In this document: positions 1-64,000 of the stretch, in pieces
Numbering within the stretch: position 1 is the stretch's first letter
Layout: each line of letters starts with the position of its first letter
Assembly (NCBI GenBank): GCA_964553045.1
Contig: CAZKJG010000003.1
Span: 81,829 to 145,828, forward strand
Direction of reading: 5' to 3'
Length of the DNA: 64,000 nucleotides
Origin: an uncultured bacterium
GTDB lineage: Bacteria > Fermentibacterota > Fermentibacteria > Fermentibacterales > JCC-6
Translations under genes and position numbers: made by a program
The notes under the pieces: generated by a model
Databases searched by the model: none
What the model saw: the letters and a program-made list of their open reading frames with translations, nothing else
Told to the model about the DNA's origin: nothing

Positions 1-600
1 GTGAACTACCAGGTTCCCTGCGACGTCTCCACCGGCCGAGACTACTACGCCAACCCCAGGAGCGAGTTCTTCCAGCCCCTGGAGGACGGCCGAATTGCGT
101 TCTTCTTCGTCGACCAGGATGGCCTCGATGCCTACATGGACGACCAGCCCTTCGAGGCCTGCGAGGTTGCCGAGTATTCCGGCTCGGGATACAGCGAGTT
201 CGTTATTCCCCACGACAGGAACTACTACACCGTCTTCTCCGGCCGCAACTACCAGGGCCTCGCCTCCTGGGTAGAGGCCGACATCACCCTCTGGGAGCAT
301 GACGGTACAGCCGTGGAGGGGGGACGGATGGACTACGTACTGGGCATCTCCGCCACCCCCAACCCCATGGCCGCAAGCGGTACACTGGATCTGGTGGTCC
401 CCTCGGCCGGCCTATGCACCCTTCGGATCTACGACCTGGCCGGCCGGGTTGTGGCCGAGCCCCTGACCTCGGAGCTGGCTCCGGGAAGACACTCCGTCGG
501 CCTGGATGTCCGGGAACTGGGCCTGGCCGGGGGCGTCTACCTCGCTCGGCTGCGGACGCCGGATGGAACGGCCGTCCGCAAGCTGGTCGTGGTGAGATAG
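1..600 (+). CDS. Secreted protein, 5'-truncated by the window edge, with C-terminal T9SS type A/FlgD-like Ig domain
   Basis: Open frame from base 1 to TAG at 598-600. C-terminus ATPNPMAASG...LRIYDLAGRVV...GVYLARL...RKLVVVR is the typical sorting-domain pattern. Confidence 0.75.
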   Translation: MNYQVPCDVSTGRDYYANPRSEFFQPLEDGRIAFFFVDQDGLDAYMDDQPFEACEVAEYSGSGYSEFVIPHDRNYYTVFSGRNYQGLASWVEADITLWEHDGTAVEGGRMDYVLGISATPNPMAASGTLDLVVPSAGLCTLRIYDLAGRVVAEPLTSELAPGRHSVGLDVRELGLAGGVYLARLRTPDGTAVRKLVVVR

Positions 601-602
601 CC

Positions 603-1847
603 GTGCGGAGCGCGTCGGCAGCATCGATTCTGGCCTGCCTGCTTGCGGCGACCGCCGTCTCGGCCGCCGACTACCCCGACAGCCTGGTGGCCACCGTGAG
701 CCTGGGATCCTCCAGTGGTCCGGTGGGCGTATGCGCCGCTCCGGACGGCGGCCACGCCTATGCAGCCGGGGAGTTCGGAATCATCAGCGCGGTAGAGACG
801 GCGGGCTACACCGTTTCGGGGACCTGCTACATAGGCTCCGAGCTGGGCGACATCTGCATAACCCCCGACGGACAGCACCTCCTGGCCTGCAACGTGGAGG
901 AGAACGCCGTGGAGGTGATAGCCGTGGAGGGTATGCAGCACCTGCACACCGTGGAGGTGGGGGCCGATCCGACGGCGATAGAGGCGATGCCCGACGGGGA
1001 GCGGGTCCTGGTTTCCTGCAACCTATTCCAGATATGGGTGATAGGTACCGATGGCTGGACGGTGGAGGAGACGGTATCAGTGGGAAGCTCCCCGAGGGGC
1101 ATCTGCGCCATGCCGGGCGGCGAGCTGGCCTGCGTGGCCAGGTCGGACTCCTACAACGCCGCGGTCCTGCACCTGGATGGGTACGGGACCGATGATCTCT
1201 TCACCGGCGCCGACACCTGGGACGTCTGCCCCTCGCCGGAAGGCTCCGTGGCCTACTTCACCGTACCCGAATGGGACATGATCAAGGCAGTTGACGTGCA
1301 GACCGGACAGGTGACTGCCGAGGTCTTCGATGTGGGAGAGGAGCCCCTGGACATCTGCGCCCTTCCCAACGGCCAGCACCTCTACTCATCCTCCAGCGGG
1401 ACCGGGGAGGTATTCGTGGTGGACGCCATGCAGGGTACGGTCGTGGACTCGATACTGACCGGCAGCAATCCCCTGGGAATATCCCCCCATCCCGCCGGCA
1501 CGGAGGTCTACGTGGTTGACAACTTCCTGGGTGAGCTGGCGGTAATCGGAGGGGGACCCTCCGGAGTCGAGGCCGGTGGGGACCTTACGGGCATCACGCT
1601 CTGCGCCAGCGGCCGGAACCCCTGCACAGGGCTGGCCGAGCTGGAGCTGGGCCTGCCGCAGCCGTCGGAGGTATCGGTGACCGTCTTCGACCTCTCCGGA
1701 CGGCCGGTTGCGCGGCTTCGGCCGGGACAGCTTTCGTCGGGAACCCACCGCCTGCAGCTGGAGCTTTCGGCTGCGGGTGTTTTCCTCTGCAGGGCCGAGG
1801 CCGCCTGCGGCAGCGCTTGCGCCAGGCTGGTAAACCTCGGGAGATAG
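603..1847 (+). CDS. YncE/YVTN-type beta-propeller protein with signal peptide and T9SS-like C-terminal domain
   Basis: Probable GTG start at 603, 3 nt after the upstream stop and in frame with ORF 414..1847. Hydrophobic signal ILACLLAATAVSA; repeated V-G-x-x-P-x-G/D-I-x-x-x-P-x-G units; C-terminal VFDLSGRPV...GVFL..RLVNL. Confidence 0.75.
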   Translation: MRSASAASILACLLAATAVSAADYPDSLVATVSLGSSSGPVGVCAAPDGGHAYAAGEFGIISAVETAGYTVSGTCYIGSELGDICITPDGQHLLACNVEENAVEVIAVEGMQHLHTVEVGADPTAIEAMPDGERVLVSCNLFQIWVIGTDGWTVEETVSVGSSPRGICAMPGGELACVARSDSYNAAVLHLDGYGTDDLFTGADTWDVCPSPEGSVAYFTVPEWDMIKAVDVQTGQVTAEVFDVGEEPLDICALPNGQHLYSSSSGTGEVFVVDAMQGTVVDSILTGSNPLGISPHPAGTEVYVVDNFLGELAVIGGGPSGVEAGGDLTGITLCASGRNPCTGLAELELGLPQPSEVSVTVFDLSGRPVARLRPGQLSSGTHRLQLELSAAGVFLCRAEAACGSACARLVNLGR

Positions 1848-1849
1848 GC

Positions 1850-2632
1850 CTACAGGACCACGGCCAGGACGGCGGCTGCCGCCACGGCAGCCGCCGCACC
1901 CCACGAAACCAGGCGCACCCGCCGTTTCTGGCCGGCCCACAGCCAGTCCATCATCTCATCGAGGCGGGTCCTGTAGACCGCGGTGTGGGAATCGGTGTCC
2001 AGCAGGTCGGTGACGTCCAGGTTGACCAGCTTTCCCGGCGCAGACGCGGGCTTCACACCGGCCCTTCCCGCAGCCCTTCCGGGCGAGAGGCGCAGCAGCT
2101 CCCCCACGAGGTAGCGGGTCCCCAGAGCCCGGTCCCTCCGGTTTACGACGTTCACCAGCGCCCCCGAGAGGCGGGAGGCTGCGGTGGCCCAGTCCTCGTC
2201 ACGGTCCGCGTGGATGGCGCCGGCCAGCAGCACCGCGTCCCTCAAAGGCATGCCGTGGTCGGCCTTCAGGGCCAGCAGACCGCTGAAGATGACCTTGGCG
2301 CCCAGTGAGTGCCCCAGGAGCGTAATACCGCCCGAACCGCCGAACCCGCGCAGCAGCTGGGGCAGAACGCGGCCCGCCCGCTCGGCCGTGCGGTTGGCCC
2401 TGGCCCACTCTATGGCGTCCCAGAGGGTACTGAACCGTTCATGGGTGCAGCATGAGTCCCACCACAGCCAGTGCACGGACCCCCGCCACCCGGCGCTGCG
2501 GAAGGCCCTGACCCACTGGGAGAGCTTCTCCTGCCGGTAGTCACTAGTGTGGAAACCCGAGACGAAGAGCAGTCTCTGCCGGCTGCCGCGGGTGGCGGAG
2601 ATCCTTCTCACGAAGGGCGCGTCATCCGTCAT
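1850..2632 (-). CDS. DUF726/TMCO4-like alpha/beta-hydrolase-fold protein with C-terminal hydrophobic anchor
   Basis: GHSLG nucleophile elbow, DAVLLAGA and LVNVVNRRDRAL segments; C-terminal AAAAVAAAAVLAVVL. Confidence 0.6.
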   Translation of the reverse strand: MTDDAPFVRRISATRGSRQRLLFVSGFHTSDYRQEKLSQWVRAFRSAGWRGSVHWLWWDSCCTHERFSTLWDAIEWARANRTAERAGRVLPQLLRGFGGSGGITLLGHSLGAKVIFSGLLALKADHGMPLRDAVLLAGAIHADRDEDWATAASRLSGALVNVVNRRDRALGTRYLVGELLRLSPGRAAGRAGVKPASAPGKLVNLDVTDLLDTDSHTAVYRTRLDEMMDWLWAGQKRRVRLVSWGAAAAVAAAAVLAVVL

Positions 2633-3716
2633 CTGGGGCTTCCCGGTGCCCGGCTGCCCTGTCGGAGGCGTAGCGGCCCAGCACGTGAAGGAAGATCGCC
2701 GCGCCGACGCCGGCGGGGAGGTACAGAAAGAAGAGCCGCTGAAGCGCCGTGAACACGCCCATCCTGGCCATGGGGACCATTCGGGCCATCAGGGCCCCCG
2801 TGGTGAGCTCGGCAATGCCGCTTCCGCCGGGGCTGGGGGAGAAGTAGAGGATGAAGACTATCAGAGCCTGTATGGCAAGCACCTCCAGCACGCTGCCTTC
2901 GATGCCCAGCCCCTTCATCACCAGCCAGGCGAGCAGGAACTTGTTGAAGTAGAGGACGGCCGTCAGCCCGAAGCTCTGCAGGAATATCAGCGGCTTGCGG
3001 CGCAGGAAGAGCTGGCAGGCCTCCTGGAACTCGCTCAGCTCTTCCAGCAGCCTGCTCGAGACCCTTCGAATGAAACCGGAGGCGAAGCGGAGCCGGCGGG
3101 CCAGCCAGAGCGAGAAGCGCCGCAGCAGGTTTTCCACCTTCTCCGGCTTCCACAGGAAGAACAGGAACACGACCAGCTGAAGGGTGAACAGCCCGAATGC
3201 AACGGCCACCAGGGTGAGCACCGTGCCGCTGCCGATTCCGCTGAGCACCCGCAGGCCGAAGACGGCGGCTATGATGAAGAAGATCACAGTTGCCAGGTAG
3301 TTGACCACGATGATGGAAAGGCCCTCGCCGATGGAAAGGCCGTTTCGGTAGTAGACGAATACCTGGGCCGGGCTTCCTCCGGTATGCGAAGGGGTCATCG
3401 CACCCATGAAGACGTTGGACAGGTTGGCGCGAAAGCTGGTCCAGTAGCTCATCTCAGGGCGGATCTCCCGAATGAATACGTGGTTTCGAAGGCCGCCGAG
3501 CAGCATGTCCAAGAGCGAGAATCCAAGGGTGAGTGCCAGGAACTCCGGACGGAGCCTGCCCAGGTGTCTTACCTGATCGGTTGATGCGGAGCGGAGAAAC
3601 AGCAGCGTGAAGCCGATGGCGGACAGCACCAGAAACAGCACCAGACCCCTGATTATGCGCGAGCTGTCCAGTATTCCCGAGAAGCGCTGGCCGGAGCTTT
3701 CGGGGCCTCTGGACAC
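2622..3716 (-). CDS. Lysylphosphatidylglycerol synthase TM-domain (UPF0104, flippase-like) membrane protein
   Basis: Multiple TM segments; motifs TPSHTGGSP and SPSPGGSGIAE typical of this family. Confidence 0.75.
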   Translation of the reverse strand: MSRGPESSGQRFSGILDSSRIIRGLVLFLVLSAIGFTLLFLRSASTDQVRHLGRLRPEFLALTLGFSLLDMLLGGLRNHVFIREIRPEMSYWTSFRANLSNVFMGAMTPSHTGGSPAQVFVYYRNGLSIGEGLSIIVVNYLATVIFFIIAAVFGLRVLSGIGSGTVLTLVAVAFGLFTLQLVVFLFFLWKPEKVENLLRRFSLWLARRLRFASGFIRRVSSRLLEELSEFQEACQLFLRRKPLIFLQSFGLTAVLYFNKFLLAWLVMKGLGIEGSVLEVLAIQALIVFILYFSPSPGGSGIAELTTGALMARMVPMARMGVFTALQRLFFLYLPAGVGAAIFLHVLGRYASDRAAGHREAPDDG

Positions 3717-3825
3717 GGCGCTCCTTTCACGGGGTTGCCATCGAGGCGTTTTACGACGATCAATCTAACATACTGCAGGCATTTTCGGAACACCCTCGTG
3801 CCCTTAGCGGCAGCGGGTCGAATCG

Positions 3826-6609
3826 ATGGAACGGAGTTCGATGGCCACATCCGACGACGGCCAGGCAGGTCGCCGAAAACCGGGCAACCAGGCCCTGGTC
3901 TGGATTGTCCGCACCGAAGACATGGTCCTGAGGATCGATAAGAGCTGGACCAATCCGGGAATTGAGATACCCCCGGAATGGACCGGCCCCCTGGACCAAC
4001 GGCTGGAGCTGGTCCATCCGGAAGACCGCCCCGAGGCCAGAAGGCAGATAGAGGCCCTGATCTCCGGCGAAGAGGCCACCATGAACCTGGAGATACGGAT
4101 CAGGGCCGGAGAAGACTACATCTGGTCGCTGGTTCGAGGCTCACCGTCCTCCCGGGACGAAGAGGGCCGCTTGACGGAGATCTCGGGCATATGGATGGAC
4201 ATAGATGACCTGAAGGCGGCGGAGGAGGAGCTGGCCTCCAGCGAGCACAGGTTCCGCACCTTCACCGACCTTTCCCCGGTGGCCATCATGATTCATCGTG
4301 GCGGCGTATGGAGATACGTCAACCGGGCGGCCTCGAGAATGACCGGCTACCGGGAGTCGGAGCTCATCGGGTCGCCTTTCTGGCAGATAGTCCACCCGGC
4401 CGACCGGGAGATGGTGAAGATCCGGGGCATGGCCAGGAGCCGGGGCGGGCACCCACCCTCGTCATACCAGGTTCGAATAGTAACCAGGGATGGTAGCACC
4501 AGGTGGGCCGACCTGCGGGCACAGGCCCTGGAGCCCGAGCAGGGCGAGACCCCGATTCTGGTCTCGGCACAGGACATCACCGGCCGCAAGCGGGTGGAGC
4601 TGAGCCGCGAGGTGCTGCTGGAGATAGCCCGCAAGGCGCATGCCCTGGAGAGCGTGCAGGACCTGTACCCGGCGATTCAGAAGGCCCTGGGAAGCCTCTT
4701 CGACACCACGAACATGCTCATAGTGCTGCATGACCGGGGCGAGGACATGCTGACCATGGCCTACGCCTCCGACGAAAAGGACATATACACCAGCTTCCCT
4801 GCCGGCAAGACGCTTACAGCGTATGTGATAAGGACCGACAAGCCAATTCTGGTGGACAGCTCCGACATGAACGAGATGGTGCGCAAGGGCCTCATCGAGA
4901 TAATCGGCACGCCCAGCCGGATCTGGATGGCTGCGCCTCTGCGGGCCATGGGGGTCACCAAAGGCGCCATAGTTGTCCAGAGCTACGAGGATCCGAAGGC
5001 GTACGACCGCGATGACCTGGAGGTTCTCACCTTTGTGGCCGACCAGATAGGGCTGTTCATCGACCGGGCCCGAATGGTGGAATCCCTGCGGGAGAGCGAG
5101 GAGCTGTTCCGGGCCGTCTTCGAGACCGCCCGGGATTCGATCTTCGTAAAGGACGACCGGCTGCGCTACATCCGCGTCAACCACGCGATGGAGGAGCTTT
5201 TCGGCCTATCCCGAAAGGACATATTGGGGCGGACGGAGAGCGAGCTGTTCGGCCCCGAGGTGGGCGGACTGTCGGAGGAGTCCGACGCCAGGGTCCTGCA
5301 GGGTCAGGTGGTGGAAGAGCTTCCGGAGAAACCGGTTCGGGGTGTGAGTCACGTCTTCCATACGGTCAAGGTTCCCCTGAGGAGCGCATCCGGGAGGATA
5401 ACCGGCCTCTGCGGCATCGCCAGGGACATCACCGACCGCCGTCGCGCCGAAGAGGAGAGGAAGCGGCTGGAGCAGCAGGTACTGGAGGCTCAGAAGATGG
5501 AGAGTCTGGGCATCATGGCCGGGGGCATCGCCCACGACTTCAACAACATCCTGGTGGCCATCCTGGGAAACGCGGAGATGGCGCTGGAGAGCGGGGGCAT
5601 AGCAAGGCCCGCAGCCGACCGCCTGGAGAAGATCAGGAACGCCGCCCTCAGGGCCTCGCAGCTCGCCCGGCAGATGCTTGCGTATGCCGGAAGGGCCAGC
5701 TTTCAGGTAGAGGTGCTGGACCTCAGCAGCCTGGTGAGGGAGCTCTTCGACATCATGCGGGCGTCCATTCCGCGGAGGATTGAGATCGAGTGCCAGGTTC
5801 CGCCCCACCCTGTGTTCGTCCAGGGGGACGCGGTTCAGATCCGGCAGGTGGCCATGAACCTGATAACAAACGCGGCGGAGGCCATTGAGGGCCCGGGAAA
5901 CATCACGGTGTCGGTCTCGGAATCCGACCGGGAAGGCCTGGAGCCGTTGGGTACCCTGCCGGACACCGAGCAGGGGTACGCCCTGATGAAGGTGGAGGAC
6001 GACGGCTGCGGAATGGAGTCGGGTATGGTCGAGCGGATCTTCGACCCCTTCTTCTCCACCAAGTTCAGCGGCAGCGGTCTGGGTCTGTCGGCCGTTCTGG
6101 GCATCATGCGCTCTCACGAGGGAACCATACTGGTGGAGACCGAGGAGGGGCGGGGCACGTGCTTCACTGCGGTCTTCCCCAAGCTCCCCGGCGACGTTGG
6201 GAAGCGTCGGACCGGCAAGGATAGCGCCCCCGGAGGCTCCAGCATGCCCGAGCGGGTGCTGGTGGTTGACGACGAGAGGATGGTCAGAGAGGTGACCAAG
6301 GGGATACTGGAGGGCCTGGGCTGCCGCGTGATGGCCGTGGAGAGCGGCGAGAAAGCCTTGGAGGAGCTGTCGAATGCCGGCGAGGACCTGGGCCTCGTCA
6401 TGCTGGACATGACCATGCCCGGAATGGACGGGGAGGAGACCTTCCGGCACATCCGGAAAATATCCCCCGAGCTTCCGGTTGTCGTGTTCAGCGGTTACAG
6501 CAGGGAGGATCTGCGGCGACGCTTCCGCGGCCACGGCGGCGTAACCTTCCTGCAGAAGCCCTTCACCATCGACACCCTGAAGGCGGCCCTCAACGAGGTT
6601 ACCTCCTAG
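3826..6609 (+). CDS. Hybrid sensor histidine kinase (PAS-PAS-GAF-PAS-HisKA-HATPase-REC), CckA-like
   Basis: PAS motifs (VHPEDR, VHPADR), AHDFNNIL H-box, NLITNAAEA N-box, FDPFFSTK..GSGLGL, receiver VLVVDDE...DMTMPGMDG. Confidence 0.92.
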   Translation: MERSSMATSDDGQAGRRKPGNQALVWIVRTEDMVLRIDKSWTNPGIEIPPEWTGPLDQRLELVHPEDRPEARRQIEALISGEEATMNLEIRIRAGEDYIWSLVRGSPSSRDEEGRLTEISGIWMDIDDLKAAEEELASSEHRFRTFTDLSPVAIMIHRGGVWRYVNRAASRMTGYRESELIGSPFWQIVHPADREMVKIRGMARSRGGHPPSSYQVRIVTRDGSTRWADLRAQALEPEQGETPILVSAQDITGRKRVELSREVLLEIARKAHALESVQDLYPAIQKALGSLFDTTNMLIVLHDRGEDMLTMAYASDEKDIYTSFPAGKTLTAYVIRTDKPILVDSSDMNEMVRKGLIEIIGTPSRIWMAAPLRAMGVTKGAIVVQSYEDPKAYDRDDLEVLTFVADQIGLFIDRARMVESLRESEELFRAVFETARDSIFVKDDRLRYIRVNHAMEELFGLSRKDILGRTESELFGPEVGGLSEESDARVLQGQVVEELPEKPVRGVSHVFHTVKVPLRSASGRITGLCGIARDITDRRRAEEERKRLEQQVLEAQKMESLGIMAGGIAHDFNNILVAILGNAEMALESGGIARPAADRLEKIRNAALRASQLARQMLAYAGRASFQVEVLDLSSLVRELFDIMRASIPRRIEIECQVPPHPVFVQGDAVQIRQVAMNLITNAAEAIEGPGNITVSVSESDREGLEPLGTLPDTEQGYALMKVEDDGCGMESGMVERIFDPFFSTKFSGSGLGLSAVLGIMRSHEGTILVETEEGRGTCFTAVFPKLPGDVGKRRTGKDSAPGGSSMPERVLVVDDERMVREVTKGILEGLGCRVMAVESGEKALEELSNAGEDLGLVMLDMTMPGMDGEETFRHIRKISPELPVVVFSGYSREDLRRRFRGHGGVTFLQKPFTIDTLKAALNEVTS

Positions 6610-6624
6610 GCGACGGTCCCCAGA

Positions 6625-7128
6625 TCAGATCTCGGGCCAGAACCTGTTCTCGAACCAGATATCCTCCTGCAGGCTCCGGTCCATGTCCGCCAGCATCTCG
6701 AGGTGGCCGTGCTCCCAGCGGGCCAGCCAGTCGTAGAGCTCCCTCTCCACGTCGGATTCCGCCTGATCGCGCTTCTGGCCGTAATAGGTCTCGGCCTCCT
6801 TCTCCAGCGCCATGGCCGCGGATATGGCGGCTGCCTCGTAACCGGCGGCTTCGATCTCCTGCCTCACCCGGTCGGCCAGGAGGGTCTCGGAGCTGTGCTT
6901 CGTTATGTCGCCCATCTCGCTGATGGCCGCCAGCCTGCCTTCCCGGACAAGCGCGGAGTAATGCTTCTCCAGAACCTCCTCGTGTCGCTTCTCCTCGTCG
7001 GCCATAGTGGCGAAAACCTCGGAGACGGCATCGCTGCCCGACCCCTCGGCTACCTTGCGGTAGAATGCCTGTCCGCGCTTCTCCAGCAGTATGGCTCCCT
7101 TTATCGCGTCGATTGCCCTGTTGCTCAT
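6625..7128 (-). CDS. Ferritin-like/rubrerythrin-family di-iron protein
   Basis: Probable start MSNRAIDAIK (7128; alternative ATG 7140). Paired E..E-x-x-H motifs (LEKRG..DEEKRHEE; LEKEAE..WEHGHLE). Confidence 0.8.
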   Translation of the reverse strand: MSNRAIDAIKGAILLEKRGQAFYRKVAEGSGSDAVSEVFATMADEEKRHEEVLEKHYSALVREGRLAAISEMGDITKHSSETLLADRVRQEIEAAGYEAAAISAAMALEKEAETYYGQKRDQAESDVERELYDWLARWEHGHLEMLADMDRSLQEDIWFENRFWPEI

Positions 7129-7157
7129 CCCATCTCCCATCTGCGTTGACCGAGGCC

Positions 7158-9635
7158 CTATCTCAGCAGAGTGAACCTCTCGGCCCACCGGTCGGTTCCC
7201 CGGCTGACCCGAACCGCGTACACGCCGCTGGGCCGGCCGGACATGTCTACGGACAGGTTGGCTCCGTCCATCTCCCAGGTGCTCCCGGCCACCAGCCTGC
7301 CGGACACGTCGTAGACCCTCACGTCGGCGGCTGTGCCGGGCGAAGCCTCCGCACCGAGCACCAGACTGCCGCGAACCGGGTTGGAGACCAGCCGGGGGCT
7401 GAGCGGGGCCGCTCCCGCCTCCCACCCCTCGATGCCGGTCCCTTCCCATTGCTCGAACCAGATATCCCAGTCTCCGGAGCCTCCAGTGCCCGACCAGGCG
7501 ATGCCGGCCTGCGACGGAGCCGGAAGCCACGCCGGGCCGGACGGAGTCACAGGCTGCTGCGGGACCGACCATGAGGATCCGTCGAAGGTGGAAATCCAGA
7601 TGGTGGCGTCGGAGCCGAATCCCCGTTGCCACAGCACCGCTGGAGCGCCTCCGGGGCCGGCCCCCGCCGAGGGGGCCATCAGGCCGTCGTCCGCCGACTG
7701 GGCGAGTACCTGCTCGTCCCCCCAGGAAGACCCGTCGTACATCCGGGTCACGATGGATGACTGATCCCCGCTTTGCTGCCAGGCCGCCACCAGCCCGTCC
7801 CCCAACGCGCTGATGGTGGGGGCGCGACAGAACTGGCCGGAGGAGATCTGGACGGGCGAGGAGAAGCCGGTCTCGTCACCGCGGCTGCACAGTATGCTTC
7901 CCCCATCCGGTGACTGGGAGGCCCAGACCACGAAGACCTCCCCGTCCAGGACGGCGACGTCCGGGGTGATATCCTGGCTTCCCTGGGCGCTCAGATAGGT
8001 CTCGGGGAATCCACCGTCCAGCCTCTTGATCATCACGTCGCCCTCGCCACGCCGCCAGATCTGCCAGGTCAGCCACATTCCATCCGCCCAGGCCAGAGCC
8101 GGGTCAACGTCGTAGCCGGAGGCCGAGGCGGCAACGGAGACGTCGCCGAATCCATCCCCGGTGGCCACCTTGATGTTGTAGCCGTAGCTGGCGTAGTCGA
8201 AATCGCCCCAGGCAATCCAGGGATCGCCGCTGCCGTCGAACGCCACGTCGGGTGTCACGTCCCAGTACTCGTCGGCGTCAACCGTATAGACCTGGCTCCA
8301 GCTGTCGCCGTCGTAGCAGCGCGACTGCAGGTCGAGCCTGCCGTTGGCACCGGTCAGCCAGGCCACGCAGGTCAGGTCGCCTTCGGTGGCTGCGGCCGGG
8401 TAGCAGTCGGATTCCCCGCTTGTGGAGACGACGTCGTAGTCGGCCCCGGCTCCCCCTGCTCCGGGCATTCGGGAGGAAGAAAGCCCCCTGCCGCTCAACG
8501 GCCGCAGTGTGGGATCGCCCAGAAGCACGCAGCCGTAATGCCAGTTCTCGTCGTAGATTCCCACGTTGGTAAACCACTCGCGGAAGGCCTCTCCGGGGGT
8601 GGCGCCCTCTCCGATGGGGCTGTAGAACTGCTCGAACTCCAGCATGGAACCGGTCTTGGTTGCCCCTATGGCCAGCAGACCGGAATCGGTGCCGAAGAGG
8701 TACCAGTTGCCCAGGCAGGAAGGCTCGGTCCACCTGCAGTTGGAGCAGGCGAACAGCTGCACAAAGGCGGTCTGGGGATTGATCTGCGATATCTCCGGGG
8801 CCATGACGGTCCCCGAGTAGCCGCCGGGTATCTTGAAGGTATGGCCCCAGGGCGAGGAGTGGGACATCAGATGGACGAACTCGTAGCCGTAACCGAGCCT
8901 GTCCCTGTAGTAGTCGTCAGTTGTCTGCGACTCGTCCTGGTAGAGATCCAGGTTGGAGTATATGGCGTCCAGGCCGCAATCTCCGGAGTAGCTCCAGTCG
9001 TCGTCGTTGAACACCAGGGCCCTGTCCGGAAGGGCCATGGAGCCCGTTCTGTACAGATGGTTGGCGGTGAGGTAGTCCCGAAGCTGGTCGACCTCTGACC
9101 CCATCTCCATGGCGTGGGCGTCTATCCTGCCCACCCAGATCTCCGGGGCCCGGTCGCCGGAATGGCCGTCGTACTTGCCGTCGCCGTCCGCGTCGGTCCA
9201 CGTTCCGTCGGTGTCCATCAGGAACAGGTCCAGCGGGTACTCCTCGTGGGCCGAGCCCCAGTCGCTCTCGTACCAGGCCTCCGGCAGATGTCCTATCAGG
9301 ATGGCTCCGGCCAGTTCGGGATGGTCTCCCAGCCAGTCCCTGAGATCCTCCGCCGTGCCCCCGGTCATTACCTCCGTGATGACATTGTAGCCTTCGGATT
9401 CGAGATCCGAGGCCAGCTGGGCCAGCTCCGGGGCCAGCGGGGTCTCCATGCCGGAGGCCACCACCAGCGCCACGTCCGAGTCGCCCCTGTCGCACAGACT
9501 GGCGGACAGGGTATAAAATCCCGGACTTCGGGACTCCAGCGGCGAGCGCTCGACCTGCGCCCTGGGCATCGGTGCCGGGCCGGTGGGTACTGTGGCGGGC
9601 GCCATGAGCAGGGCGGACAGCAGCAGCGGGATCAT
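7158..9635 (-). CDS. C25 (gingipain-like) cysteine peptidase domain protein with signal peptide and T9SS-like C-terminal domain
   Basis: Signal peptide; PEIWVGRI, HLMSHS (His) and LFACSN (Cys), LLGDP motifs; C-terminal VYDVSGRLV...GVYAVRV...RFTLLR. Confidence 0.75.
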   Translation of the reverse strand: MIPLLLSALLMAPATVPTGPAPMPRAQVERSPLESRSPGFYTLSASLCDRGDSDVALVVASGMETPLAPELAQLASDLESEGYNVITEVMTGGTAEDLRDWLGDHPELAGAILIGHLPEAWYESDWGSAHEEYPLDLFLMDTDGTWTDADGDGKYDGHSGDRAPEIWVGRIDAHAMEMGSEVDQLRDYLTANHLYRTGSMALPDRALVFNDDDWSYSGDCGLDAIYSNLDLYQDESQTTDDYYRDRLGYGYEFVHLMSHSSPWGHTFKIPGGYSGTVMAPEISQINPQTAFVQLFACSNCRWTEPSCLGNWYLFGTDSGLLAIGATKTGSMLEFEQFYSPIGEGATPGEAFREWFTNVGIYDENWHYGCVLLGDPTLRPLSGRGLSSSRMPGAGGAGADYDVVSTSGESDCYPAAATEGDLTCVAWLTGANGRLDLQSRCYDGDSWSQVYTVDADEYWDVTPDVAFDGSGDPWIAWGDFDYASYGYNIKVATGDGFGDVSVAASASGYDVDPALAWADGMWLTWQIWRRGEGDVMIKRLDGGFPETYLSAQGSQDITPDVAVLDGEVFVVWASQSPDGGSILCSRGDETGFSSPVQISSGQFCRAPTISALGDGLVAAWQQSGDQSSIVTRMYDGSSWGDEQVLAQSADDGLMAPSAGAGPGGAPAVLWQRGFGSDATIWISTFDGSSWSVPQQPVTPSGPAWLPAPSQAGIAWSGTGGSGDWDIWFEQWEGTGIEGWEAGAAPLSPRLVSNPVRGSLVLGAEASPGTAADVRVYDVSGRLVAGSTWEMDGANLSVDMSGRPSGVYAVRVSRGTDRWAERFTLLR

Positions 9636-9655
9636 TGCGTTTCCTTTCCTCTCCT

Positions 9656-11200
9656 TCAGGGCCGGTGAAGGACTACTATGGAAATGTCAATTCTGCCGTC
9701 GGTGAGGACCGTATCCGCACCGGGCACGTTCGAACCCTCATACACTATACACCCAACGCCCAGCCGGTCTAGCAGCGATCGTGACTCGGCCGAGGGCCAG
9801 CCGTTCAGAACGGCCGCCGTTTCCCGGTAGCCACGGGGAAGGGATGTACTGTAACCGTTGACCATGGGCGTGAAGTGCAGCCTCGAGCCGTACAGCCGCG
9901 AGCACTCCATCTCCGGCCTGACCAGATCGGGCACCATGGGCAGGAACACCACGGACGCCGGGCGGTTCTCCGCCAGCCAGCGGTGGTGGATGTCCGGGGG
10001 AGGATTGTACATGGGAATGGGCGGATGCAGAATCTCCGCCAGGCACAGCAATCCGCCCAGGAAGGCCAGCCGGGGCCTCTTCGAGAGGGCCGTCGCCGAC
10101 AGCAGGAGAAGCGGCAGCAGGGCGAAGATTCCCGCCCTGGCCGGAAGCCGGATGAAGGTCATGCCCGGTATCAGCGCGGCCAGACGGAAGGGGCCGGGAG
10201 CCAGCTGACTGCCTGCCGCCACCAGCGTGGGTCCCAGCGAGAAGGCGCCGAAGATCAGGGCCAGGGCCGCCAGAAGCCACGGAGCCCGTATCCTCCGCCT
10301 GAGTCGCGGCGCCATGAGAGCCGCGGATGCGGCCACCACGACCACCGACCCCGGCCACAGGGCCACCGCTCCCTCCACAACGTCCGGCCTGGCCGCTCCC
10401 AGCAGGTAGCCGCTCTCCCATGGCGAGAGGTAGGAGAGGAGGTCGGCGGACGCTATGTGGTCCACGGGCCAGGATGCGGCGTTCTGCAGATGGCGACGCA
10501 GCAGGGGCAGCATTGCGACCCCGCCCAGAGCCGACAGCCCGGCCAGTGCCGCCGCCCGGCGCGTTTGGCGGCGGAACAGGGCCCATGCGGACACTATTAC
10601 CAGAGCCATCCCCGTAAACAGCCAGTGGTAGAGGCCGGCGCAGCCCTGCAGGACGAGCAGCACCGGCACCCACCAGCCGGACGCCCGGCGGTCCAGGAAC
10701 GACAGGGCCCTTTCCATGGCCAGGATCCCCAGCCCGGGCGAGACCAGCTGAAGGTGCCAGAGGTGGCTCTGGAAGTAGGGCAGGCATACGCAGGCGCATC
10801 CTGCGAACAGCCCGCCCCAGAAATCCGCCCCCACCCTGCGGGCCAGGCGCATCACGGCGAAACCGGTGAATGCGATGGACAGGACGAACAGCACGTTGTG
10901 AGCCCGGAGCGGCGACAGGCCCAGCCCGAGCAGGGGGGTTACGGTAACCGCCTGGGTCAGGAGCAGGTCTCCCCGGCCGTGGGCGTCTGGCTGGCCGAGG
11001 AAGACAGGGGGTGTGAGCGGATTCTGCAGGCCGGTCAGCGCATGGTGGTTCCAGGCCAGCAGCCAGGAGTTGTAGAGGGTGTCCGCATGGTCCCGGGCTC
11101 CGCCGCTTACGGCCATGGGCCAGGTTGCCGCGGAGGCCAGCAACAGCAGCACGACGGCGGCTGCCGCGTGACGCCGGACGACGCCCGCTTCGCCCGCCAT
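9656..11200 (-). CDS. Polytopic membrane protein, probable GT-C-fold (YfhO-like) glycosyltransferase
   Basis: About 10 TM helices; N-terminal loop DTLYNSWLLAWNHHAL; soluble C-terminal region with PMVNGYS. Start position uncertain. Confidence 0.55.
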   Translation of the reverse strand: MAGEAGVVRRHAAAAVVLLLLASAATWPMAVSGGARDHADTLYNSWLLAWNHHALTGLQNPLTPPVFLGQPDAHGRGDLLLTQAVTVTPLLGLGLSPLRAHNVLFVLSIAFTGFAVMRLARRVGADFWGGLFAGCACVCLPYFQSHLWHLQLVSPGLGILAMERALSFLDRRASGWWVPVLLVLQGCAGLYHWLFTGMALVIVSAWALFRRQTRRAAALAGLSALGGVAMLPLLRRHLQNAASWPVDHIASADLLSYLSPWESGYLLGAARPDVVEGAVALWPGSVVVVAASAALMAPRLRRRIRAPWLLAALALIFGAFSLGPTLVAAGSQLAPGPFRLAALIPGMTFIRLPARAGIFALLPLLLLSATALSKRPRLAFLGGLLCLAEILHPPIPMYNPPPDIHHRWLAENRPASVVFLPMVPDLVRPEMECSRLYGSRLHFTPMVNGYSTSLPRGYRETAAVLNGWPSAESRSLLDRLGVGCIVYEGSNVPGADTVLTDGRIDISIVVLHRP

Positions 11201-11207
11201 CGTCAGG

Positions 11208-12650
11208 TCAGTAGGCCCTGGCCACTATGGCCTGCCGGTGGGTCTCGCGGCCGGTTATGAAGCACCTGCCGCTTTCCTCTGGCTGCTCCAGCGGGATGCA
11301 GCGCACGGTGGCCTTTGTCTCCTCCTTCATCCGCTGCTCCTCGGCCTCCCCACCGTCCCACCACACGCGGTAGAATCCGGGCCTCTCCGGCAGTTGCTCC
11401 ACGAGCTGGTCGTAGGTCTCTATATCGTAGGTCCTGGATCTCCGGTACTCCGTCGCGTCGGCCAGCATCGCGCCCTGGATGGCCTCCAGCCTCTCGACGA
11501 CCCGGCCGGCCAGGCCCTCCATGGGAATGGTGAACTTGCCCTCGCGGCCGGGACGGTTGCGGGGGCTGGCCATGACATGGCCCTCCTCCAGGTCCCGCGG
11601 CCCCAGCTCCAGCCTGAGGGGCACACCCCGGACCTCCCAGTGGTTGAACTTGAATCCCGGGCTCGAACCCTCGGTATCGTCCAGCTTCACCCTGACGCCG
11701 GCGTCGGAGAGCCTGTTCCGTATCTCCGAGGCCTTCTCGAGCACCCTGGTCCGGTCGTCGTCGCTGCGGAATATGGGGACGATTACCGTCTGCAAGGGCG
11801 CCAGGTTCGGGGGCAGCCTGAGGCCGTGCTCGTCGCCGTGGGCCATGATCAGGGCGCCCACCATACGGGTGGATACGCCCCAGCTGGTCTGATGGACGTA
11901 CTTCTGTTCATTGTCGCTGTCGAGGAACTTGGTATCGAAGGCCCTGGCGAAGTTGGTGCCCAGGTAGTGGCTCGTTCCGCTCTGCAGCGCCCAGCCATTG
12001 CGCATCATCGCCTCTATGGCGTAGGTGTCCACCGCACCGGCGAACTTCTCGCTTTCGGTCTTCAGGCCGGTCACGACCGGTATTGCCCCATCCTCCCGGG
12101 CGAAGTCCTCGTACACCTGCAGCATCCGCATGGTCTCCTCACGTGCCTCCTCCTCGGTGGCATGGGCCGTGTGGCCCTCCTGCCAGAGGAACTCGGTGGT
12201 TCGGAGGAAGGGCCTGGTCCTCATCTCCCACCGGACCACGTTGGCCCACTGGTTCAGCAACATGGGCAGGTCGCGGTAGCTGTTGATCCACTTGGAGAAC
12301 ATGTGGTTGATTATGGTCTCCGATGTGGGCCTCACCGCCAGCGGCTCCTCCAGCTCCTTGCCGCCACCGTGGGTAACCATGGCCAGCTCCGGCGCGAAGC
12401 CCTCCACGTGCTCGGACTCCCGGTTGATGAAGCTCTCGGGGATGAAGAGCGGGAAGTAGGCGTTGCTGTGGCCGGTATCCTTGAACCTGCGGTCCAGGGA
12501 GGCCTTCATGTTCTCCCAGATGGCGTATCCGTAGGGCCGAATGATCATGCAGCCCCTGACCGGGGCGGTATCGGCCAGCTCCGCCTCTCTGATGACGTCC
12601 AGGTACCACCTTGAGAAATCCGTGCCGGGGGATGTTATCTTCTTGGCCAT
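11208..12650 (-). CDS. proS: Proline--tRNA ligase, archaeal/eukaryotic-like type
   Basis: Start MAKKITS at 12650; motifs VRGCMIIRPYG, RPTSET, RWEMRTRPFLRTTEFLWQEGHT, QSGTSHYLG, C-terminal IVARAY. Confidence 0.97.
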   Translation of the reverse strand: MAKKITSPGTDFSRWYLDVIREAELADTAPVRGCMIIRPYGYAIWENMKASLDRRFKDTGHSNAYFPLFIPESFINRESEHVEGFAPELAMVTHGGGKELEEPLAVRPTSETIINHMFSKWINSYRDLPMLLNQWANVVRWEMRTRPFLRTTEFLWQEGHTAHATEEEAREETMRMLQVYEDFAREDGAIPVVTGLKTESEKFAGAVDTYAIEAMMRNGWALQSGTSHYLGTNFARAFDTKFLDSDNEQKYVHQTSWGVSTRMVGALIMAHGDEHGLRLPPNLAPLQTVIVPIFRSDDDRTRVLEKASEIRNRLSDAGVRVKLDDTEGSSPGFKFNHWEVRGVPLRLELGPRDLEEGHVMASPRNRPGREGKFTIPMEGLAGRVVERLEAIQGAMLADATEYRRSRTYDIETYDQLVEQLPERPGFYRVWWDGGEAEEQRMKEETKATVRCIPLEQPEESGRCFITGRETHRQAIVARAY

Positions 12651-12726
12651 GTCAGCCCTTCCTTGAGATGTTGCAGGGGCGCGCCGGCCCGGCCGGGGCA
12701 GCGGCGCTTCCGAGGTAACAGCCGCA

Positions 12727-12755
12727 ATACTAACGGAATCGCACCCGGCGCTCAA
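12727..12755 (-). promoter_or_regulatory. Putative sigma70-type promoter for proS
   Basis: Minus strand TTGAGC-N17-TAGTAT. Confidence 0.55.
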
Positions 12756-12762
12756 GGGGCCT

Positions 12763-12791
12763 TTGACGCAGCCGCCCCTCCTGAATAGGGT
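12763..12791 (+). promoter_or_regulatory. Putative sigma70-type promoter for the downstream ncRNA
   Basis: TTGACG (12763-12768)-N17-TAGGGT (12786-12791), ending 8 nt before the structured element. Confidence 0.6.
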
Positions 12792-12799
12792 ATTGGCAC

Positions 12800-12963
12800 G
12801 GGGGCCACGCACCTGGGGATGGAGTAAAAAACCGATGAAGGCTTTGCCCGGGTGCTGAGCTTACGCCGAGACCCTGCGAAAGCAGGTAGCGGATGCGAAA
12901 CGTACCCGGCCCTGTAAGTCCTTTAGCCCTTGTAAGCGAGACATTCGCCAAGGGGTGGCCCCC
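12800..12963 (+). ncRNA. ssrS: Probable 6S RNA (long hairpin with central bubble)
   Basis: Closing stem GGGGGCCAC/GTGGCCCCC, then CC/GG, TGG/CCA and GGATG/CATTC. A-rich bubble 12822-12839 faces 12921-12941. Inner stem GGCTTTGC/GTAAGTC and CCGGGT/ACCCGG; apical CCTGC-GAAA-GCAGG. Length 164 nt. Family inferred from shape, not from an Rfam hit. Confidence 0.6.
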
Positions 12964-13015
12964 ACTCCTTTGACAGCCGGCGACACCTGGCCCAAGGCGA
13001 TGCGGGGCTGCATCT

Positions 13016-13933
13016 GTGAGAGATCTGCTGCGAAACCCCGGTAGCCTCTTTGTGCCGGTTACCGACAGAAGCTACCGGATAATCATCTGGGTTACCGGAG
13101 GCTACAGCCTGCTGGTCTCCGTTATCCCCCTGCTGAGACTGGTTCCCCGCCCCCCCCTGCAGCTCGGCATCTGGATTGCCTGCTATCTGCTCTACCGCCT
13201 GAGGCCGATACCGGAGAGCGTGCGCAGGTGGGTCTTCTACGTTTTCCTCTTCGTTACCTATCCGGCCCTGCGGAACGTGGTCACCAGCTACCACGCCAGC
13301 TTCCACTGCGCCGACGTGATAGCAGCGGAGCGCTGGATATTCGGCTTCCTCCCCACCTACCGGCTGCAGCTGCTGCTCAACCCGGGGGGCACGCTGAAGT
13401 GGTTCGACTACGTGTTCGCCGCCTTCCACGCCACCATCTTCTGGCTTCCCGTAGTGTTTCCCGCTATTCTGCTGGCGGCCCGGGGGCCTGAGAGGATGAA
13501 GCGGGCCACGGTGGGCCTGACCATCATATCCCTGGCCGGCTACCTGACCTACGTCCTCTACCCGGTTACCCCGCCCTGGATGGCCAGCCTGGAGGGGCAG
13601 GCTCCCCGCATGTCCAGGGTGGTGTTCAGGGCCCTGGGCAGGATGGTGCCCGGCAGCGTGGCCGACGCCTTCCAGCCCAGCCCCAGGGGCGCCATGCCAT
13701 CCCTCCATGCCGGGGTGCCCCTGCTGATCGTCATGATGGCCATCAGGGAGTACGGCCGGAGGGCGGCCTGGGTTTTCCTGCCGGCTGCAGTGATTATCTT
13801 CGAGATCGTCTACGGAGCCGAGCACTACGTCGTGGATGTGATGGCCGGCGCTCTGTACGCCGTGATCACCTACCTGGTGGTCTACCGGGTTCTGCTGCCC
13901 CGGGTGAGCGAGGGCGCAGAGAGCCCCGGCTGA
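13016..13933 (+). CDS. PAP2-superfamily membrane protein, inositol phosphorylceramide synthase (Aur1/Ipt1)-like
   Basis: YPVTPPWM, AMPSLHAG and EHYVVDV motifs with multiple TM helices. Confidence 0.75.
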   Translation: MRDLLRNPGSLFVPVTDRSYRIIIWVTGGYSLLVSVIPLLRLVPRPPLQLGIWIACYLLYRLRPIPESVRRWVFYVFLFVTYPALRNVVTSYHASFHCADVIAAERWIFGFLPTYRLQLLLNPGGTLKWFDYVFAAFHATIFWLPVVFPAILLAARGPERMKRATVGLTIISLAGYLTYVLYPVTPPWMASLEGQAPRMSRVVFRALGRMVPGSVADAFQPSPRGAMPSLHAGVPLLIVMMAIREYGRRAAWVFLPAAVIIFEIVYGAEHYVVDVMAGALYAVITYLVVYRVLLPRVSEGAESPG

Positions 13934-13949
13934 CGCGGGAGGGGGAGCA

Positions 13950-14762
13950 ATGGCATCGGTGACCGTCAGGACGCTGGCCGCGAAGAAGCGGGCGGGAGAG
14001 CCCATCGTGGCCCTCACGGCCTACGACTTCACCACCGCCATGCTGGAGCAGAAGGCCGGGGTGGACCTGATCCTGGTGGGCGACTCCATGAACATGGCCG
14101 TTCTCGGCGAGGAGACCACCCTCACCGCAGACCTGGAGGTGATGCTGGCCCACACCAGGGCCGTCTCCCGGGGGGCCCCCCGGACCCTGGTGGTGGGCGA
14201 CATGCCCTTCGGATCCTACGAGGAGTCTGATGCCCATGCGGTAGCCAGCGCCGTCCGCTTTCTGGCTGAGGGAGGGGCCCACGCCGTGAAGCTGGAGGGC
14301 GGCAACCGCATGGCCCGCAGCAGGGCGAGGGCCATCGTGGAGGCCGGCATTCCGGTGATGGGCCATCTGGGCCTGCTGCCCCAGTCCCTGCGGCTGACCG
14401 GCGGGTACCGAGTGGTGCGGGCCGACGGCCTGCAGCGGCTCAAGACCGAGGCCGCCGCCCTGGAGGACGCCGGTGTCTTCTCCATCGTCCTGGAGAGCGT
14501 CCAGGAGGACGTGGCCGCGGAGGTCACCGCGGGCTGCACCGTACCCACCATAGGGATCGGCGCCGGACGCGGAGTGGACGGGCAGATCCTGGTGGTCAAC
14601 GACATGCTCGGGCTCACGCCGGGCTTCAGCCCGAAGTTCCTGAAGCGGTACGCGGACCTGGCGCCCGTGATAGAGGAAGCGGTAAGGAGGTACGCCGGGG
14701 AGGTGCGCGAAGGCGGCTTTCCCGAAGACGAGCACGTATACGGAGCCAAGGAGGAAAATTGA
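13950..14762 (+). CDS. panB: 3-methyl-2-oxobutanoate hydroxymethyltransferase
   Basis: TAYD, LVGDS, DMPFGSY, VKLEGG, MGHLGLLPQS, PTIGIGAG motifs. Confidence 0.97.
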   Translation: MASVTVRTLAAKKRAGEPIVALTAYDFTTAMLEQKAGVDLILVGDSMNMAVLGEETTLTADLEVMLAHTRAVSRGAPRTLVVGDMPFGSYEESDAHAVASAVRFLAEGGAHAVKLEGGNRMARSRARAIVEAGIPVMGHLGLLPQSLRLTGGYRVVRADGLQRLKTEAAALEDAGVFSIVLESVQEDVAAEVTAGCTVPTIGIGAGRGVDGQILVVNDMLGLTPGFSPKFLKRYADLAPVIEEAVRRYAGEVREGGFPEDEHVYGAKEEN

Positions 14763-16003
14763 GGATACTGGTTCTGGGTAGCGGAGGTCGGGAGCACGCC
14801 ATCACCTGGGGTCTGGACCAAAGCGGCGACCATCTTCTCTGGGCCGCCCCCGGGAATCCGGGAATAGGCGAGCTGGCGCAGCTGGAGGAGGTCGTTCCCG
14901 CCGATCCCGATACCGTGGTGCGGCTGGCCGACGAGATAGACGCCGACCTGGTGGTGGTGGGCCCCGAGGCCCCTCTGGTGGCCGGGGTGGCCGACAGCCT
15001 GCGGGCCGCCGGAATACCCTGCTTCGGCCCCGGCAGCGACGGTGCGGCCCTGGAGGGGTCGAAATGGTTCGCCAAGGAGGTGATGTCCGAGGCCGGCGTG
15101 CCCTGCGCTGAGGGCAGGGTGTTCGAGAGCGCCGGCGACGCCATGGCCTGGATGGGCGACAGCGCATCCGAGTTCGTGATAAAGGCGGACGGCCTGGCCG
15201 CCGGAAAGGGCGTCTTCCTTCCGGATGACGCCGGTGAGGCCAGGGAGACTCTCAGGAACCTCTTCGAGGGCGAGCTCGGTGAAGCAGGCCGCAGGGTGGT
15301 GGTGGAGCGGCGGCTGCATGGCCGGGAGGCCAGCGTGCTGGCGGTCTGCAGCGGCACCCGGGCGGTGGTGTTCCCCCCCAGCCGCGACCACAAGCGTGCC
15401 GGCGAGGGTGACACCGGGCCCAACACCGGCGGAATGGGGGCGGTGAGCCCTCCCCCCGAGATGGACGACGGCTTCGCCGAGAAGGTCCGGCAGCGGATCA
15501 TCCTGCCCGTGCTGGAGGTGCTGGCAAGCCGGGGAATAGACTTCAGGGGCGTGCTTTACGCCGGCCTCATGGTCACCGACGAGGGCCCCTTCGTGCTGGA
15601 GTTCAACGTCCGGTTCGGCGACCCGGAGACCCAGGTGGTCCTGCCCCGGGTGGACTGCGATCTGGGCCAGCTGCTGCTGGCGGCCGCCAGGGGCGGAAAC
15701 CTGCCGAAGAGGCTGGACCTCCGGCCGGAGACCGCCGCCTGCGTGATCATGGCCTCCGGCGGTTACCCCGGGCCCTACGGGAAGGGCTACGAGATACACG
15801 GCCTGGACGATGCGGGGGACGTCATGGTGTTCCAGGCCGGCACCGCCAGGAGGAACGGCGCCGTGGTCACCGCGGGAGGCCGGGTGCTGGGGGTAACGGC
15901 CCTGGCGCCGGACTACGGGGAGGCTCTCAACCGCGCCTACCGCGCGGTGGGGAGGATCAGCTTCCAGAACGTGTACTACAGACGAGACATCGGGAGGTCC
16001 TAA
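14759..16003 (+). CDS. purD: Phosphoribosylamine--glycine ligase
   Basis: [47 protein letters not shown]; TTG start overlapping the panB stop. Confidence 0.97.
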
Positions 16004-16458
16004 TGTCTGACAGGCCGGTAGTGGGAGTGCTGATGGGCAGCGAGAGCGACCGCGAGACCATGGAGAAGGGCACTGCGGTGCTGGACGAGCTGGGCATTCC
16101 CTACGAGCTCAGCGTGATGTCGGCCCACCGCACCCCGGGAAAGGTGGCAGAGTACGCTTCCGGCGCCGCCGGACGGGGCATACGGGTGCTGGTGGCCGGC
16201 GCTGGGCTGGCGGCGCACCTGGCGGGAGCGGTGGCCGCGCACTCCAGCCTTCCCGTGATCGGCGTTCCCCTGGAGGCCGGCGGGCTGGGCGGCCTGGACG
16301 CCCTCCTCTCCACGGTCCAGATGCCCAAGGGAGTGCCGGTTGCCACCGTGGCCATAGGCTCGCACGGCGCCAGGAACGCAGCCTGGCTGGCGGCCAGGAT
16401 ACTGGCCCTGGGAGGCGACGGCCTGGCCGGGAGGCTGCGGGAGAGGCTGGAAGGCTGA
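16003..16458 (+). CDS. purE: N5-carboxyaminoimidazole ribonucleotide mutase
   Basis: [38 protein letters not shown]. Confidence 0.97.
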
Positions 16459-17075
16459 TAGAAGACCGCCTGCGCATCAGCCTGCAAGAACCGGAGCGGG
16501 GGACCCTGGACAGGGTCTCCCGCGTTCTCGACGGGGGGGGCACGGTCCTCTACCCGTCGGACACCGTATACGGCCTGCTCTGCGACGCATCCAGCCCCAG
16601 TGCGCTGGCTCGCATGGCCCGCCTCAAGGGTTACACCAAACGAAGGCCCTTCATCGTCCTGGTGGACGGCATGGACTCCGCCAGGGACCTGGCCCGATTC
16701 TCCACCAGAGCCCTGGGTCTGGCGGCGGCCTTCTGGCCCGGTCCGCTGACCCTGGTGCTGCCCGCCGGCGAGAAGGCGCCCTCCCACGTACTCAGCGAGT
16801 CCGGTGAGATCGCCGTCCGCCGGCCCGCCGACCCCCTCTCCCGGGGGCTGCTTGCCGGGCTGGGGCGTCCGCTGGCCAGCACCAGCGCCAACCCCGCCGG
16901 CGCCCCCCATCCGCACATTCTGTCGGATGTGGAGGAAGATATCGCCGCAGGGTGCGTCCTGGTGCTGGACGGAGGTGAGCTGCCGAGCCGGCCCCCGTCA
17001 ACCGTGGTCAGGGTCCGGGATGGAGAGGTGGAGCTGCTGCGGGAAGGGGCCGTCCCCCTCGGCAGGCTGAGCTAA
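16455..17075 (+). CDS. tsaC: L-threonylcarbamoyladenylate synthase (YrdC/Sua5 family), probable CTG start
   Basis: The conserved N-terminal YPSDTVYGL lies upstream of the first in-frame ATG (16614). Also WPGPLTLV and STSAN motifs. CTG at 16455 overlaps the purE TGA. Confidence 0.85.
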
Positions 17076-17540
17076 AGGCCTGCAGGACCGGTCTGAGCAC
17101 CCGTCTCGCCGGGCTCGATGTCGGAGATGGCGCCGGCGTAGAAGCGGCCGGCCACGAATACGTCCTGGTGCCGCGCCCGAAAGGCTCCGCCGGTGCTAGT
17201 CCCAGCTCTCGCCGAAGTCGAGGGTGGTATCCATGTAGCCCTTGTCGAAGGCGTTGGCGCGGCCGGTGATGATGATGTCCGGCTGGGTGGTTCCCGCGTC
17301 TATGGAGTATACCTCGCGACCCATCATGCCGTTCTCCTCCACCACGGTCCACTGGCTCGATGCCAGGTCCCAGCTGTGGAAGCCCTCGTAGGTGCCCACC
17401 AGCATCCTGCCCCCGTTCCCGTCCCAGGTGATGCAGTTGCTCACCGTGGACTCCATGGCCAGGTCCTCCCACTGCACGTCCTCGCCGGAGAAGGCCATGG
17501 CGGCAGAGACTGCCAGGGCTGTCAGAAGAAGTGCTCTCAT
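17072..17540 (-). pseudogene. Truncated secreted beta-propeller (BNR/Asp-box) gene remnant
   Basis: Signal peptide MRALLLTALAVSAAMA (ATG 17540), one Asp-box TLDFGESW, TAG at 17196-17198. A short coding-like continuation in another frame (TSTGGAF...) runs to 17072. Confidence 0.45.
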
Positions 17541-17688
17541 CGTCCGTAGCTCCTTTCGGTTATTTAGCAAATCGAGCAACCCGCTCGAAAGCGGAACTGG
17601 ATTAAAATATATTTGAACCAATGTCAAATTTTTTGCATGAATGCACGGATGCCGGCATAATGAGGTTAACTACCCTGTGGCAGAGGGC

Positions 17689-19815
17689 TTATCCACCCCA
17701 TACGGCTATTCGGACCGCCTTGAGGAAGGAGGGGGGATGGAGCAGTATGTTGGAGTACGCCTGGTTGGCCAGGGGACAGGCGCACTCGCCGCGGCGTATG
17801 GACCTCCGCACCTTCCAGGCGGTGTGGGAGTCCCAGATCGCACGGAAGTCGTTCTCGTCGTCCAGCACGCCCATCTCTCCGGAGTAGGCGAGGACGGCAC
17901 ACGGCCAGACGGAGCCGTCGGCGTTCACATGGACGTTGAGGATCCCGGCGTAGCAGGGGATCACCTGGCGGTCCTCCTCCAGTATTCGGACCACCAGATC
18001 GTAGTAGACCATTCGCATGGCGGTGGTAATGCGGCCCAGAAGGTGCATTCCCCTCATCTGTCGGGCCACCGAATCCTTGAAGGTCTGCATGATCTTCCCG
18101 TATCTGCTGCCCTCCGGGGTGATGCCGCTGCCTATGTTGTAGAACTCCTCCCGCTCCTCGGCTATCTCGTTGATGTAGGTGTCCACTTCCAGGCTGCGGG
18201 CGAACTCGATTATCTCCCCCAGGCGGTCGGCGTTGTAGCGCGAGATCACCGTTCCCACACCCACGTGCAGGTACCTGTGTCGCGCGCGCAGGGCCTTCAG
18301 CCTGCCCAGTGTGTCCAGCAGCTTCTCGAAGTTCCCGGGGACTCCCCGGATCTCGTCGTGCAGCTCGCCCACCCCGTCCATGGACGGCTTGATGGTGAGT
18401 ACCGTACCGGGGGCCTCCTCCTCGATGGCCTGAAGGGTCCGTTCGGTGAGCCGCTCTATGCGCTCCGGCATGAGGGCATTGGTGGGAATGTGCACCACAG
18501 CCGGATGCATGTGCCGGCATGCCAGGCGGACGATCTCCGGCAGGTCGTCCCGAAGAAAGGGCTCCCCGCCGGAGACGTTGAAGAAGTAGGTCCAGCCTAT
18601 GGAGCGGAAGAGCATCTCTATCCCCGGAAGGTCCAGCTCCTCGCCCTGAGGCCGATGCTTCCAGATGAAGCATGTCCTGCATCGGGACTGGCATCTCATT
18701 GTAACCGAGAAGGTGACGTTTATGGGGTGCGGCGGCCTTGCCAGGCCCAGCCTGGCAAGCATGGCGGTGGCCATGCTCCAGGCCAGGTGAGAAAGCTGGG
18801 TGAGGTGGTTCATCCTCACCGGGTAGCGCTTCTGCAGGAAATCGTGGATCACCGCCTGCAGGGCGAATCCTCCCTCCACCAGCAGCACGATGAGCCTCTG
18901 GCCCAGGGCGATGGTGGTGGCCACCGCCATTCCCCCCGAAACGAATCCCGAGAGGAGCAGGCCGCGTACGGATTCCCGGACCCCTATCCCGCCGGGGATG
19001 AAGACCATGGCCAGGGCCACCAGCCAGGAGGCGGGGGCGGCCAGCAGGCACACGGCGACCATGGCGTAGGAGGGGTCGGAGGAGGGGACCCCGAACCCCC
19101 TGAACCAGGCGTACAGCGCCAGGCCCCGCAGCCCCCAGGAGAGCAGGTGGTAGCCGATGAAGCTGAACTGGTGCCGGTGAGATATGTGCGGCAGGTCCGT
19201 GATATCCGTGCCCATGCGGTGGCTGAAGGCCCGGGCTATGCGGCGCTGGATGCCGGGGGCGAAGAGCATCAGCACCGCAAGTCCCACGGATATCCAAAGG
19301 ACGATGATCACCGCCAGGGGAACGTCCGCCAGGCTGAGGAAGGGCAGGGCCACCAGGGCCAGTATGCTCAGCGCCACCATCATGTAGATGTTCTCCAGTA
19401 TCAGGGCGGTGAAGCCCTTCACCGAGCTGACCCCGTTGCTGCCCAGGAAGCTCACCCGGCCCACCACCATCCAGACCTTTCCGGGCACGTAGGCCCCCAT
19501 CTGGGTGGTGTACCAGTTCCGCCGCAGCCTGCCGCGGTCTATGGCCGGTGTCTTCAGGGCCTGGAGTATTCGGGCCCAGGCGTGGGGGGCGAAGTAGTAG
19601 CCGCCCCACAGCAGAAGGAAGGAAACAACGAGAGTGGGCCAGCTGGCATTCTGGCGGGAGCCCTCCCAGAACCTCTGCAGCTCCGGCTGCCAGCGGGGCC
19701 AAAGATCCAGGGCGAAGTAGATTCCCGCCCCCACCAGCAGGACCACTCCCCCCCAGGTGGAGATGTGGTGGAAGAGCCTCCTGTGCCTGCTCAAGAGGCC
19801 CTTCCCCTGCGCCAC
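17689..19815 (-). CDS. Fusion: UPF0104/LPG-synthase-type membrane domain plus radical SAM domain with twitch/SPASM-type Cys tail
   Basis: N-terminal ~310 aa TM region (AYVPGKVW, IPGGIGVRE); CQSRCRTC (CxxxCxxC), SGGEP, PSMDG..HDEIRG; C-terminal Cx17Cx38CxC. Confidence 0.85.
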   Translation of the reverse strand: MAQGKGLLSRHRRLFHHISTWGGVVLLVGAGIYFALDLWPRWQPELQRFWEGSRQNASWPTLVVSFLLLWGGYYFAPHAWARILQALKTPAIDRGRLRRNWYTTQMGAYVPGKVWMVVGRVSFLGSNGVSSVKGFTALILENIYMMVALSILALVALPFLSLADVPLAVIIVLWISVGLAVLMLFAPGIQRRIARAFSHRMGTDITDLPHISHRHQFSFIGYHLLSWGLRGLALYAWFRGFGVPSSDPSYAMVAVCLLAAPASWLVALAMVFIPGGIGVRESVRGLLLSGFVSGGMAVATTIALGQRLIVLLVEGGFALQAVIHDFLQKRYPVRMNHLTQLSHLAWSMATAMLARLGLARPPHPINVTFSVTMRCQSRCRTCFIWKHRPQGEELDLPGIEMLFRSIGWTYFFNVSGGEPFLRDDLPEIVRLACRHMHPAVVHIPTNALMPERIERLTERTLQAIEEEAPGTVLTIKPSMDGVGELHDEIRGVPGNFEKLLDTLGRLKALRARHRYLHVGVGTVISRYNADRLGEIIEFARSLEVDTYINEIAEEREEFYNIGSGITPEGSRYGKIMQTFKDSVARQMRGMHLLGRITTAMRMVYYDLVVRILEEDRQVIPCYAGILNVHVNADGSVWPCAVLAYSGEMGVLDDENDFRAIWDSHTAWKVRRSIRRGECACPLANQAYSNILLHPPSFLKAVRIAVWGG

Positions 19816-22091
19816 CGGTCGACGAAGGCCACGGCGACGACCAGGAGGGTAGCCAGAGCGGTGATCACTCCCCCTGTCCGGACGTCGGAGGCGTCGTAGC
19901 GGAAGACAACGCGGTGGCTGCCGCCGGGGACGGCCACGGCCCGCTGCCAGTGGTTGGCGCGCAGCACGTCGGCGGCGGAGCCGTCAACCCGCACCCTCCA
20001 CCCGGGGTCCCAGGTGTCCGCCAGCACCAGCAACCCCGGCCCTTCCGACTCCACCGAAAGCTCCAGGGAGACCGGGCTCTCATCGACAAGCCGGACCGTA
20101 CCCCTTCCGGAAATGCCGGCCGGCAGTTCGGGGCTCTCGGCCAGCAGGGTGAACGCCTGCGGGTCGTACCCCACCGACAGGGAACGCTCGATGTCGGACG
20201 GCCTGGCCACCAGATAGGAGTCCGCCAGGAACGCCCTGGGAAGGGGGCCTTCCGGCATTCTCCCGGCCACCTCCCTGGCCTGTCCGGAGGTGTCGGAGGC
20301 CAGGGCCTGTCTCAGCTGCCGGTAGGAGAGCGTGCTGCCCTGAATCTGAAAGACGGTGGCCGCGGTCTGCCGCAATGCGGGTGGCCCGCCGCTGGACAGA
20401 GCCGACAGCAGGTCCTCGGTGACCGCGGGTTTGGCGGCATGGTATCCGGCCACGGAGAGTATGGAATCGGGAACCAGCTCGTTGCCTCCCGGATATACCC
20501 GTCCGCTTCCCGCCGTTTCCGCCAGCCCCCCGTGGGTGCCCACCACGCTCTCCACGTCACTCCGATGCAGGTACACCTGGAAATCCCGGTTGAATGGGAC
20601 CAGCTCCAGGGCCACTACAGCGACCACCGCCCCGGCAAGGCCCCAGTCGGCCAGCTTCCCCCTGCGGTGGGCCTCCACCAGCCCGGCCATGGCCAGCAGC
20701 ACGGCCGCCGCCTGGGCGAAGTCCATCCTGGCCAGGGATACCCTTCTGCCGATGACGCCGCCATAGCCCATTCCCCCGGGAGCCCCCATACGCCTCCACC
20801 ATCCCGACTGCAGGGCCTCCGAGACGGGCCCGGCTGCAACCAGCAGGAGCAGACAGGCCCCCGAGCCTATGAGAAGGCCGTTGCGGACCTTGGCGAGAGG
20901 CGCCCCTTCGCGCCGCAGGGCGTGCATGCCGTAGGCCGCCATGAGGGACAGCCCCGAGGTGGTGAGGAAGGCGGCCATGTGGGGTGCGCGCAGCTTCCGG
21001 AAGAGGGGCACAACGGCGTAGAGAAGGTCGAACAGGGGCGTATAGCCGCCCCAGGAGACCAGCAGTCCCGCCAGGCCTATTCCCAGCAGGGGCCACCGCC
21101 TCCTGCGGCCGGCCAGGATAATGCCGATGAGGGCCAGAGCCAGTACGGAAACCCCCAGGAACTCGCTGCTCAGCCGCAGCCCCAGCCTTCCGAAGTACAC
21201 CGGCACTCCGACCACGCTGCTGTCGGGAAAGCCGTGCCTCAGGCCGAACAGCCGGGGAAAGGCCATGGTCAGCGTTTCCTCGGGCGGAAGGGAGTAACTC
21301 GCGGCCATTTCGGGGGACAGATCTCCGCCCCGCGAGGAGACCTGTGAGAAGTTGTAGCCCGGCAGCAGCTGTACCGCTCCAATGGCCAGGCCCAGCAACG
21401 CAACCGCCACCAGGCCCACCCCGGCCCGGGCCCAGGACCTGCCTCCACCGGTCTGGGCAGCCCGCCAGGCCAGCCATATGAGGACAGCCCCGCCGGTGTA
21501 GAGCATCATCTGCGGGTGGCTGGCCAGTCCCTGCAGCCCCAGGGCCAGTCCGGCCAGTCCCGCGAACACGGCCCTTCCGGACCTCATCCACCGCTCGCAT
21601 CCGTAGAGGGCCAGCGGCAGGAGGCTCCAGCAGACCACCTTGCTGCCGTGGCCGGCGTAGAAGAGGGTGTTGGCCCAGGCCCCGCACGCGTAGGCCACAG
21701 CTCCCACCAGCCGGGCCCACCGCCCCAGACCGAGAGACCCCAGGAACAGCCAGGCGAAGATACCGGCCAGAAGCGCGTGTATGGGGAAGGTGTAGCGGAT
21801 GAAGGCCTCCGCGCCCCCCAGGACCATGAGGAGCCCCCGAACCGGATGGAACACGGGAGCCGAGAAGGAGGAGTAGAAGGGTACGCCGCAGAATACGTAG
21901 GGATTCCACAGCGGAAGGTGGCCCTCCTCCAGTGACCTTTCCACGTAGAGCATGAAGGGATAGCCCTGGGACGTGGTGTCGCTCAGCTCCCCCCCGGGTA
22001 GCCTTCCCTGGAGGAGTACGGGCCAGTACGTGAGAACGGCCAGCGCCAGGATCAGTCCCGCCGCGGCCGGGAATCCGATGCGGAGCTTCAT
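19791..22091 (-). CDS. YfhO-family (GT-C fold) membrane glycosyltransferase
   Basis: PLWNPYVFCGVPF N-terminal loop, many TM helices, C-terminal LVLADTWDPGWRVRVDG...RANHWQRAVAVPGGSHRVVFRY. Confidence 0.8.
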   Translation of the reverse strand: MKLRIGFPAAAGLILALAVLTYWPVLLQGRLPGGELSDTTSQGYPFMLYVERSLEEGHLPLWNPYVFCGVPFYSSFSAPVFHPVRGLLMVLGGAEAFIRYTFPIHALLAGIFAWLFLGSLGLGRWARLVGAVAYACGAWANTLFYAGHGSKVVCWSLLPLALYGCERWMRSGRAVFAGLAGLALGLQGLASHPQMMLYTGGAVLIWLAWRAAQTGGGRSWARAGVGLVAVALLGLAIGAVQLLPGYNFSQVSSRGGDLSPEMAASYSLPPEETLTMAFPRLFGLRHGFPDSSVVGVPVYFGRLGLRLSSEFLGVSVLALALIGIILAGRRRRWPLLGIGLAGLLVSWGGYTPLFDLLYAVVPLFRKLRAPHMAAFLTTSGLSLMAAYGMHALRREGAPLAKVRNGLLIGSGACLLLLVAAGPVSEALQSGWWRRMGAPGGMGYGGVIGRRVSLARMDFAQAAAVLLAMAGLVEAHRRGKLADWGLAGAVVAVVALELVPFNRDFQVYLHRSDVESVVGTHGGLAETAGSGRVYPGGNELVPDSILSVAGYHAAKPAVTEDLLSALSSGGPPALRQTAATVFQIQGSTLSYRQLRQALASDTSGQAREVAGRMPEGPLPRAFLADSYLVARPSDIERSLSVGYDPQAFTLLAESPELPAGISGRGTVRLVDESPVSLELSVESEGPGLLVLADTWDPGWRVRVDGSAADVLRANHWQRAVAVPGGSHRVVFRYDASDVRTGGVITALATLLVVAVAFVDRWRRGRAS

Positions 22092-23038
22092 TCAGGGGTC
22101 TCCTCGGTCTCTTTCCGCTCTCTTCCGAACACACCGAAAGATAACAGTCCCAGAGCCAGCTCGCCCAGGGAGAGCAGAAGCCGATGTCCGGCCACTACCA
22201 GAAGCAGCGGCCCCGTGTCTCCTCCGGTGGAGAGTATGCCCACCAGGGCCGCTTCCCTGACACCTATTCCACCCGGGACGAAGAAGGCGACGTAACCTGC
22301 CAGCCATGACAGGGGAACGCCGGCCAGGCAGGCTCCGAAGCCGACCCCGTCAATCCCGAACCCCCGAAGCCACAGCAGCAGCGCCAGGGCCCGCATGATC
22401 CACAGGCCGGAGTAGAGCCCCAGCAGCAGAAGGCTCTGGGACGCCGGGAGGTTCAGCGGCGCTTCGGATTCGGCGGTGCCGCCCCGCATCCTGATCAGCA
22501 GCCTCTGCAGGGGGTGAAGGAAGGGAAGAAGGACGGCCAGCGCCGAAGCCGCCAGCAGCATGTACAGCAGGTGGTCCGCCATGCCTCCGCCCCAGATGAG
22601 CAGCCCGGCCAGGCTGGAGACGCCTGCGGCAGCGGCGGTGAAAAGCAGCTCGGCCACCGGAGCAGCGGCGGCCCGGGCAGTCCTCATACCCCTTCCGCGG
22701 AGGAAGCCCGCCCTGCCGGCGAAGAGCCAGATCTTGCCCGGCACGTAGCGTCCCAGCTGGCTGGCGAACCATACCGCCCGCAGAAGTCCCCTGCGCTCGC
22801 GGCTTCCCAGCGCCCTGCAGATCCTTACCCATCCCTGGGGTATCAGCCAGAGGCTGTACAGCAGCAGCACAGCGGATACGGACAGGCTGTGCCAGGAGAG
22901 TCGCCAGGAGTGGGCGGAAACCTGGGCAAGCCAGTGGCCGCCCCGGCGGGCCACTATCCATGCCGCCGCCGCCACCAGGCAGGCCAGGAGGATCCAGCCG
23001 ACGACCCTGAGCTTGCGCCGCAGGCCCTGGGCAGTCAC
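22088..23038 (-). CDS. UPF0104/LPG-synthase-type flippase-like membrane protein
   Basis: Probable GTG start at 23038 overlapping the upstream stop (GTGA); GRYVPGKIW and VPGGIGVRE motifs. Confidence 0.8.
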   Translation of the reverse strand: MTAQGLRRKLRVVGWILLACLVAAAAWIVARRGGHWLAQVSAHSWRLSWHSLSVSAVLLLYSLWLIPQGWVRICRALGSRERRGLLRAVWFASQLGRYVPGKIWLFAGRAGFLRGRGMRTARAAAAPVAELLFTAAAAGVSSLAGLLIWGGGMADHLLYMLLAASALAVLLPFLHPLQRLLIRMRGGTAESEAPLNLPASQSLLLLGLYSGLWIMRALALLLWLRGFGIDGVGFGACLAGVPLSWLAGYVAFFVPGGIGVREAALVGILSTGGDTGPLLLVVAGHRLLLSLGELALGLLSFGVFGRERKETEETPE

Positions 23039-23925
23039 AACATCCGCCTTCGCCTGTACCAGTCCACCGTCGCCGGGATGCCCTCCGACGGCGCCACCTC
23101 GGGCTGAAATCCGGCTGCGGAGGCCTTCTCCACTGCTACGTAATGGTCTTCTCCGAAGAGTCTGAGCCTGCTTTCGGACAAAGACGAGGGGCAGAGGGGC
23201 CCCAGTCGCAGGCAGGCGCGTAGCAGCGGCCTGGGGACCGGCAGGGCGAGGACATGCCTGCCCAGAGCCCTGCCGATCAGGCCCACCAGCTCCCTTACGC
23301 TGACCGTTTCTGGGCCGCCGATATTGTAAAGCCCCCCGGACAGTCGCCCCCCGGGCAGGGACTCCACCACGGAACGGGCCACATCGAAGACGTATGTCGG
23401 CCTGAGCCGGGCATTCCCCCCGCCCACCAGAGGGAACCAGCCTCTGGATACCTGCCGGAACAGAGCCAGCTTGTGGGTGTCGCCGGGGCCGTAGACGAAG
23501 TCGGGCCTCAGCACGGTAAGGAGCTTCGGGGCAAGTGTCCGCTCCAGCGCCTCCTCGGCCTCGGCCTTGGTGCACTCGTAGTCCCCCCAGGGCGCGGGGG
23601 GCAGGTTCTCTCCCGCCTCCGGCAGAAGTCCCGTCACGCCCGGGGTGCTGAGATGAACCATCGGTATTCCCCGGCCGGCGCAGAGCCTGGCCAGCCTGGC
23701 CGGAAGCGCCACGTTGGCCGCCCGCATCTCCGCCGGCGTCGCCCCCTGTCCCCCCAGCCTTCCGGCACAGTTCACCACCGCATCCACCCCGGCGGGCAGC
23801 TTGCCCTCATCCAGGTCGCCGTCACGGGAGTGAACGTGGGCCACCACCTTGTGCGAGAGCTCTATCAGCATGTCCTTAACATGACTGCCTATGAATCCGG
23901 CGGCCCCCGTGAGCAGGATCTTCAT
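23035..23925 (-). CDS. NAD-dependent epimerase/dehydratase (extended SDR)
   Basis: TGAAGFIG Rossmann motif, YxxxK (YECTK), RPDFVYGPG. Confidence 0.9.
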   Translation of the reverse strand: MKILLTGAAGFIGSHVKDMLIELSHKVVAHVHSRDGDLDEGKLPAGVDAVVNCAGRLGGQGATPAEMRAANVALPARLARLCAGRGIPMVHLSTPGVTGLLPEAGENLPPAPWGDYECTKAEAEEALERTLAPKLLTVLRPDFVYGPGDTHKLALFRQVSRGWFPLVGGGNARLRPTYVFDVARSVVESLPGGRLSGGLYNIGGPETVSVRELVGLIGRALGRHVLALPVPRPLLRACLRLGPLCPSSLSESRLRLFGEDHYVAVEKASAAGFQPEVAPSEGIPATVDWYRRRRML

Positions 23926-25025
23926 CGCAGGCTCTCCAGCAGGGCCTCGGCGTACCTTCGCCAGCTGAACTCCCCCGCCTTGCTGAGCACTAGCTCCTTC
24001 GTTTGTGCCGATTGGGATATCGAAATAGCCGAACTTACCGCTTCCGCGATGCTCTCCGGCTCTCCTGCCTCAGCTACGAAACCCGTCACGCCGTGTTCGA
24101 CCATCTCGGCGAGTCCACCGACATTTGTCACAACCAGCGGTAATCCGAAGGAGAGTGCAATTTGGCCCACCCCGCTCTGGGTCGCATGGCGATATGGAAG
24201 AGCGACTGCATCGGCAGCCCGGAAGAACTTGCCCACCTCATTGTCGGAGACGAAGCGGTCTATCCATGTGGCTCTTCCGGCTGCGAACGACTTGCTAAGC
24301 GCGGATAGATACGGTGACGCATCCTCGTATGGCTCACCGACGATGAGCAGGCGGATGTTCTCGTCGAGATGCTTCAAAGCGCTTATCAGGTCGAGTAACC
24401 CCTTGTATGGCCTGACAAGCCCGAAGAAGAGCACCACACGTTCCTGGGAGGAGTAGCCCATATCCTCCCTGGCGGATTCCCTGGACGGAGCCGTTCTGGT
24501 GTACTGGTCGTAAATAGGGTGGTAGAGCTTAACAAGGCCTGTTCTATCGCACACTTGTCTGGCCTTCTTCAGGTCCTCGTTGGAATGGACTATCGCCACT
24601 TCCGCCTTCTTCAGGATTTGCCTGGCGAGGATACGGGAAAAGGGGAATGGATCATGCGGCACGACATTGTGACAGATTGCGGCAGTTTGTAAACCGCCGG
24701 GAAGACTCCCGAGTATGCAGGGCGCGAAGAACGGATGCCACCAGGCAAATATTGTGACGTCGTAGTTATTCCTTGAGATGAGCCTTCTGGCTCTGAACCA
24801 GGTCATGGGATTGATGGAGCTGAGGGCATGAGTTGTGGGTACTGGTGATTTGGCTCCCTCATTGTACTGCGTCTTCCCGGGGAAAAGGAATCCTGGATAG
24901 AGCAGCGAATATGATATGGCTGTCACAGTATTTCCCATGTAAGAGAGTTGTGCAGCCAAGCGCGAGGAGAACTCCGATATTCCCCCTCTGAACGGGGGCA
25001 TGGGGGACACAAGGACGATTCTCAA
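23922..25025 (-). CDS. Glycosyltransferase family 4 (GT-B), lower-GC gene
   Basis: GGISEF N-terminal motif, FFGLVRPYKG, LPYRHATQSGV, PLVVTNVGGLAE. Confidence 0.9.
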   Translation of the reverse strand: MRIVLVSPMPPFRGGISEFSSRLAAQLSYMGNTVTAISYSLLYPGFLFPGKTQYNEGAKSPVPTTHALSSINPMTWFRARRLISRNNYDVTIFAWWHPFFAPCILGSLPGGLQTAAICHNVVPHDPFPFSRILARQILKKAEVAIVHSNEDLKKARQVCDRTGLVKLYHPIYDQYTRTAPSRESAREDMGYSSQERVVLFFGLVRPYKGLLDLISALKHLDENIRLLIVGEPYEDASPYLSALSKSFAAGRATWIDRFVSDNEVGKFFRAADAVALPYRHATQSGVGQIALSFGLPLVVTNVGGLAEMVEHGVTGFVAEAGEPESIAEAVSSAISISQSAQTKELVLSKAGEFSWRRYAEALLESLR

Positions 25026-25139
25026 TGAGCCTCCTCCTTCCCCTCCTGTAGATTATGGCCCCGAAACTTCAGCTTGACTGCAGTATAAGGAAAGAGAATA
25101 TCCTAAACAGGATGTGGGTGTTTGGGAAGGAGTAATATT

Positions 25140-26902
25140 GTGAAGCTTCTGGGATTGCTTTTGATTGTCTGCACCACAGCTGTCACAGCTTTCTAAGATG
25201 ATTTTGAAGATGAGTACATTGATGACTGGGTGCAGAGGTGCAACGGTTCTGCTGAATGGTGGGCAGAAAATGGGAAGGCATGGAGCTCTTGCGATGGGCC
25301 AACTGGACTCGCTGCCCCGCGGAGGAGCGAAAGAACATCCTTATAACCACTAATGTAACCGGATACCATGCGTTTGGAGTTTTTGCCCGGTTGGATGCAA
25401 GCGATAACGGAATATGCGCATATGTCTCTCCAGACAATAATGTTGCGCGTATCAGGCTGATCAGCAACGGAGAGCTGGGCAGCACGCTGGGTGATATATA
25501 CGCACCATTTCCGAGTGATGATTATGAGATGAGTTTCTCCTGTGATGATGAAGTCCTGGTTTTCTGGTTTGAGGCCGTCGGCTCGGGGCAGACATGGCAG
25601 CTGACTGCGTCGGATCCTAATCCGCAATCCGGCGGCTATGGGCTGCTTGCAGGTTCTGAGCCCGAGTCAGCCTGGGAGTGGTTCGAGGCAGAAAGTTATG
25701 GAACCGGTGACGCTCAGCTTTCCGCCATGGAGGTAGACGATGACAACGCCGGCTGGTCCTCTGGAAATGGCGACGGAGCCTTTGAGGCCGGAGAGGCAAT
25801 TGAGCTGGGACTCTGCCTAGACAATGTGGGTGGAGATACGCTACACAACGTATCGGCCGTATTGCAGTCGTTGTCCTCTGAGATATCCGTTCCCATAAGC
25901 AACTGCGATTTCGGACACATACCCCCCGGCGAATCAGTCTGGTCCCTGTCTGACTATGGTGTTGAGGCAGAAGTATCCGCGCCGGAGGACGAGACCTACC
26001 CCTTCAGGCTCACCGTGTTCGCAGACGGGGGCTACAGCAGCGTCCACGAGTTCGACCTGCCCCTGGGCTGCGGCATCGAGTTCGACATGGAGGGCGACAC
26101 CGATGCCTGGTACACCACTTCCCTCGGCAGCGGATGGGGCGATCAGTGGCACCAGTCGGGCCAGCGCAACCATACGCCGGAGGGCTCTGAGAGCTTCAAG
26201 TGCGGCGACACCGGCTACGGTGACTACGACGACGGGCTGCACGGCGCCCTGGTCAGCCCGCTGTTCAACGTGCCCCATGACGCCACGCTTTCGTTCTGGA
26301 TGTGGATAGACGCTCAGTGCGTCCGCAGCGGCGAGGCCTACGACGGCGGCCGGCTGCAGATAGGCCAGCTGGGCAGCTGGGAGGACCTGGAACCCCTCGG
26401 CGGGTACCCCTATCAGATCGTATCCGAAACGACCGGTCCGTTCGAGCCGGGGACCGGCGTATGGTCGGGCACCGCCGGCTGGCAGGAGCAGACGTGGGAG
26501 ATTCCCGAGGAGTTCTCCGGACCGCGGCGGCTGCGCTGGGTGTTCGGCAGCGACCAGACCGGCAGCCGCGAGGGCTGGTTCATCGACGACCTGGTAGTCG
26601 AGGGTCTGATGGGAACGGCCGGGGAGTCGGGCAGTCCGATTCCCGGGAACCTGCAGCTGTCGGCGGCTCCCAACCCGTTCCATTCCGCGGTGGGGATATC
26701 CGTTTCCGGCCTCCTGCCCGGCGAGACCGCGCAGGTGGAGATCTACGACCTGGCCGGGCGGAAGGTCTTTGGGACTGCCGTGGGCTCGGCGGAAGGCGGG
26801 CACGCTACGGTGAGCTGGAGCGGAGGCTCCGCCGGTCTCTACCTGGTGCGGGCCACCCGTGACGGCGAGATCCGCACAATCCGGGTGGTGAGGACGGAGT
26901 AG
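25140..26902 (+). pseudogene. Secreted multidomain protein with T9SS-like C-terminal domain, disrupted near the 5' end (or sequencing errors)
   Basis: RBS GAAGGAG then GTG 25140 encoding VKLLGLLLIVCTTAVTAF, in-frame TAA at 25194-25196, then DDFEDEYIDDW... to TAA 25344-25346. The rest is in another frame (ORF 25256..26902) ending PNPFHS...IYDLAGRKV...GLYLVR...IRVVRTE. Confidence 0.65.
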
Positions 26903-26924
26903 CTGCCCGGGATTGGCATCACAG

Positions 26925-26948
26925 GGGCCCCGGCCGCGGTCGGGGCCC
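26925..26948. terminator. GC-rich hairpin between convergent genes, putative bidirectional terminator
   Basis: GGGCCCCGGC-CGCG-GTCGGGGCCC followed by TCTTCTATT. Confidence 0.5.
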
Positions 26949-26952
26949 TCTT

Positions 26953-27891
26953 CTATTCTGAGCCAAGCTCCTCGCGTATGTGGAAGGTCTTGCGGGAGCT
27001 GAGCTTCAGCAGCATCTCCCCCAGCAGGCCCAGCGAGATGAACTGGAAGCCCACGATCAGCAGCAGTATTCCCAGCAGCAGCAGAGGGCGGTTGCCGATG
27101 GGCTCCCCGCCGAACCAGACGATGCTCAGGTAGAGGGAGATGACGAAGCCGGCCAGGAATAGCACCGTGCCTATGCCCCCGAAGAAGTGCAGGGGCCTCA
27201 GGGAGTAGCGGTGGAGGAAGAGGACGGTGATCAGGTCGGCGTAGCCGCGGAAGAAGCGGGCCATGCCGTACTTGGTGCTGCCGTAGCGGCGGGGCCTGTG
27301 GTGGACGGGCTTCTCCCCCACCCGGAAGCCCAGCTGGGCCGCTATCACCGGCGTGTAGCGGTGCATCTCGCCGTACAGACGAAGGCTCTTCGCGGCGGCG
27401 CTGCGGTAGACCTTGAGCCCGCAGTTGAAATCGTGCAGCCGTATGCCCGTCGTGAGGCGGACCGTCAGGTTGAACAGCCTGGAGGGGATGGTCTTGGTTA
27501 CGGGATCGCGGCGCTTGCGCTTCCAGCCGCTCACCAGATCGAGGCCCTCCTCCTCCATGAGCTCTATCATGGCCGGAATCTCGGAAGGGTCGTCCTGCAG
27601 GTCTGCGTCCAGCGTGGCTACGTACTCTCCCCGGGCCCGCGAGAATCCCGCGGCCAGGGCCGCGGCCTTGCCCTGGTTCCTCCCCAGACTCAGGGCCAGC
27701 AGTGGATACTCGCGCTGCAGGCCGCGGAGGACATCCCACGTGGAGTCCGAGCTTCCGTCGTCTACCACCACGGCCTCCCAGCGAGTACCGTTCAGCGCCC
27801 GGGCTGTCTCGCTCAGCAACTCGGGCAAACTCTCGGCCTCGTTGTAGGCCGGTATGACCACGGCAACGCGGGGTGCGCCTCTCTCATCCAT
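26953..27891 (-). CDS. Glycosyltransferase family 2, polyprenyl-phosphate glycosyltransferase (ArnC/GtrB/DPM1-like)
   Basis: IPAYNEAESL, VVDDGSSD, RNQGKAAAL, LDADLQDDP, HDFNCGLK, two C-terminal TM helices; probable start 27891. Confidence 0.9.
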   Translation of the reverse strand: MDERGAPRVAVVIPAYNEAESLPELLSETARALNGTRWEAVVVDDGSSDSTWDVLRGLQREYPLLALSLGRNQGKAAALAAGFSRARGEYVATLDADLQDDPSEIPAMIELMEEEGLDLVSGWKRKRRDPVTKTIPSRLFNLTVRLTTGIRLHDFNCGLKVYRSAAAKSLRLYGEMHRYTPVIAAQLGFRVGEKPVHHRPRRYGSTKYGMARFFRGYADLITVLFLHRYSLRPLHFFGGIGTVLFLAGFVISLYLSIVWFGGEPIGNRPLLLLGILLLIVGFQFISLGLLGEMLLKLSSRKTFHIREELGSE

Positions 27892-27923
27892 GGGCTGAAG
27901 ATTCCCCGCCCGGAGCGATCCTG

Positions 27924-28679
27924 TCAACCTCCCCGGGACCATTCGCAGCTCTCGACGTCGGCGCCGTCGGCGCAGATGGAGACGCCGGCGGAGTCGACCC
28001 GTGCCCAGCTGAAGCTCTTAATCCAGTCCCCCAGAGATAGATGGAGGCCACCTGGAAGGACGCGAAGGGCGGGAACGTGGGTGTGGGCGGTGACCACGAG
28101 GTCGGCCGAATCCAGCTGACCTGCCGCCCATGCGGCCAGGCCGGACGGAAGCTCCTCCATGCTGCGTCTGAGGATACGACGGCTTGTGCCGGAGAAAAGC
28201 CGTGCCAGGCTCCTGCCGGCGTCGGGGTGGAGAAGGCCGAACAGCAGGGCTGAAAGGCGGGAGCGAATGAGAGGCCTCAGCAGAAGGCGGTACCCGAGAT
28301 CTCCATGGCCCAGACCGTCTCCGTGGGTCAGCACCGCCGGCCGGCCGGCCAGCTCGGTCCGCACCACGCGCTCGGTCAGCACCCTGGCTCCCGTGGCCTC
28401 CGCGAAATGTGAACCCAGCCAGCTGTCGTGGTTGCCCGGAAGCGCCCGGATGCTCCATTCGGCGTCGGAAAGTGCCCTGAGGGCGGAGAGAACCCGCCAG
28501 TGGCCGGCCGGGGCCACCGAACGGTATTCGAACCAGAAGTCGAAGAGATCGCCCAGTATCCAGAGGGTTGCAGGATCCCGCCCTTGCAGCCCGCCGAGGA
28601 AGTCGAGAAGCCGCTTACGCCCCGGGTGCTCAATGGATTCGGGAAACAGGTGGGCGTCGGCGATCAGGTAGTGGGTCAC
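27924..28679 (-). CDS. lpxH: UDP-2,3-diacylglucosamine diphosphatase-like metallophosphoesterase
   Basis: ADAHL, LGDLFDFW, PGNHD, HGDGL, AHTH motifs. Confidence 0.75.
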   Translation of the reverse strand: MTHYLIADAHLFPESIEHPGRKRLLDFLGGLQGRDPATLWILGDLFDFWFEYRSVAPAGHWRVLSALRALSDAEWSIRALPGNHDSWLGSHFAEATGARVLTERVVRTELAGRPAVLTHGDGLGHGDLGYRLLLRPLIRSRLSALLFGLLHPDAGRSLARLFSGTSRRILRRSMEELPSGLAAWAAGQLDSADLVVTAHTHVPALRVLPGGLHLSLGDWIKSFSWARVDSAGVSICADGADVESCEWSRGG

Positions 28680-29173
28680 TGCGGGTTCTCTGCGTGCAGA
28701 AGCAGCCGGGAGACCGCTCCGAAACCGGTGGCCGTCGACTGGCTGCCGGGCACGATCAGGAGCACGGAGGGCAGGTGGCCTTGGTCCATGCTCTGGAGGA
28801 TGCAGGAGTCGGCCCGGTAAACGGGCATGGAGAGCTCGAGTCCGTTGACCTGTGTCTGCGCGGCGTTTCGGGCCTCGGCCGTGAGCTGGATCGGCAGAAC
28901 CCTGGCCCTTCCGGTCTCGGTAATCCTGTCCAGAGCCCGAAGGTCCCTCTCGGTGGGGCGGTGGCCCTTGATGGGCAGCCAGAGGTAGACCACGGCGGCG
29001 CTGTCGGCGCCGATGTCCACCGAGTCTCCATTAGGACCCACAACCGCCGCCGGAAGGCGGGCGACGGGGTCTTCATCCGGTGGGGGTTGAGCAGGCGTCG
29101 CGGACCTCTCGCCCTCCGAGCAGGCCATGACAGCCAGAGCAAGCAATGCGGGGAGCTTCCTCGGAATCACCAT
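28676..29173 (-). CDS. Lipoprotein, possibly degenerate thioredoxin/TlpA-like fold lacking CxxC
   Basis: Lipobox LALAVMAC; pattern AVVYLW...RVLPIQL...PVYRAD...LPSVLLI; start about 29173. Confidence 0.55.
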   Translation of the reverse strand: MVIPRKLPALLALAVMACSEGERSATPAQPPPDEDPVARLPAAVVGPNGDSVDIGADSAAVVYLWLPIKGHRPTERDLRALDRITETGRARVLPIQLTAEARNAAQTQVNGLELSMPVYRADSCILQSMDQGHLPSVLLIVPGSQSTATGFGAVSRLLLHAENPQ

Positions 29174-29601
29174 TCGCGGCGAAGGGTGTATACGAGGCAG
29201 CCCCCGGAGCGGTCGGGACCCTCGGCGGCCAGCCCCGCGGCAGGGGTGCTTCCAGCCGGCCCGGGAGGCCAGGGGCGCTTGAGGGCCACGGTGATGCTGC
29301 CGCCTCCGCGGACGGTCAGAAACCGGTAAGGGTAGAGGCTGTGGATGCCTACGGCCAGGCTGTCGGACGGCTGCCGCCGTATTCGCAGGCCGTCTGAAAA
29401 GGCCTGGGCCACGCTGTCCAGGTCGGCCTGTGACCATCCAGTGGTTGAGGAATCCGAACCGGAGACCGGTACCGCCAGCTCCAGCAGGCGGGAGCGGCTG
29501 GCAATTGTGGAGGGGGGATCTCTGAACAGAACGGGGACTGCGGCCAGAGCTGCGACACAGACCATTGTCAGCGCTGCGGGGACCCAGCGGCTCGGTCTCA
29601 A
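29167..29601 (-). CDS. Hypothetical membrane-anchored/exported protein
   Basis: N-terminal hydrophobic helix; sits between and overlaps flanking genes of the same strand. Confidence 0.5.
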   Translation of the reverse strand: MRPSRWVPAALTMVCVAALAAVPVLFRDPPSTIASRSRLLELAVPVSGSDSSTTGWSQADLDSVAQAFSDGLRIRRQPSDSLAVGIHSLYPYRFLTVRGGGSITVALKRPWPPGPAGSTPAAGLAAEGPDRSGGCLVYTLRREW

Positions 29602-29610
29602 GGAAGCTAC

Positions 29611-29829
29611 CTAGGCCTTCCCTCTCACGACAAGCCTGTCACGCAGATGCTCGGGCGCACTGGAACGCAGCAGGTCCTGCACCCGGTTGCGCAGCATCGA
29701 CATGTTGCTGACGCACGAACGGCAGGAAGCGCACTCCTGGAGGTGGTTCTCAAACCGTCTTCGGTCCTCCTCGCCGAGCTCGCCCGAGATGAATTCGTGA
29801 ATATTGCTGTGGACAAAAGAGCAGCTCAA
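29611..29829 (-). CDS. Zinc-binding anti-sigma factor (zf-HC2/ZAS, RshA/RsrA-like)
   Basis: TTG start at 29829 overlapping the sigma stop; C...EFISGEL...FENHLQECASC (HxxxCxxC). Confidence 0.85.
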   Translation of the reverse strand: MSCSFVHSNIHEFISGELGEEDRRRFENHLQECASCRSCVSNMSMLRNRVQDLLRSSAPEHLRDRLVVRGKA

Positions 29830-30398
29830 GCCTTCTTCTCTCCCTCCCGTTTCTCGTACCATTTCTCCAGCCTCTTGCGGAGGTGCGACCGGCCCCTGTG
29901 GATGCGGGACCGCACCGTGCCTATGGGCACACCCAGGATCTCGGCGATCTCCTTGTAGGAGAACCCTTCCACGTCGCATAGAACCACCGCGCTCTTGAAC
30001 GGTTCCGGAAGCTCGTCCAAAGCCTTCTCGATGTCCTCTCGAAGCAGGTCGTTGAGAAACTGGTCGTACGGATCCGGACCGAACTTCCTTATCTCCTCCA
30101 CGCCGTGATGGGGAAGCTCGTCCACCCAATCGCACTGAATCTCCCTCGGACGCCTGCTGGCGGAGCGAATCTGGTTCAGGAACGTGTTCCTCAATATCGC
30201 GAACAGCCATGCCCTGGCATTGGTTCCCAGTGTGTACTGCTCCTCGGCCTTGAAGGCCCTGGCGTAGGTTTCCTGCACCAGGTCGCAGGCGTCCTCGGGG
30301 TTGCGGGTGAGATGGAGGGCGTAGCCGTAGAGGCCGTCTATGAACTCCATCACCTCTTCCTCGAAGAGCTCGCGTCTGCTCTTGCCGTCTTCGGCCAT
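29826..30398 (-). CDS. ECF sigma-70 factor, SigH/SigR-like
   Basis: LYGYALHLTRNPEDACDLVQETY, AWLFAILRN, EGFSYKEIAEILGVPIGTVRSRIHRGR; ATG 30398 after RBS GGAAGGA. Confidence 0.92.
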   Translation of the reverse strand: MAEDGKSRRELFEEEVMEFIDGLYGYALHLTRNPEDACDLVQETYARAFKAEEQYTLGTNARAWLFAILRNTFLNQIRSASRRPREIQCDWVDELPHHGVEEIRKFGPDPYDQFLNDLLREDIEKALDELPEPFKSAVVLCDVEGFSYKEIAEILGVPIGTVRSRIHRGRSHLRKRLEKWYEKREGEKKA

Positions 30399-30433
30399 AC
30401 AATCCTTCCATGGGTAGCCTTCCTGCCCAGGAT

Positions 30434-30462
30434 AGTCTACTAGGGCCCCTGGATACGGGCAA
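30434..30462 (-). promoter_or_regulatory. Putative sigma70-type promoter for the ECF sigma operon
   Basis: Minus strand TTGCCC-N17-TAGACT. Confidence 0.5.
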
Positions 30463-30536
30463 GAGTACGCCTGCGCGGGGGCCGGCGGCGCAGCCTGCGG
30501 GGCGCCTTGGAGGCGTGGACTCGCCAGGTGAATGCG

Positions 30537-30584
30537 GCACAACCAAATGTGCTCATTTGCGCTGCTGGATACTACATGTTGTGT
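30537..30584 (+). promoter_or_regulatory. Tandem NrdR boxes upstream of nrdJ
   Basis: ATACTACATGTTGTGT (30569-30584) matches acaCwAtATaTwGtgt closely. Weaker palindrome GCACAACCAAATGTGC (30537-30552) starts 32 bp upstream, the typical tandem spacing. Confidence 0.7.
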
Positions 30585-30666
30585 TGACAGCGGGAGGGGG
30601 CCCTGCTTACCGTCAATCTATACTCTGCATTTCGACAGCGCTTCATACGTCTGGGGGGGGGGCATA

Positions 30667-33003
30667 TTGGAGGATTCTGAGGCCAGAGAGGATCTCTTCG
30701 GGGAGCGGATCGGCGCCTCCGAGGTCGAGAAGGACAGCCCTTGCCGCTACGAGACGGAGATCCTCGAGCCGGAGCTGTCCGAGAACGCGGTCACGGTCCT
30801 GCGGAAACGGTACCTGCGGCGCACTTCGGAGGGGGAGGTAACCGAGACTCCCAGGGACATGTTCTGGAGGGTGGCCAGAACCGTGGCGTCCGCGGAGGAC
30901 GATCTGGGGGGAGACTCCGAAGGGCGGGCAATCGAGTTCTACAACCTCATGGCGGGAAGGGAGTTCCTGCCGAACTCCCCCACGCTGATGAACGCCGGCC
31001 GGGAGCTGGGCCAGCTCTCCGCCTGTTTCGTCCTCCCCGTGGAGGACTCCATGGAGAGCATATTCGAGGCGGTGAAGCACACTGCGCTGATTCACAAGAG
31101 CGGCGGGGGAACGGGATTCTCCTTCTCCCGCGTTCGGCCGAAGGACGATGCGGTGCATTCCACGAAGGGGGTATCAAGCGGCCCGCTCTCCTTCATGACC
31201 GTGTTCGACAAGGCCACCGAGACGGTGAAGCAGGGGGGCGTCCGCAGGGGGGCCAACATGGCGGTCCTGCGTGTGGACCATCCGGACATCGAGTCTTTCA
31301 TCGACGTCAAGAGGGACATGAAGCGGCTGAACAACTTCAACCTCTCCGTGGCGGCAACCGACCGCTTCATGGACGCGGTGGAAAGCGGGGAGCGCTACGA
31401 CCTGGTCAACCCCCGCACGGGGGAAGCGGCCGCCTCACTGGACGCCGGCGAGGTCTTCGGCAAGCTGGTGGATGCCGCGTGGTCCAGCGGCGAGCCGGGA
31501 CTGATCTTCATCGACCGCATGAACGAGGCCAACCCCACGCCGCACGTAGGCGAGATCGAGGCCACAAATCCCTGCGGCGAGCAGCCGCTTCTGCCCTACG
31601 AGGCCTGCAACCTGGGCTCCATAAACCTCTCGCAGATGGTGAAGGAGGGGGAGACCGGCACGGAGGTGGACTGGTCGAGGCTGGGGCGCGTGGTTCGCCA
31701 GGCCGTGAGGTTCCTGGACGACGTGATAGAGGTGAACCGGTTTCCACTGGAGAAGATAGACCGCATGGTCCGGGGCAACAGAAAGATCGGCCTGGGCGTC
31801 ATGGGCTTCGCCGACATGCTCTACAGGCTGGGCATTCCCTACGATTCACAGGAGGGCCTGGACATGGCGGAGAACGTGATGAGCTTTGTGGCCGACAGGG
31901 CCAGGCAGGCCAGCACCGAGCTGGCCCGGGAGAGGGAGCCCTTCCCCAACTTCCGCGGCAGCACGTACGAGCGGCAGGGCCTGCCGCCCATGCGAAACGC
32001 CACGGTAACCACGATTGCGCCCACCGGGTCCATCTCCATTATCGCCGGCTGCTCCAGCGGAGTCGAACCCGCCTTCGCCCTTGCCTACACGCGCCGAAAC
32101 CTGCTGGACGAGGGCGATGAGCTCAGAGAGGTCAACCCCCTGTTCCGCGATGCCGCCCACGCCGGTGGCTTCCTGTCCGACGAGCTGCTGGAGCGGGTCA
32201 TCGACCATGGGGGCTGCCAGGATATCGACCGGGTTCCCGAAGAGGTCGCCAGGGTCTTCGTAACCTCCCACGACATAGCGCCGGCGTGGCACGTCAGGAT
32301 GCAGGCGGCTTTTCAGAAGTACACGGACAACGCAGTCTCCAAGACGGTGAACATGCCCTCCTCCGCGACCAGGGACGACGTGACCGGGGTGTTCACCCTG
32401 GCCCGCAAGCTGAACTGCAAGGGCGTGACCATATACCGCGACGGAAGCCGTGACCGTCAGGTGCTGAACATAGACAGGGCCGCGGAAGGGCAGGTGACCG
32501 ATTCTATACCCGCTCCTGCCCAGCATACGAGGAAGCCCAGAAGCAGGCCGGAGCTCACCACCGGCACCACCCGCAGAATACAGACCGGCTGCGGCAAGCT
32601 GTACGTAACCATAAACAGCCACGAGAACGTCCCCTTCGAGATCTTCACGCAGATGGGCAAGGCCGGGGGCTGCGCGGCCAGCCAGGCGGAGGCGATCAGC
32701 AGGCTGGTGTCGCTGGCCCTTCGGTCGGGCATTCCTCCCGAGGAGATCTACGGGGAGCTCATGGGAATAAGTTGCCACCGGGTCGTGTGGCAGAAGGGTG
32801 TTCGAATCATGTCATGCGCCGACGCGATAGGTAAGGCCATCCAGTGGCATGACACGGAGACCGCCGGCCGCGGGGCGGTTGCGGAGGACGAACGGAGTCC
32901 GGGTAATCACGCCGGCGCCTGCCCCAACTGCGGGGGGCCGCTGAAGTACGAGTCGGGCTGTGTCTCCTGCGCGCTGAACTGCGGCTACAGCGAGTGCGGC
33001 TAG
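30667..33003 (+). CDS. nrdJ: Class II (adenosylcobalamin-dependent) ribonucleotide reductase with C-terminal TSCPD-type and Zn-ribbon region
   Basis: NSPTLMNAG, LSACF, NPCGEQ, EACNLGS, TIAPTGSIS, YRDGSR, terminal CPNC...CGYSEC; probable TTG start 30667. Confidence 0.95.
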   Translation: MEDSEAREDLFGERIGASEVEKDSPCRYETEILEPELSENAVTVLRKRYLRRTSEGEVTETPRDMFWRVARTVASAEDDLGGDSEGRAIEFYNLMAGREFLPNSPTLMNAGRELGQLSACFVLPVEDSMESIFEAVKHTALIHKSGGGTGFSFSRVRPKDDAVHSTKGVSSGPLSFMTVFDKATETVKQGGVRRGANMAVLRVDHPDIESFIDVKRDMKRLNNFNLSVAATDRFMDAVESGERYDLVNPRTGEAAASLDAGEVFGKLVDAAWSSGEPGLIFIDRMNEANPTPHVGEIEATNPCGEQPLLPYEACNLGSINLSQMVKEGETGTEVDWSRLGRVVRQAVRFLDDVIEVNRFPLEKIDRMVRGNRKIGLGVMGFADMLYRLGIPYDSQEGLDMAENVMSFVADRARQASTELAREREPFPNFRGSTYERQGLPPMRNATVTTIAPTGSISIIAGCSSGVEPAFALAYTRRNLLDEGDELREVNPLFRDAAHAGGFLSDELLERVIDHGGCQDIDRVPEEVARVFVTSHDIAPAWHVRMQAAFQKYTDNAVSKTVNMPSSATRDDVTGVFTLARKLNCKGVTIYRDGSRDRQVLNIDRAAEGQVTDSIPAPAQHTRKPRSRPELTTGTTRRIQTGCGKLYVTINSHENVPFEIFTQMGKAGGCAASQAEAISRLVSLALRSGIPPEEIYGELMGISCHRVVWQKGVRIMSCADAIGKAIQWHDTETAGRGAVAEDERSPGNHAGACPNCGGPLKYESGCVSCALNCGYSECG

Positions 33004-33004
33004 G

Positions 33005-33238
33005 CTAGCCCACTTCGACGCCGCTGCCCTCGAGGGCATCCAGGGCCTCTCCCACGGCCTTGTGGACGTCGCGCATCATGTCGGGGGAGAGGGTGATGCC
33101 CTTTCGGGTGGGTCGCCACTCGCCCTCTTCGTTCATGTAGTAGATGCGGACATTCACGTACTGGCGCCCCTTGAATTCCGACAGTGACACCCGTACGACG
33201 TCCTCGCCCTTCTCGAAATCGGCTATGTGCTTTTCCAT
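33005..33238 (-). CDS. PC4/YdbC-like ssDNA-binding protein
   Basis: VSLSEFKGRQYVNVRIYY...WRPTRKGITL; ATG 33238 after RBS GGAGG. Confidence 0.85.
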   Translation of the reverse strand: MEKHIADFEKGEDVVRVSLSEFKGRQYVNVRIYYMNEEGEWRPTRKGITLSPDMMRDVHKAVGEALDALEGSGVEVG

Positions 33239-33281
33239 GTGCAACCTCCAGAGCGGTCTCATCTGCCTTCGGAAGGCACAA

Positions 33282-33309
33282 ACTCTACACCGCGCGGCAG
33301 CGTCGTCAA
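33282..33309 (-). promoter_or_regulatory. Putative sigma70-type promoter for the PC4-like gene
   Basis: Minus strand TTGACG-N16-TAGAGT. Confidence 0.5.
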
Positions 33310-33329
33310 GAGCGGGAAATGTAGAGGCC

Positions 33330-33731
33330 CTACCGGTCCAGGCCGAAGGAACGCGGCAGAAGAGAGTCCAGCGTGACGGTTTCCACCTTCCCGTCGGGGT
33401 CTGCCATGTGGACGAGCATGGAGGGTGATCCCAGCTCGGCCGCCACCTGCAGGCAGGCGCCGCAGGGCGTGGGGTCGCCGTCGGGGGAGTAGACCAGCAG
33501 CTCGGCGACCTCGGCGCATCCGGAGCTCACCGCCGCGAACAGTGCCGCCCGCTCGGCGCACATGGTGAGGCCGTAGGAGGCGTTCTCCACGTTCACCCCG
33601 CCATGCACGGACCCGTCGGCGCAGAGAACGGAGGCGGTGACCCGGAAGCCCGAATAGGGACAGCGGCAACGGTTCACCAGGCCGCGGGCCGTCTCGAGCA
33701 GCCGGTCTCTGGAAGGCCGTCTGCGGCTCAA
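33330..33731 (-). CDS. cdd: Cytidine deaminase (homotetrameric type)
   Basis: PYSGFRV, GVNVENASYGLTMCAER, PCGAC; TTG start overlapping the deoB stop. Confidence 0.92.
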   Translation of the reverse strand: MSRRRPSRDRLLETARGLVNRCRCPYSGFRVTASVLCADGSVHGGVNVENASYGLTMCAERAALFAAVSSGCAEVAELLVYSPDGDPTPCGACLQVAAELGSPSMLVHMADPDGKVETVTLDSLLPRSFGLDR

Positions 33732-34894
33732 GACGTCACCTCCCCCAGGAATGAGCTTCCGGGGAAGGCCTCCCGCAGACCGAAGTGCTCGGCCAGAGTG
33801 GACGCTACATCGGAGAAGGTGCCCCGCACGCCCAGGTCGACCGCCCGGCCCCCGGGAACCCGGCAGAGCAGCGGCACGTACTCCCGGGAATGGTCGGTGC
33901 TGGGGGTGGTGGGGTCGTTGCCGTGATCTGCGGTGATGATGAGGGGCTCTCCCGGCCGCAGCAGCGACGCCAGCCCGGGAATCGCGGCGTCCACCTGCTC
34001 GAGGCCTCCGCGGAAGCCCTCCACGTCGTTGCGGTGCCCCCATCTCATGTCGAAGTCCACCAGGTTGGCGAAGATGAGTCCGGAGTCCACTTCCGACATC
34101 TGGCGAATCAGGACCTCTATGCCCCGGCCGTTGTCGGGTACGTGCTCGGTGGTTATGGAGCGGTGGGCGAAGAGGTCGTCTATCTTGCCCACTCCGGTCC
34201 GGGGTATTCCGGCGGCGGCCAGGGCGTCGAGGAGCGTTCTGCCTGTGGGCTCCAGCGAGTAGTCGCGGCGGCCGGGGGTCCGGGTGTAGTTGCCGGGGCT
34301 TCCCACGAACGGCCGGGCGATCACCCGGGCCACGCCCAGATAGGGGGGACGCATGATCTCACGGGCCTCCCTGCAGGCCCGGTAGAGCTCTTCGGGCGGG
34401 ACGACCTCCTCGTGGGCCGCTATCTGCAGCACGCTGTCGGCGGAGGTGTAGACTATCAGATCTCCGGTTTCGCGGTGCCGGGGACCCAGCTGGTCTACGA
34501 TCTCGGTTCCCGAGGCGGGCCGGTTGCAGATGATTCCCCGCCCCGTCCTCCGTTTCAGCTCTTCGATGACCCGGGGGGGGAACCCGCGGGGAAAGGTGGG
34601 GAAGGGCTCATCCAGCTGCAGCCCCATCATCTCCCAGTGTCCGGTCGTGGAATCCTTGCCCGCGGAGACCTCGGCCATCCTGCCCCAGGAGGCTTCGGGG
34701 CTCGGGACCGGGGACACTCCCTCTATGCGATGCAGGTTGCCCAGCCCCAGCATCTGGAGATTGGGCAGCGTCAGGCCTTCCACGGCGGAAGCCAGGTTGC
34801 CCAGAGTGTCACTGCCGGAATCCCCGTACTCCCCGGCGTCGGGCAGCTCGCCGGCGCCCACACCGTCGAGAACCAGCACCACGGCCCGGGGCAT
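33728..34894 (-). CDS. deoB: Phosphopentomutase
   Basis: VLDGVGAG, GKDSTTGHWE, YTSADSVLQIAAHE, RVIARPF, NLVDFD..WGHRND, TADHGNDPT. Confidence 0.96.
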   Translation of the reverse strand: MPRAVVLVLDGVGAGELPDAGEYGDSGSDTLGNLASAVEGLTLPNLQMLGLGNLHRIEGVSPVPSPEASWGRMAEVSAGKDSTTGHWEMMGLQLDEPFPTFPRGFPPRVIEELKRRTGRGIICNRPASGTEIVDQLGPRHRETGDLIVYTSADSVLQIAAHEEVVPPEELYRACREAREIMRPPYLGVARVIARPFVGSPGNYTRTPGRRDYSLEPTGRTLLDALAAAGIPRTGVGKIDDLFAHRSITTEHVPDNGRGIEVLIRQMSEVDSGLIFANLVDFDMRWGHRNDVEGFRGGLEQVDAAIPGLASLLRPGEPLIITADHGNDPTTPSTDHSREYVPLLCRVPGGRAVDLGVRGTFSDVASTLAEHFGLREAFPGSSFLGEVTS

Positions 34895-35364
34895 CAGAAG
34901 GTCCGCTCCATGAAGAGCAGTGTCTTGAGCTTGTCGTTGGTGCCGCGAAGGCGATGGGATAGTACCTCGGCGAAGGCCGTCACCACCTTCAGGCCTATGG
35001 CCGGGTTCTCGGTGAATATGCTCCTGAGGTCTCCGTGGCCGAATATGGCCAGTCTCAGGGGCTCGTGTGCGTATACCGAGGCGCTTCGGGGCAGTCTGTC
35101 TATCAGCGCCATCTCACCGAAGAACTCGCCCTCACGGAGCATTCCGATGACCTGCTCGTACTCCCGGTTGCGGCCCTTTATCACCCGGGCCCTTCCCGAG
35201 AGGATGAGGAAGAGGTCGTCTCCGGTCTCCTCCTCGGCTATGACCATCTCGTTGGGGCTGTAGCTTCTGTACCTGGCTGTCTTGACGAAGGGCTCCAGCT
35301 CGGCGGGTGCCAGGTTCCTGAAGAGATAGGCCTTTCGCAGCTTGGAAGTCCTGCTGTTGTTCAC
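34894..35364 (-). CDS. Stand-alone cyclic-nucleotide-binding domain protein (no HTH)
   Basis: GEFFGEMALIDRLPRSAS phosphate-binding cassette; probable GTG start 35364; ends before any HTH. Confidence 0.85.
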   Translation of the reverse strand: MNNSRTSKLRKAYLFRNLAPAELEPFVKTARYRSYSPNEMVIAEEETGDDLFLILSGRARVIKGRNREYEQVIGMLREGEFFGEMALIDRLPRSASVYAHEPLRLAIFGHGDLRSIFTENPAIGLKVVTAFAEVLSHRLRGTNDKLKTLLFMERTF

Positions 35365-35431
35365 GCTTCCTCCCGTCCGCCACAATATCGTCCGCCGGCC
35401 CGGGAGAAGTCCACCCGGCGCGGAGGGGGCA

Positions 35432-37048
35432 TCAGCGGTCTCCGATCCGCTCCAGGAAACGCCTGGTGCCGGGATCGGAGAGGTCCGGATAGAGGGTCTT
35501 CTCCCCCGTATAGGTGACCTGTCCGGGTCCGCCGCCCTTCATCCTCCGTACACGCTGCACCTCGGTCCAGTCCACCGGAACGATGGAGCTGCCGGATCCG
35601 CGGCTGTGGTTGGCGGCTATGGAGGCCGCCTGCATCAGTGCCCTCGCCGACGGATTGTCGCCCCGACCCGCGCGCTTTATGAGAACGTGCGCTCCGGCCA
35701 GTCCCCGGGCGTGAAGCCAGATGTCACCCCGCCTGCCCAGCCCGAAGGTGACCCTGTCGTTCTCCCTGGCGCTGCGTCCTACCACGCACCTCCATCCGCC
35801 GGAGAGCCTGTATTCCGGGGGGGCGCTGGCGCCCTCACCGCCCTTGGCCCTCCTTCGGGCGGCGAGCCGCCTCTCCAGCTCGCGCCTGTCCAGCTCCGGC
35901 GCCTTCGCGGCCATCCCCTTCAGCTCCTCCAGCCTGCGACTGGCCTTCCTCCGGGAGGTCTGGAGGCTCTTCTTCTCCCTGGCGCAGCGACGTGCCTTTC
36001 GGAAGTAGCGCTGTGCGTTGGAGACGGCGTCCCTGGACCTGGAGAGGGGTATCCTGGTCCTGCCTCCCTCCCAGTCGTCCAGCATCACGCTGCCGCTGCC
36101 CTTCTCCACTCGCTTCACGTTGGCCAGCAGCAGCTCGCCCCAGTGCCGGTACTCCTGGGGAGTGGGCATCTCCGACCGCGCCTCCTCCAGGTTCTCGAGT
36201 CTGCGGCGCAGGGACGACATCTCCCGGCGGATGGAGCGCAGATAGTCCTCCAGGGCGCCGCGGCGCACCGTCCGTCCGGCCCGGTCTTCGCCCGGGGCCA
36301 GGAGGTCGTCCAGCGGTTCCCCGGGTCCCAGGGGAACCGGCAGCGGACCGTCCGGTCCGGACCAGGGACGGAAGTCCCCCGAAAGCAGCCTGTCCTCCAG
36401 GCTGCAGATCACCTCGATGGGCTTCCGGCCGGAGGATTCCGCCTCCCGCAGGATTGCGCCGGCGGTGCAGGGCCCCACCCCTTCCAGCCGGGCGTAGATG
36501 TCGCTCTCCCGGGGACGGTCCGGAAGGCTCACGCCCCCCTCCCCTTTGCACCATTCTCCCGGCGGAAGGCCGGATGGAGGCGGGGGGCGGTATGTGGAGC
36601 CGGGAACCAGGGTGCGATAGCGGGACCGCTGCCCGTCGACCCGGCGGGTAACGGCCAGGACCCTGTCATCGGCGTCCCGCACCAGAATCAGGTTGGCGTT
36701 CCTTCCGGTGGCCTCGAACACCAGTCGCACCCGGCCGGTGGAGTAGGGGTCGGCGGACTCCAGCTCCAGGACGATTACCCTGTCCGCCCCCTGCTGACGA
36801 ACGGCCGTGACCTCGGCGCCCTTCAGGTGATCGGCCCAGGCGGGCGATTCCGGCTCGGCCATCTCGTGGGCCTCGTTGCTCCACCAGACGCCGGGCCGGT
36901 CCGGCCTTGCGGACAGGAAAAGCGAGCCCCGGGGAAAGAGGAGGGTCAGGCCGTCCCGTATCACGACTCCGACCTCGCGGACCGCAAGACCCTTCAGCAG
37001 GCTGCGGAGCTCGGGCACCAGAGCGCAGAAAAAAACGCCCTCCAGCAC
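35432..37048 (-). CDS. rqcH: NFACT-family ribosome quality control factor (RqcH/FbpA)
   Basis: DRVIVL, NLILV, NAQRYFRKARR, VGRSARENDRVT, WLHARGLAGAHV. Confidence 0.88.
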   Translation of the reverse strand: MLEGVFFCALVPELRSLLKGLAVREVGVVIRDGLTLLFPRGSLFLSARPDRPGVWWSNEAHEMAEPESPAWADHLKGAEVTAVRQQGADRVIVLELESADPYSTGRVRLVFEATGRNANLILVRDADDRVLAVTRRVDGQRSRYRTLVPGSTYRPPPPSGLPPGEWCKGEGGVSLPDRPRESDIYARLEGVGPCTAGAILREAESSGRKPIEVICSLEDRLLSGDFRPWSGPDGPLPVPLGPGEPLDDLLAPGEDRAGRTVRRGALEDYLRSIRREMSSLRRRLENLEEARSEMPTPQEYRHWGELLLANVKRVEKGSGSVMLDDWEGGRTRIPLSRSRDAVSNAQRYFRKARRCAREKKSLQTSRRKASRRLEELKGMAAKAPELDRRELERRLAARRRAKGGEGASAPPEYRLSGGWRCVVGRSARENDRVTFGLGRRGDIWLHARGLAGAHVLIKRAGRGDNPSARALMQAASIAANHSRGSGSSIVPVDWTEVQRVRRMKGGGPGQVTYTGEKTLYPDLSDPGTRRFLERIGDR

Positions 37049-37224
37049 GGCATTACCTCCCGTGTGCGGGACGACATTGCGACGACCTGGATATATAATA
37101 CCCGACCGTGGCCCGGCGGGAGCAGGCGAACCCCTCCCCGGTCGAAGGCCACGGGAGCCGCCGCCTGGAACCCGGTGCTGGAGTGCCCGCGAGCCACATC
37201 CGTAAACGGTTTGGGGAGAAGATA

Positions 37225-38106
37225 ATGCAATCCATGACTGGTTTCGGTTCCGCCACCTGCGAGGTGAACGGTTTCTCGCTTTCGGTCGAGATCCGCTCCG
37301 TTAACGGCAAGGGGCTCCGGCTCTCCCTTCGAATGGACGACGCCCTCTCGACCGCCGAAAACGAGGCCGCCCTTCGAAAGGTGGTTTCCGACTCCGTCTC
37401 CCGCGGCAGGGTCACCCTCTCCGCCAGGCTGAAGCCGGCTTCGGCAGGGAGTGCGGCCGTGGTGGACTCCGATCAGGCCGAAAGGTACCTGGAGGCCGCC
37501 CGGGAGCTGGCGCGGCGATTCGGACTGGAGACCGGGGTGACCGTCGCCCATCTGCTGGCCATGCCCGGCGTGCTGGGCCCGCCGGATCCGACCCGGAGCG
37601 ATCCGGAAGAGCTCACCGGGAGGCTCCTGTCCTGCGCGGAGACCGCCATGGAGGGTTTCCTGGAGTCCAGGGCAAGGGAGGGCGCCAACCTGGCCGGTGC
37701 GATGGCGGACAGGGTTCGAAGCATCGCATCCTCGGCCGAATCGGTCATGGAGGACCAGGAGGAGCGGGTGGCCAGACGCTTTCGGGACCTCAAGGAGAGG
37801 GTGGCGAGGCTTCTCGAATCCCCGCCGGAGGACGAGTCCCGCCTCTACCAGGAGCTGGCCCTGCTGGCCGACCGGGTTGACGTGACGGAGGAGCACCAGC
37901 GCCTCCGCAGCCATGCGGAGACGGCCCTGGAAATGCTGGAGTCCGGGAAGTCCCAGGGCAGGAAGCTGGGGTTCATATTCCAGGAGATGCACAGGGAGCT
38001 GAACACGATGGGCTCCAAGGTGGACGACTCCGAAGCCCAGTTGCAGGTTGTTCAGATGAAAAACGATCTGGCAGCGCTTAGGGAGCAGGTTGCGAACCTC
38101 GAGTAG
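37225..38106 (+). CDS. yicC: YicC/YloC-family endoribonuclease
   Basis: MQSMTGFG, EIRSVNGK, DVTEEHQRL, GRKLGFIFQEMHRELNTMGSK, EQVANLE. Confidence 0.93.
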   Translation: MQSMTGFGSATCEVNGFSLSVEIRSVNGKGLRLSLRMDDALSTAENEAALRKVVSDSVSRGRVTLSARLKPASAGSAAVVDSDQAERYLEAARELARRFGLETGVTVAHLLAMPGVLGPPDPTRSDPEELTGRLLSCAETAMEGFLESRAREGANLAGAMADRVRSIASSAESVMEDQEERVARRFRDLKERVARLLESPPEDESRLYQELALLADRVDVTEEHQRLRSHAETALEMLESGKSQGRKLGFIFQEMHRELNTMGSKVDDSEAQLQVVQMKNDLAALREQVANLE

Positions 38107-39379
38107 CTACGGAAGACTGATAGTTGTGGCCGGGCCTTCCGGCGCCGGCAAGACGACCCTTGCCCGGCATCTGGTGGATACATTTGAGGACGCCCGGTTC
38201 TCCGTGTCCACCACCACCCGCCAGCCCCGCGGAGACGAGCGGCAGGGCCGGGACTACGACTTCGTGGACGGGGAGGAGTTCCGAAGCAGGGTAGAGGGGG
38301 ATTTCTTCCTGGAGTGGGCCGAGGTCCATGGAAGTCTCTACGGGACCGGCCGCCAGTGGGTCCGCCGGACGACTTCCTCCGGAAGCAGCGTGGTGCTGGA
38401 CATAGACGTCCAGGGCGCCATGCAGGTCAGGCAGCGGTGGCCGGGGGCCGTTCTGGTCTTCGTCCTCCCCCCTTCCATGGACGAGCTGCGCCGCAGGCTC
38501 AGCGGCAGGGGGACGGACGATCCCGGCACGGTGGAAAGGCGAATGGAGGCCGCGGCCAGGGAGGTGCGCTGGCTGGGAGCTTTCGACTACTTCGTCCTCA
38601 ACGGCCGGAGGGAGGACGCGCTGCGGCGCATCGAGGACATATACCTGTCCACTGTCTCGGGCCTGCGCTGGTCCCCCTATCCGGGTCAGGCGCTGGAGTA
38701 CCACGGTTCCATGGAGGGCCGGGACCACTGGCGGGGCGGGCGCGTTGTGGTCACAGCCGGGCCGACCCGGGAACCGCTGGACTCCGTGAGGTTCATATCC
38801 AACCGCTCCAGCGGCCTCATGGGCTGCATGCTCTGTGCCGCCCTTCGGGACGCCGGTGCCACGGTGACCCTGGTTGCCGGCCCCCTGAGGGTAAGGCCTC
38901 CCGCCGGAGTGAACCTGGTCTCCGTCGAGACCGCTCGGGAAATGGGTGAGGCCCTGCGGGAGCACCTGCCGGGGGCCGACCTGCTCGCGATGGCGGCCGC
39001 CGTATCGGACTTCCGGCCGGCGGAGCGGACGCCGGGCAAGATGGACCGGCGGACCGGAGCCGCCAGCCTGATGCTGGACGCCAATCCCGACCTGCTGGCC
39101 ACCCTGGGCGCCGACTGTCCGGTGCTGGCCTTCGCCCTGGAGATGGGCGAGGAAAGCGAGGAGAGGGCCCGGGAGAAGATGCGTAGAAAGGGGGCTTTCG
39201 CGATCTTCCTCAACCGGGGCGACGAGGCCGGTGTGGGCATGGAGAGCCCGGCCAACGCCGGCGTTCTGCTGGGCTGCGACGGAGGTAGGCTGGAGGTGCC
39301 CCGCGGCTCGAAGCGGTACGTGGCGGAGATGATCACGGCAGGCCTCGGCCGCTGGCTGGGGGAAGCGGGAGATGACTGA
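38090..39379 (+). CDS. gmk: Fusion of guanylate kinase and phosphopantothenoylcysteine synthetase (CoaB) domain
   Basis: N-half GPSGAGKT, STTTRQPR, LEWAEVHGSLYGT, LDIDVQGA. C-half VTAGPTREPLDSVRFISNRSSG, AAAVSDFRP, NPDLL. One frame, no stop between. Confidence 0.9.
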   Translation: MRTSSSYGRLIVVAGPSGAGKTTLARHLVDTFEDARFSVSTTTRQPRGDERQGRDYDFVDGEEFRSRVEGDFFLEWAEVHGSLYGTGRQWVRRTTSSGSSVVLDIDVQGAMQVRQRWPGAVLVFVLPPSMDELRRRLSGRGTDDPGTVERRMEAAAREVRWLGAFDYFVLNGRREDALRRIEDIYLSTVSGLRWSPYPGQALEYHGSMEGRDHWRGGRVVVTAGPTREPLDSVRFISNRSSGLMGCMLCAALRDAGATVTLVAGPLRVRPPAGVNLVSVETAREMGEALREHLPGADLLAMAAAVSDFRPAERTPGKMDRRTGAASLMLDANPDLLATLGADCPVLAFALEMGEESEERAREKMRRKGAFAIFLNRGDEAGVGMESPANAGVLLGCDGGRLEVPRGSKRYVAEMITAGLGRWLGEAGDD

Positions 39380-40106
39380 GGAAAGTGGAAGGCGGGATCC
39401 GGTATGGCGGGCGGCAGCCAGCTTCGGGCTTGACCGCATATACCTGCCGCAGGGTTGGCTGGAGAACAGAGTGAGCGGACGGCCGGATGGAAACGGAGCT
39501 CCGGAGGAGAGGGTGGAGAGCGCGGAGACAGTGAGGAAGAGGCTGGCCCGGCTTCGCGAGGAGATCGGCGACTGCAGAAGGTGCCGTCTGGGCGAGACCA
39601 GGAACAGGCTGGTCTTCGGCGACGGCAACCCGGCCTCCGGCATCGTGCTGGTGGGAGAGGGCCCGGGGGCCAACGAGGACCGGACCGGGAAGCCCTTCGT
39701 GGGAAAGGCCGGAAAGCTCCTTGACAGAATACTGGCCTCCATAGACCTCGACCGCAGCACCGTCTTCATCACCAACATCGTCAAGTGCCGGCCGCCGCGG
39801 AACAGGGCACCCAGGGGCGACGAGGTGACCGCCTGCCTCTGGATGCTGGAGGAGCAGATAAGGATCATGAGACCCGGCGTTATGCTCGCCCTGGGAGCTT
39901 CCGCCGCCAGGACGCTCACCGGAAGGCGGGAGGGCATCGGTGTGCTCAGGGGCAGCATGCATACCTATATGGACGTGCCCCTGATGGCCACCTACCACCC
40001 GGCGGCCCTGCTGCGTTCGCCGGCCCTCAAGAGGCCGGTCTGGGACGACGTCAGGGAACTTCGCTGCTTTCTGGACGAACACGGGCTTCCCAGAGAGGAC
40101 GGGTAG
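39372..40106 (+). CDS. Uracil-DNA glycosylase family 4 (Fe-S)
   Basis: CRRCRL, GEGPG, PFVGKAG, NIVKCRPP, TYHPAALL. Confidence 0.93.
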   Translation: MTEESGRRDPVWRAAASFGLDRIYLPQGWLENRVSGRPDGNGAPEERVESAETVRKRLARLREEIGDCRRCRLGETRNRLVFGDGNPASGIVLVGEGPGANEDRTGKPFVGKAGKLLDRILASIDLDRSTVFITNIVKCRPPRNRAPRGDEVTACLWMLEEQIRIMRPGVMLALGASAARTLTGRREGIGVLRGSMHTYMDVPLMATYHPAALLRSPALKRPVWDDVRELRCFLDEHGLPREDG

Positions 40107-40108
40107 GC

Positions 40109-41464
40109 GTGGAAGAGCTCAAGGGTTACGTACCACCCAGCAACGTGGAGGCGGAGCGCTCCGTTCTGGGCTCTATACTGCTCGACCAGGAGATCGCCCT
40201 GGAGGCGTTCGCCAGGCTGCACTACTCCGATTTCTACGACCGCAGGCACACGTTCATCTACCAGGCCTGCCGGGAGCTGGACTCCAGGAACTCGGCCATC
40301 GACCTGGTAACGGTGTGCGAGGAGCTGGCCGACAGGAAATGGCTGGGGGAGTGCGGGGGCGAGGAGTACGTGGCCGATCTCACCGAGGACATTCCCATAC
40401 TGAGCAACGTGATAGAGCACATAAGAATCGTCCGCAGCAAATCCATGCTCCGCAGACTGCTGAAGACCTGCCAGGACACCATTCGCGAGGTGATCCAGGG
40501 CGGAGAGGACACCGCGGGTCTGATAGACAGGACCGAGAAGCGGATATTCGAGATCTCGGCCCAGCGGACCGAGAGGGACTTCGTCCCCCTCTCCGAGCTG
40601 GTGGGGGAGAGCCTGGCGGAGCTGGAGAAGCTCCGGGGGGCGGTGGACTGCGTAACCGGGATCTCCACCGGCTTCGACGAGCTGGACCGGAAGACCACCG
40701 GCTTCCACCCGGGCGAGCTCATCGTGGTGGCGGCCAGGCCCTCCGTGGGCAAGACCACGCTGGCGCTGAACATGGCAGAGCACATCGCCACCCATTCCGA
40801 CAAGGCGGTGGGCTTCTTCAGCCTGGAGATGGCGGACCAGCAGCTCAGCAACCGCCTGGTCTGCGCCAACGCCGGTGTGGGGATGCAGGCCATTATGAGC
40901 CCCAACCTCTCGGACAAGCACGTCCGGGAGCTGCAGCACGCGGCCGACAGGCTGTCGCGGCTTCCCATGTACATAGAGGACACCGCCAGCATCGGGCCCA
41001 TGGAGCTGCGGGCCAAGTCCCGGAGGCTGGCCAAGCACGAGGAGCTGGGAGCGGTGTTCGTGGACTACCTTCAGCTGATGCATTCCGAGGACCGGGTTGA
41101 GAACCGCCAGCAGGAGATCTCCCAGATATCCGGTTCCCTCAAGGCTCTGGCCAAGGAGCTGAACCTGCCCGTCATAGCCCTGTCCCAGCTCAGCCGCAAA
41201 GCGGTGAGCCGGGGAGGCCCGCCCAAGCTGAGCGACCTCCGGGAGAGCGGGGCGATAGAGCAGGACGCCGATGTCGTCCTCTTCCTCCACGACCGCTCCC
41301 ATAACGAGGAGGAGACGGAGATACAGGCCATCGACGAGATGTACCGCGAGATCAAGCTCATCATCGGCAAGCAGCGAAACGGGCCCCGGGGCGTGATAGA
41401 CCTGGTCTTCGACACGGCGATATCCAGGTTCTTCCCCAAGGCCATGGAAGGTATGGAGCCCTGA
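40109..41464 (+). CDS. dnaB: Replicative DNA helicase
   Basis: EAERSVLG, ARPSVGKT, FSLEM, DYLQLM, LSQLSR, SDLRESGAIEQDAD, KQRNGP; GTG start 40109. Confidence 0.97.
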   Translation: MEELKGYVPPSNVEAERSVLGSILLDQEIALEAFARLHYSDFYDRRHTFIYQACRELDSRNSAIDLVTVCEELADRKWLGECGGEEYVADLTEDIPILSNVIEHIRIVRSKSMLRRLLKTCQDTIREVIQGGEDTAGLIDRTEKRIFEISAQRTERDFVPLSELVGESLAELEKLRGAVDCVTGISTGFDELDRKTTGFHPGELIVVAARPSVGKTTLALNMAEHIATHSDKAVGFFSLEMADQQLSNRLVCANAGVGMQAIMSPNLSDKHVRELQHAADRLSRLPMYIEDTASIGPMELRAKSRRLAKHEELGAVFVDYLQLMHSEDRVENRQQEISQISGSLKALAKELNLPVIALSQLSRKAVSRGGPPKLSDLRESGAIEQDADVVLFLHDRSHNEEETEIQAIDEMYREIKLIIGKQRNGPRGVIDLVFDTAISRFFPKAMEGMEP

Positions 41465-41467
41465 TCC

Positions 41468-42883
41468 ATGGCCAAGAGCAGGACGGTCTACGTCTGCGGG
41501 GAGTGCGGCGGAAGGTCGCCGGCCTGGAGCGGCCGCTGCCCCCATTGCGGAAAGTGGGGCACCCTGGTGGAGGAGGTGGAGCAGCGGGCCCCCGCAGGCG
41601 GCAGTCGGCCGGCGGAGAAGGCAAGTCCCGTGGAGATCGGCTCCATCCCCTCCGAGTCGGGAGAGAGAATGGTCTCCGGAATAGACGAGTTCGACCGGGT
41701 TATGGGTGGAGGCATCCTGCAGGGCTCCATCAACCTCATCGGCGGCGAGCCCGGAATCGGCAAGAGTACGCTCATGCTGCAGCTCTCCGCGGCGGTCTGT
41801 CGGGAAGGGGCATCTGTACTGTACGCCACCGGGGAGGAATCGGCCGCCCAGGTGGCCGGCAGGGCGCGAAGGACGGAGTCCGTCTCGAAGGGGCTGATGG
41901 TGCTTCCCGCCACCTCCCTCTCGAGCATAGAGAAAGCGGTGGAGAAGCACGATCCGTCCCTGTTGGTCGTGGACTCCATACAGACGGTCTACGCGCCGGA
42001 GCTGACCAGCGCTCCCGGCTCGGTCTCCCAGGTGCGTCACTGCACAGCCGAGCTTCTGCGGATGACCAAGACCCGGGAGATGACCACATTTGTCGTGGGC
42101 CACGTGACCAAGCAGGGAGCCATAGCGGGCCCCAAGGTAATGGAACACCTGGTGGACGCCGTTGTATACTTCGAGGGCGACAGCACGCACAGCTACCGGC
42201 TGCTGCGGGTGTCCAAGAACCGCTTCGGCTCCACCAACGAGCTGGGTGTTTTCGAGATGGCCGCGTCGGGGCTGCAGGGCGTGCGGGAGGCTTCCGCCTA
42301 CTTCCTGCGCCGTGACGAGGCGGAGCGTCCCGGTACGGTTGTCGTGGCTGTCATGGAGGGAACCCGGCCGTTCCTCGTGGAGGTGCAGGCGCTGACCAGC
42401 GAGACGAGGTACGGAATGCCGCAGAGGACGGCGATAGGGCTGGACCGGCAGCGGCTGCCGATGCTGCTGGCGGTGCTGGAGAAGCGCTGCGGCCTGAACC
42501 TGGGCAAGCAGGACGTGTACGTGAACGTGGCCGGGGGCATGTCGCTCTCCGACCCCGGGGTGGACCTGGGGGTGTGCATGGCGGTGGCTTCCAGCCTCTT
42601 GGACCGGCCCGTCAGGCGGGGTACCGTACTCTGCGGAGAGGTCGGCCTGGGCGGGGAGATCAGACCGGTGTCGTTCTTCGATACCCGGCTGTCCGAGGTC
42701 GAGGGACTGGGATTCAATTCATTGGCCGGCTCGCTGGAGAACGTCAGGGCTTGCAGGCCCGACGATTGTGAAGATTCAAGCTTCGGCGGGGAGGCTCATT
42801 CAGGAGCGGCGGGGTATTCGACGGTTATGGATTCAATAGACTCCCTGCTCCATGACGATCCAAAGGGAGGTAGCTGGTTATGA
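41468..42883 (+). CDS. radA: DNA repair protein RadA/Sms
   Basis: C4 Zn finger, GGEPGIGKST, VDSIQT, GHVTKQG, KNRFG, GEVGLGGE. Confidence 0.96.
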   Translation: MAKSRTVYVCGECGGRSPAWSGRCPHCGKWGTLVEEVEQRAPAGGSRPAEKASPVEIGSIPSESGERMVSGIDEFDRVMGGGILQGSINLIGGEPGIGKSTLMLQLSAAVCREGASVLYATGEESAAQVAGRARRTESVSKGLMVLPATSLSSIEKAVEKHDPSLLVVDSIQTVYAPELTSAPGSVSQVRHCTAELLRMTKTREMTTFVVGHVTKQGAIAGPKVMEHLVDAVVYFEGDSTHSYRLLRVSKNRFGSTNELGVFEMAASGLQGVREASAYFLRRDEAERPGTVVVAVMEGTRPFLVEVQALTSETRYGMPQRTAIGLDRQRLPMLLAVLEKRCGLNLGKQDVYVNVAGGMSLSDPGVDLGVCMAVASSLLDRPVRRGTVLCGEVGLGGEIRPVSFFDTRLSEVEGLGFNSLAGSLENVRACRPDDCEDSSFGGEAHSGAAGYSTVMDSIDSLLHDDPKGGSWL

Positions 42884-43890
42884 GAGGCAAGATCTGGGAG
42901 ACAAGACTGATCTTCCTTCTGGCACTCGGCCTGGTGGGTTCACTGGGATTCGACTGGTGGATGGGGCTCGTAGGCCTGGGAATAGGTCTGCTGGCCATCG
43001 GGTTGGAGATGCTTTTCCACAGGATGCCGGCGGAGGAGATCCTCTACGCCCTGGTAGGGGGCAGCGCCGGGCTGGTGCTGGGCGTGCTCATCGTGTTCGT
43101 GCTGCGAATGGGCAACATCAGCCTGGTGGACGAGGGCAGGTACGGGGGCGACCCCCTGGTGATGATCCCCCTGGCCCTGGGATTCGCCATGGCGCACGTA
43201 TGCGTCACCAAGGGGCGAAGGCTCGGTCTCATCGAGACCGCGCCGGAGGAGGAGAAGCCCGCCGCGGGCCGGTCGCTTCTGCTGGACATGAGCGCCATCG
43301 TCGACGGCCGGGTGGCGGATCTGCTTCACGCGGGGCTTCTCACCGGCCCCTTCATCGTACCGACGGAGGTCAGGAAGCGGCTGAACGGGATGAAGGACTC
43401 CGACGAGATGGTTGAGCGGGGTCGGGCCAGAAGGGGTCAGGAGACCCTGGAGAGGCTGGAGGAGGCCGCGGGCAAGGAACAGATCGGGTACGTGGACTTC
43501 GGTGGCGGAAAGAGGGAGCGTCTGCGCATTCTCAACTGGCTGAGGGACGAGCAGGCGACTCTGGTGAGCGACGACGCAGACCTGCTCGACGCCGCCGAGC
43601 GCGAGGGCAGTCGGACCATCAGACTGGAGCAGCTGGGTCCCGCGGCCAAGCAGGTGGTGCTCCCCGGCCAGAGGATTCGGGTCAAGATCGTCCGCAAGGG
43701 CAGGAATCCGGGTCAGGGAGTGGGATTCCTCAACGACGGGACCATGGTGGTGGTGGAGAACGGCGAGAAGAGCGTGGGCAATACGATCGATGCCCTGAGC
43801 CACACCACTTTCCGCGCCTCCGGCGGGACCATGATCTTCGCCAGGGCAACCGACTCCCCCCATCCGGAGGAGGCGGAGGTGATAGTCTAG
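42880..43890 (+). CDS. PIN/TRAM-domain membrane protein (YacL-like)
   Basis: N-terminal TM helices, LLDMSAIVDGR, RARRGQETL, QGVGFLNDGTMVVVE. Confidence 0.85.
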   Translation: MRGKIWETRLIFLLALGLVGSLGFDWWMGLVGLGIGLLAIGLEMLFHRMPAEEILYALVGGSAGLVLGVLIVFVLRMGNISLVDEGRYGGDPLVMIPLALGFAMAHVCVTKGRRLGLIETAPEEEKPAAGRSLLLDMSAIVDGRVADLLHAGLLTGPFIVPTEVRKRLNGMKDSDEMVERGRARRGQETLERLEEAAGKEQIGYVDFGGGKRERLRILNWLRDEQATLVSDDADLLDAAEREGSRTIRLEQLGPAAKQVVLPGQRIRVKIVRKGRNPGQGVGFLNDGTMVVVENGEKSVGNTIDALSHTTFRASGGTMIFARATDSPHPEEAEVIV

Positions 43891-43891
43891 G

Positions 43892-45082
43892 ATGGACCGG
43901 CCCGGCCGGGATGCCTCGAAGGCCGTCTGGGGCGCAGTCATAGTCGCCGCCGGCGACGGAAGCCGCTACGGCGGCCGCGTTCCCAAGCAGTTCCTTCCCC
44001 TGGACGGAGTTCCGCTCGTGGAGCACAGCCTCAGAACGGTGCTCTCCATGGAGCGGGTGAGGCACACCGTGCTGGTAGTGCCCGAGGAGGGGGACTGGCG
44101 GAGCAGCTGGACGCCGCCGCAGGCCGGGGGGTTCGTGATCCGTCCCGGGGGCAGCGTGCGAAGCCAATCGGTTCTTGCCGGACTCGACGCCCTGGAAGAC
44201 GCAACCCACGTCGCGGTCCACGACGCGGCCAGGCCCCTGGCCTCCGCCGCGCTCTTCCACCGGGTCATGGACGCAGCCGAGTCGGGGGGCGCGGCGGTGC
44301 CTGTATACCCGGTCAGCAGCACGGTGAAGAGGGTATCGGCCGACGGCGCCACCGTGGAGGGCACGGTGGATCGGTCCCTGCTGGGCCTGAGCCAGACGCC
44401 GCAGGCCGCGGAGCTGGACGTTCTGCAGCGGGCCCTTCGCGCCCATCCCGCCAGCACCGACGAGGCAGCCGCCCTGGAGCGCGCGGGCGTCGAGGTGACC
44501 GCCGTGGATGGGGAGCGGGAGAACATCAAGCTGACCCGCCCAGGCGACATGCGCCTGCTGGAGGCCTTCCTGCCCCGGGTGGAGACCGCTCTGGGAACCG
44601 GCCTCGACTTCCATCCCCTGGTGGAGGGCAGGCCCATGGTGGTGTGCGGAATCCGCTTCGACGAACCGGTGGGGCCCTCCGGCCACTCCGACGGCGACCC
44701 CGCGATGCACGCGGCCGCAGACGCCGTCCTCTCCGCCGCCAGGCTGGGCGACATAGGCGAGTTCTTCCCTGCCGGAGACCCGAAGTGGAAGGGGGCCGAC
44801 AGCCGCACGCTGCTGCGCCGGACGGCCGACGCTGCCGCCCGGGAAGGCTGGAGGGTGCTGAGCGCCGACCTGACACTCATCGGGAGCAGACCCCGGGTGC
44901 TGGAATCCAGGGAGCATATGATGGACGCTCTGTCCGAGGCGCTGGGCTGTCGCCGACGCCAGGTCTGGGTGAAGGGCACCACCACCAACGGCCTGGGACC
45001 CCTGGGGCGGGGGGAAGGCATTGGTGCCATGGCCGTGGTGAGACTGGTCCGCAGGACTCCCAAGGGCGGCGCGGTCCCTTGA
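43892..45082 (+). CDS. ispDF: Bifunctional IspD/IspF
   Basis: AAGDGSRYGG..PKQF, HDAARP, QTPQ, NIKLT (IspD); GLDFH, GHSDGD, KGTTT (IspF). Confidence 0.92.
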   Translation: MDRPGRDASKAVWGAVIVAAGDGSRYGGRVPKQFLPLDGVPLVEHSLRTVLSMERVRHTVLVVPEEGDWRSSWTPPQAGGFVIRPGGSVRSQSVLAGLDALEDATHVAVHDAARPLASAALFHRVMDAAESGGAAVPVYPVSSTVKRVSADGATVEGTVDRSLLGLSQTPQAAELDVLQRALRAHPASTDEAAALERAGVEVTAVDGERENIKLTRPGDMRLLEAFLPRVETALGTGLDFHPLVEGRPMVVCGIRFDEPVGPSGHSDGDPAMHAAADAVLSAARLGDIGEFFPAGDPKWKGADSRTLLRRTADAAAREGWRVLSADLTLIGSRPRVLESREHMMDALSEALGCRRRQVWVKGTTTNGLGPLGRGEGIGAMAVVRLVRRTPKGGAVP

Positions 45083-45687
45083 TAGAGTGGTTCCTGGGGG
45101 TGCTGGAGGGCAGTCCGCCCGGAGACTGGGTCATTGCGCTGCTGGGCGTCATAGCCCTTGTGGAGACCATGTTCCCGCCGGTTCCGGGTGACCTTCTCTT
45201 CGTGGTGACCGCAGGCTGGGCCAGGATCGGCGGCAGCTCCGCCCCGACCATGGCGGCCGCGGGCTTCCTGGGCTGCATGGTCTCCAGCGTGGGCCTTTAC
45301 GTCTTCGGCCGCACCGCCGGCCGGGCCTTCACCAGGGGCTTCCTGGCCCGCAGGCTGGGGCTGCAGAAGGTCCGCAGGGCGGAGGTTCTCTTTCGGCGGC
45401 ATGGCGCCTTTGCGCTGGTGGCCAGCCGCTTCATTCCCGGCGTCCGTTCCCTGCTGGTGGTGTTGGCGGGGGCCTCCGGAATGGGCCCGGTCCGCAGTAC
45501 ACTGGCGGCCTCCGTCAGCGCGGCGGCCTGGTACGCCCTGCTGGCCGCGGCCGGAGTGCTGGCCGGTGACAACATGGAGACCGCCAGGGCATTCCTGCAC
45601 AGCTACGAGCGCTGGATATGGCTGGCCGCTGGACTGGCGATCCTGGTGTACGCCGGCTTTCATCTCGGCATGAGGAGGAGGGCATGA
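45079..45687 (+). CDS. DedA-family membrane protein
   Basis: ETMFPPVPGD, SRFIPGVRS; TTG start overlapping the ispDF stop. Confidence 0.85.
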   Translation: MIEWFLGVLEGSPPGDWVIALLGVIALVETMFPPVPGDLLFVVTAGWARIGGSSAPTMAAAGFLGCMVSSVGLYVFGRTAGRAFTRGFLARRLGLQKVRRAEVLFRRHGAFALVASRFIPGVRSLLVVLAGASGMGPVRSTLAASVSAAAWYALLAAAGVLAGDNMETARAFLHSYERWIWLAAGLAILVYAGFHLGMRRRA

Positions 45688-47099
45688 GGATTCTGATGGC
45701 CTCGGCCGAGGCCTATCCGCTGGCCAGCACCGGAGGGCTGGCGGGAGTGGTGGGCTCACTGCCCGGCGCCCTGGCCGGAGCGGGGCACCGGGTGGCATTG
45801 GTGATGCCCTTCTACGGCGGAATGGATGTTCCCGGAGGTGCGGAGTGGCTTCCCGGCAGCTTCCGGACCTCCATGGACGAGGAGTTCGGTGTGGCCAGGG
45901 CCCTTCTTCCCGGAACGGACTGTCCGGTATTCCTGGTCAGCCGCAGCCCCCTGTTCGACAGGGAGGGCCTGTACGGTCCCCGGCCGGGTGAGGTCTGGCC
46001 CGACAACTCACGTAGATTCGCCTTCTTCTGCCGGGCGGCTGTGACTCTGCTGGAGAGCGTCTTCCCCGCCGACGTGGTACACTGTCACGACTGGCACGCC
46101 GGGCTGGTGCCCGCCTACCTCCGCGGCACCGGCCAGCCCACCGTGACCACCATCCACAACCTTGCCTTTCAGGGCCGCTTTCCCTGCTCGGAGTACGATG
46201 TCACGGGCCTCCCCCCCGAGCTGTACACGCCCGAGGGCCTGGAGCTCTGGGGAAGCTTCAGCTTCCTCAAGGCCGGAATAGTCTGGGCCGACATGCTGAC
46301 CACTGTGAGTCCCACATACGCCCGGGAGATACAGACTCCGGGCTCGGGGCACGGCCTGGACGGCCTGCTGCGCAGCCGCTCGGACTCGCTGGTGGGAGTT
46401 CTCAACGGAATAGACTTCCGGTCCTGGGACCCGTCCACCGACCCCAGGCTGGCGGAGAGCTACTGCGCGGGGTCCATCTCCGGAAGGCGCGCGTGCATCG
46501 CTTGGCTGCGAAAGGAGATGGGGGTTCACCGGCGCTTCGATGTCCTGGCCGGAATGGTGGGCCGGCTCACTCCCCAGAAGGGGGTGGATCTTGTTCTCGA
46601 CGCCGCCCCCCGGCTTCTGGAGGAAGGTGTAGGTCTGGTGATCCTGGGGACCGGTGACCGTCTGCTGGAGGAGGGCGCCAGGAGCCTTCAGCAGCGCTTC
46701 CCGGGGGGAGTCGGCGTCCGCGTGGACTACGACGATGCCCTTGCCAGGAAGATATTCGCCGGCTCGGACCTGTTCCTGATGCCCAGCAGGTTCGAGCCCT
46801 GTGGCCTGGGCCAGATGATGGCCATGCGCTACGGGGCGGTGCCGGTGGTGAGGGCCACCGGAGGTCTGGCCGACACGGTGACAGACGCGGGCGAAGACCC
46901 CGGCGGAAACGGCTTCGTCTTCGGGCCGGCCACGGCGCCGGCCCTGGAGACCGCGGTACTCAGAGCGGCCGAATTCCGTCGCGACAGACGGTGGCCCTGG
47001 CTGGTGAAGAGGTGCATGGGAGTAGACAGCTCCTGGTCCGGAAGGGTGGGGGCCTACGAGAAAGTGTACCGGCGCGCCCTTGAGAAGGGGGGAGCGTAG
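45684..47099 (+). CDS. glgA: Glycogen synthase (GT5)
   Basis: EAYPLASTGGL, HCHDWH, TIHNLAFQG, NGID, PSRFEPCGLGQM, TGGLADTV. Confidence 0.93.
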   Translation: MRILMASAEAYPLASTGGLAGVVGSLPGALAGAGHRVALVMPFYGGMDVPGGAEWLPGSFRTSMDEEFGVARALLPGTDCPVFLVSRSPLFDREGLYGPRPGEVWPDNSRRFAFFCRAAVTLLESVFPADVVHCHDWHAGLVPAYLRGTGQPTVTTIHNLAFQGRFPCSEYDVTGLPPELYTPEGLELWGSFSFLKAGIVWADMLTTVSPTYAREIQTPGSGHGLDGLLRSRSDSLVGVLNGIDFRSWDPSTDPRLAESYCAGSISGRRACIAWLRKEMGVHRRFDVLAGMVGRLTPQKGVDLVLDAAPRLLEEGVGLVILGTGDRLLEEGARSLQQRFPGGVGVRVDYDDALARKIFAGSDLFLMPSRFEPCGLGQMMAMRYGAVPVVRATGGLADTVTDAGEDPGGNGFVFGPATAPALETAVLRAAEFRRDRRWPWLVKRCMGVDSSWSGRVGAYEKVYRRALEKGGA

Positions 47100-47831
47100 A
47101 TGGGCTCGAACGTCCTGGCCGGCGCGGCTCTGGCCCCTGTCAGGCAGCTCTGGCAGCCGGCGGAGTCCTACCGGGAGCTGGCCCGCCGACCGGGTCTGGT
47201 CCTGGTTTCCGCGCTGGCGGTCATTCTACTCTCCAACGCCGCACTGGTGCCCCTGCTGTTCGGAGAGGGGGCCATCGAGGAGTCCAGGCATGACCTCTCG
47301 CGGCGGCTGGTGACGGAGGGAAGAAGCGCGGCGGAGGCCGACAGCCTGTCGGCCGCCCAGGCGGAGGCCTTCCGGGAGGGTCGGTGGGCCATTCCCCTCA
47401 TCGAGCTTCTTACCCGCGCCTTCTACGCACTCGTGGGCGGCCTGGCCACCTTTGGCGTAGTGTACGCCGCCAGCTGGGACTGGAAGCGCAGCCTGTGGAC
47501 GCACCTTGAGGCGGCCTGGATGGCCATGGCGGCATACGCCCTGGTATCGCTGGCCCTGGCGGCGCTCTCCCGGCTGCTGGGGGCCGCCTGGCTGGGAGGC
47601 CCCTCCCCGGCCATGCTGCTGCCCATTCCGGCCGAGCCCTCCAGGATGTTCGTCTTCACATACCGTTTCCTCCAACACATGGACCTGCAGTCCGCGGCCA
47701 CGGTGGCGGTCTGGGGCATAGGGGTGTCATCTTTATTTGAGCGATCACGGTCATTTGGGCTAAAGCTGGTGGCCTTTGTATATTCGTGTGGTCTCTTTCT
47801 GCTGGCGGCGCCCGTACTGCTGGCCGGCTGA
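47100..47831 (+). CDS. Yip1-family-like membrane protein
   Basis: About 5 TM helices with N-terminal QPAESYRELARRP pattern. Confidence 0.6.
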   Translation: MGSNVLAGAALAPVRQLWQPAESYRELARRPGLVLVSALAVILLSNAALVPLLFGEGAIEESRHDLSRRLVTEGRSAAEADSLSAAQAEAFREGRWAIPLIELLTRAFYALVGGLATFGVVYAASWDWKRSLWTHLEAAWMAMAAYALVSLALAALSRLLGAAWLGGPSPAMLLPIPAEPSRMFVFTYRFLQHMDLQSAATVAVWGIGVSSLFERSRSFGLKLVAFVYSCGLFLLAAPVLLAG

Positions 47832-47866
47832 GTCCAGGCGCGACAGACATTCCGACGGGAGGGAAG

Positions 47867-49171
47867 ATGATGATGGCAGCCTCTCTGCTTCTGACAGCGG
47901 CCCTTGCGGCATCCGGGGGCTCCCAGGCGGGTGATTCCCTGGCCCTGGACCTCTCCGGCTGGGTCTCGACGGCCCTGGATGAGTCCCCCGACATGGCGTC
48001 GTCGCGGGCTTCGGTGGACATCGCCGAGGCCGGAGTTCAGGGAAGCAGGTCCTTCCTCTGGCCCGATCTGGCCCTTTCGGCATCCGCCGGACACACCTGG
48101 ACCGGTCCCGGCGACCTTCCCGGGGGAACCGAGCAGGACTACTCCACATACTCCTATTCCCTGACCATTACCCAGGAGCTTCTCGGCCAGGGCGGCGCCA
48201 GCTGGCTGGACCTGTCCGCAAGCCGGCATTCCCTGACGGCCGCCCGGGCCACCCATCGCGAACAGGTGCTGGCAAAGGTCATGGACGTGATATCCGCCTA
48301 CTACGCTGTCGTCGAGGCCCGCGAGCTCCTGGAGTCGGCCCGGCGGGCGCACCGCCGCAGCTCGGGACAGCTGGAGCGTACGCAATCCCTCTACGACGTG
48401 GGCGGCGCCACATCCCTGGAGCTCACCCAGGCCCGGGTTGGCGAGAGTGGCGACCGACTGACAGTCGCTCGGCGCCGGCAGGCACTGACCGCCGCCTACT
48501 ACGACCTGTACGAGGCTGCCGGCATCGAGCCCGACGGGAGGTATTCCGTAGGATTCGATGCCGTTCTGGAGCCTCTCTCGAAGGAGGAGGCACGATCCAT
48601 CGTTCTGGACTACGGCGACAATCCCGGCCTGGTCGCCGCCGAGGCGGACGTACGGGAGAGCTCCGCTTCGCTTTCGGCCAGGAAGCGCAGCTACTGGCCC
48701 AGCCTGTCCGCCAGTGGCAGCTGGAGCTGGAGCGACGACGAGCCGGAGCCGGCGGAGATCCCGAAGAACGACAGCTGGAACGTCTCGCTGAACCTGAGCT
48801 GGTCGATATTCGACGGCTGGCTGCGGGAGAGCCGGGTGCAGACCTCCAGGGCGTCATACCTGAGGAGCAGGGCCACGCTGGAGAGCGTAGAACGGTCGCT
48901 GGCCACCGGAACCGCAAGCGCCAGGGACCAGCTGCTGAACTCCATCGAGAGCTACAGGATAGCCCTGATGGCACGGGACCAGGCCGGCCGGCAGCTGGAG
49001 CTTTCCTCGCGCAGCTACGAGATGGGGGGCGTCAGCCTGCTGGACCTGCTGGACGCCCAGCAGCAGCTGGCGGAAGCCGAGGCTTCCGTGGTTAGCGCGC
49101 GCAGGGAGTGTCTGGTGCAGGAGGCGCAGCTGCTGGCGCAGCTGGGCCGGATGCCGAGGCTGGGGGAGTAG
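47867..49171 (+). CDS. TolC-family outer membrane efflux protein
   Basis: Signal peptide; two repeats with P-x-L-S-x-S motifs (WPDLALSAS, WPSLSASG); coiled helices; LLDLLDAQ. Confidence 0.85.
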   Translation: MMMAASLLLTAALAASGGSQAGDSLALDLSGWVSTALDESPDMASSRASVDIAEAGVQGSRSFLWPDLALSASAGHTWTGPGDLPGGTEQDYSTYSYSLTITQELLGQGGASWLDLSASRHSLTAARATHREQVLAKVMDVISAYYAVVEARELLESARRAHRRSSGQLERTQSLYDVGGATSLELTQARVGESGDRLTVARRRQALTAAYYDLYEAAGIEPDGRYSVGFDAVLEPLSKEEARSIVLDYGDNPGLVAAEADVRESSASLSARKRSYWPSLSASGSWSWSDDEPEPAEIPKNDSWNVSLNLSWSIFDGWLRESRVQTSRASYLRSRATLESVERSLATGTASARDQLLNSIESYRIALMARDQAGRQLELSSRSYEMGGVSLLDLLDAQQQLAEAEASVVSARRECLVQEAQLLAQLGRMPRLGE

Positions 49172-49235
49172 GTCATGGGCCGGAAACTGTACAGGAGTTG
49201 CGGGATCGGACGCAAACGCGACTGAAGGAGATTAC

Positions 49236-50165
49236 ATGGGCAGGATCGCATTCATCTTCCCCGGCCAGGGGTCGCAGAAGGTGGGAATGGACGGGCACCT
49301 CAGGGACCGCGAATCCGCGGCCGAGGTGCTGGAGATGGCCGAGGGCCTGGGCCATGGGGCGCCTCTGTCGGAGCTGATATCGAATGGGCCGGAGGACCTG
49401 CTGACCAGGACCGACAACGTTCAGCCGGCCATCACCCTGGTCAGCCTGGCCGCTCTGGCCGTCCTCGAAGAGGCCGGCCTGAAGCCCGAGGCGGTGGCCG
49501 GACACAGCCTGGGCGAGTACTCGGCCCTCTCGGCGGCGGGAGTGATAACGGAGGCCGATGCACTCAGGCTCACCGCAAGACGCGGCGAGCTCATGCAGCG
49601 GTGCGCCTCCCGTTATCCGGGAGGCATGCTGGCCCTGCTGGGAATTGGCCTGGAGGAGACACGGGCCTGCGTTGAGAAGGCCTCCGGCCTGGGGCCGGTG
49701 GGAATAGCCAACATGAACTCCCCCGGGCAGGTGGTTATCTCGGGCGCCAGCGAGCCGTTGAGGAAGGCGGGCGAGCTGTGCCGCGAGATGGGCGCCCGAC
49801 GGGTGATTCCGCTGAAGGTATCGGGTGCCTGGCACTCCCCGCTTATGGAGGAGGCGGCCGAGGGTCTGGGGCGGGAGCTTGCATCCACCGAGTTCCGCGA
49901 GCCCTCCCTGCCCCTGGTGGCCAACGTCACCGCCGATTACCTGGAGAGCGGCGGAAGGGCCGCGGACCTCCTGCGCAGACAGGTTGTCTCTCCCGTTCTC
50001 TGGGCTGAATCGATGAAGAGGCTCGTGGCGGATGGATTCGACGTGTTCGTGGAGGTGGGCCCGGGCTCGGTCCTTCAGGGGCTGCTGCGGCGAAGCCGGG
50101 ACGTGACCGCGTACGGGACCGGCAGCGAGGAGGACCTGCGGAGGACCCTGGAGGAGCTCGCCTGA
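49236..50165 (+). CDS. fabD: Malonyl-CoA-ACP transacylase
   Basis: FPGQGSQ, GHSLGEY, NSPGQVVISG, VSGAWHS, EVGPGSVL. Confidence 0.96.
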   Translation: MGRIAFIFPGQGSQKVGMDGHLRDRESAAEVLEMAEGLGHGAPLSELISNGPEDLLTRTDNVQPAITLVSLAALAVLEEAGLKPEAVAGHSLGEYSALSAAGVITEADALRLTARRGELMQRCASRYPGGMLALLGIGLEETRACVEKASGLGPVGIANMNSPGQVVISGASEPLRKAGELCREMGARRVIPLKVSGAWHSPLMEEAAEGLGRELASTEFREPSLPLVANVTADYLESGGRAADLLRRQVVSPVLWAESMKRLVADGFDVFVEVGPGSVLQGLLRRSRDVTAYGTGSEEDLRRTLEELA

Positions 50166-52960
50166 TGGACCTCGACCTGGGTGCCGCGCCGGAGGGCGGA
50201 ATCGGCGATTCGCAGCTGATAGACAGTCTGCCGGTGGGGGTCTACCATACCTCGGAGGCCGGCAGGATACTGCGGGCCAACCCCGAGATGGCCGCGATGT
50301 TCGGGTACGACAGCCCCAGCGAGATGCTGAACGTGCGGGCATCGGACCTGTACGTGCATTCCGATGATGCCGCCGAGCTGAGAAGCCTGCTGGAAGAGCG
50401 GGATGTGGTATCCCAGCGCACCCGGGAGATGAAGCGCCGCGACGGCAGCCCTATCTGGGTGGAGGAGAGCGTTCGGGCCATTCGTGACCGGGAGGGCGGC
50501 CTCGTGGGGCTGCGGGGCATCCTTCAGAACGTCACCGACGCCAGGAGGGCCCGCCGGGCCCTCACCCGCAGCGAAGCCATGCACAGGTCCCTCTTCCAGA
50601 ACGCGGGCGACGCCCTCTTCGTCATGGAGGGCAGCAAGTTCATCGACTGCAACAAGGCCACCGAGACCGTATTCCGAATGGACCGGGACGAGGTGCTACA
50701 GGCCCATCCCTGGGACCTCTCCCCGCCGACACAGCCCAGCGGGGGCGATTCCCGGGAGATGGCCGAGGAGAAGATGGCAAAGGCCCTGGACGGTCAGTCC
50801 CAGTTCTTCTCATGGATGCACCGCCGGGGCGATGGGACCGACTTTCCGGCGGAGGTGAGCCTGGTCCGGGTGGACGCGGAAGACCGCCAGCTGGTTCAGG
50901 CCCGGGTGCACGACGTAACACGCAGGCAGCAGGTACTGGACGAGCTGTCTGCCCGGGAGCGCGTACTGGAGGCCGTAAGTGTGGCCTCGACCCTGTTCCT
51001 CAGCTCCATTCCTCCCTGGCGCGACAGCATCGAGGAGGTGCTGGCGCGGGTAGCCCGGGCCACCGACTCCTCGTCGGCCATGCTGCTGGTGGGCAACGGC
51101 GAACGCCCATCTGCATTCATCTCTCCGGCCATGTCGGCCGAAGCCGAGGCCTTTCGAGAGGTCGTTGAGAAACCCGGGAACTTCGGCCTGCTGGCCCGGC
51201 TGGCCCGGCTGGAGGGCCCCTTCTCGGGGGAATGCGCCCGGCTTCCCGGCGGTCTCTCGAAACTGCTGGAAGACCGCTGCCGGTCCTGCCTGGCCATGCC
51301 GGTGAAGGTCGACGGCAGCCCCTGGGGCTGTCTGCTGCTCACATCGAAGCTCAGCGGCGCCTTTCCCCACCCGGTGGTGGACGCCTGTGCCATAGCGGCG
51401 CGACTCGTATCGGCGGCGGTCTCCGCGGAACGTTTCCGCAGCCGGCTGGCCGCCGAGAAGGAGAAGCTGGAGGTTACCTTCTCCACCATAGAGGACGCGG
51501 TGATCACCACGGACTTCGCAGGGAACGTGCTCTTCTTCAACCGGGCGGCGGAGGACCTCACCGACATGCCTGTGCGAACGGCCAGCGGGCAAAACCTCCT
51601 GGATTCCATGGAACTCGTCGAGCCGGACTCCAGCCGCCCGCTGACCTGGCAGCGGATCACCCGTCTGGGAACGGCCTCTCTGGACGAGGGTGGCAAGCGG
51701 GCCATGGAGTGCAGGTACTGCAGCGGCTCCGAGAAGAAGCCGATGCGTCTGAGCGTCCGGTGCCTTAGCGGGCCCAGCGAGGGGTTCGTCATCATACTGC
51801 GCGACACAACCTGGGAGAGGCGGCTGGCCGAGGAGAAGGCCAGGGCCCAGAGGCTTGAGTCGCTGGGAGTTCTGGCCGGCGGCATCGCGCACGACTTCAA
51901 CAACTCGCTTACGGCGATTCTCTCCGGCCTGGAGCTCTCCAAGCTCCGCTCCGACCCCGAGAAGAAGCGGGCGATTCTGAGCGAGGTGGAGCGGGCGGCC
52001 GTCAGCGCCCGGGGTCTGACTCGACAGCTGCTGACATTCTCGCGCGGCGGAGCCCCGTTGGCCAGACCCATGCGGATCACCGACATGATCAGGGAGACGG
52101 CCGGATTCGTGCTCAGCGGCACCAACTGCGAGATGAGCTTTCGGGCCGAGGAGGGGCTGTGGCCGGTACAGGCCGACGAGGCCCAGATCAGCCAGGTCGT
52201 GAACAACCTGGTTCTCAACTCCCGCCAGGCCATGCCCTCCGGGGGGACCATCTCCATCCGCCTGAGCAACCAGAGGGTGAACGGAGAGGGCGGCCTGCCC
52301 CTCTCGCCCGGGAAGTACGTGAGGATCGAGATAGAGGACGAGGGCACGGGAATCCCCGAGGAGATGCTTCCGAGAATATTCGACCCCTACTTCACCACCA
52401 AGGGAGAGGGAAGCGGACTGGGCCTCGCCACCACTCACTCCATCGTGGGCAGGCACGGGGGCCACATCGACGTGGAATCCACACCCGGCAGGGGGACCCG
52501 TTTCGCCATCCTTCTGCCCGTCGCGGACAAGAAGCCCGCGGACGCCTCGGTCTCACCCGCCGAAAGCCCCCTGAGGGGAAGGGTGCTGCTGATGGACGAC
52601 GACAGATCCGTCCTGGCCACGGCGGGCCAGCTCATAGAGGCCCTGGGCTGCGCCTTGGACAAGGTCTCGGAGGGCCGGGCAGCCATAGACGCCTACAGGG
52701 CCGCCCTGGAGGAGGGACGCCCCTTCGACGCCGTGATAATGGACCTGACCGTCCAGGGCGGCATGGGCGGGGCTACGGCGGCCGGTGAGATAGTCGAGCT
52801 CGACCCCTCGGCGCGGCTGGTGGTATCCAGCGGGTACTCCAACGATCCCGTCATGTCCGATTTCGCGGATTACGGCTTCGTGGACTGCATAGCCAAGCCG
52901 TACACCATGAAGGAGCTGCACGACCTGCTGTCACGGGTTCTCAGCCCCGAGGAGGACTGA
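50165..52960 (+). CDS. Hybrid sensor histidine kinase (PAS-PAS-GAF-like-PAS-HisKA-HATPase-REC)
   Basis: AHDFNNSL, NLVLNSRQA, FDPYFTTKGEGSGLGL, receiver LMDDD...DLTVQGGMGG; ATG overlaps the fabD TGA. Confidence 0.92.
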   Translation: MDLDLGAAPEGGIGDSQLIDSLPVGVYHTSEAGRILRANPEMAAMFGYDSPSEMLNVRASDLYVHSDDAAELRSLLEERDVVSQRTREMKRRDGSPIWVEESVRAIRDREGGLVGLRGILQNVTDARRARRALTRSEAMHRSLFQNAGDALFVMEGSKFIDCNKATETVFRMDRDEVLQAHPWDLSPPTQPSGGDSREMAEEKMAKALDGQSQFFSWMHRRGDGTDFPAEVSLVRVDAEDRQLVQARVHDVTRRQQVLDELSARERVLEAVSVASTLFLSSIPPWRDSIEEVLARVARATDSSSAMLLVGNGERPSAFISPAMSAEAEAFREVVEKPGNFGLLARLARLEGPFSGECARLPGGLSKLLEDRCRSCLAMPVKVDGSPWGCLLLTSKLSGAFPHPVVDACAIAARLVSAAVSAERFRSRLAAEKEKLEVTFSTIEDAVITTDFAGNVLFFNRAAEDLTDMPVRTASGQNLLDSMELVEPDSSRPLTWQRITRLGTASLDEGGKRAMECRYCSGSEKKPMRLSVRCLSGPSEGFVIILRDTTWERRLAEEKARAQRLESLGVLAGGIAHDFNNSLTAILSGLELSKLRSDPEKKRAILSEVERAAVSARGLTRQLLTFSRGGAPLARPMRITDMIRETAGFVLSGTNCEMSFRAEEGLWPVQADEAQISQVVNNLVLNSRQAMPSGGTISIRLSNQRVNGEGGLPLSPGKYVRIEIEDEGTGIPEEMLPRIFDPYFTTKGEGSGLGLATTHSIVGRHGGHIDVESTPGRGTRFAILLPVADKKPADASVSPAESPLRGRVLLMDDDRSVLATAGQLIEALGCALDKVSEGRAAIDAYRAALEEGRPFDAVIMDLTVQGGMGGATAAGEIVELDPSARLVVSSGYSNDPVMSDFADYGFVDCIAKPYTMKELHDLLSRVLSPEED

Positions 52961-52967
52961 GCCTTCT

Positions 52968-53180
52968 TCAGCTGGCCCAGCCGGACCCCCCGCAGCCCGA
53001 GCACTTGTTCACCTCTTCGGTGACATCGTTCTTGATCCTGCCGGTACCGCCGCACCTTCCGCACTTGGTGGGGGGCTCCGGAACGTTCAGGTAGCCGTCC
53101 CCGCCGCATATGTCACAGGGCGAGTTGCCGGGCCCGTCCGTGCCCGTGCCTTCGCACCATGCACACTTCACCATTGCCAT
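52968..53180 (-). CDS. Small stand-alone DnaJ-type zinc-finger protein
   Basis: Four CxxCxGxG repeats (CAWCEGTG, CDICGGDG, CGRCGGTG, CSGCGGSG) in 70 aa; RBS GGAG upstream. Confidence 0.8.
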   Translation of the reverse strand: MAMVKCAWCEGTGTDGPGNSPCDICGGDGYLNVPEPPTKCGRCGGTGRIKNDVTEEVNKCSGCGGSGWAS

Positions 53181-53242
53181 CAGGGGCTCCTTTCGGTTCG
53201 AATGCGTCCACGGGTTGAATCAACAGGTTGCAGGCCCCGTCG

Positions 53243-54559
53243 TCAATCGCCGCGGAGTCCGGCCAGTATTCTCGCGTGCGCGGCGAATGCGATCTCGCGG
53301 ACACCGGAGGGGCGGACCCACATAACCTCCGACGCGTCATCGCCGGCCCGTGGCTCGCCGGTCACGTTCCCGGCCTCCAGGACCGACAGGACCACGCCGC
53401 CGTAGGCGGTGGTGTCGACCTCCGACCCCACCAGCTTCAGGTTGCCGGCGCGAAGCGATGTCTCCTCCATCAGCTCCCTCCTGCCGCACTCGAAAACCGT
53501 CTCCCCCAGCTCCAGGAAGCCTCCCGGAAGCGAGAGCATCCCCCTGGCCGGGGGCACCGCCCTTCGTACCAGCAGCACCTTTTCGCCCCTCCGGACAATG
53601 ATCGTAACCGCCGGAAGGGGGTTGCGGTACGCAACCATGCCGCAGTCGGGACAGATCGGCGGAGGGCCCTCGTCGAAGACGAGCAATGCGCCGCAGCGGG
53701 CGCAGAATCGGGGCTCGAGGTAGAAGGCCTCTCCGTCGCGCTTTCGGGGCATCGGCCCGGCCGGGGGAAGGTGCCCGGGAACCGGCCCGCCCCCCAGCAT
53801 GACGCCGCCACGAATCGTCTGGCGCAGGTAGGTGAGGGATGAGGAGACGGCCTGTTCGCTCCCCCAGCCCAGGGCCAGGCCGGCGGCCAGGGCCGAGCCC
53901 AGCGTGCATCCGGTTCCGTGCACCTTGCCCGGGTAGATGCGCCTTCCCGGGAACCAGCGGCCGCCCTCCTCGGCGGCCAGGTAGTCGGCCGGTTCACCCT
54001 CCAGATGTCCGCCCTTGACCAGAGCGGCGCCGGCACCCATCCGCAGCAGAAGCTCCCCGGCGCGCTCCATGCCTTTCCTGTCACGCACCTCCAGCCCGGT
54101 CAGGGCCTCGGCCTCGTCCAGGTTGGGGGTTATCAGGTCGGACCTGGGCAGCAGGCGGTCCCTCATCACCGCCATCAGGTCGGCGCCGTGCAGGCTGTCG
54201 CCGCTTCCCGCCACCAGAACCGGGTCCAGAACGTAAAGGGCGTCGGTCAGGCGATTCTCGAGGCTGTGGGCCAGCCTTTGGGCCATCGCCCCGCTTCCCA
54301 GCATTCCGCTCTTGACGGAGGCCGGCGAGCAGTCGTCGCAAACGGCGTCCAGCTGGGCGGCGAAGAGATCCTCCTCCACGGCGCGCCAATCCCTCACGCC
54401 CCGGGTGTTCTGTACGGTGACGGCGGTAACGGCAAGGCAGCCGTGACATCCCAGGGCTGCAACGGCCTTCAGATCGGCCGCCAGGCCCGCTCCGCCGCTG
54501 GGGTCGGTCCCGCCGGCCAGCAGAACCACCGGCCTGCTTCCCCCCAGCTTCTCCCGCAT
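53243..54559 (-). CDS. thiD: Fusion of HMP/HMP-P kinase (ThiD-like) and Zn-ribbon Nudix hydrolase
   Basis: GTDPSGGAGLAAD, VQNT, KSGML, TPNLDEA, KGGHL, HGTGCT; then CARC..CPDC and Nudix box GGFLELGETVFECGRRELMEETSL; ATG 54559. Confidence 0.88.
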   Translation of the reverse strand: MREKLGGSRPVVLLAGGTDPSGGAGLAADLKAVAALGCHGCLAVTAVTVQNTRGVRDWRAVEEDLFAAQLDAVCDDCSPASVKSGMLGSGAMAQRLAHSLENRLTDALYVLDPVLVAGSGDSLHGADLMAVMRDRLLPRSDLITPNLDEAEALTGLEVRDRKGMERAGELLLRMGAGAALVKGGHLEGEPADYLAAEEGGRWFPGRRIYPGKVHGTGCTLGSALAAGLALGWGSEQAVSSSLTYLRQTIRGGVMLGGGPVPGHLPPAGPMPRKRDGEAFYLEPRFCARCGALLVFDEGPPPICPDCGMVAYRNPLPAVTIIVRRGEKVLLVRRAVPPARGMLSLPGGFLELGETVFECGRRELMEETSLRAGNLKLVGSEVDTTAYGGVVLSVLEAGNVTGEPRAGDDASEVMWVRPSGVREIAFAAHARILAGLRGD

Positions 54560-54652
54560 GCTTCCTCCCCTCAAGCCTGACCCACCGCCCAGCATTAATC
54601 CATATGCGGCCGCGGGCAAGCCCCACCGCCCATCTACCTGGATACTCGGTGT

Positions 54653-56473
54653 ATGCTTATCTTCCTGCACATGATTGAGAGACTCAGGTGGCTCGCGGTT
54701 TCGGCCCTGCTGCTCGCGGCCGCGGGTCCGGCAACCGCTGCGGACTACGAAGAGCCCACCGTGGACTCCATATCGGTAACCGGGCACCTTCCCTTCGGCA
54801 GGGGCCGTCTCCTAGCGGGCACCGACCTCGAGGAGGGCACCTCCCTCTTCACGATAACCCGCGGTGAGGTCCGCGCGACTGTGATGTCCAACCTTGTGTC
54901 CCGGGGCTACCTGGAAGCCGAGGTCACAGTCACCTGGCCCTCCTGGCGCGACACCCTCTCGGTGGTCGCCGTGGACGTGAGGCCTGGGCTCCAGAGCCTC
55001 TTCGCAGGCCTGGTCCTGGGGGGCATCGACGTCTTTTCCCCCAAGAGGATCTCCCGCCTGTTCCCGCTGGAGGCCGCAGAGGTGATCACGCCCGAGATCC
55101 TGGCCGGCTTCGAGCAGTCGGTCAAGAACCTGTACCAGGAACATGGCTACGCGAGGGCCAGTGTCAGCGCCTACGTCTCCAGCGGCGATACGTCGGCGGT
55201 GGATTCCGGTCAGGTCCTGCGCACGGTGGAATGCCATGTGGAAGAGGGCCGGCGCCTGTACATGGGCAACGTGGACGTCAAAGGGCTTCAGACGGTACGC
55301 GAGCAGGTGGTGACCAGGGAGATACCGCTGGCCCTCGGCGATTCGTTGAACATGGTCCTGCTGAGGGAATCGGTGGGGGACATCTACTCCGTGGGCCTCT
55401 TCAGGGATGTCCGCTTCGAGTACCCGGGTCTCTCCGAGCAGTCCGACACCGTGGACATCAGGGTCATGGTGACGGAGAAGGACTACAGGAGAATCGACCT
55501 GGGTACCGGTTACCTCTCCCCCTACGCAGTGCTTGGAAGCGTCTACTGGGAGCATCCCAACATCTGGGGCAACAACCAGCGCCTGCGGATCGGGGCAACC
55601 TACAAGAGGTACGTGGGCACCGACGGCGGCGACGTGTTCGAGCCGGAGATGACATATACCGAGCCCTGGTTTCTCTCCACCAGATGGGAATGGAACCTGG
55701 GTCTGAGCTTCACATATTTCCAGCTGCCCTCCCTGGAGGAGAGGAGTCTTTCGGCCAGTACGGGACTGAAGCGCGACCTCACCCGGGATCTGGCGCTCAC
55801 CCTGGGGTACTCGCTCGAGAGGGACCGCATAAGGGCGGGCCTGGAAAGCGGCGGATACGAGGAGACCGACTGGACGACCAGCTCGCGGGTGTGGACCCGG
55901 CTGGCGCACGACACCAGGGACCCGCTGCTGGACCCGGTCCGGGGACACTACATCTCCGGACGGGCCGAGCTCTCGGGCGGACCGCTGGGCGGGCGGGACT
56001 TCTACAAGCTGGAGGGCGAGGCCCGGTTCATGAGAAGCCTGACCAGCAGCCTCGTGCTGGCCTGGCGGCTGAAGGGCGGAACCGTGTTTCCGTTCGGTGA
56101 GACCAGCATCGTCCCTCCGAAAGACCGATTCTACCTGGGCGGGAGCTCCACTGTCCGGGGCTACGGATTCCGGGACATCGGCCCGGAGGACGAGGACGGC
56201 AATCCGCTGGGAGGCAGGGTAGTGGCCCTGGGAAACGCCGAGACCCGCGTATCGGTCTGGGGCCCGGTGAGCACCGCCGTGTTCATCGACGTGGGCGGCC
56301 TGTGGCAGAGCACGGGTGAGATAGCGGCCGGCAGCACCGGTTTCGGGACCGGAATCGGCATCCGTGTCTCCACTCCGTTCGGCCCCATAAGGCTCGACTA
56401 CGGCTTCGCCCCCACCTGGCGAGAGAGTGTGCGCCGAGGCCGGGTCTACATAGCTCTGGGCCAGGCCTTCTGA
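54653..56473 (+). CDS. Omp85/BamA-TamA-family outer membrane protein
   Basis: POTRA-like repeats; beta-barrel with FYLGGSSTVRGY loop and C-terminal TPFGPIRLDYG...YIALGQAF. Confidence 0.88.
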   Translation: MLIFLHMIERLRWLAVSALLLAAAGPATAADYEEPTVDSISVTGHLPFGRGRLLAGTDLEEGTSLFTITRGEVRATVMSNLVSRGYLEAEVTVTWPSWRDTLSVVAVDVRPGLQSLFAGLVLGGIDVFSPKRISRLFPLEAAEVITPEILAGFEQSVKNLYQEHGYARASVSAYVSSGDTSAVDSGQVLRTVECHVEEGRRLYMGNVDVKGLQTVREQVVTREIPLALGDSLNMVLLRESVGDIYSVGLFRDVRFEYPGLSEQSDTVDIRVMVTEKDYRRIDLGTGYLSPYAVLGSVYWEHPNIWGNNQRLRIGATYKRYVGTDGGDVFEPEMTYTEPWFLSTRWEWNLGLSFTYFQLPSLEERSLSASTGLKRDLTRDLALTLGYSLERDRIRAGLESGGYEETDWTTSSRVWTRLAHDTRDPLLDPVRGHYISGRAELSGGPLGGRDFYKLEGEARFMRSLTSSLVLAWRLKGGTVFPFGETSIVPPKDRFYLGGSSTVRGYGFRDIGPEDEDGNPLGGRVVALGNAETRVSVWGPVSTAVFIDVGGLWQSTGEIAAGSTGFGTGIGIRVSTPFGPIRLDYGFAPTWRESVRRGRVYIALGQAF

Positions 56474-59400
56474 TGGCCGCCCGCACCGTGAGACGCAGGT
56501 TCCTTCCCCTGCTGGCGCTGGCCGGCCTGGCGGCGCTGCTTCTCAACCTGTACGTGTTCCTGGCCGCCGGATGGCTGGACAGCGCGGCTACGGCCATCGT
56601 GCACCGCCTCGCCTCCTCGGATACCCTCTCGGTTGGCGTCTACGGTCTGCGCAGCGACCTGTTCTGGAGCACGTCCGTGGATTCGGTGGTGGTGCGGGAC
56701 GACCTCGGCCTTGTGGTGCGGGTGGCCCCGGCCAGGGTGAGGGGAAGCGTTCCCGCATACCTGCTGGGCACGGGCCTGGACTCCATCGGGGCTGGCCGAC
56801 TGGAGGTGGCGGTGCCGGCTCCCTCTCCCGGGCGGGAGCCGGACTCGCTGGCCTGCATACTCGAGGACGTGCGGAGCGGTTTCGTCACCGCCACCGAACG
56901 ACTCACCCTGGACTACGGAGTGGTACACGACCGGGGAATCCCCATTGTGGACAGCATGTACATATCGACGTCCGTATCCATGGATGGAGGGGTAGGCCTG
57001 AAGGTGGAGAGCGTGGGCGCGCTGGTTCCGGGGATGGGGGCTCTGACCGGAAGCGGCAGCCTGGGCATGCGCGAGTGCCTGGCGTTTGCCGACAGCTTCA
57101 CCGTACATGCCGCGCCGGGCAGCCTTGCACTTTCCGGAGAGCTCAGGGGCGGGGATGAGGAGCTGGATCTGTCGTTCGCCGGCGCGGCCGGACCCGGCGT
57201 ACCGTGGCTCTCCTTCCCCCTCCAGGTCGCCTTCGAAGGCTCCGTTGTCGGCCCCCTCTCCTCACCGGAGCTGGTTCTCTCCGTGCCCGAGGCCCAGACC
57301 GCCCCGGACGGGGAGCGAATATCCTTCAGCATAGACACCCTGTACGTCTCGTCCGAATCAACCCGGGTGGAGGGGTTGCGCACCTCCAGATACGGCGTTT
57401 CCCTGTACGCCTCCGGCTCCATAAGGCTGGCCGACCTCTCCTGGAGCGTGCGGGGTGAGGCGGCTCTGGACAGGGCCGACCTTTCCCGGCTGGCGGATGT
57501 GCTGCCTTCGACTTCGCTGTCGGGCGCGGTATCGGTGGAGGCTTCCGGAAGCGGGACCGAACCGTCCGCGGCCAGCTTCTCCGCCATGCTATCGGGCGGA
57601 AGCGCCGGGCCCGTCACCGTGCACAGCGGAACGCTCAGCGGCGAGATTGGCCGAGGCTCGGCCACCGTCCGGGGGGTGCTGCATACTCCCCGCGGATCCG
57701 TGAGCCTCAGCGGTGGCGCCGTGCTTGCCGGGGGGATGGAGCCCGTATCCTACCGGGGTAACGTCTCCGGAGCCCTCTCCGGCAGCAGCATACTGGATGA
57801 CCTCGCCGCCGAGCTGCCGGTTCCCAGGGTGAGCGGCGTTTCCTTCGATATCGGGGTGGATGGAGACAGGCGGCGGATGCTGGCAGAGGGCTCTTTCTCC
57901 GTGGCCTCGGCCGGGATCGACAGCATGGTGGTCGAAGATGTGAGATTCGGCGGCAGGACGGGCATAGAGTTTTCGGGGCCGGTCAGCGCCGCCGGCAGCC
58001 TGCAGGTGGGGTCCCTGGAGCTTTCGGGTATGGGCGCGGCGGGCATAACCTACACCGGAAGCTTCATCTCGGGACGGGGCGAGTACCCGGAGGCGGACGG
58101 GGCTCTTCGGGTAGACAGCCTTCGATCGGCCGGAATCCGCGCCTCGCTTTCGGCGGGAGTGGGGCTGGCCGGCGGCACACTGAGCATGAACGACCTGGAG
58201 ATACTTACCTACGGAGGCTACCGCACATCGGCCGACCTGTCCGTCGACCTCGGCGACACCCTGGGGTTCTACGGGGAGAGCCTCGCCGTGGTTCGCAGCA
58301 AGCTCCGACTCATCTCCGGGGGAGGACTGGCCGGTTCCTGGTGGAAGGAAGGTCTGGCCCTGGACTCACTCTGGCTGTCCACCCCACACGGACGGATCGG
58401 AGGGCGGGCCCTCTTAGGGGGCAGCGGCGACAGCCTCGATGCCGATTTCAGCTTCGAGAGGATGGACCTGGCATCCATATCCGGCCTGCTCTTCCCATCG
58501 GGAGGATTCTCGGGCGTGGGCAGCCTGGAGCTCTCGGCCTCGGGCACACTCGGCAGTCCCCGCGGATACATCCGCGGCCGGGTGGTGGGACCGGCGTGGG
58601 GCCCCTACCTGGCGGACAGCCTTACCGTGGACGTCGTCCTCGGAGACTCCGCGCTCACGGTGGAAGGGATCTACTCCTGGTCCGACGGGATAAGGTCGGG
58701 GATACGGGGGGCCATCAGGCCTTTCTGGACAGACGGAGCTTCCTCGCCGGGTCTCTCGGACATTTTCTGGGCCGAGGTGGAGCTGACGGAGATAGGCGAC
58801 TGGCTGTTCTACGCCCTTCCCATACCGGTGCGCACCAGGGGGGCCACCGTGTCCGCCAACGCGGAATACACCCGCAACGAGGCGGGGGAGCCCGACTTCG
58901 ACATGCAGGTGGTTGCCACCGCCCGGGAGATGATAATCACGGCCATCAACCAGCACCTGCCCAACGTCTCGCTGAACATCCTCTACAGCTACCCCACCAC
59001 CCAGCAGTACTCCACCCGCATGTCGCTGACCTCGGGAGCCGAGGGGATGGGGAAGGTCACCGCCCAGACCATGTTCAAGGTGCTCCGTCACTTCCCCACG
59101 CCGGAGATCGGGAGCTACTACTTCAGAACGACCCTGGACGACTACCGGGTGGTCCTGGGACGCTATGCCAGCATGTCGCTTGACGGCGAGATCAGCGCTT
59201 CGGGGGAGGGGATGGAGGAGCGGCCGCTCCTGGAGGGTGACGTGAGCATAGCCGGGGGTTATCTGGGCATGCCTCCCCCTGACAAGGGCGACGGATCCTC
59301 CGCCGGGACCCCGACGGAGCTTCCCTTCGACGTGCTGGTGCGGATCACCAGCAGCCGGGGACTGTGGTTCCGCAGCTCAATGGCCGACCTGGAGCTCACG

Positions 59401-60081
59401 GCGGACCTGATGGTGCTGACCCAGGAGCGGGTACCGACGGTGAACGGAGAGCTCAGCGTATCCCGGGGTAACGTGTACATACTGCAGAAGGACTTCCGTA
59501 TCACAGAGGGTCGGGTGGCCATAAGGCCGGGACTGCCCCCCGTCCTGGAGCTGGACATCATCGCCGAGACTTCCATTCGCGGCATCATGGACCAGTCCAT
59601 GTACACCATAACCGTCAGGATCACCGGTCCGCCCGATTCTCCCGACATTGTCCTCTCGGGATCCGGACCGGAGGGGGAGCTGTCCCAGGAGGACATACTC
59701 TCGCTTCTGGCGACCGGCCTGACCTACGGCCAGCTGCAGCAGGTTGACACGGGCGCCCTGGGCACCGGCCTCGAGGACATAGCGCAGGGCTACATCGGCA
59801 AGCTGCTGGCCCGAAGCCTGCGTGACGACATGGGCCTGGACGCCTTCAGCCTGAGCCCGGAGCTGCTCTCGGACACCACCAGCTTCCGGTTCAACGTGGG
59901 CAAGTACATACTGCCGGAGCTGTTCGTCTCCTACGAGGGTGACGTGCTCTCCTCCGAGCCCGGGACGGTTAGCGCCCAGTACTTCATAAGCGAGGACGTC
60001 TACCTGCAGGGAAGCACGAAATCCACGGTTCACGGCGACCAGGAGCCCTCACTGGAGCTGCACTACACCTTCAGCTACTGA
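56473..60081 (+). CDS. Translocation/assembly module TamB-like protein
   Basis: N-terminal TM anchor, long beta-rich region, C-terminal DUF490-like segment (G...SPDIVLS...LSQEDILSLL...NVGKY); coupled to the Omp85 gene. Confidence 0.8.
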   Translation: MAARTVRRRFLPLLALAGLAALLLNLYVFLAAGWLDSAATAIVHRLASSDTLSVGVYGLRSDLFWSTSVDSVVVRDDLGLVVRVAPARVRGSVPAYLLGTGLDSIGAGRLEVAVPAPSPGREPDSLACILEDVRSGFVTATERLTLDYGVVHDRGIPIVDSMYISTSVSMDGGVGLKVESVGALVPGMGALTGSGSLGMRECLAFADSFTVHAAPGSLALSGELRGGDEELDLSFAGAAGPGVPWLSFPLQVAFEGSVVGPLSSPELVLSVPEAQTAPDGERISFSIDTLYVSSESTRVEGLRTSRYGVSLYASGSIRLADLSWSVRGEAALDRADLSRLADVLPSTSLSGAVSVEASGSGTEPSAASFSAMLSGGSAGPVTVHSGTLSGEIGRGSATVRGVLHTPRGSVSLSGGAVLAGGMEPVSYRGNVSGALSGSSILDDLAAELPVPRVSGVSFDIGVDGDRRRMLAEGSFSVASAGIDSMVVEDVRFGGRTGIEFSGPVSAAGSLQVGSLELSGMGAAGITYTGSFISGRGEYPEADGALRVDSLRSAGIRASLSAGVGLAGGTLSMNDLEILTYGGYRTSADLSVDLGDTLGFYGESLAVVRSKLRLISGGGLAGSWWKEGLALDSLWLSTPHGRIGGRALLGGSGDSLDADFSFERMDLASISGLLFPSGGFSGVGSLELSASGTLGSPRGYIRGRVVGPAWGPYLADSLTVDVVLGDSALTVEGIYSWSDGIRSGIRGAIRPFWTDGASSPGLSDIFWAEVELTEIGDWLFYALPIPVRTRGATVSANAEYTRNEAGEPDFDMQVVATAREMIITAINQHLPNVSLNILYSYPTTQQYSTRMSLTSGAEGMGKVTAQTMFKVLRHFPTPEIGSYYFRTTLDDYRVVLGRYASMSLDGEISASGEGMEERPLLEGDVSIAGGYLGMPPPDKGDGSSAGTPTELPFDVLVRITSSRGLWFRSSMADLELTADLMVLTQERVPTVNGELSVSRGNVYILQKDFRITEGRVAIRPGLPPVLELDIIAETSIRGIMDQSMYTITVRITGPPDSPDIVLSGSGPEGELSQEDILSLLATGLTYGQLQQVDTGALGTGLEDIAQGYIGKLLARSLRDDMGLDAFSLSPELLSDTTSFRFNVGKYILPELFVSYEGDVLSSEPGTVSAQYFISEDVYLQGSTKSTVHGDQEPSLELHYTFSY

Positions 60082-60092
60082 TCGGCGCGCGC

Positions 60093-60479
60093 CTACCGCT
60101 CCTCGGACGGGTACTTCTGCTTCTCCGGGATGACGCCCCGAACGCCCCCGGTGGGGTCCGGCACGTCCCGGTCGTAGCGGGGGATCAGGTGCACGTGAGC
60201 GTGGGGTATGGTCTGCCCGGCGGCCCTGCCGTCGTTGATCCCTATGTTGAATCCGTTGACGGTCAGAGTCCTGGCCAGCTGCTCACGGCGCGCCTCCAGG
60301 GCCCGGATTATGGACCTGAGCTCGTCTTCGGTGGCCTCGAAGATGCTCTCGAAGTGCCTGTAGGGCACCACGAGGGAGTGTGACGGCGAGACGGGATAGC
60401 GATCGCGGATGACGTAGACATTTTCGTCCCTCCAGAGGATGTCCCCCGAATCCGGGTTGCAGAACGGGCAGTTGGTCAC
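60093..60479 (-). CDS. HIT-family nucleotide hydrolase
   Basis: CPFC, YPVSPSHSLVVP, FNIGIN..AAGQTIPHAHVHLIPR. Confidence 0.93.
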   Translation of the reverse strand: MTNCPFCNPDSGDILWRDENVYVIRDRYPVSPSHSLVVPYRHFESIFEATEDELRSIIRALEARREQLARTLTVNGFNIGINDGRAAGQTIPHAHVHLIPRYDRDVPDPTGGVRGVIPEKQKYPSEER

Positions 60480-60524
60480 GTCGGCACCTCCTTTTCCTGT
60501 GTTGATTCAACCATAGTAGGCACC

Positions 60525-61163
60525 ATGTTGTCAAGAGAAGGCTCGCAGGACGGATCCGTCAGCGACTTCTCGGGGCTCTCCCCCGGGCTGTGGTGTGCGC
60601 CCGACGCCGAGTTCTTCTCGCGGGACGCCGTGACCCTTGCCGAAAGCCTGCTGGGCTGCCTTCTCCGAAGCGAAAGCGCCGAAGGGTGCGTCTCCGGCGT
60701 GATCGTGGAGACCGAGGCCTATACCGAGGGGGACACGGCCTCCCATTCCCACGGCGGCGCCACCGCCCGCAATCGGCCCATGTTCGGCCCGGGGGGCCTG
60801 GCCTACGTCTACCTGATCTACGGGATGCATCACTGCTTCAACGTTACCTCCGGCCCCGCCGGAAGGGGGGAGGCGGTTCTGGTTCGGGCGCTTCAGCCCC
60901 TGGAGGGGGTGCGAATGATGGAGGAGCGAAGGGAAGGCCGCGGCGGGCGGGAGCTGTGCAACGGCCCGGGGAAGCTCTGCAGAGCAATGGGAATAAACCT
61001 GCAGCACAGCGGCCACGATCTGCGCAAGCCGCCGCTGCGGGTGCTGTTGCCGGCTACCCGGCTGCCGCTGCAGGTGGATGTCTCCACCCGCATAGGCATC
61101 AGTCGGGATGCCCATCTGAAGCGGAGATTCACCCTGGCCGGCTCGGACTACCTGTCGCGCTGA
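60525..61163 (+). CDS. mpg: DNA-3-methyladenine glycosylase (MPG/AAG family)
   Basis: IVETEAY, YVYLIYGMHHCFN, AVLVRAL, NGPGKL, RIGIS. Confidence 0.92.
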   Translation: MLSREGSQDGSVSDFSGLSPGLWCAPDAEFFSRDAVTLAESLLGCLLRSESAEGCVSGVIVETEAYTEGDTASHSHGGATARNRPMFGPGGLAYVYLIYGMHHCFNVTSGPAGRGEAVLVRALQPLEGVRMMEERREGRGGRELCNGPGKLCRAMGINLQHSGHDLRKPPLRVLLPATRLPLQVDVSTRIGISRDAHLKRRFTLAGSDYLSR

Positions 61164-64000
61164 TCGAGCTCCCTGCGGGCTATTCCCAGGTACTTGCGAA
61201 CCGTCTTCGGGTCGCAGTCCAGTACCTGTGCCGCCCTCGTTCGGTTGCCGTCCAGCTCCTCCACCACCCTCCGCACGTGTCTCGCCGTTGCCGTTCGGAT
61301 GGTCTCCAGCCGTCCCTCAGCCCCTTCGGGCCGCAACTCGGATATGCTTACGTGCCTTCTGTGGATGTCACCGCCGCCGGACAGGGCCAGCGCCCTCTGC
61401 ATTACGTTCCTCAGCTCCCGAACGTTGCCCGGCCAGGCGTGCGTCTCCAGGGCCCGCAGCGCCCCCGCCGTGATCTCGACCGGCTCGGCATCCACCGCCT
61501 GCCGCAGGAAGTGCCTCGCAAGCAGCGGAATGTCGCCCCTCCTTTCCCGCAGCGGCGGCAGCTCTATGACCATTACGGCGATTCGGTAGTAGAGATCGTC
61601 ACGGAAGTCGCCCCGGGCGACGGCCCTGAGAAGGTCGCGGTTGGTGGCGGCCACCAGACGGAAGGACGACTCCCGCTCCCGGTTCTCGCCCAGCCGGCGG
61701 AACCTTCCCGTATCCAGGGCCCGCAGCAGCTTCACCTGAAGCGGCCCGGTCAGATTTCCGATCTCGTCGAGGAACAGCGTCCCGCCGCAGGCCTCCTCGA
61801 TGAGGCCCTTCCTGTCTTCGCGCAGACCGGTGTAGGCCCCCTTCCTCGCGCCGAAGAGCTCGGATTCCAGCAGTTCGGATGGAATGGCGCCGCAGTCCAC
61901 AGGAACGAAGGGGCCCTCCGTATTCCGGCCTCTGTGTATGGCCCGGGCGGCCAGCTCCTTTCCGGTGCCGGTCTCGCCCAGCAGGAGCACGGGCACCGCG
62001 CAGCCGATTGCCCGGTCGAGGGCGGCCCGCAGGGCGTCCATGGACTCCGAGCCTCCCACCAACCCGGGGTAGCCCTCTCCCCCCGGTGCCGCCTCCCGGG
62101 CCTCGGCCGTGGAGCTGGCCAGCGCCGCGATCAGTGTGCCGACCTCCTTCAGGCCGGGCAGGGGCGAGCTCGCGTACAACGGAGGGTCCTGCGAGAGAAC
62201 CGCTTCACATCCCTCCCTGCGGACCGAGTCCAGCTGCCCGATGCCCAGGGAGTCCGCCAGCTCCTGCAGGGGAGCCCCCGCGGCCAGCCTTCTGCCGGCC
62301 CAGAGGGATACCTCCTTGAGGATTCGCGATTTTGCCCGCTCCGAAGACCCGGCCGGCTCGGAGAATCCGCCGCAGATCCTGCTCAGGCCCTTGGCCTCAC
62401 CCTCGGGCAGCTGCCGGGTGAGGTCGGTCAGCGCCTCCCGAAGCCTGGCCGCCAGGGCGGGGGACGGTTCGGGTACGCTGCGGGACGCCGCCAGGGCCTC
62501 CAGCGGCGCGGGAAGATCGAGCAGCCTTTCCAGGGCCTCCGGGTCGCCGTGCTGCAGCACCGCCGCCCTCAGCTCCTCCGGGACCAGGCCCAGCTCGCCT
62601 GCTTCCAGCCTCAGGTCCTCCGCCGGCCCCCGGTCCCCGGCCGTCAGCAGCTCCAGGTCGCACATCAGTTGCAGATGACGGTCTCCCAGCAATCCCGCCC
62701 GGTCCCTGGCCCTTCGCATGGTGTCTACTCCCTCCTCCCGGCGGCCGGCCTGTACGGTCAGGACTCCGGCGTACATGGCGCTGAGGGCCTGATGAAGGGG
62801 GTTGTGCTCCGCCGCCGCCATCTCCGCCGACCTCCTCGCAAAGGGGAGCCCAGCCTCGCCCCTGCCCAGGAGCACCGCTCTATAGGCGAGCAGCATCTGT
62901 TCCATTCTGGGCATGGTGCCCCTGGATGTGCGCATGGCCGCCAGCATCCGGTCCCATATGCCGTCGGCCTCCTGCAGCCGGCCTATTCGAAGCAGAAGAA
63001 CGTACAGGTCAACGTGCGGGGGCCGCTCGGAGGAGGCCGAGGCCGCGTCGAAGAGAGAGGCCGCCATGCGGTAGTCGCCGAGAGCGTCGGGCCATTCACC
63101 CAGTACCTCGCGGGTCCTGCCCCGGGTGAGAAGGCTCTCCACCAGGGTCTCTCCTCCGCCCGGGGAGCCGGCGGCTCCAACGGCCCTGTCGGCCCGCTCC
63201 AGGGCCTCGGAGTACCTGCCCAGCCGCATGTATATCCTGGCCTGGGCGCACTGGACCTCCGGGGATGAACCCGAGGCGCCCCCGGCCGCCCTTCGAAGCG
63301 GCCCGATGGCCTCGGCCGGCCTTCCCAGGGAGTCAAGGAGATCGGCCAGGGCCACGGCGCACCGGGCCGAACGGCCCTCCCGAAGGAGTTGCTCGGCTTC
63401 CGCCGGAGCGTCCGCCGACACCCTGGCCCTGGCCAGAAGGCAGCGAGCGCGGTCGCTGGGGTCGTCCTCGAAGGCCCGCCGAAGAAGCGGAGAGGCCTCG
63501 TCGGCATCTCCGAGGCCCAGCAGCGCCTGGCCCCGAAGAAGGGCCGCATGCTCGGGCAGCAGCCTCAGGGCCTCACGCCAGCGGCCCAGCCTTATCAGGC
63601 TGGCGGCTACCGGAAGTGCGTCTTCGTCCTCTGGAGACAGGGAGTCGGCGAGGGAGGCGGCAACCCTGTCCGCCCCCATGGCGTGCAGCCGGGCCGCCTC
63701 GGGCAACTCGGCCGCCTGCGGGCCGGCCGTCGCGCCGGCGCAGCGGATCCTGGGCCCGTACCAGGACGGTTCGGGCTGTCCGCAGTCCTTCGGGCCGCCC
63801 TCACAATGCTCCAGCGGGATGTCGTCCGCCTCGCCGGGCTCACCTTCCAGCCTGATGGTCCGGGGTGGGGCGCAGGGCAGGAAGCCCGGCGTCTCCGGTG
63901 CGCAGACCAGCAGCCTCAGACCCGGGGGCGGAAGCATGGCCAGGCGCTTCAGCAGGGCGGCCAGATCCGTCGATGCCCGGTGGGCGTCGTCGATGACCAG
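61148..64000 (-). CDS. Large sigma54-type AAA+ transcriptional regulator with TPR-like repeats, 5' end beyond the window
   Basis: GETGTGKE, DCGAIP, ESELFG, GAYTGL, FLDEIG, LYYRI, WPGNVREL, C-terminal HTH. The frame stays open to base 64000 (LVIDDAHRA...). Confidence 0.88.
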   Translation of the reverse strand: MVIDDAHRASTDLAALLKRLAMLPPPGLRLLVCAPETPGFLPCAPPRTIRLEGEPGEADDIPLEHCEGGPKDCGQPEPSWYGPRIRCAGATAGPQAAELPEAARLHAMGADRVAASLADSLSPEDEDALPVAASLIRLGRWREALRLLPEHAALLRGQALLGLGDADEASPLLRRAFEDDPSDRARCLLARARVSADAPAEAEQLLREGRSARCAVALADLLDSLGRPAEAIGPLRRAAGGASGSSPEVQCAQARIYMRLGRYSEALERADRAVGAAGSPGGGETLVESLLTRGRTREVLGEWPDALGDYRMAASLFDAASASSERPPHVDLYVLLLRIGRLQEADGIWDRMLAAMRTSRGTMPRMEQMLLAYRAVLLGRGEAGLPFARRSAEMAAAEHNPLHQALSAMYAGVLTVQAGRREEGVDTMRRARDRAGLLGDRHLQLMCDLELLTAGDRGPAEDLRLEAGELGLVPEELRAAVLQHGDPEALERLLDLPAPLEALAASRSVPEPSPALAARLREALTDLTRQLPEGEAKGLSRICGGFSEPAGSSERAKSRILKEVSLWAGRRLAAGAPLQELADSLGIGQLDSVRREGCEAVLSQDPPLYASSPLPGLKEVGTLIAALASSTAEAREAAPGGEGYPGLVGGSESMDALRAALDRAIGCAVPVLLLGETGTGKELAARAIHRGRNTEGPFVPVDCGAIPSELLESELFGARKGAYTGLREDRKGLIEEACGGTLFLDEIGNLTGPLQVKLLRALDTGRFRRLGENRERESSFRLVAATNRDLLRAVARGDFRDDLYYRIAVMVIELPPLRERRGDIPLLARHFLRQAVDAEPVEITAGALRALETHAWPGNVRELRNVMQRALALSGGGDIHRRHVSISELRPEGAEGRLETIRTATARHVRRVVEELDGNRTRAAQVLDCDPKTVRKYLGIARRELDQRDR

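Follow-up and report, generated by a model that had tools for sequence, protein, structure and literature searches.

The window (the whole 64,000-nucleotide stretch of DNA that was analyzed) carries on its minus strand a gene whose product joins a membrane module of the LPG_synthase_TM family to a twitch-type radical SAM (rSAM) domain (Table 1). Read from a GTG at 19815, the product is 708 amino acids (aa) long; an alternative TTG at 19794, within a TTGA that overlaps the stop of the upstream gene, would give 701 aa and may be the true start, because members of the fused protein clusters are called at either 701 or 708 aa. The GC content of the DNA here is 66%, and other frames over the same span are also open (ORFs of 678–752 aa); among these overlapping ORFs, family matches and homologues were found only for the 708-aa minus-strand frame. 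The original prediction, which named no strand, had described a UPF0104/LPG-synthase-type membrane domain and a radical SAM domain in one frame of 708 codons, and the Pfam matches, all above their gathering scores (GA), bear this out.

The fusion is the last gene of an operon with a fixed order: metallophosphatase, ArnC-like GT2, GT4, SDR, paralogous flippase-like gene, YfhO-like GT-C, and fusion. This seven-gene order is identical in 10 of 10 Fermentibacterota loci; the GT4, SDR, LPG_TM, and LPG_TM::rSAM genes share a strand, their stop and start codons overlapping. The metallophosphatase gene holds the same position in relatives, and the GT2 gene is contiguous with the GT4 gene in all other Fermentibacterota loci. 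NCBIfam models matched by the GT2 include ArnC (184.5 bits over the full length, cutoff 529), PgfS (106), AglJ (80), and PpgS (56), all under their equivalog cutoffs, and the GT4 is not a GpgS orthologue (GlcN_PG_synth model, 48.7 bits against a cutoff of 480). Both the GT4 (29% identity, full length, E = 5e-39) and the SDR (28% identity, orthologous over the full length, E = 1e-21) have counterparts beside the stand-alone rSAM gene of NaphS2, which the GT4 gene abuts. The stand-alone flippase-like gene, annotated as PF03706 in relatives, is a paralogue of the fused membrane half (32% identity over 239 aa, E = 9e-20). The GT-C protein matches Pfam YfhO at 25 bits, under the GA of 28.5, and also PgfM1/2; it is homologous, over 387 aa (E = 1e-36) and again in the C-terminal domain, to a protein that Pfam annotates as YfhO and whose gene follows a stand-alone rSAM gene at another locus (L004), and its position is kept across all Fermentibacterota loci examined. 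Pfam searches of the operon genes found neither a deacetylase nor an FAD oxidase.

Table 1. Coordinates, in the window, of the fusion gene, its domains and motifs, and the other genes of the operon.
Feature	Position	Strand	Evidence or remark
Fusion gene, LPG_synthase_TM module + twitch radical SAM	17689..19815	minus	ORF, translation, Pfam, orthologues, AF2
Radical SAM/twitch domain, aa 335–708 + stop	17689..18813	minus	PF04055, PF13186, invariant residues, fold matches
Auxiliary-site Cys, C621 to C680	17776..17955	minus	Invariant, 60 sequences
GGEP, aa 416–419	18559..18570	minus	Invariant
CxxxCxxC, C375 to C382	18670..18693	minus	Invariant Cys, 60 sequences
Internal ATG (MNHLTQ), aa 335	18813	minus	Aligns with stand-alone orthologue starts
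Membrane module, aa 1–334	18814..19815	minus	Pfam PF03706, AF2, Foldseek, invariant columns
R307	18895..18897	minus	Invariant, 47 sequences
PGGIGVRE, aa 274–281	18973..18996	minus	Invariant, 47 sequences
YfhO-like GT-C membrane glycosyltransferase, 766 aa	19791..22091	minus	3' end overlaps fusion start
Second stand-alone PplT/LPG_synthase_TM gene, ~316 aa	22088..23038	minus	PF03706, 24.6 bits on longer ORF
NAD(P)-dependent extended SDR (Epimerase family), 296 aa	23035..23925	minus	Pfam Epimerase, 73.8 bits
GT4 glycosyltransferase, 367 aa	23922..25025	minus	Pfam Glycos_transf_1/Glyco_trans_1_4
ArnC/PgfS/AglJ-like GT2, polyprenyl-phosphate glycosyltransferase type, 329 aa	26953..27942	minus	NCBIfam, synteny
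Metallophosphatase-family gene, 251 aa, first in conserved cluster	27924..28679	minus	Pfam Metallophos, 23.9 bits

Anatomy of the fusion protein

PF03706 (LPG_synthase_TM, = PplT/UPF0104) matches aa 56–303 of the membrane module at 47.6 bits (GA 33.4), which places the module in this family. The AlphaFold2 (AF2) model of the whole fusion has a pLDDT of 87.3 and a pTM of 0.84, and the membrane half modeled by itself reaches a pLDDT of 89.7. The module has 11 helices, including two short pairs (94–107/113–126 and 249–269/276–291) that resemble TM3a/3b and TM7a/7b of MprF. When the membrane half was searched against the PDB with Foldseek, it matched MprF structures only (probability 1.0, TMq 0.52–0.60), and the next entries fell to TMq ≤0.22; the sequence profile of the module did not reach or align to MprF chains. 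In RtMprF, a Glu280–Arg304 salt bridge forms the gate between the inner and outer lipid cavities (PMC8131360). The invariant E281, at the end of PGGIGVRE, and the invariant R307 are collinear with this pair, an equivalence of collinear position only. In length, helix pattern, and E281/R307 the membrane half thus appears to correspond to Subdomain 1 of MprF. Past the equivalent of TM8 the module stops, near aa 330, and the radical SAM domain follows directly in both the Pfam and AF2 assignments; MprF Subdomain 2 (TM9–14) and the C-terminal tandem-GNAT aminoacyl-PG synthase are absent from the fusion protein. In MprF itself, Subdomain 1 leads into the six helices of Subdomain 2, which account for the majority of those that line the outer cavity, and the cytosolic synthase domain comes last (PMC8131360). 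Because the MprF layout runs to a cytosolic domain, the C-terminal end of the Subdomain-1-like module is probably cytoplasmic; translocation by the lone module is uncertain, since it is without Subdomain 2, the main source of outer-cavity helices.

The second half passes the threshold of the radical SAM superfamily (PF04055, aa 370–539, 45.6 bits, GA 29.5) and, marginally, that of the SPASM domain (PF13186, aa 621–680, 22.4 bits, GA 21.5). The CxxxCxxC motif (C375, C379, C382), the GGEP motif (G416-G417-E418-P419), and the C-terminal C621-x17-C639-x38-C678-x-C680 are as originally predicted, and all seven Cys are invariant across 60 aligned sequences, fused and stand-alone. SPASM domains carry a seven-Cys motif (CX9-15GX4C...CX2CX5CX3C...C) with two auxiliary clusters; here only the first element, the hairpin, is present (C621-x12-G-x4-C639), followed by C678-x-C680, and the full motif is lacking. 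BtrN has one auxiliary cluster, and one is likewise expected here because the C-terminal Cys total four. By its motifs the domain fits the twitch subfamily with a predicted single auxiliary [4Fe-4S] cluster, in accord with the anatomy first proposed; the AF2 model places a beta-hairpin and a helix in the twitch region (aa 621–691).

Fold matches of this domain include SkfB, DesII, anSME, BlsE, and BtrN as well as viperin and MoaA, with TMt values of 0.60–0.65 for the sugar-acting DesII, BlsE, and BtrN (BtrN 0.60). Such neighbors are generic for SPASM/twitch enzymes, and peptide maturases are among them. A PDB sequence search with the domain at E ≤ 1 returned neither BtrN nor DesII; judged by sequence, the likeness to BtrN, DesII, and AprD4 appears to be the fold-level one shared by all SPASM/twitch enzymes and not a specific relationship. 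No curated NCBIfam model matched the radical SAM domain at its cutoff. The best, TIGR03961 (PTO1314, a radical SAM family of archaeal thermoacidophiles), aligned over the full length at 67.1 bits against a cutoff of 306, so the domain lies outside that family.

At the junction, the original prediction had noted an internal ATG that could be a separate start. This Met 335 coincides with the start of stand-alone orthologues, and a Shine-Dalgarno-like GGTGAGG directly abuts the ATG, two points that would favor separate production of the halves. The GGTGAGG string leaves no spacer before the ATG, however, and the equivalent residue is Met in 32 of 44 fused orthologues and V, L, I, or W in the other 12. 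The junction segment is fixed in length (65 aa in 38 of the 44), and in the AF2 model the last TM helix (296–330) runs nearly straight into the first radical SAM helix (332–355) at pLDDT >90. The same continuous frame recurs in ~90 protein clusters (51–94% identity) drawn from independent assemblies in four sources (NCBI, JGI, ENA, and Logan), which refutes an artefactual origin; all named hosts of these clusters are Candidatus Fermentibacteria/Aegiribacteria/Sabulitectum. It is thus scarcely conceivable that the fusion is an assembly error or a strain-specific stop loss, or that its halves are made separately from the internal ATG. By these comparisons the fusion is a real gene, the product neither of chance nor of error, and its presence in ~90 clusters down to 51% identity, together with the seven-gene order common to all ten Fermentibacterota loci, argues that it is selected. 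Close relatives, which might have encoded two genes, keep the fusion; split genes occur only in other phyla.

The radical SAM family outside the fusion

The radical SAM half is a member of a large, uncharacterized family, with 447 representative clusters at E ≤ 1e-30 from many bacterial phyla and archaea. The stand-alone proteins come from many bacterial phyla, for the most part anaerobic ones, and from several lineages of archaea. The usual state is a stand-alone protein of ~390 aa; 446 of the 447 representative clusters are soluble-looking stand-alone proteins, and no amphipathic signature was seen in the N-terminal helix of stand-alone members. In one Clostridia genome (locus L024) the two halves are separate genes with a 4-bp overlap, the LPG_TM gene preceding a stand-alone rSAM gene just as the corresponding domains are arranged in the fusion; this separate-gene state, confined to other phyla, is the evolutionary split state. 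A Lachnospiraceae locus (L030) has the order GT4-SDR-MT-rSAM-DUF362-LPG_TM-like, and these two loci link the two halves functionally outside the fusion.

A GT2, GT4, or SDR gene lies within 2 kb on the same strand at 55 of 75 non-Fermentibacterota loci, and Pfam analysis of 144 immediate neighbors identified 27 GT2, 12 GT4, 11 SDR, and 7 methyltransferases. The rSAM genes of the close clade normally adjoin GT4 and SDR genes, and those of the distant clade a GT2 gene. The GT4 is the most constant close-clade neighbor (within 2 kb at 16 of 29 loci); in this clade the rSAM gene tracks GT4 and SDR more tightly than GT2 or GT-C, and the GT4 and SDR of rSAM loci are orthologous across phyla. The enrichment of glycosyltransferase neighbors drops with distance from the rSAM gene: GT4 genes occur on 15 of 50 flank sides at 0–2 kb, compared with 1 of 44 at 2–4 kb and 6 of 34 at 6–8 kb, and distant-clade GT2 genes on 29 of 79 at 0–2 kb, compared with 5 of 54 at 6–8 kb. 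Other fusions in the family join rSAM to a GT2 (GT2::rSAM, P0245) or to a GT-C-like protein (rSAM::GT-C-like, P0194), GT-C genes (YfhO or PMT_2) adjoin the rSAM gene at two loci (L004 and L026), and a Pelotomaculum cluster contains a geranylgeranyl-reductase-like gene; together with the ArnC-like GT2, these associations tie the family to membrane-bound sugar carriers.

Comparison with known systems

The original prediction had invoked AglD and HpnL; MprF, GpgSDF, and HexSDF were found here to be better comparators for the fusion. Like MprF, the fusion is a single polypeptide in which a membrane domain, here a putative lipid translocator, precedes an enzyme domain that would act on lipid head groups in the cytoplasm, and its membrane half matches MprF alone in the PDB and resembles Subdomain 1 in size, helix pattern, and, by position, an invariant Glu/Arg pair. 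It differs in that its enzyme is a radical SAM/twitch protein whereas that of MprF is a tRNA-dependent GNAT-type synthase; its substrate is probably a sugar rather than an aminoacyl group; Subdomain 2 is missing, and the operon instead encodes a separate paralogous module; and the junction is a rigid helix-helix connection where MprF has a flexible loop (PMC8131360). GpgSDF of P. aeruginosa makes GlcN-phosphatidylglycerol, with GpgS a GT4 (PMC12713373), and HexSDF of C. difficile is an operon for an aminohexosyl glycolipid (PMC10128005); both combine a lipid glycosyltransferase, a sugar-tailoring deacetylase, and a UPF0104/MprF-like putative flippase without a synthase domain (PMC12713373, PMC10128005). 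The window operon corresponds to them in gene set, with a GT4, tailoring enzymes, and two UPF0104-type modules, but has a radical SAM and SDR pair in place of the deacetylase, a tailoring enzyme fused to the flippase, and an additional ArnC-like GT2 and YfhO-like GT-C.

The operon was also compared with polyprenyl-phosphate glycosylation systems (ArnC-ArnD-ArnE/F-ArnT, CsbB-GtcA-YfhO, PgfS/PgfM, pentofuranose, and DprE1/DprE2). Like the three-component systems, it holds an ArnC/PgfS-like GT2, a YfhO-like GT-C, and candidate flippases; unlike them, it carries an additional GT4, and its flippase candidates are MprF-type modules and not small GtrA/ArnEF-type proteins. Tailoring of a sugar while on its lipid carrier has precedents in ArnD and in DprE1/DprE2, of which DprE1 is an FAD-dependent oxidase and DprE2 a classical SDR. 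Oxidation followed by SDR reduction would mirror this pair, a resemblance of logic only, and in the window a radical SAM enzyme, not a flavoenzyme, would do the oxidizing. BtrN, DesII, and BlsE share with the fusion a radical SAM core and a C-terminal Cys-rich auxiliary-cluster domain, and AprD4/AprD3 the pairing of a radical SAM enzyme with an NAD(P)H-dependent reductase; all of these are soluble enzymes that work on nucleotide sugars or on soluble intermediates of antibiotic pathways, and none is known to be fused to a membrane domain. Calditol synthase Cds and the hopanoid enzyme HpnJ, compared by description only, are radical SAM enzymes whose substrate sugar is already on a membrane lipid (PMC13459092), but neither is reported to be fused to a membrane domain and the chemistry proposed for them is ring contraction.

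Proposed function and alternatives

The fusion is, on balance, more likely than not a bifunctional inner-membrane protein built on the MprF plan, in which a cytoplasmic enzyme is welded to a lipid-binding/translocating module; with similarly modest confidence, the radical SAM domain and the SDR would act at the inner leaflet to modify a sugar carried on a lipid, in a step tied to its translocation by the MprF-type module. Anatomy and gene associations are what was observed, and from them we infer every step of the model. A cytoplasmic glycosyltransferase, most likely the linked GT4 and alternatively the ArnC-like GT2, would load a sugar onto an inner-leaflet membrane lipid, and the inner-leaflet cavity of the Subdomain-1-like module would hold this lipid at the radical SAM domain carried on the last TM helix. 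Cleavage of SAM would lead to abstraction of a hydrogen from the sugar and transfer of an electron to the single, fully Cys-ligated auxiliary [4Fe-4S] cluster, giving a carbonyl intermediate either directly (the route of BtrN, DesII, and anSME) or after loss of water (the route of AprD4). The SDR, the proposed reductase partner, would use NAD(P)H to reduce this carbonyl to an epimerized or deoxygenated sugar; the membrane module would then carry the completed sugar, still on its lipid, across to the outer leaflet, probably with the help of the paralogue that lies two genes upstream. There the arm formed by the ArnC-like GT2 and YfhO-like GT-C would use or further decorate the sugar. The carrier could, tentatively, be a glycerolipid head group; a polyprenyl phosphate is a doubtful but credible candidate.

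This class of chemistry is suggested by the three plus four invariant Cys, by the fold neighbors DesII, BlsE, and BtrN, and by the precedent of the AprD4/AprD3 radical SAM–NADPH-reductase pair (PMC5461906); MprF itself acts as a promiscuous scramblase (PMC11980842). The original prediction that a membrane-tethered enzyme tailors a lipid-linked sugar during its transfer is strengthened by the GT4, SDR, GT2, and GT-C neighbors across phyla, by the GT2::rSAM and rSAM::GT-C-like fusions, and by the MprF fold, and stays conjectural as to substrate, reaction, and translocation. The model is weakened by the soluble appearance of all but one of the family clusters and their non-amphipathic N-terminal helix, by fold neighbors generic for SPASM/twitch enzymes, peptide maturases included, and by SDR relatives that fit a soluble NDP-sugar substrate equally well. 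The comparators GpgF (PMC12713373) and HexF (PMC10128005) are themselves only putative flippases.

It is unlikely, though a serious contender, that the substrate of the radical SAM domain is a soluble nucleotide sugar, with the SDR as NDP-sugar dehydratase, epimerase, or reductase (and a methyltransferase where present), to supply an unusual donor to the GT4 or GT2; the membrane fusion would then merely co-localize donor synthesis with the glycosylation machinery, or the module would be an independent flippase. The closest solved relatives of the SDR partners are nucleotide-sugar 4,6-dehydratases and epimerases (TDP-glucose and UDP-sugar enzymes, respectively), some loci hold rSAM, SDR, and methyltransferase only, with no adjacent glycosyltransferase (L005), DesII, BlsE, viperin, and MoaA all use nucleotide-linked substrates, and nearly all family members are without a membrane segment. 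However, a rigid, fixed-length, linker-free junction exceeds the needs of simple co-localization, and the independent fusions to GT2 and GT-C-like proteins, as well as the translational coupling of LPG_TM and rSAM genes in Clostridia, point to the lipid-loading step or later; in MprF, moreover, the membrane domain positions the catalytic domain for a membrane-derived substrate (PMC8131360).

Formation of a cyclitol-type head group from a lipid-linked hexose, whose ring would be contracted or turned into a carbocycle, with the SDR finishing the redox chemistry, is judged quite improbable. It is a special case of the preferred model with more exotic chemistry. HpnJ is a B12-binding-type radical SAM enzyme, unlike the twitch enzyme here. 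PTO1314, the best-scoring curated family, aligns over the full length but at 67 bits is far from membership. On the other side, the present family has archaeal members, and remodeling of a sugar that is attached to a lipid is known for two radical SAM enzymes, Cds and HpnJ (PMC13459092). There is still less to favor action on the lipid itself, in which the membrane module would present a polyprenyl or acyl chain for C–C bond formation, cyclization, or another tail change like those of Tes, GrsA/B, or HpnH, and this is considered very unlikely: the lipid-modifying Tes and Hbs do belong to the SPASM/twitch group, and the Pelotomaculum cluster has its geranylgeranyl-reductase-like gene, but the matches to Tes (41 of 450 bits in NCBIfam; 25 bits to PDB 7tol) and HpnH (25 of 225 bits) are weak, generic, and confined to the common core, the constant partners (GT4, SDR, and often a methyltransferase) are a typical sugar-tailoring set, and no lipid-synthesis genes were found in the conserved operon. 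Most SPASM-domain proteins mature peptides (RiPPs) or modify proteins, but such a role for the domain here is highly improbable, since the matches to SkfB, SuiB, PqqE, anSME, and EpeE that suggest it are low-scoring and limited to the shared core, the C-terminal Cys number four against seven in SPASM maturases, neighbors are overwhelmingly glycosyltransferases and SDRs, and the annotations of those loci that were inspected gene by gene include no precursor-peptide, protease, or exporter genes.

As originally supposed, the fusion is uncharacterized: no NCBIfam model reached its cutoff, and full-text literature searches found no paper describing an LPG_TM-radical SAM fusion. The word "radical" is absent from a survey of the PplT domain, as are "flippase" and "transmembrane" from a 2026 review of lipid radical SAM enzymes (PMC13459092). 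The preferred model amounts to the logic of MprF, GpgSDF, and HexSDF with radical chemistry, in which the tailoring enzyme would be a radical SAM/SDR pair fused to the flippase, and the conserved fusion suggests an undescribed radical remodeling of a membrane-bound sugar followed by transbilayer movement. A bolder and rather improbable extension is that the GT4-rSAM-SDR module makes a lipid head group or lipid-carried sugar not seen before by radical chemistry, candidates being a carbocyclic (calditol-like), deoxy, or epimerized sugar formed on the lipid, and that the fusion is the first "radical MprF." If so, one enzyme would directly couple radical SAM chemistry on a lipid head group to the transbilayer movement of that group, and, given the spread of the stand-alone family over many phyla of bacteria and several lineages of archaea, it would point to a widespread, unrecognized modification of the cell envelope.

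Architecture and integrity of the fusion

The fusion gene lies on the minus strand and encodes 708 aa from a GTG codon at 19815, or 701 aa from a TTG at 19794 that overlaps the stop of the upstream gene (TTGA); relatives are called either way, which leaves a seven-codon uncertainty at the N-terminus. Other frames over this span of 66% GC DNA are also open (ORFs of 678–752 aa); family matches are restricted to the minus-strand frame. All motifs listed in the original prediction were found, namely C375x3C379x2C382, GGEP at 416–419 and C621x17C639x38C678xC680, and the seven cysteines of the radical SAM (rSAM) half are invariant in 60 relatives, fused and unfused. SPASM/twitch domains share a hairpin with the spacing CX9-15GX4C, which is fitted by C621 and C639, the first two auxiliary cysteines. 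Because just two further cysteines follow, one auxiliary cluster rather than two is expected, fully Cys-ligated and of the twitch type.

No curated model claims the rSAM half: Tes, HpnH, PqqE, and others fall far under their cutoffs, and the best, the archaeal "PTO1314" family, gives 67 bits where its cutoff demands 306. Matches to PDB sequences (SkfB, 27.8 bits; Tes, 25 bits) cover the common core only, and the fold matches (SkfB, DesII, anSME, SuiB, BlsE at TMt 0.65, and BtrN at TMt 0.60) are those typical of SPASM/twitch enzymes in general. When 1.84 billion representatives were scanned exhaustively with HMMER, 447 clusters of the family passed E ≤ 1e-30, and 3,507 passed E ≤ 1e-10; nearly all members are stand-alone proteins of 340–395 aa, and the Fermentibacterota fusions all fall within one 50% cluster. 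Rare, informative architectures in metagenomic proteins join the family to a GT2 glycosyltransferase (GT2::rSAM; P0245, 671 aa), a GT-C-like membrane protein (rSAM::PTPS_related; P0194, 722 aa), FAD_binding_6 (rSAM::FAD_binding_6; P0139, 658 aa), and HEAT/LRV repeats (rSAM::HEAT/LRV; P0162, 584 aa); the FAD_binding_6 domain is a possible built-in reductase or electron donor. An amphipathic, membrane-binding N-terminal helix in stand-alone orthologues was unsupported (mean maximal hydrophobic moment 0.30 vs. 0.33 in shuffles).

A search of 5.8 billion proteins recovered about 90 fused clusters (680–725 aa) that share this three-domain layout, with identities from 94% to 51%, originating from NCBI, JGI, ENA, and Logan assemblies; their named sources are Candidatus Fermentibacteria, Aegiribacteria, or Sabulitectum. 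With the fusion present in all these clusters and in 10 of 10 syntenic loci, an assembly artefact or stop loss is ruled out. It had also been suggested that an internal ATG near 18813 could be a separate start. This codon (window 18813; Met at aa 335) aligns with the first residue of stand-alone orthologues; among 44 fused orthologues, just 32 have Met at this position, the junction segment is constant in length (65 aa in 38 of the 44), and an SD-like GGTGAGG string abuts the ATG directly, with no spacer. In the AlphaFold2 (AF2) model of the full-length fusion (pLDDT 87.3, pTM 0.84), the last transmembrane (TM) helix (296–330) runs nearly continuously into the first catalytic helix (332–355) at pLDDT >90. 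A two-product gene is unlikely given the incomplete conservation of Met, the rigid junction, and the missing spacer; the continuous frame holds, and the TM and rSAM parts are an obligate, rigid fusion.

With the full-length model, the rSAM half dominated the fold search and MprF was missing from the top 50, so the TM half was modelled alone (AF2, pLDDT 89.7; TM helices were taken from AF2). Its PDB fold matches are six MprF structures (probability 1.0, TMq 0.52–0.60, ~340 columns), followed by matches at TMq ≤0.22; neither a single-sequence nor a profile search of the PDB reached MprF. On this model an MprF-type fold is confidently predicted. In Rhizobium MprF, Subdomain 1 (Leu24–Arg325; TM1, 2, 3a/3b, 4–6, 7a/7b, and 8) lines the inner-leaflet cavity, which an Arg304 (TM8)–Glu280 salt bridge divides from the outer cavity; Subdomain 2 (TM9–14) supplies most outer-cavity helices, and the synthase domain is cytosolic (PMC8131360). 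The fused module equals Subdomain 1 in length and helix pattern, including the two short-helix pairs, but Subdomain 2 is missing. E281 (in a PGGIGVRE motif) and R307 (in the last helix) are invariant in the module and may correspond to Glu280 and Arg304, an equivalence argued from collinearity because the sequence profile failed to reach MprF. Since Subdomain 1 of MprF leads into six further TM helices, after which comes the cytosolic synthase domain, the C-terminus of Subdomain 1 is probably cytoplasmic; by analogy that of the module would be too, which would place the rSAM domain in the cytoplasm, the compartment with SAM and reductants.

The Fermentibacterota operon

The genes from GT4 to the fusion have overlapping stops and starts (see table), and the order metallophosphatase, GT2, GT4, SDR (NAD(P)-dependent "Epimerase" family), flippase-like, YfhO-like, fusion is fixed in ten other Fermentibacterota loci. 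The second flippase-like gene and the fused module are paralogues (32% identity over 239 aa, E 9e-20). Paralogous MprF-Subdomain-1-like modules, one free and one fused, occur in every Fermentibacterota locus, and the two may pair, compensating for the absent Subdomain 2. ArnC is matched end to end by the GT2 of the window (184.5 bits), with further resemblance to PgfS, AglJ, and PpgS, which points to the polyprenyl-phosphate glycosyltransferase type at scores below every equivalog cutoff. The YfhO-like protein has a homologue (E 1e-36), annotated by Pfam as YfhO, that is encoded directly after a stand-alone rSAM gene in another phylum.

Positions of features in the window, the fusion protein, and comparison loci with rSAM family genes (L007–L009, Fermentibacterota; L030, Clostridia; L037, Delta proteobacterium NaphS2)
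Sequence	Feature	Position	Strand	Remarks
Window	GT2	26953-27942		Beyond the insertion, away from GT4
Window	548-aa gene	25256-26902	plus	Weak C-terminal T9SS sorting domain (Por_Secre_tail, 24.9 bits)
Window	GT4	23922-25025	minus	
Window	SDR	23035-23925	minus	
Window	Second flippase-like gene	22088-23038	minus	
Window	YfhO-like GT-C	19791-22091	minus	766 aa
Window	Fusion	17689-19815	minus	Last gene of operon
Window	Fused module	18814-19815	minus	
Window	Short ORFs only	17075-17689		No family matches
Window	tRNA-Gln(CTG) call, ARAGORN	13819-13911	plus	93 nt
Window	PAP2_3 region	13016-13933	plus	
Fusion protein	LPG_synthase_TM	aa 56-303		Pfam 47.6 bits, GA 33.4
Fusion protein	Radical_SAM	aa 370-539		Pfam 45.6 bits, GA 29.5
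Fusion protein	SPASM	aa 621-680		Pfam 22.4 bits, GA 21.5
L007	PAP2_3	15014-15976		
L008	PAP2_3	14181-15068		
L009	PAP2_3	14844-15743		
L037	PAP2_3	5895-7073		~3 kb from rSAM gene
L007	Creatininase family	11100-11819		After fusion
L009	Creatininase family	11087-11770		After fusion
L004	DUF362	2599-4986		
L030	DUF362	3748-4875		
L037	SDR	11114-12109	plus	Best match PDB 3WJ7, 157 bits

Several features of the surroundings vary. GT2 and GT4 are contiguous in all other Fermentibacterota loci examined; in the window they are separated by the 548-aa gene, and GC falls to 0.54 at 24001–26000. This gene has the appearance of a lineage-specific insertion, one by which the conserved cluster is broken into two transcription units. 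Converging on the operon in the loci with called genes (L007–L009) is a block PAP2-panB-purD-purE-Sua5 that includes a PAP2_3 lipid-phosphatase gene, and NaphS2 also has a PAP2_3 gene near its rSAM gene; this proximity may be coincidence or a link to lipid-phosphate recycling. The unusually long tRNA-Gln(CTG) call lies where PAP2_3 ends in relatives; the Rfam scan of the window gave no match, with no tRNA there at gathering score, and the call is probably a false positive. The creatininase-family gene of the most divergent Fermentibacterota loci is missing from the window and L008.

Genomic context of the stand-alone family

Species-representative genomes, scanned with a 12-sequence alignment, gave 80 loci, including Delta proteobacterium NaphS2, Pelotomaculum terephthalicicum, Tengunoibacter tsumagoiensis, and archaea (Methanosarcinales, Methanomassiliicoccales, Methanomicrobiales, Micrarchaeota). 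Domain-restricted profiles made from the window proteins detect GT2, GT4, or SDR domains on the same strand, no more than 2 kb away, in 55 of 75 dereplicated non-Fermentibacterota loci, and an unbiased Pfam scan of 144 immediate neighbours found 27 GT2, 12 GT4, 11 Epimerase-type SDRs, and 7 methyltransferases (MT). The close clade (≥46% identity, n = 29) is GT4/SDR-linked (GT4 within 2 kb in 16 loci, SDR within 2 kb in 13, both within 6 kb in 18); in the distant clade (n = 46) the link is to GT2, which 30 loci have within 2 kb. Occupancy declines with distance from the rSAM gene. Flank-side occupancy by GT4 is 15/50 at 0–2 kb, 1/44 at 2–4 kb, and 6/34 at 6–8 kb; that by distant-clade GT2 is 29/79 at 0–2 kb and 5/54 at 6–8 kb. 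GT4 and SDR are orthologous over their full length between phyla.

Individual loci read PAP2 ... GT4-rSAM-SDR-MT in NaphS2; geranylgeranyl-reductase-like, GT2, GT4, rSAM, SDR ... GT4, acyltransferase in Pelotomaculum; and PMT_2 (GT-C), a 767-aa ORF without Pfam match, MT::GT2, rSAM, GT4 ... SDR in a Desulfobacteraceae genome. Two Clostridia loci, SDR-MT-LPG_TM-rSAM (L024, with LPG_TM and rSAM overlapping by 4 bp) and GT4-SDR-MT-rSAM-DUF362/ferredoxin-LPG_TM-like (L030), show the unfused state of the pair that is fused in Fermentibacterota.

Stand-alone GT4-SDR-rSAM clusters repeatedly include DUF362 proteins, of which some have 4Fe-4S ferredoxin domains; these proteins have no counterpart in the window operon and could be dedicated electron donors or contribute an extra Fe-S enzyme to the pathway. 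Members of the rSAM family are also present in Ktedonobacteria (L057, T. tsumagoiensis; L043–L046 and L076, Ktedonobacteraceae and other Chloroflexota), which are aerobes, and so the rSAM family is not limited to anaerobes. The closest SDR in this branch is on the opposite strand or more distant, and the SDR link is weaker. The NaphS2 SDR matches PDB 3WJ7 strongly over its full length; a solved structure thus exists for a close relative of the SDR partner, deposited just as a "putative oxidoreductase", with no function assigned and no literature found on it.

A candidate pathway and its relation to known systems

Established are the architecture, the confident prediction of an MprF-type fold, the conservation of the fusion, and the gene associations, among them the independent fusions to a GT2 and to a GT-C-like protein; the steps that follow are inferred. 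In a general model that we judge somewhat probable, the rSAM domain tailors a sugar linked to a membrane lipid, which the fused module then translocates. The rSAM domain would sit in the cytoplasm and act on a lipid-borne sugar gripped by the Subdomain-1-like module. A carbonyl would arise by dehydrogenation of the BtrN/DesII/anSME type, with the electron passing to the auxiliary cluster, or by AprD4-type dehydration (PMC5461906), and would then be reduced by the co-conserved SDR. Transfer of the product to the outer leaflet would fall to the fused module, probably with its paralogue in place of the missing Subdomain 2. A conventional three-component arm, made up of the ArnC-like GT2, second flippase-like protein, and YfhO-like GT-C, would consume or further decorate the product. 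A glycerolipid head group as carrier is favoured by the tight GT4 link and by the known substrates of MprF, GpgF, and HexF, and polyprenyl phosphate by the ArnC-like GT2, the GT-C enzymes, and the geranylgeranyl-reductase-like gene. The original prediction, a lipid-linked sugar tailored during membrane passage, remains a hypothesis, backed in its direction by independent gene context.

The main rival is a soluble NDP-sugar substrate with the SDR as an ordinary nucleotide-sugar enzyme, a reading to which the PDB neighbours of the SDR and some loci without an adjacent glycosyltransferase point and which we consider unlikely. It is similarly doubtful that the protein is a radical "MprF" producing an unprecedented lipid head group. 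A RiPP maturase is rejected on gene context, from the Pfam scan of immediate neighbours.

The nearest known counterparts are MprF, which likewise carries enzyme and translocator on one chain, and the GpgSDF (PMC12713373) and HexSDF (PMC10128005) operons, in which a UPF0104/MprF-like flippase is encoded together with a lipid glycosyltransferase and a tailoring enzyme. Having neither Subdomain 2 nor an aminoacyl-PG synthase domain, the fusion is not an MprF, nor is the system a Gpg/Hex orthologue, because its GT4 reaches 48.7 of 480 bits and the deacetylase is absent. In the survey that gave the membrane domain its name PplT, the 148 architectures involve partners such as aaPG synthase, GT-A, GT-B, kinases, methyltransferases, and O-antigen ligases, with no mention of radical SAM. 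No membrane-fused or flippase-linked enzyme appears in a 2026 review of radical SAM enzymes that modify lipids, which covers Tes, Mss, Gms, GrsA/B, Gmm, Cds, HpnH/J/P/R, Jaw5, and ladderane enzymes (PMC13459092). Full-text searches found no paper on the fusion architecture, in agreement with the earlier view that it is uncharacterised, nor on the rSAM family, and nothing relevant on radical SAM combined with YfhO, "flippase-like", or polyprenyl/DprE2. The fusion is a putative bifunctional lipid-modifying and translocating protein with radical chemistry, atop a large orphan GT4-rSAM-SDR module.

If the general model is true, the fusion is a natural "Rosetta stone" that locates the substrate of a large orphan rSAM family in the membrane. 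A family that could not be targeted would become open to a defined assay built on lipid-linked sugars, the SDR, and NAD(P)H, and the unfused module is carried by cultured organisms (Delta proteobacterium NaphS2, Pelotomaculum, Tengunoibacter). The principle of MprF, GpgSDF, and HexSDF, in which a lipid is modified at the inner leaflet and passed to a built-in translocator, would extend to radical chemistry besides aminoacylation and deacetylation, and lipid-linked sugars would be tailored without a flavoenzyme, as an alternative to flavin-dependent DprE1/DprE2. For the poorly known phyla Fermentibacterota, Cloacimonadota, Desulfobacterota, and Chloroflexota, this would provide a product that is a candidate biomarker or envelope determinant. 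Through the fusion, the substrate location of a widespread orphan rSAM family is now testable.

Follow-up and report, generated by a model that had tools for sequence, protein, structure and literature searches.

A guanylate kinase-CoaB fusion fixed across an order of Fermentibacteria, with coaC and rpoZ at separate loci

What does it mean when guanylate kinase (Gmk) runs on, within a single reading frame, into CoaB (phosphopantothenate-cysteine ligase), with neither a CoaC domain nor rpoZ in sight? The question is raised by a locus in the window, i.e. the whole stretch of 64,000 nucleotides analysed here, which belongs to contig C3 of an uncultured bacterium (genome G000) whose order, with no cultured member, is that of the Fermentibacteria going by the names of its homologs. 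The reading put forward, to which a probability of about 0.7 is given, is that of an old bifunctional housekeeping enzyme of Fermentibacteria, the two active sites of which would work independently on a shared dimer.

A sequence-only reading had seen Gmk motifs and a CoaB domain in one frame, and profile searches bear this out (Table 1). The start codon is a TTG inside the overlap with the end of yicC. The Gmk half scores 209.4 bits against TIGR03263 (cut-off 160.45) and 140 bits against PF00625 (cut-off 25.2; E 9e-41), and the CoaB half 176.8 bits against PF04127 (E 5e-52). Residues 212-416 match positions 182-388 of the 392 of TIGR00521, namely the C-terminal half of CoaBC only, with 141.7 bits, under the cut-off of 219.7, while the streptococcal-type CoaB profile TIGR02114 is not reached (48.9 vs. 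217.2 bits) and the profile scan found no match to PF02441, the CoaC flavoprotein, in the fusion frame. The AF2 model of the monomer, built on a 119-row alignment, has a pLDDT of 92 and a pTM of 0.85; with Foldseek, its CoaB half superposes on E. coli CoaB 1u80 at an rmsd of 1.9 Å (TM 0.89, target-normalised) and its Gmk half on E. coli Gmk 1s96 at 1.6-1.9 Å. No solved structure with both Gmk and CoaB was found in the structure search.

Table 1. Coordinates of the fusion, its parts, its neighbours and the relocated partner genes (positions in the window unless a contig of genome G000 is given).
Feature	Position	Strand	Basis
gmk-coaB fusion gene, 429 aa	38090..39379	+	profile matches; AF2 model; full-length in 54/55 genomes
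guanylate kinase domain, aa 8-185	38111..38644	+	TIGR03263 above cut-off; conserved residues; Foldseek
junction, aa 186-212	38645..38725	+	outgroup profile limits; helical in AF2 model
CoaB (phosphopantothenate-cysteine ligase) domain, aa 213-425	38726..39364	+	PF04127; kept E. coli residues; Foldseek 1u80
yicC/yloC endoribonuclease	37225..38106	+	TIGR00255 above cut-off; end overlaps fusion start
family 4 uracil-DNA glycosylase (udg)	39372..40106	+	TIGR00758; overlaps fusion stop
DnaB-like replicative helicase	40109..41464	+	name from recognised motifs
stand-alone CoaC, 183 aa	G000:C23:5340-5891		PF02441, 99 bits
RNA polymerase omega (rpoZ)	G000:C6:50859-51107		PF01192, 27.9 vs. 26 bits, marginal

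Between the two halves, the linker of about 25 aa read at first does not hold, as aa 186-212 consist mostly of Gmk's own C-terminal helix and tail, followed by a short CoaBC hinge. The outgroup Gmk profile ends at about aa 186-195 of the fusions, the outgroup CoaBC profile starts at aa 208, and the Gmk tail has about the outside median length of 40 residues; since profile limits and tail length fit, the junction appears to be a complete Gmk joined straight to the CoaC-CoaB hinge. Its spacing is almost constant (51-53 aa among 15 homologs), with P198 and G210 conserved, together with W214 just after.

The fusion is no novelty of this genome: it is old, and fixed in the order as a whole. A union of two genome searches (35/35, then 19/20) recovered it at full length in 54 of the 55 genomes of the order, the exception being G046, with a match to aa 6-115 only, at a contig end; in each of the 35 loci of the first search, a single frame free of stops holds both domains. 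In 248 outside genomes, which are related at the domain level only, the host order seeming to be the sole part of its phylum in the genome set, no match among those listed covers both domains, 376 weaker ones (<138 bits) being unlisted. Regarding databases, an architecture of PF00625 and PF04127 with no PF02441 is found in every one of the best 120 homologs, which are annotated as guanylate kinase or hypothetical only and, where labelled by taxon, as Candidatus Fermentibacteria, Fermentibacteraceae, Aegiribacteria, Sabulitectum or FCB group. In a library of 50% representatives (1.84 billion sequences), 3 of the best 150 matches carry both domains, each about 50% identical to the query. With a query from outside, a search for long Gmk proteins returned 73 matches, of which 8 are Gmk+CoaB, 7 of these being already among the best 120 homologs and P0403 being 53% identical over its length; none of the 73 is a Gmk+CoaC fusion. 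The Gmk-CoaB fusion probably originated a single time, in the order's common ancestor. What is seen here is an old, unreported rearrangement of two well-known enzymes, not new chemistry: no description was found in the open-access papers searched, supplements, where annotation tables may stand, and subscription papers lying outside that search, and the terms 'pantothen', 'guanylate', 'fusion' and 'stringent' are absent from the main text of PMC5030696.

The genes expected in the operon are elsewhere. As the sequence-only reading had stated, neither a CoaC domain nor rpoZ is nearby, the sole matches of the genome to PF02441 and PF01192 lying on contigs C23 and C6, respectively. One PF02441 gene is found in each of 35/35 genomes; it matches TIGR00521 over positions 5-181 with 174 bits, vs. 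24 for UbiX and 31 for CypD, and keeps H71, PxMNxxMW and C154-G155 in 33-34 of 34 sequences, of which the His and the Cys are taken to be the catalytic and active-site residues of a decarboxylase. Of the stand-alone or non-orthologous decarboxylase once suggested, the first term is right, with a motif-complete CoaC, and the second unsupported, the match being of CoaBC type. This coaC stands in the order nadC-coaX-coaC-mtnA, with all four genes in 32 of 35 loci and coaX-coaC-mtnA in 34, the remaining loci being cut by contig ends; coaX encodes a type III pantothenate kinase, which acts one step ahead of CoaB. In G000, the operon (L001:4-3077, i.e. G000:C23:3852-6925) brings together genes of NAD, CoA and methionine salvage with overlapping stops and starts, and dnaK-like and dnaJ-like genes, named by motifs, lie 3' of it. 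Long stop-to-stop frames raised the idea of a CoaX-CoaC fusion, which was rejected, the two genes being in different frames in all 34 loci with both.

As for omega, one match per genome is found in 35/35 genomes, so that of the two fates proposed for this subunit, relocated or lost, only relocation stands. In all 30 loci fetched, rpoZ has an unannotated gene upstream and a PPIase/TPR protein on the other side. The upstream protein of G000 (L034:5262-6779, on C6; about 505 aa) has a hydrophobic N-terminal segment and a 449-aa part with no Pfam or NCBIfam match, and its C-terminal part is conserved directly 5' of rpoZ in 30/30 loci. Besides, CoaX, CoaC, CoaD, CoaE and Cmk are all present in the genome, the search of which found no second Gmk and no second CoaB, the fusion being the only one of each. 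CoA synthesis in Fermentibacteria is complete, with partner genes moved and none lost, and may be misread as incomplete because the names mention guanylate kinase only and both halves score under the CoaBC cut-off.

Around the fusion, relatives keep yicC upstream in 35/35 loci, udg downstream in 34/35 and dnaB next in 33/35, the one locus without udg ending at a contig end. A gene of the NFACT/RqcH family (window 35432-37048, minus strand) diverges from yicC at a place that most loci of the order share. A scan for promoters and terminators stayed at chance level, with one promoter-like site at 37071-37099 vs. 0.5 expected.

How did the fusion come about? Of 113 loci with a fused coaBC from outside the lineage, 46 have gmk at most 1.5 kb upstream of it, and omega lies between the two genes in 23 of the 28 candidate ORFs scanned, these candidates having been picked by motif from the gmk-coaBC loci and named loci. 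In Gemmatimonadota and Acidobacteriota the loci read yicC-gmk-..-coaBC-udg, dnaB coming next in the gemmatimonadotal L155; the yicC-gmk-rpoZ-coaBC order that had been called widely conserved is indeed widespread, with udg-dnaB beyond. The in-frame deletion proposed at first is half right: the fusion is placed exactly where removal of rpoZ and coaC predicts, but deletion alone falls short as an explanation, coaC and rpoZ being still present at two unconnected loci, and their relocation or re-acquisition, we infer, came before or with the loss of the segment. From an ancestral operon yicC-gmk-rpoZ-coaBC-udg-dnaB, coaC would have moved beside coaX and rpoZ beside the PPIase gene, and loss of the intervening segment would have set the end of gmk in frame with the CoaC-CoaB hinge.

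Phylogeny, computed with FastTree alone and with 14 lineage rows beside the outside ones (leaving aside L191, a duplicate, the frameshifted L156, L158 and L159, and low-scoring or short matches), gives one clade of the lineage per domain, with support 100, 99 and 85. Stem lengths are 0.66 for CoaC, 0.52 for CoaB and 0.17 for Gmk, and that the two separated halves evolved faster is in line with fission of a native CoaBC; alternatively, the stand-alone CoaC may have been re-acquired. The Gmk clade adjoins a Gemmatimonadales row (support 86). For CoaC and CoaB, neither a donor nor a supported sister emerged, profile scores being flat over about 150 outside CoaBCs and sister support being 8 and 78, respectively. 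Fusion with a neighbour in the gmk operon is not rare, since Gmk is also fused sporadically to YicC (16 of the 73 long Gmk proteins) and omega (5).

Regarding the catalytic state, the Gmk half carries the P-loop GPSGAGKT, SxTTRxxR, E50, Y56, E75, YGT, D104/D106 and the lid arginines, residues that are invariant or nearly so across 119-151 homologs: S40, R44, R47, E50, Y56, E75, Y84, D106, R136, R140 and R151 are invariant (119/119), K21 and D104 nearly so. With the P-loop, GMP-site and lid roles that we assume for these residues, the site looks like that of a canonical GMP kinase, converting GMP and ATP to GDP. In the CoaB half, the equivalents of E. coli R206, N210, A276, D279, K289, D309, E330, K341, K345, N353 and K385 are present in 120/120 fusions and that of F327 in 118/120; likewise kept in 120/120 are the equivalents of R207, N211, A280 and D281, which PMC7794376 assigns to the M. 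smegmatis CoaB active site together with a K-X-K-K loop contacting the CTP triphosphate. At that loop the fusions read K-x-x-R, with the first K invariant and the last R in 119/119; a K at the third position occurs in 20/119 fusions vs. 130/147 outside, and the R variant is also met outside the lineage (38/147). Other changes are K215 of SSGKMG, mostly L, G326, which is A or S, and F362, which is M; together with the loop, they speak against a site that is canonical throughout. PMC12985681 ties CTP selectivity to E. coli M257, I310 and helix alpha6. In the fusions, M257 is retained as M/L and I310 as I/L, and P308, D309 and F327 are found in most or all; the features of a CTP-type pocket are kept, and in these respects the site looks canonical.

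According to the favoured reading, the N-terminal domain would turn GMP and ATP into GDP and the C-terminal domain phosphopantothenate, CTP and cysteine into 4'-phosphopantothenoylcysteine, in a two-fold dimer where the Gmk dimer stacks on the CoaB dimer and Gmk takes CoaC's former N-terminal place, the two active sites being independent and free of channelling. The predicted homodimer scored 0.74 vs. 0.00 for the best control (among solved pairs 20 of 30, and among single chains 1 of 23, attain the dimer mark), with at least 93% contact agreement between runs and a pLDDT of at least 82. Its interface would involve CoaB strands 233-239 and 323-331 and the Gmk C-terminal helices 166-193. This pass may reflect memory of solved CoaB and Gmk oligomers; for the cross-domain contacts, no solved precedent was found among the Foldseek and structure matches. 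The Gmk and CoaB reactions share no substrate or product. The metabolic link of GDP and CoA synthesis claimed earlier lacks chemical support, there being no shared metabolite, a separate Cmk to recycle CMP and a CoaB pocket of CTP type; a possible link between Gmk and CoaB would be structural or allosteric.

Such a link is at the heart of the strongest alternative, judged unlikely, whereby CoaB, once parted from CoaC, was selected to rely on the Gmk dimer for its own dimerisation. The lid-hinge helix of Gmk (aa 159-164) would pack on aa 404-410 of CoaB in the other chain, and CoA synthesis would respond to guanine-nucleotide or energy state, or Gmk to CoA. The predicted dimer does place Gmk 159-164 against the other chain with low error (160/161-410, 163/164-407/409 and 163-247), and none of the 55 genomes showed a split fusion. 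G163, F165, E182 and P198, conserved in the fusion and not in outside Gmks, lie in the predicted interface, which holds 4 of 10 lineage-specific Gmk positions vs. about 19% of positions expected, a suggestive excess only. The top inter-domain pair by mutual information, 161-388, has both residues in that interface; however, the 13 predicted cross pairs show no excess of covariation at a Neff of 63, 2 of them ranking in the top 3% and 8 in the bottom half or close to the middle, and interface conservation is average (0.64 vs. 0.66). According to PMC7794376, the CoaB of M. smegmatis needs CoaC to dimerise and to work, whereas that of E. coli does both alone. Besides, at least 10 outside loci hold a bare CoaB frame of 212-249 aa, some of which may be sequence errors.

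The same alternative draws on the missing alarmone synthetase. None of 51 genomes of the order, the single-contig G027 among them, gave a match to the RelA/SpoT synthetase domain PF04607, vs. 15 of 20 outside, and the hydrolase domain PF13328 was matched in 3 of 45 genomes of the order, only in frames of 185-293 aa; going by these profiles, the lineage may have no (p)ppGpp stringent response. In other bacteria ppGpp acts on Gmk and omega, and a causal tie between missing ppGpp synthesis and the break-up of gmk-rpoZ is a matter of speculation. A doubtful variant, to be rated lower again than the alternative just described, holds that in such a (p)ppGpp-free lineage Gmk replaces CoaC as the oligomeric scaffold of CoaB, touching the partner chain's CoaB through its lid-hinge helix, and the guanine-nucleotide state directly gates CoA synthesis, or CoA gates GDP synthesis. 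Such gating, if true, would couple purine and CoA metabolism through a new type of regulation, and if the predicted cross-domain contact were regulatory, GTP supply would be coupled to CoA synthesis in bacteria with no detected stringent-response synthetase. PMC3153485 names the PVC superphylum and mainly intracellular bacteria as lacking RelA/SpoT-type enzymes.

A re-routing of nucleotides, in which CoaB uses GTP and the fused kinase recycles the GMP, or the kinase has shifted to CMP, would account for the domains staying together, and lineage-specific changes do occur near the CoaB nucleotide site (K-x-x-R, A or S for G326, and L for A329). Yet the Gmk signature residues are all invariant in what is the genome's only Gmk, a separate Cmk is present, and GTP use by CoaB or CMP recycling by the kinase is unlikely because the CTP-selectivity positions of PMC12985681 are kept; on balance this is very improbable. 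Slightly less probable still is the view that one half is vestigial, e.g. an inactive CoaB retained as structural appendage: the CoaB stem is long and the K-X-K-K motif altered, but K-x-x-R variants occur outside too, the catalytic residues of CoaB are invariant in 119-120 of 120 fusions, and a search for another CoaB found none in a genome with an otherwise complete pathway. Finally, mis-assembly or a gene-calling artefact, raised by the sequence-only reading as a danger at the junction, has a negligible chance and nothing found in its favour, the same junction with its fixed spacing recurring in 54 independent assemblies of relatives at 51-80% protein identity: the fusion is a genuine gene. 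A single Logan contig runs through the stretch with no difference and may be the source of this DNA, hence not independent; runs X2-X4 gave pieces, none of the listed contigs bridging the whole junction.

Compared with CoaBC/Dfp (E. coli 1u7u-1u80; M. smegmatis 6tgv), the old bifunctional enzyme favoured here is alike in CoaB fold, catalytic residues, predicted dimer interface and operon position before udg, but its N-terminal partner is Gmk instead of CoaC, with no CoaC dodecamer core in cis, and K-x-x-R replaces K-X-K-K. With bacterial Gmk (TIGR03263; E. coli 1s96/2an9) it shares motifs, fold, place after yicC and the C-terminal oligomerisation helix, whereas its C-terminal tail runs on into CoaB and its W161 and G163, on the helix before the FDY motif, are lineage-specific. 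In split CoaB and CoaC, be they streptococcal (TIGR02114/TIGR02113) or CoaBC-type pairs (L204-L219), the two are likewise on separate polypeptides; here CoaB is of CoaBC type and re-fused to Gmk, coaC is at a different locus, and the lineage CoaC groups with none of the split CoaCs at any supported node. In Verrucomicrobiota/Lentisphaerota (L152, L153), gmk-coaC loci also keep CoaC separate from CoaB. The PVC-group loci L150, L152 and L153, with a stand-alone coaC immediately after gmk and no coaB in the locus, are the mirror image of the split in the fusion lineage. YicC-Gmk and Gmk-omega fusions also join Gmk to an operon neighbour, mostly as single sequences, while Gmk-CoaB is fixed across an order. 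Cyanobacterial PanC-Cmk is another nucleoside monophosphate kinase fused to a ligase of the pantothenate/CoA pathway, with enzymes and folds different from those of Gmk-CoaB.

Clean markers common to the lineage are the gmk-coaB fusion, the nadC-coaX-coaC-mtnA operon and the relocated rpoZ. Besides, the fusion is a natural experiment on the reliance of CoaB on an N-terminal partner for dimerisation and on the channelling of its product to CoaC.

At 43892-45082 of the window (plus strand), 3' of radA and a PIN/TRAM-like gene, a frame resembles an IspD-IspF fusion by its motifs. Outside the order, CoaBC lies in stop-to-stop frames of 1027 aa in L215 (G192:C52) and 745 aa in L220 (G188:C21), which could be fusions as well, or no more than GC-rich open frames. 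Three proteins of 544-554 aa, namely P0184, P0397 and P0398, the last named Candidatus Sumerlaeia, combine Gmk with a sigma-54-type AAA+ activator/HTH region and are possibly nucleotide-sensing transcription factors.

Follow-up and report, generated by a model that had tools for sequence, protein, structure and literature searches.

A phylum-wide fusion of the thiamine-pathway kinase ThiD with a zinc-ribbon Nudix domain, and its possible role in clearing analogue diphosphates

Nudix enzymes and ThiD fusions in thiamine metabolism

The Tnr3 protein of S. pombe consists of a Nudix domain fused to thiamine diphosphokinase. In Tnr3 and in the homologues of this protein (YJR142W, NUDT20/24), the Nudix enzyme removes erroneous products of the thiamine pathway; according to PMC5158307, oxy- and oxo-ThDP are hydrolysed by Nudix enzymes of yeast and plants. 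In bacteria, the E. coli Nudix enzyme NudJ (YmfB) acts on the product of ThiD. PMC5158307 and PMC12359138 describe it as hydrolysing HMP-PP, MeO-HMP-PP, CF3-HMP-PP and MeO-TPP and as conferring bacimethrin resistance, and the latter source adds the hydrolysis of TPP in vitro. A further Nudix-type activity belongs to the Thi4 route. In the papers concerned, the hydrolase for ADP-thiazole (ADT) is a NUDIX protein that 'remains to be characterized' (PMC9544542), an enzyme 'yet to be identified' (PMC4215014), or a 'presumed' NUDIX (PMC12029414).

Fusions of ThiD to other domains have also been described. ThiD-ThiN (ThiDN), ThiE-ThiD, ThiD-ThiE and yeast THI20 (ThiD-TenA), the last of which is a Foldseek match of the ThiD half discussed here, all resemble the present protein in having a ThiD core with an additional domain at the C-terminus. 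In the known fusions, the partner is a neighbouring enzyme of the pathway whose function is known, whereas here it is a hydrolase without an assigned pathway step. Among 50 long representatives of the ThiD family that were scanned, 17 contained ThiE, 13 ThiN, 5 a Nudix domain, 1 a DJ-1/PfpI domain, and 14 nothing that was recognised. ThiD is also found fused to DJ-1/PfpI and, in another case, to glyoxalase/VOC, domains that we take to be of the repair type. Our search of the literature for the ThiD-Nudix fusion found no description of it.

Architecture of the ThiD-Nudix protein

The thiD-nudix gene occupies positions 53243..54559 (minus strand) of the window, the 64-kb stretch of DNA that was analysed, and comprises 438 codons and a stop. 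The open reading frame that contains it is longer (53243..54787, minus strand), but with the ATG at 54559 as start, the protein has 438 aa and agrees with its closest relatives in both length and N-terminus (P0002: 438 aa, 100% coverage). From the N- to the C-terminus, the protein consists of a ThiD HMP/HMP-P kinase, a 24-residue linker, a zinc ribbon with four cysteines, and a Nudix domain whose catalytic box is intact. PF08543, PF00293 and PF00294 are the only Pfam matches in the whole protein. Pfam, NCBIfam and the translation agree on an intact ThiD-like kinase followed in frame by a zinc-ribbon Nudix domain, so that the anatomy given in the first-pass annotation was right. The current annotation, judged by the names of the database matches, covers the kinase half only. 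An AF2 model of the full-length protein has a pTM of 0.73, with the linker at low confidence. Upstream, a 93-bp intergenic region (54560..54652) separates the gene from a divergent BamA/TamA-like gene. This neighbour is retained at 10 of the 11 orthologous loci, and the neighbourhood as a whole is of a conserved tamA/tamB type.

The ThiD domain (residues 19-261; 53777..54505, minus strand) is matched by PF08543 (Phos_pyr_kin) with an E-value of 1.5e-72 over profile positions 1-244 of 246, and scores 229.2 bits against TIGR00097 (HMP-P kinase), above the curated equivalog cut-off of 204.95. Its fold is ribokinase-like, with Foldseek matches to 8g1h, 1ub0 and 1jxh (target TM 0.89-0.92, 36-42% identity). 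Residue conservation was counted across 73 aligned fused homologues, in which the ThiD motifs GTDPSGGAG, DPV, KGGH and HGTGC are invariant or nearly so. The protein is the sole true ThiD of the genome. From this status, beside ThiC, ThiM, ThiE and ThiL, we infer kinase activity on HMP and HMP-P, and not on pyridoxal. The linker that follows (residues 262-285; 53705..53776, minus strand) contains the G-x-x-P-G-H motif from the C-terminus of ThiD, together with a conserved A-F-Y. Among the 73 homologues, residues P265 and Y280 never vary, and G262, H263 and F279 are nearly invariant. The pLDDT of the linker is low (54-65), and its dN/dS is 0.03-0.18 (5/6 pairs giving a value).

The zinc ribbon (C286-x2-C289 ... 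C303-x2-C306; 53642..53704, minus strand) has all four cysteines in 73/73 fused homologues and in 12/12 genomes, and aligns with the zinc motif of the 3cng and NudC chains. Behind it, the Nudix fold spans residues 316-430 (53270..53614, minus strand; PF00293, E-value 5e-17). Its AF2 model has a pLDDT of 91.4 and at least 500 PDB matches in Foldseek at E-values up to 0.001, and all matches listed are Nudix proteins. The Nudix box (residues 347-369; 53453..53521, minus strand) reads G347-x5-E353-x7-R361-E362-L-x-E365-E366-x-S368-L369 and agrees with the consensus G-x5-E-x7-R-E-U-x-E-E-x-G-U except for the last glycine. Positions G347, F348, E353, R361, E362, E365 and E366 are invariant in the 73 fused homologues. 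The replacement of the terminal glycine by serine, already pointed out in the first-pass annotation, is present, but it carries no weight because position 368 varies in the family, being mostly Gly and otherwise A, K, T, N or S. The intact catalytic residues predict a catalytically competent Nudix half. The motif D382-x-T384-x-Y386-G387 (D-x-T-x-Y-G-G; 53399..53416, minus strand), located 13-18 residues past the Nudix box, is invariant in 73/73 fused homologues and 12/12 genomes, and is absent from the six listed stand-alone zinc-ribbon Nudix relatives (P0123, P0125, P0126, P0128, P0133, P0140). Its restriction to the fused proteins suggests specialisation after the fusion.

By sequence and fold, the Nudix half is nearest to enzymes acting on ADP-X compounds (NudC, ADP-ribose pyrophosphatases). 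Foldseek places 3cng, NudC, 2yyh, NadM-Nudix and NrtR in this order, and the T. thermophilus ADP-ribose pyrophosphatase is also among the best sequence and fold matches. NudC and 3cng, a Nitrosomonas europaea protein of uncharacterised function, share with the present protein a four-cysteine zinc motif immediately N-terminal to the Nudix fold. NudC is also the best curated family (NF001299), with a score of 60.7 bits that lies below the cut-off of 158 and covers model positions 98-199 of 263 only. Unlike NudC, the fused protein does not have the NudC N-terminal domain, and it has the D-x-T-x-Y-G-G motif in place of the NudC signature after the box. We take that C-terminal signature to be SQPWPFPxS; it does not occur in the translation, where the residues past the box read RAGNLKLVGSEVDTTAYGG... 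No match named NudJ was found among 45 PDB sequence matches (E-values up to 0.01), among the fold matches listed, or among 25 NCBIfam families (E-values up to 1), a collection that may or may not include a NudJ model. NudJ differs from the present protein in being a stand-alone enzyme that is not known to have a zinc ribbon. The differences from Tnr3 are that the partner is ThiD and not TPK, that the Nudix subfamily is another one, and that the Tnr3 type is eukaryotic; Pfam found no Tnr3-type N-terminal domain in the protein. An ESM Atlas search with the Nudix part returned generic NUDIX clusters only, and neither 3cng nor 2yyh is mentioned in a paper on eight Nudix hydrolases.

Conservation of the fusion and its thiamine context

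The phylum was represented by 70 genomes (source names Candidatus Fermentibacteria, Aegiribacteria and Sabulitectum). Separate genes in close relatives, which the first-pass annotation had named as an outcome that would speak against its reading, are not what these genomes contain: the fusion is present at full length, with the same in-frame junction, in 60 of them. Partial matches were found in 7 more, four of which start at most 40 bases from a contig start, and one of which is broken by stops. All of the best 120 database matches carry PF08543 together with PF00293. A contig that spans the entire gene shows no differences, and one contig from a second sample spans the linker to the zinc ribbon without indels. 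The ThiD-Nudix fusion is therefore no artefact. Purifying selection acts on both halves to a similar degree, with dN/dS values in six pairs of 0.09-0.26 for ThiD and 0.08-0.39 for Nudix, and of 0.105 in a pair without Thi4.

A second, rare ThiD-Nudix type without the zinc ribbon exists in three 90%-identity clusters (P0175, P0325 and P0326), and its Nudix half has stand-alone relatives of its own. Among the 80 loci returned for P0175 in species-representative genomes, none covers the Nudix half, and the three longest matches are one ThiD-glyoxalase fusion and two plain ThiDs. In metagenome contigs, the Nudix part of P0175 as a query retrieved three stand-alone Nudix genes only, in non-thiamine contexts. 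In a quick maximum likelihood tree of ThiD, the second type branches within a set of 18 unfused ThiDs (SH-aLRT 99), and a single origin of both fused types was not rejected in an AU test on the ThiD tree (p 0.437).

The thi genes of the genome are thiC, thiM-thiE, thiL and thiD-nudix, of which all but the last are on other contigs. Rfam identified no TPP riboswitch or other family in the window, and no match at 11 orthologous thiD-nudix loci. The first-pass annotation had likewise seen no other thi gene or TPP riboswitch here. TPP riboswitches are located at thiC, thi4 and thiM-thiE (in this genome, the one at thiM-thiE is just under the gathering score), and precede thi4 in 4/4 loci checked. 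Thiazole synthases were not found in the genome: a search for Thi4 gave Rossmann-fold partial matches only, and one for ThiG a partial 34-bit match within a 423-aa ORF and one weaker match. Synteny with the sister species G041, which has thi4, reveals a clean indel of about 3.4 kb, so that the thi4 segment is truly absent. Loss of a hydrolase together with thi4 was ruled out, because the segment in G041 contains Thi4 and a DUF234 ATPase only.

It had been overlooked at first that the thiazole synthase of the phylum, in those members that have one, is Thi4, and that a Nudix-type hydrolase is required for the Thi4 product. Thi4 occurs in 26/70 genomes and ThiG in 1/70. Thi4 is missing in 44/70, including all 10 genomes of two families (f2 and f3) and a single-contig assembly (G005). 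In seven genomes (G012, G015, G017, G024, G026, G028, G038), the coordinates place thi4 and thiM no more than about 1.5 kb apart. The fusion is present in 60 (+7 partial) of the 70 genomes, this one without Thi4 among them, and its distribution does not follow that of Thi4. The 24 signature residues of the Nudix half are identical in 12/12 genomes, 8 of which are without Thi4, one of these in a single contig. The equal conservation with and without Thi4 fits a role tied to ThiD, and not to the thiazole branch. The genome has only three Nudix genes; one of the others encodes a separate 141-aa protein of the 2yyh / NadM-Nudix type, and a stand-alone paralogous Nudix is found in each genome.

Possible roles of the Nudix half

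Nudix domains fuse with many partners, and the fusion alone is therefore weak evidence. Purifying selection, the motif of the fused clade, the existence of a second fusion type and the NudJ precedent make a functional tie between ThiD and Nudix more likely. We tentatively favour, by analogy, a NudJ/Tnr3-like diphosphatase for HMP-PP-type analogue diphosphates, an assignment that we regard as possible and not yet as probable. The retention of the fusion across the phylum, its place as the only ThiD, and the fusions of ThiD to domains that we take to be of the repair type agree with this choice. The single polypeptide encoded by thiD-nudix would be bifunctional. With ATP, the N-terminal ThiD would convert HMP to HMP-P, and HMP-P (from ThiC) to HMP-PP for ThiE. 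The C-terminal half would be a metal-dependent Nudix diphosphatase resting on a structural four-cysteine zinc ribbon, and would cut the diphosphate of those analogue diphosphates, of the pyrimidine (or thiamine) kind, that arise from errors of ThiD, perhaps also trimming excess HMP-PP. ThiE and ThiL would thereby be kept from building toxic thiamine analogues. In its chemistry and protective purpose this role would parallel that of NudJ, and the logic proposed is that of NudJ and the Tnr3 Nudix domain. Nudix activity as such is predicted, and the choice of substrate above all is conjectural. Several observations speak against the assignment. In sequence, the Nudix half resembles neither NudJ nor the Tnr3 type, and its nearest folds are ADP-X binders. 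An HMP-PP diphosphatase on the kinase that makes HMP-PP would drive a futile cycle unless it discriminated strongly. Moreover, thiD-nudix has no TPP riboswitch while thiC, thi4 and thiM-thiE have one, and the ThiD tree is compatible with one common origin for both kinds of fusion.

The kinship to NudC, the NadM-Nudix ADP-ribose pyrophosphatase, NrtR and the T. thermophilus ADP-ribose pyrophosphatase could instead indicate a general house-cleaning enzyme for ADP-X compounds (ADP-ribose, NADH, or NAD/dpCoA RNA caps, as for NudC), with a fusion that had no thiamine meaning and became fixed in the phylum ancestor. With only three Nudix genes in the genome, each may bear a housekeeping load, and both the riboswitch-free, tamA/tamB-type locus and the conservation independent of Thi4 would fit. 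We nevertheless consider this rather unlikely, since no curated cut-off is reached, the NudC signature is absent, the 141-aa protein could be the ADP-ribose enzyme, the fused clade has gained its own invariant motif, and ThiD-Nudix fusions occur in a second type. Because ADT, too, is an ADP-X compound, the Nudix half might be the missing ADT diphosphatase. It would then split the Thi4 product into AMP and the thiazole phosphate that ThiE uses, at a minimum in the ancestor and in those members that have Thi4. The predominance of Thi4 over ThiG, the thi4 of the sister species, the riboswitches before thi4 and its proximity to thiM would agree with this, as would the lack of a known gene for the hydrolase in the three papers mentioned above. 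The idea appears unlikely, because thi4 is missing here and in most of the phylum while the Nudix signature remains identical in those genomes checked, the partner ThiD belongs to the pyrimidine branch and is neither Thi4 nor ThiE, the gene is not part of the thi operons under riboswitch control, and the stand-alone paralogue is an equally good candidate. It is also doubtful that an ADT hydrolase was recruited by fusion to ThiD in a Thi4-only phylum and then retained after repeated loss of Thi4 by clearing other ADP-X compounds or pyrimidine diphosphates. Tuning of finished cofactor pools, through cleavage of thiamine diphosphate, thiamine triphosphate or adenosine thiamine triphosphate, could draw on the TPP hydrolysis by NudJ and on the invariant aromatic residues F348 and Y386, which might stack on a heterocycle; it is very improbable, as the partner makes HMP-PP and not thiamine phosphates. 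Ligand sensing is the function of NrtR-type Nudix domains, one of which ranks among the fold matches. A non-catalytic sensing or scaffolding domain is nonetheless hardly credible when all catalytic residues of the box are invariant, and the same holds for an assembly or annotation artefact, given the identical junction in 60 independent assemblies, the contig that covers the gene without differences, and the second sample that bridges the linker.

To our knowledge, bacterial thiamine synthesis is treated as fully mapped. A whole phylum has joined a hydrolase to an essential kinase of this pathway and has kept it under selection, which points to an extra step in B1 metabolism, proposed here from the sequences. 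The protein is small and soluble-looking. If the Nudix half cuts ADP-thiazole, it would fill a gap marked as unidentified in papers from 2014 to 2025. If, as we tentatively prefer, it proofreads pyrimidine diphosphates, it would be a bacterial counterpart of the damage pre-emption by Tnr3, one pathway step earlier, and would bear on the question of how precursor-scavenging anaerobes avoid antivitamins.

Architecture of the fused protein

The open reading frame at window positions 53243..54787 on the reverse strand starts with the ATG at 54559 and encodes a protein of 438 aa; the closest relatives, P0002 and P0005, have the same N-terminus and the same length (438 aa each, with 100% coverage). 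It contains a Phos_pyr_kin domain (PF08543, residues 19-261, Pfam E 1.5e-72) and a NUDIX domain (PF00293, residues 316-430, E 5e-17). The linker between the two domains comprises 24 residues and is directly followed by the zinc-ribbon cysteines (C286-x2-C289 ... C303-x2-C306). The Nudix box reads G347-x5-E353-x7-R361-E362-L-x-E365-E366-x-S368-L369. The protein scores 229.2 bits against TIGR00097, the NCBIfam equivalog-domain model for HMP-P kinase (cut-off 204.95), and its ThiD half matches the solved HMP-P kinases 8g1h, 1ub0 and 1jxh with target TM 0.89-0.92. The AlphaFold2 model of the whole protein has a mean pLDDT of 88 and a pTM of 0.73, with low confidence around residues 261-310, and the isolated Nudix part reaches a pLDDT of 91.4. 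Judged from its sequence, the product belongs to both the ThiD family and the Nudix superfamily. Since domains, linker, all four cysteines and the Nudix box were found, the first-pass annotation, which had described a ThiD-like kinase followed in frame by a zinc-ribbon Nudix domain, was right in every detail of the anatomy (ORF, Pfam, NCBIfam, motifs). The serine in place of glycine in the Nudix box carries no meaning, because position 368 is mostly Gly but otherwise A, K, T, N or S in an alignment of 73 homologues, across which the catalytic residues are invariant.

The Nudix half is not claimed by any curated family in NCBIfam. The best match, NudC, reaches 60.7 bits against a cut-off of 158 and covers the zinc motif and Nudix box only; by the membership tests applied, the protein is a member neither of NudC or NudJ nor of the Tnr3-type subfamily. 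The nearest solved proteins by sequence are 3cng, 2yyh, Arabidopsis NUDX1, NudC and a T. thermophilus ADP-ribose pyrophosphatase, and the fold matches are, in order, 3cng, NudC, 2yyh, NadM-Nudix and NrtR, with NUDX1 lower. The Nudix half therefore leans towards enzymes that bind ADP-X compounds, with the qualification that the titles of 3cng and 2yyh assign no function. Stand-alone zinc-ribbon Nudix proteins (170-181 aa) show about 37-44% identity and lack the D382-x-T384-x-Y386-G387 motif that is invariant in 73/73 fused sequences. F348, R312-N313-P314, D407-D408, W414, F425 and H428 are likewise invariant in all 73. Besides the fused gene, there are just two Nudix genes in the genome, and one of them (141 aa) belongs to the 2yyh / NadM-Nudix type.

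Conservation of the fusion and other ThiD fusions

In a search of 5.8 billion clustered proteins, both Pfam domains were present in all of the 120 best matches, which are 426-505 aa long except for one 275-aa fragment. Source names, where given, are Candidatus Fermentibacteria, Aegiribacteria or Sabulitectum, and the database names mention the kinase only. According to a six-frame search of 70 genomes of the phylum, the fusion is uninterrupted in 60 (query start 1-11, end 431-438, identity 43-100%, the upper value being this genome itself) and partial in seven (G029, G054, G040, G022, G042, G030 and G017). The first four partial matches start less than 40 bases from the contig start, and the one in G042 is broken by stops. 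The same search found no match in the ThiD range in G034 (90% complete), G059 (77%) and G023 (67%). A contig assembled from a public run, possibly the source of the window DNA, spans positions 53100-54700 with zero differences. A contig from another sample in that study spans 53591-53783, bridging linker and zinc ribbon, without indels; together with the in-frame fusion in 60 genomes, it speaks for a real junction. In six pairs, dN/dS ranges from 0.09 to 0.26 in the ThiD half and from 0.08 to 0.39 in the half made up of zinc ribbon and Nudix domain.

One fused homologue from public assemblies (P0169, 454 aa) has altered ThiD motifs (GSTDPSGGGG, RADR instead of KGGH, HGMGS instead of HGTGC); its zinc ribbon, Nudix box and D-x-T-x-Y-G-G motif are intact. 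Its kinase half may be decaying while the Nudix half is kept.

A second ThiD-Nudix type, without the zinc ribbon, is represented by P0175, P0325 and P0326, the only two-domain proteins among 120 matches listed. Its ThiD half is 55-63% identical to alphaproteobacterial-type ThiDs and 40% identical to the protein described here, and its Nudix half has stand-alone relatives of its own. A quick maximum-likelihood tree nests this type among 18 unfused ThiDs (SH-aLRT 99). As a tree uniting both fused groups is not rejected by the AU test (p 0.437), the case for two origins of ThiD-Nudix depends chiefly on the difference between the Nudix types. The partners in 50 long ThiD-family representatives are ThiE (17), ThiN (13), Nudix (5, namely four of the present lineage and P0175), DJ-1/PfpI (1) and nothing recognised (14). 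The DJ-1/PfpI fusion is protein P0255 (PF01965, E 4.6e-39), and a ThiD-glyoxalase/VOC fusion is found at 5836..7170 (+) of locus L060 from a Sphingomonadales MAG (PF00903, 26.8 bits, cut-off 20.6). Both partners are presumably of the metabolite-repair type. The listings and selected passages returned by full-text literature searches held no description of a ThiD-Nudix fusion.

Thiamine genes in the genome and the phylum

The fused gene is the sole true ThiD in this genome (G000; 2.80 Mb, 93% complete), where the window corresponds to C3:81829-145828. A TPP riboswitch (57.8 bits) precedes thiC, and thiM and thiE form a pair downstream of a TPP-like element (G000:C9:37663-37762; 2664..2763 of locus L010), which at 52.9 bits is just under the Rfam gathering score of 54.3 and would thus escape default annotation. 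The genome also carries thiL; neither Thi4 nor a real ThiG was found in it. From this inventory, the bacterium appears to make the pyrimidine, to salvage the thiazole and to need the fused ThiD. The fused gene itself has no riboswitch: zero Rfam matches were obtained in the 64-kb window, as the first-pass annotation had stated for TPP riboswitches, and none in 11 orthologous loci. The genes around it are conserved but have no link to thiamine. Beyond a divergent intergenic region of 93 bp, the region 54653..60081 (+) holds a BamA/TamA-like gene (606 aa), kept in 10 of the 11 loci, and a 1202-aa gene taken from its position to be TamB-like. A 70-aa CxxCxGxG-repeat protein is encoded 62 bp downstream on the same strand (52968..53180, -). 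It is kept in five of the 11 loci (69-91% identity) and shows weak similarity to the DnaJ central domain (20.8 bits, under the cut-off).

ThiC is present in 67 and ThiM in 60 of the 70 genomes, and ThiG in only one. Thi4 occurs in 26 (13 of the 46 high-quality genomes), is confined to family f1 and varies within genera. All four thi4 loci checked have a TPP riboswitch directly upstream, and, judging from the coordinates, no more than about 1.5 kb separates thi4 from thiM in seven genomes (G012, G015, G017, G024, G026, G028 and G038). In the sister species G041, thi4 lies on a segment of about 3.4 kb, together with a TPP riboswitch and a DUF234 ATPase gene (8449..11468 of locus L114, G041:C18, compared with G000:C1:3332-4670). 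The segment is absent from G000, since its flanking genes adjoin each other there. The distribution of Thi4 is that of a thiazole-synthesis capacity gained or lost repeatedly. The single ThiG genome, G048 (G048:C4:2462-3187, E 1.1e-105), lacks Thi4 and may have acquired the bacterial thiazole route horizontally.

Possible roles of the Nudix half

The first-pass idea that the Nudix half is a diphosphatase for products of ThiD ranks first among the readings, and we favour it tentatively. It is supported by precedents: passages in the cited papers describe E. coli NudJ as hydrolysing HMP-PP, MeO-HMP-PP, CF3-HMP-PP and MeO-TPP and protecting from bacimethrin (PMC5158307, PMC12359138), and yeast and plant Nudix enzymes as removing oxy- and oxo-ThDP (PMC5158307). 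It is also supported by the second fusion type, in which ThiD is again the partner, of another type of Nudix domain. The protein would then act like Tnr3, as a kinase with a Nudix domain that undoes the kinase's mistakes, and its Nudix chemistry would resemble that of NudJ. It has the kinase and Nudix combination in common with Tnr3 and the proposed chemistry with NudJ, but is outside the Tnr3-type subfamily and not a member of NudJ. The fold neighbours, and the fact that the fused gene is not under thiamine regulation, suggest a general house-cleaning enzyme for ADP-X compounds, a reading that is rather unlikely and ranks second.

The third reading, that the Nudix half is the missing hydrolase for ADP-thiazole (ADT, the Thi4 product), would fit the ADP-X leaning of the fold and the phylum's route to thiazole (Thi4 in 26/70, ThiG in 1/70 genomes); passages in PMC4215014, PMC9544542 and PMC12029414 call this enzyme uncharacterised. 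However, the fusion occurs without Thi4 in G000, in every member of families f2 and f3, as well as in the single-contig assembly G005, and Thi4 is missing from 44 of the 70 genomes. Moreover, 24 signature residues are identical in all 12 genomes examined, four with and eight without Thi4, and dN/dS is about 0.1 in a pair without it. This conservation and dN/dS indicate that the Nudix domain is needed even without Thi4, whatever its action. ADT hydrolysis is thus an attractive, at present disfavoured possibility, and we consider it unlikely. A role in thiamine-phosphate homeostasis comes fourth and seems improbable; a non-catalytic Nudix half and a fusion artefact, taken jointly, come last and are very improbable.

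Irrespective of this ranking, sequence comparisons indicate that the gene encodes a real, phylum-wide and selected bifunctional protein. It adds a new variant to the fusions already known among thiamine enzymes.
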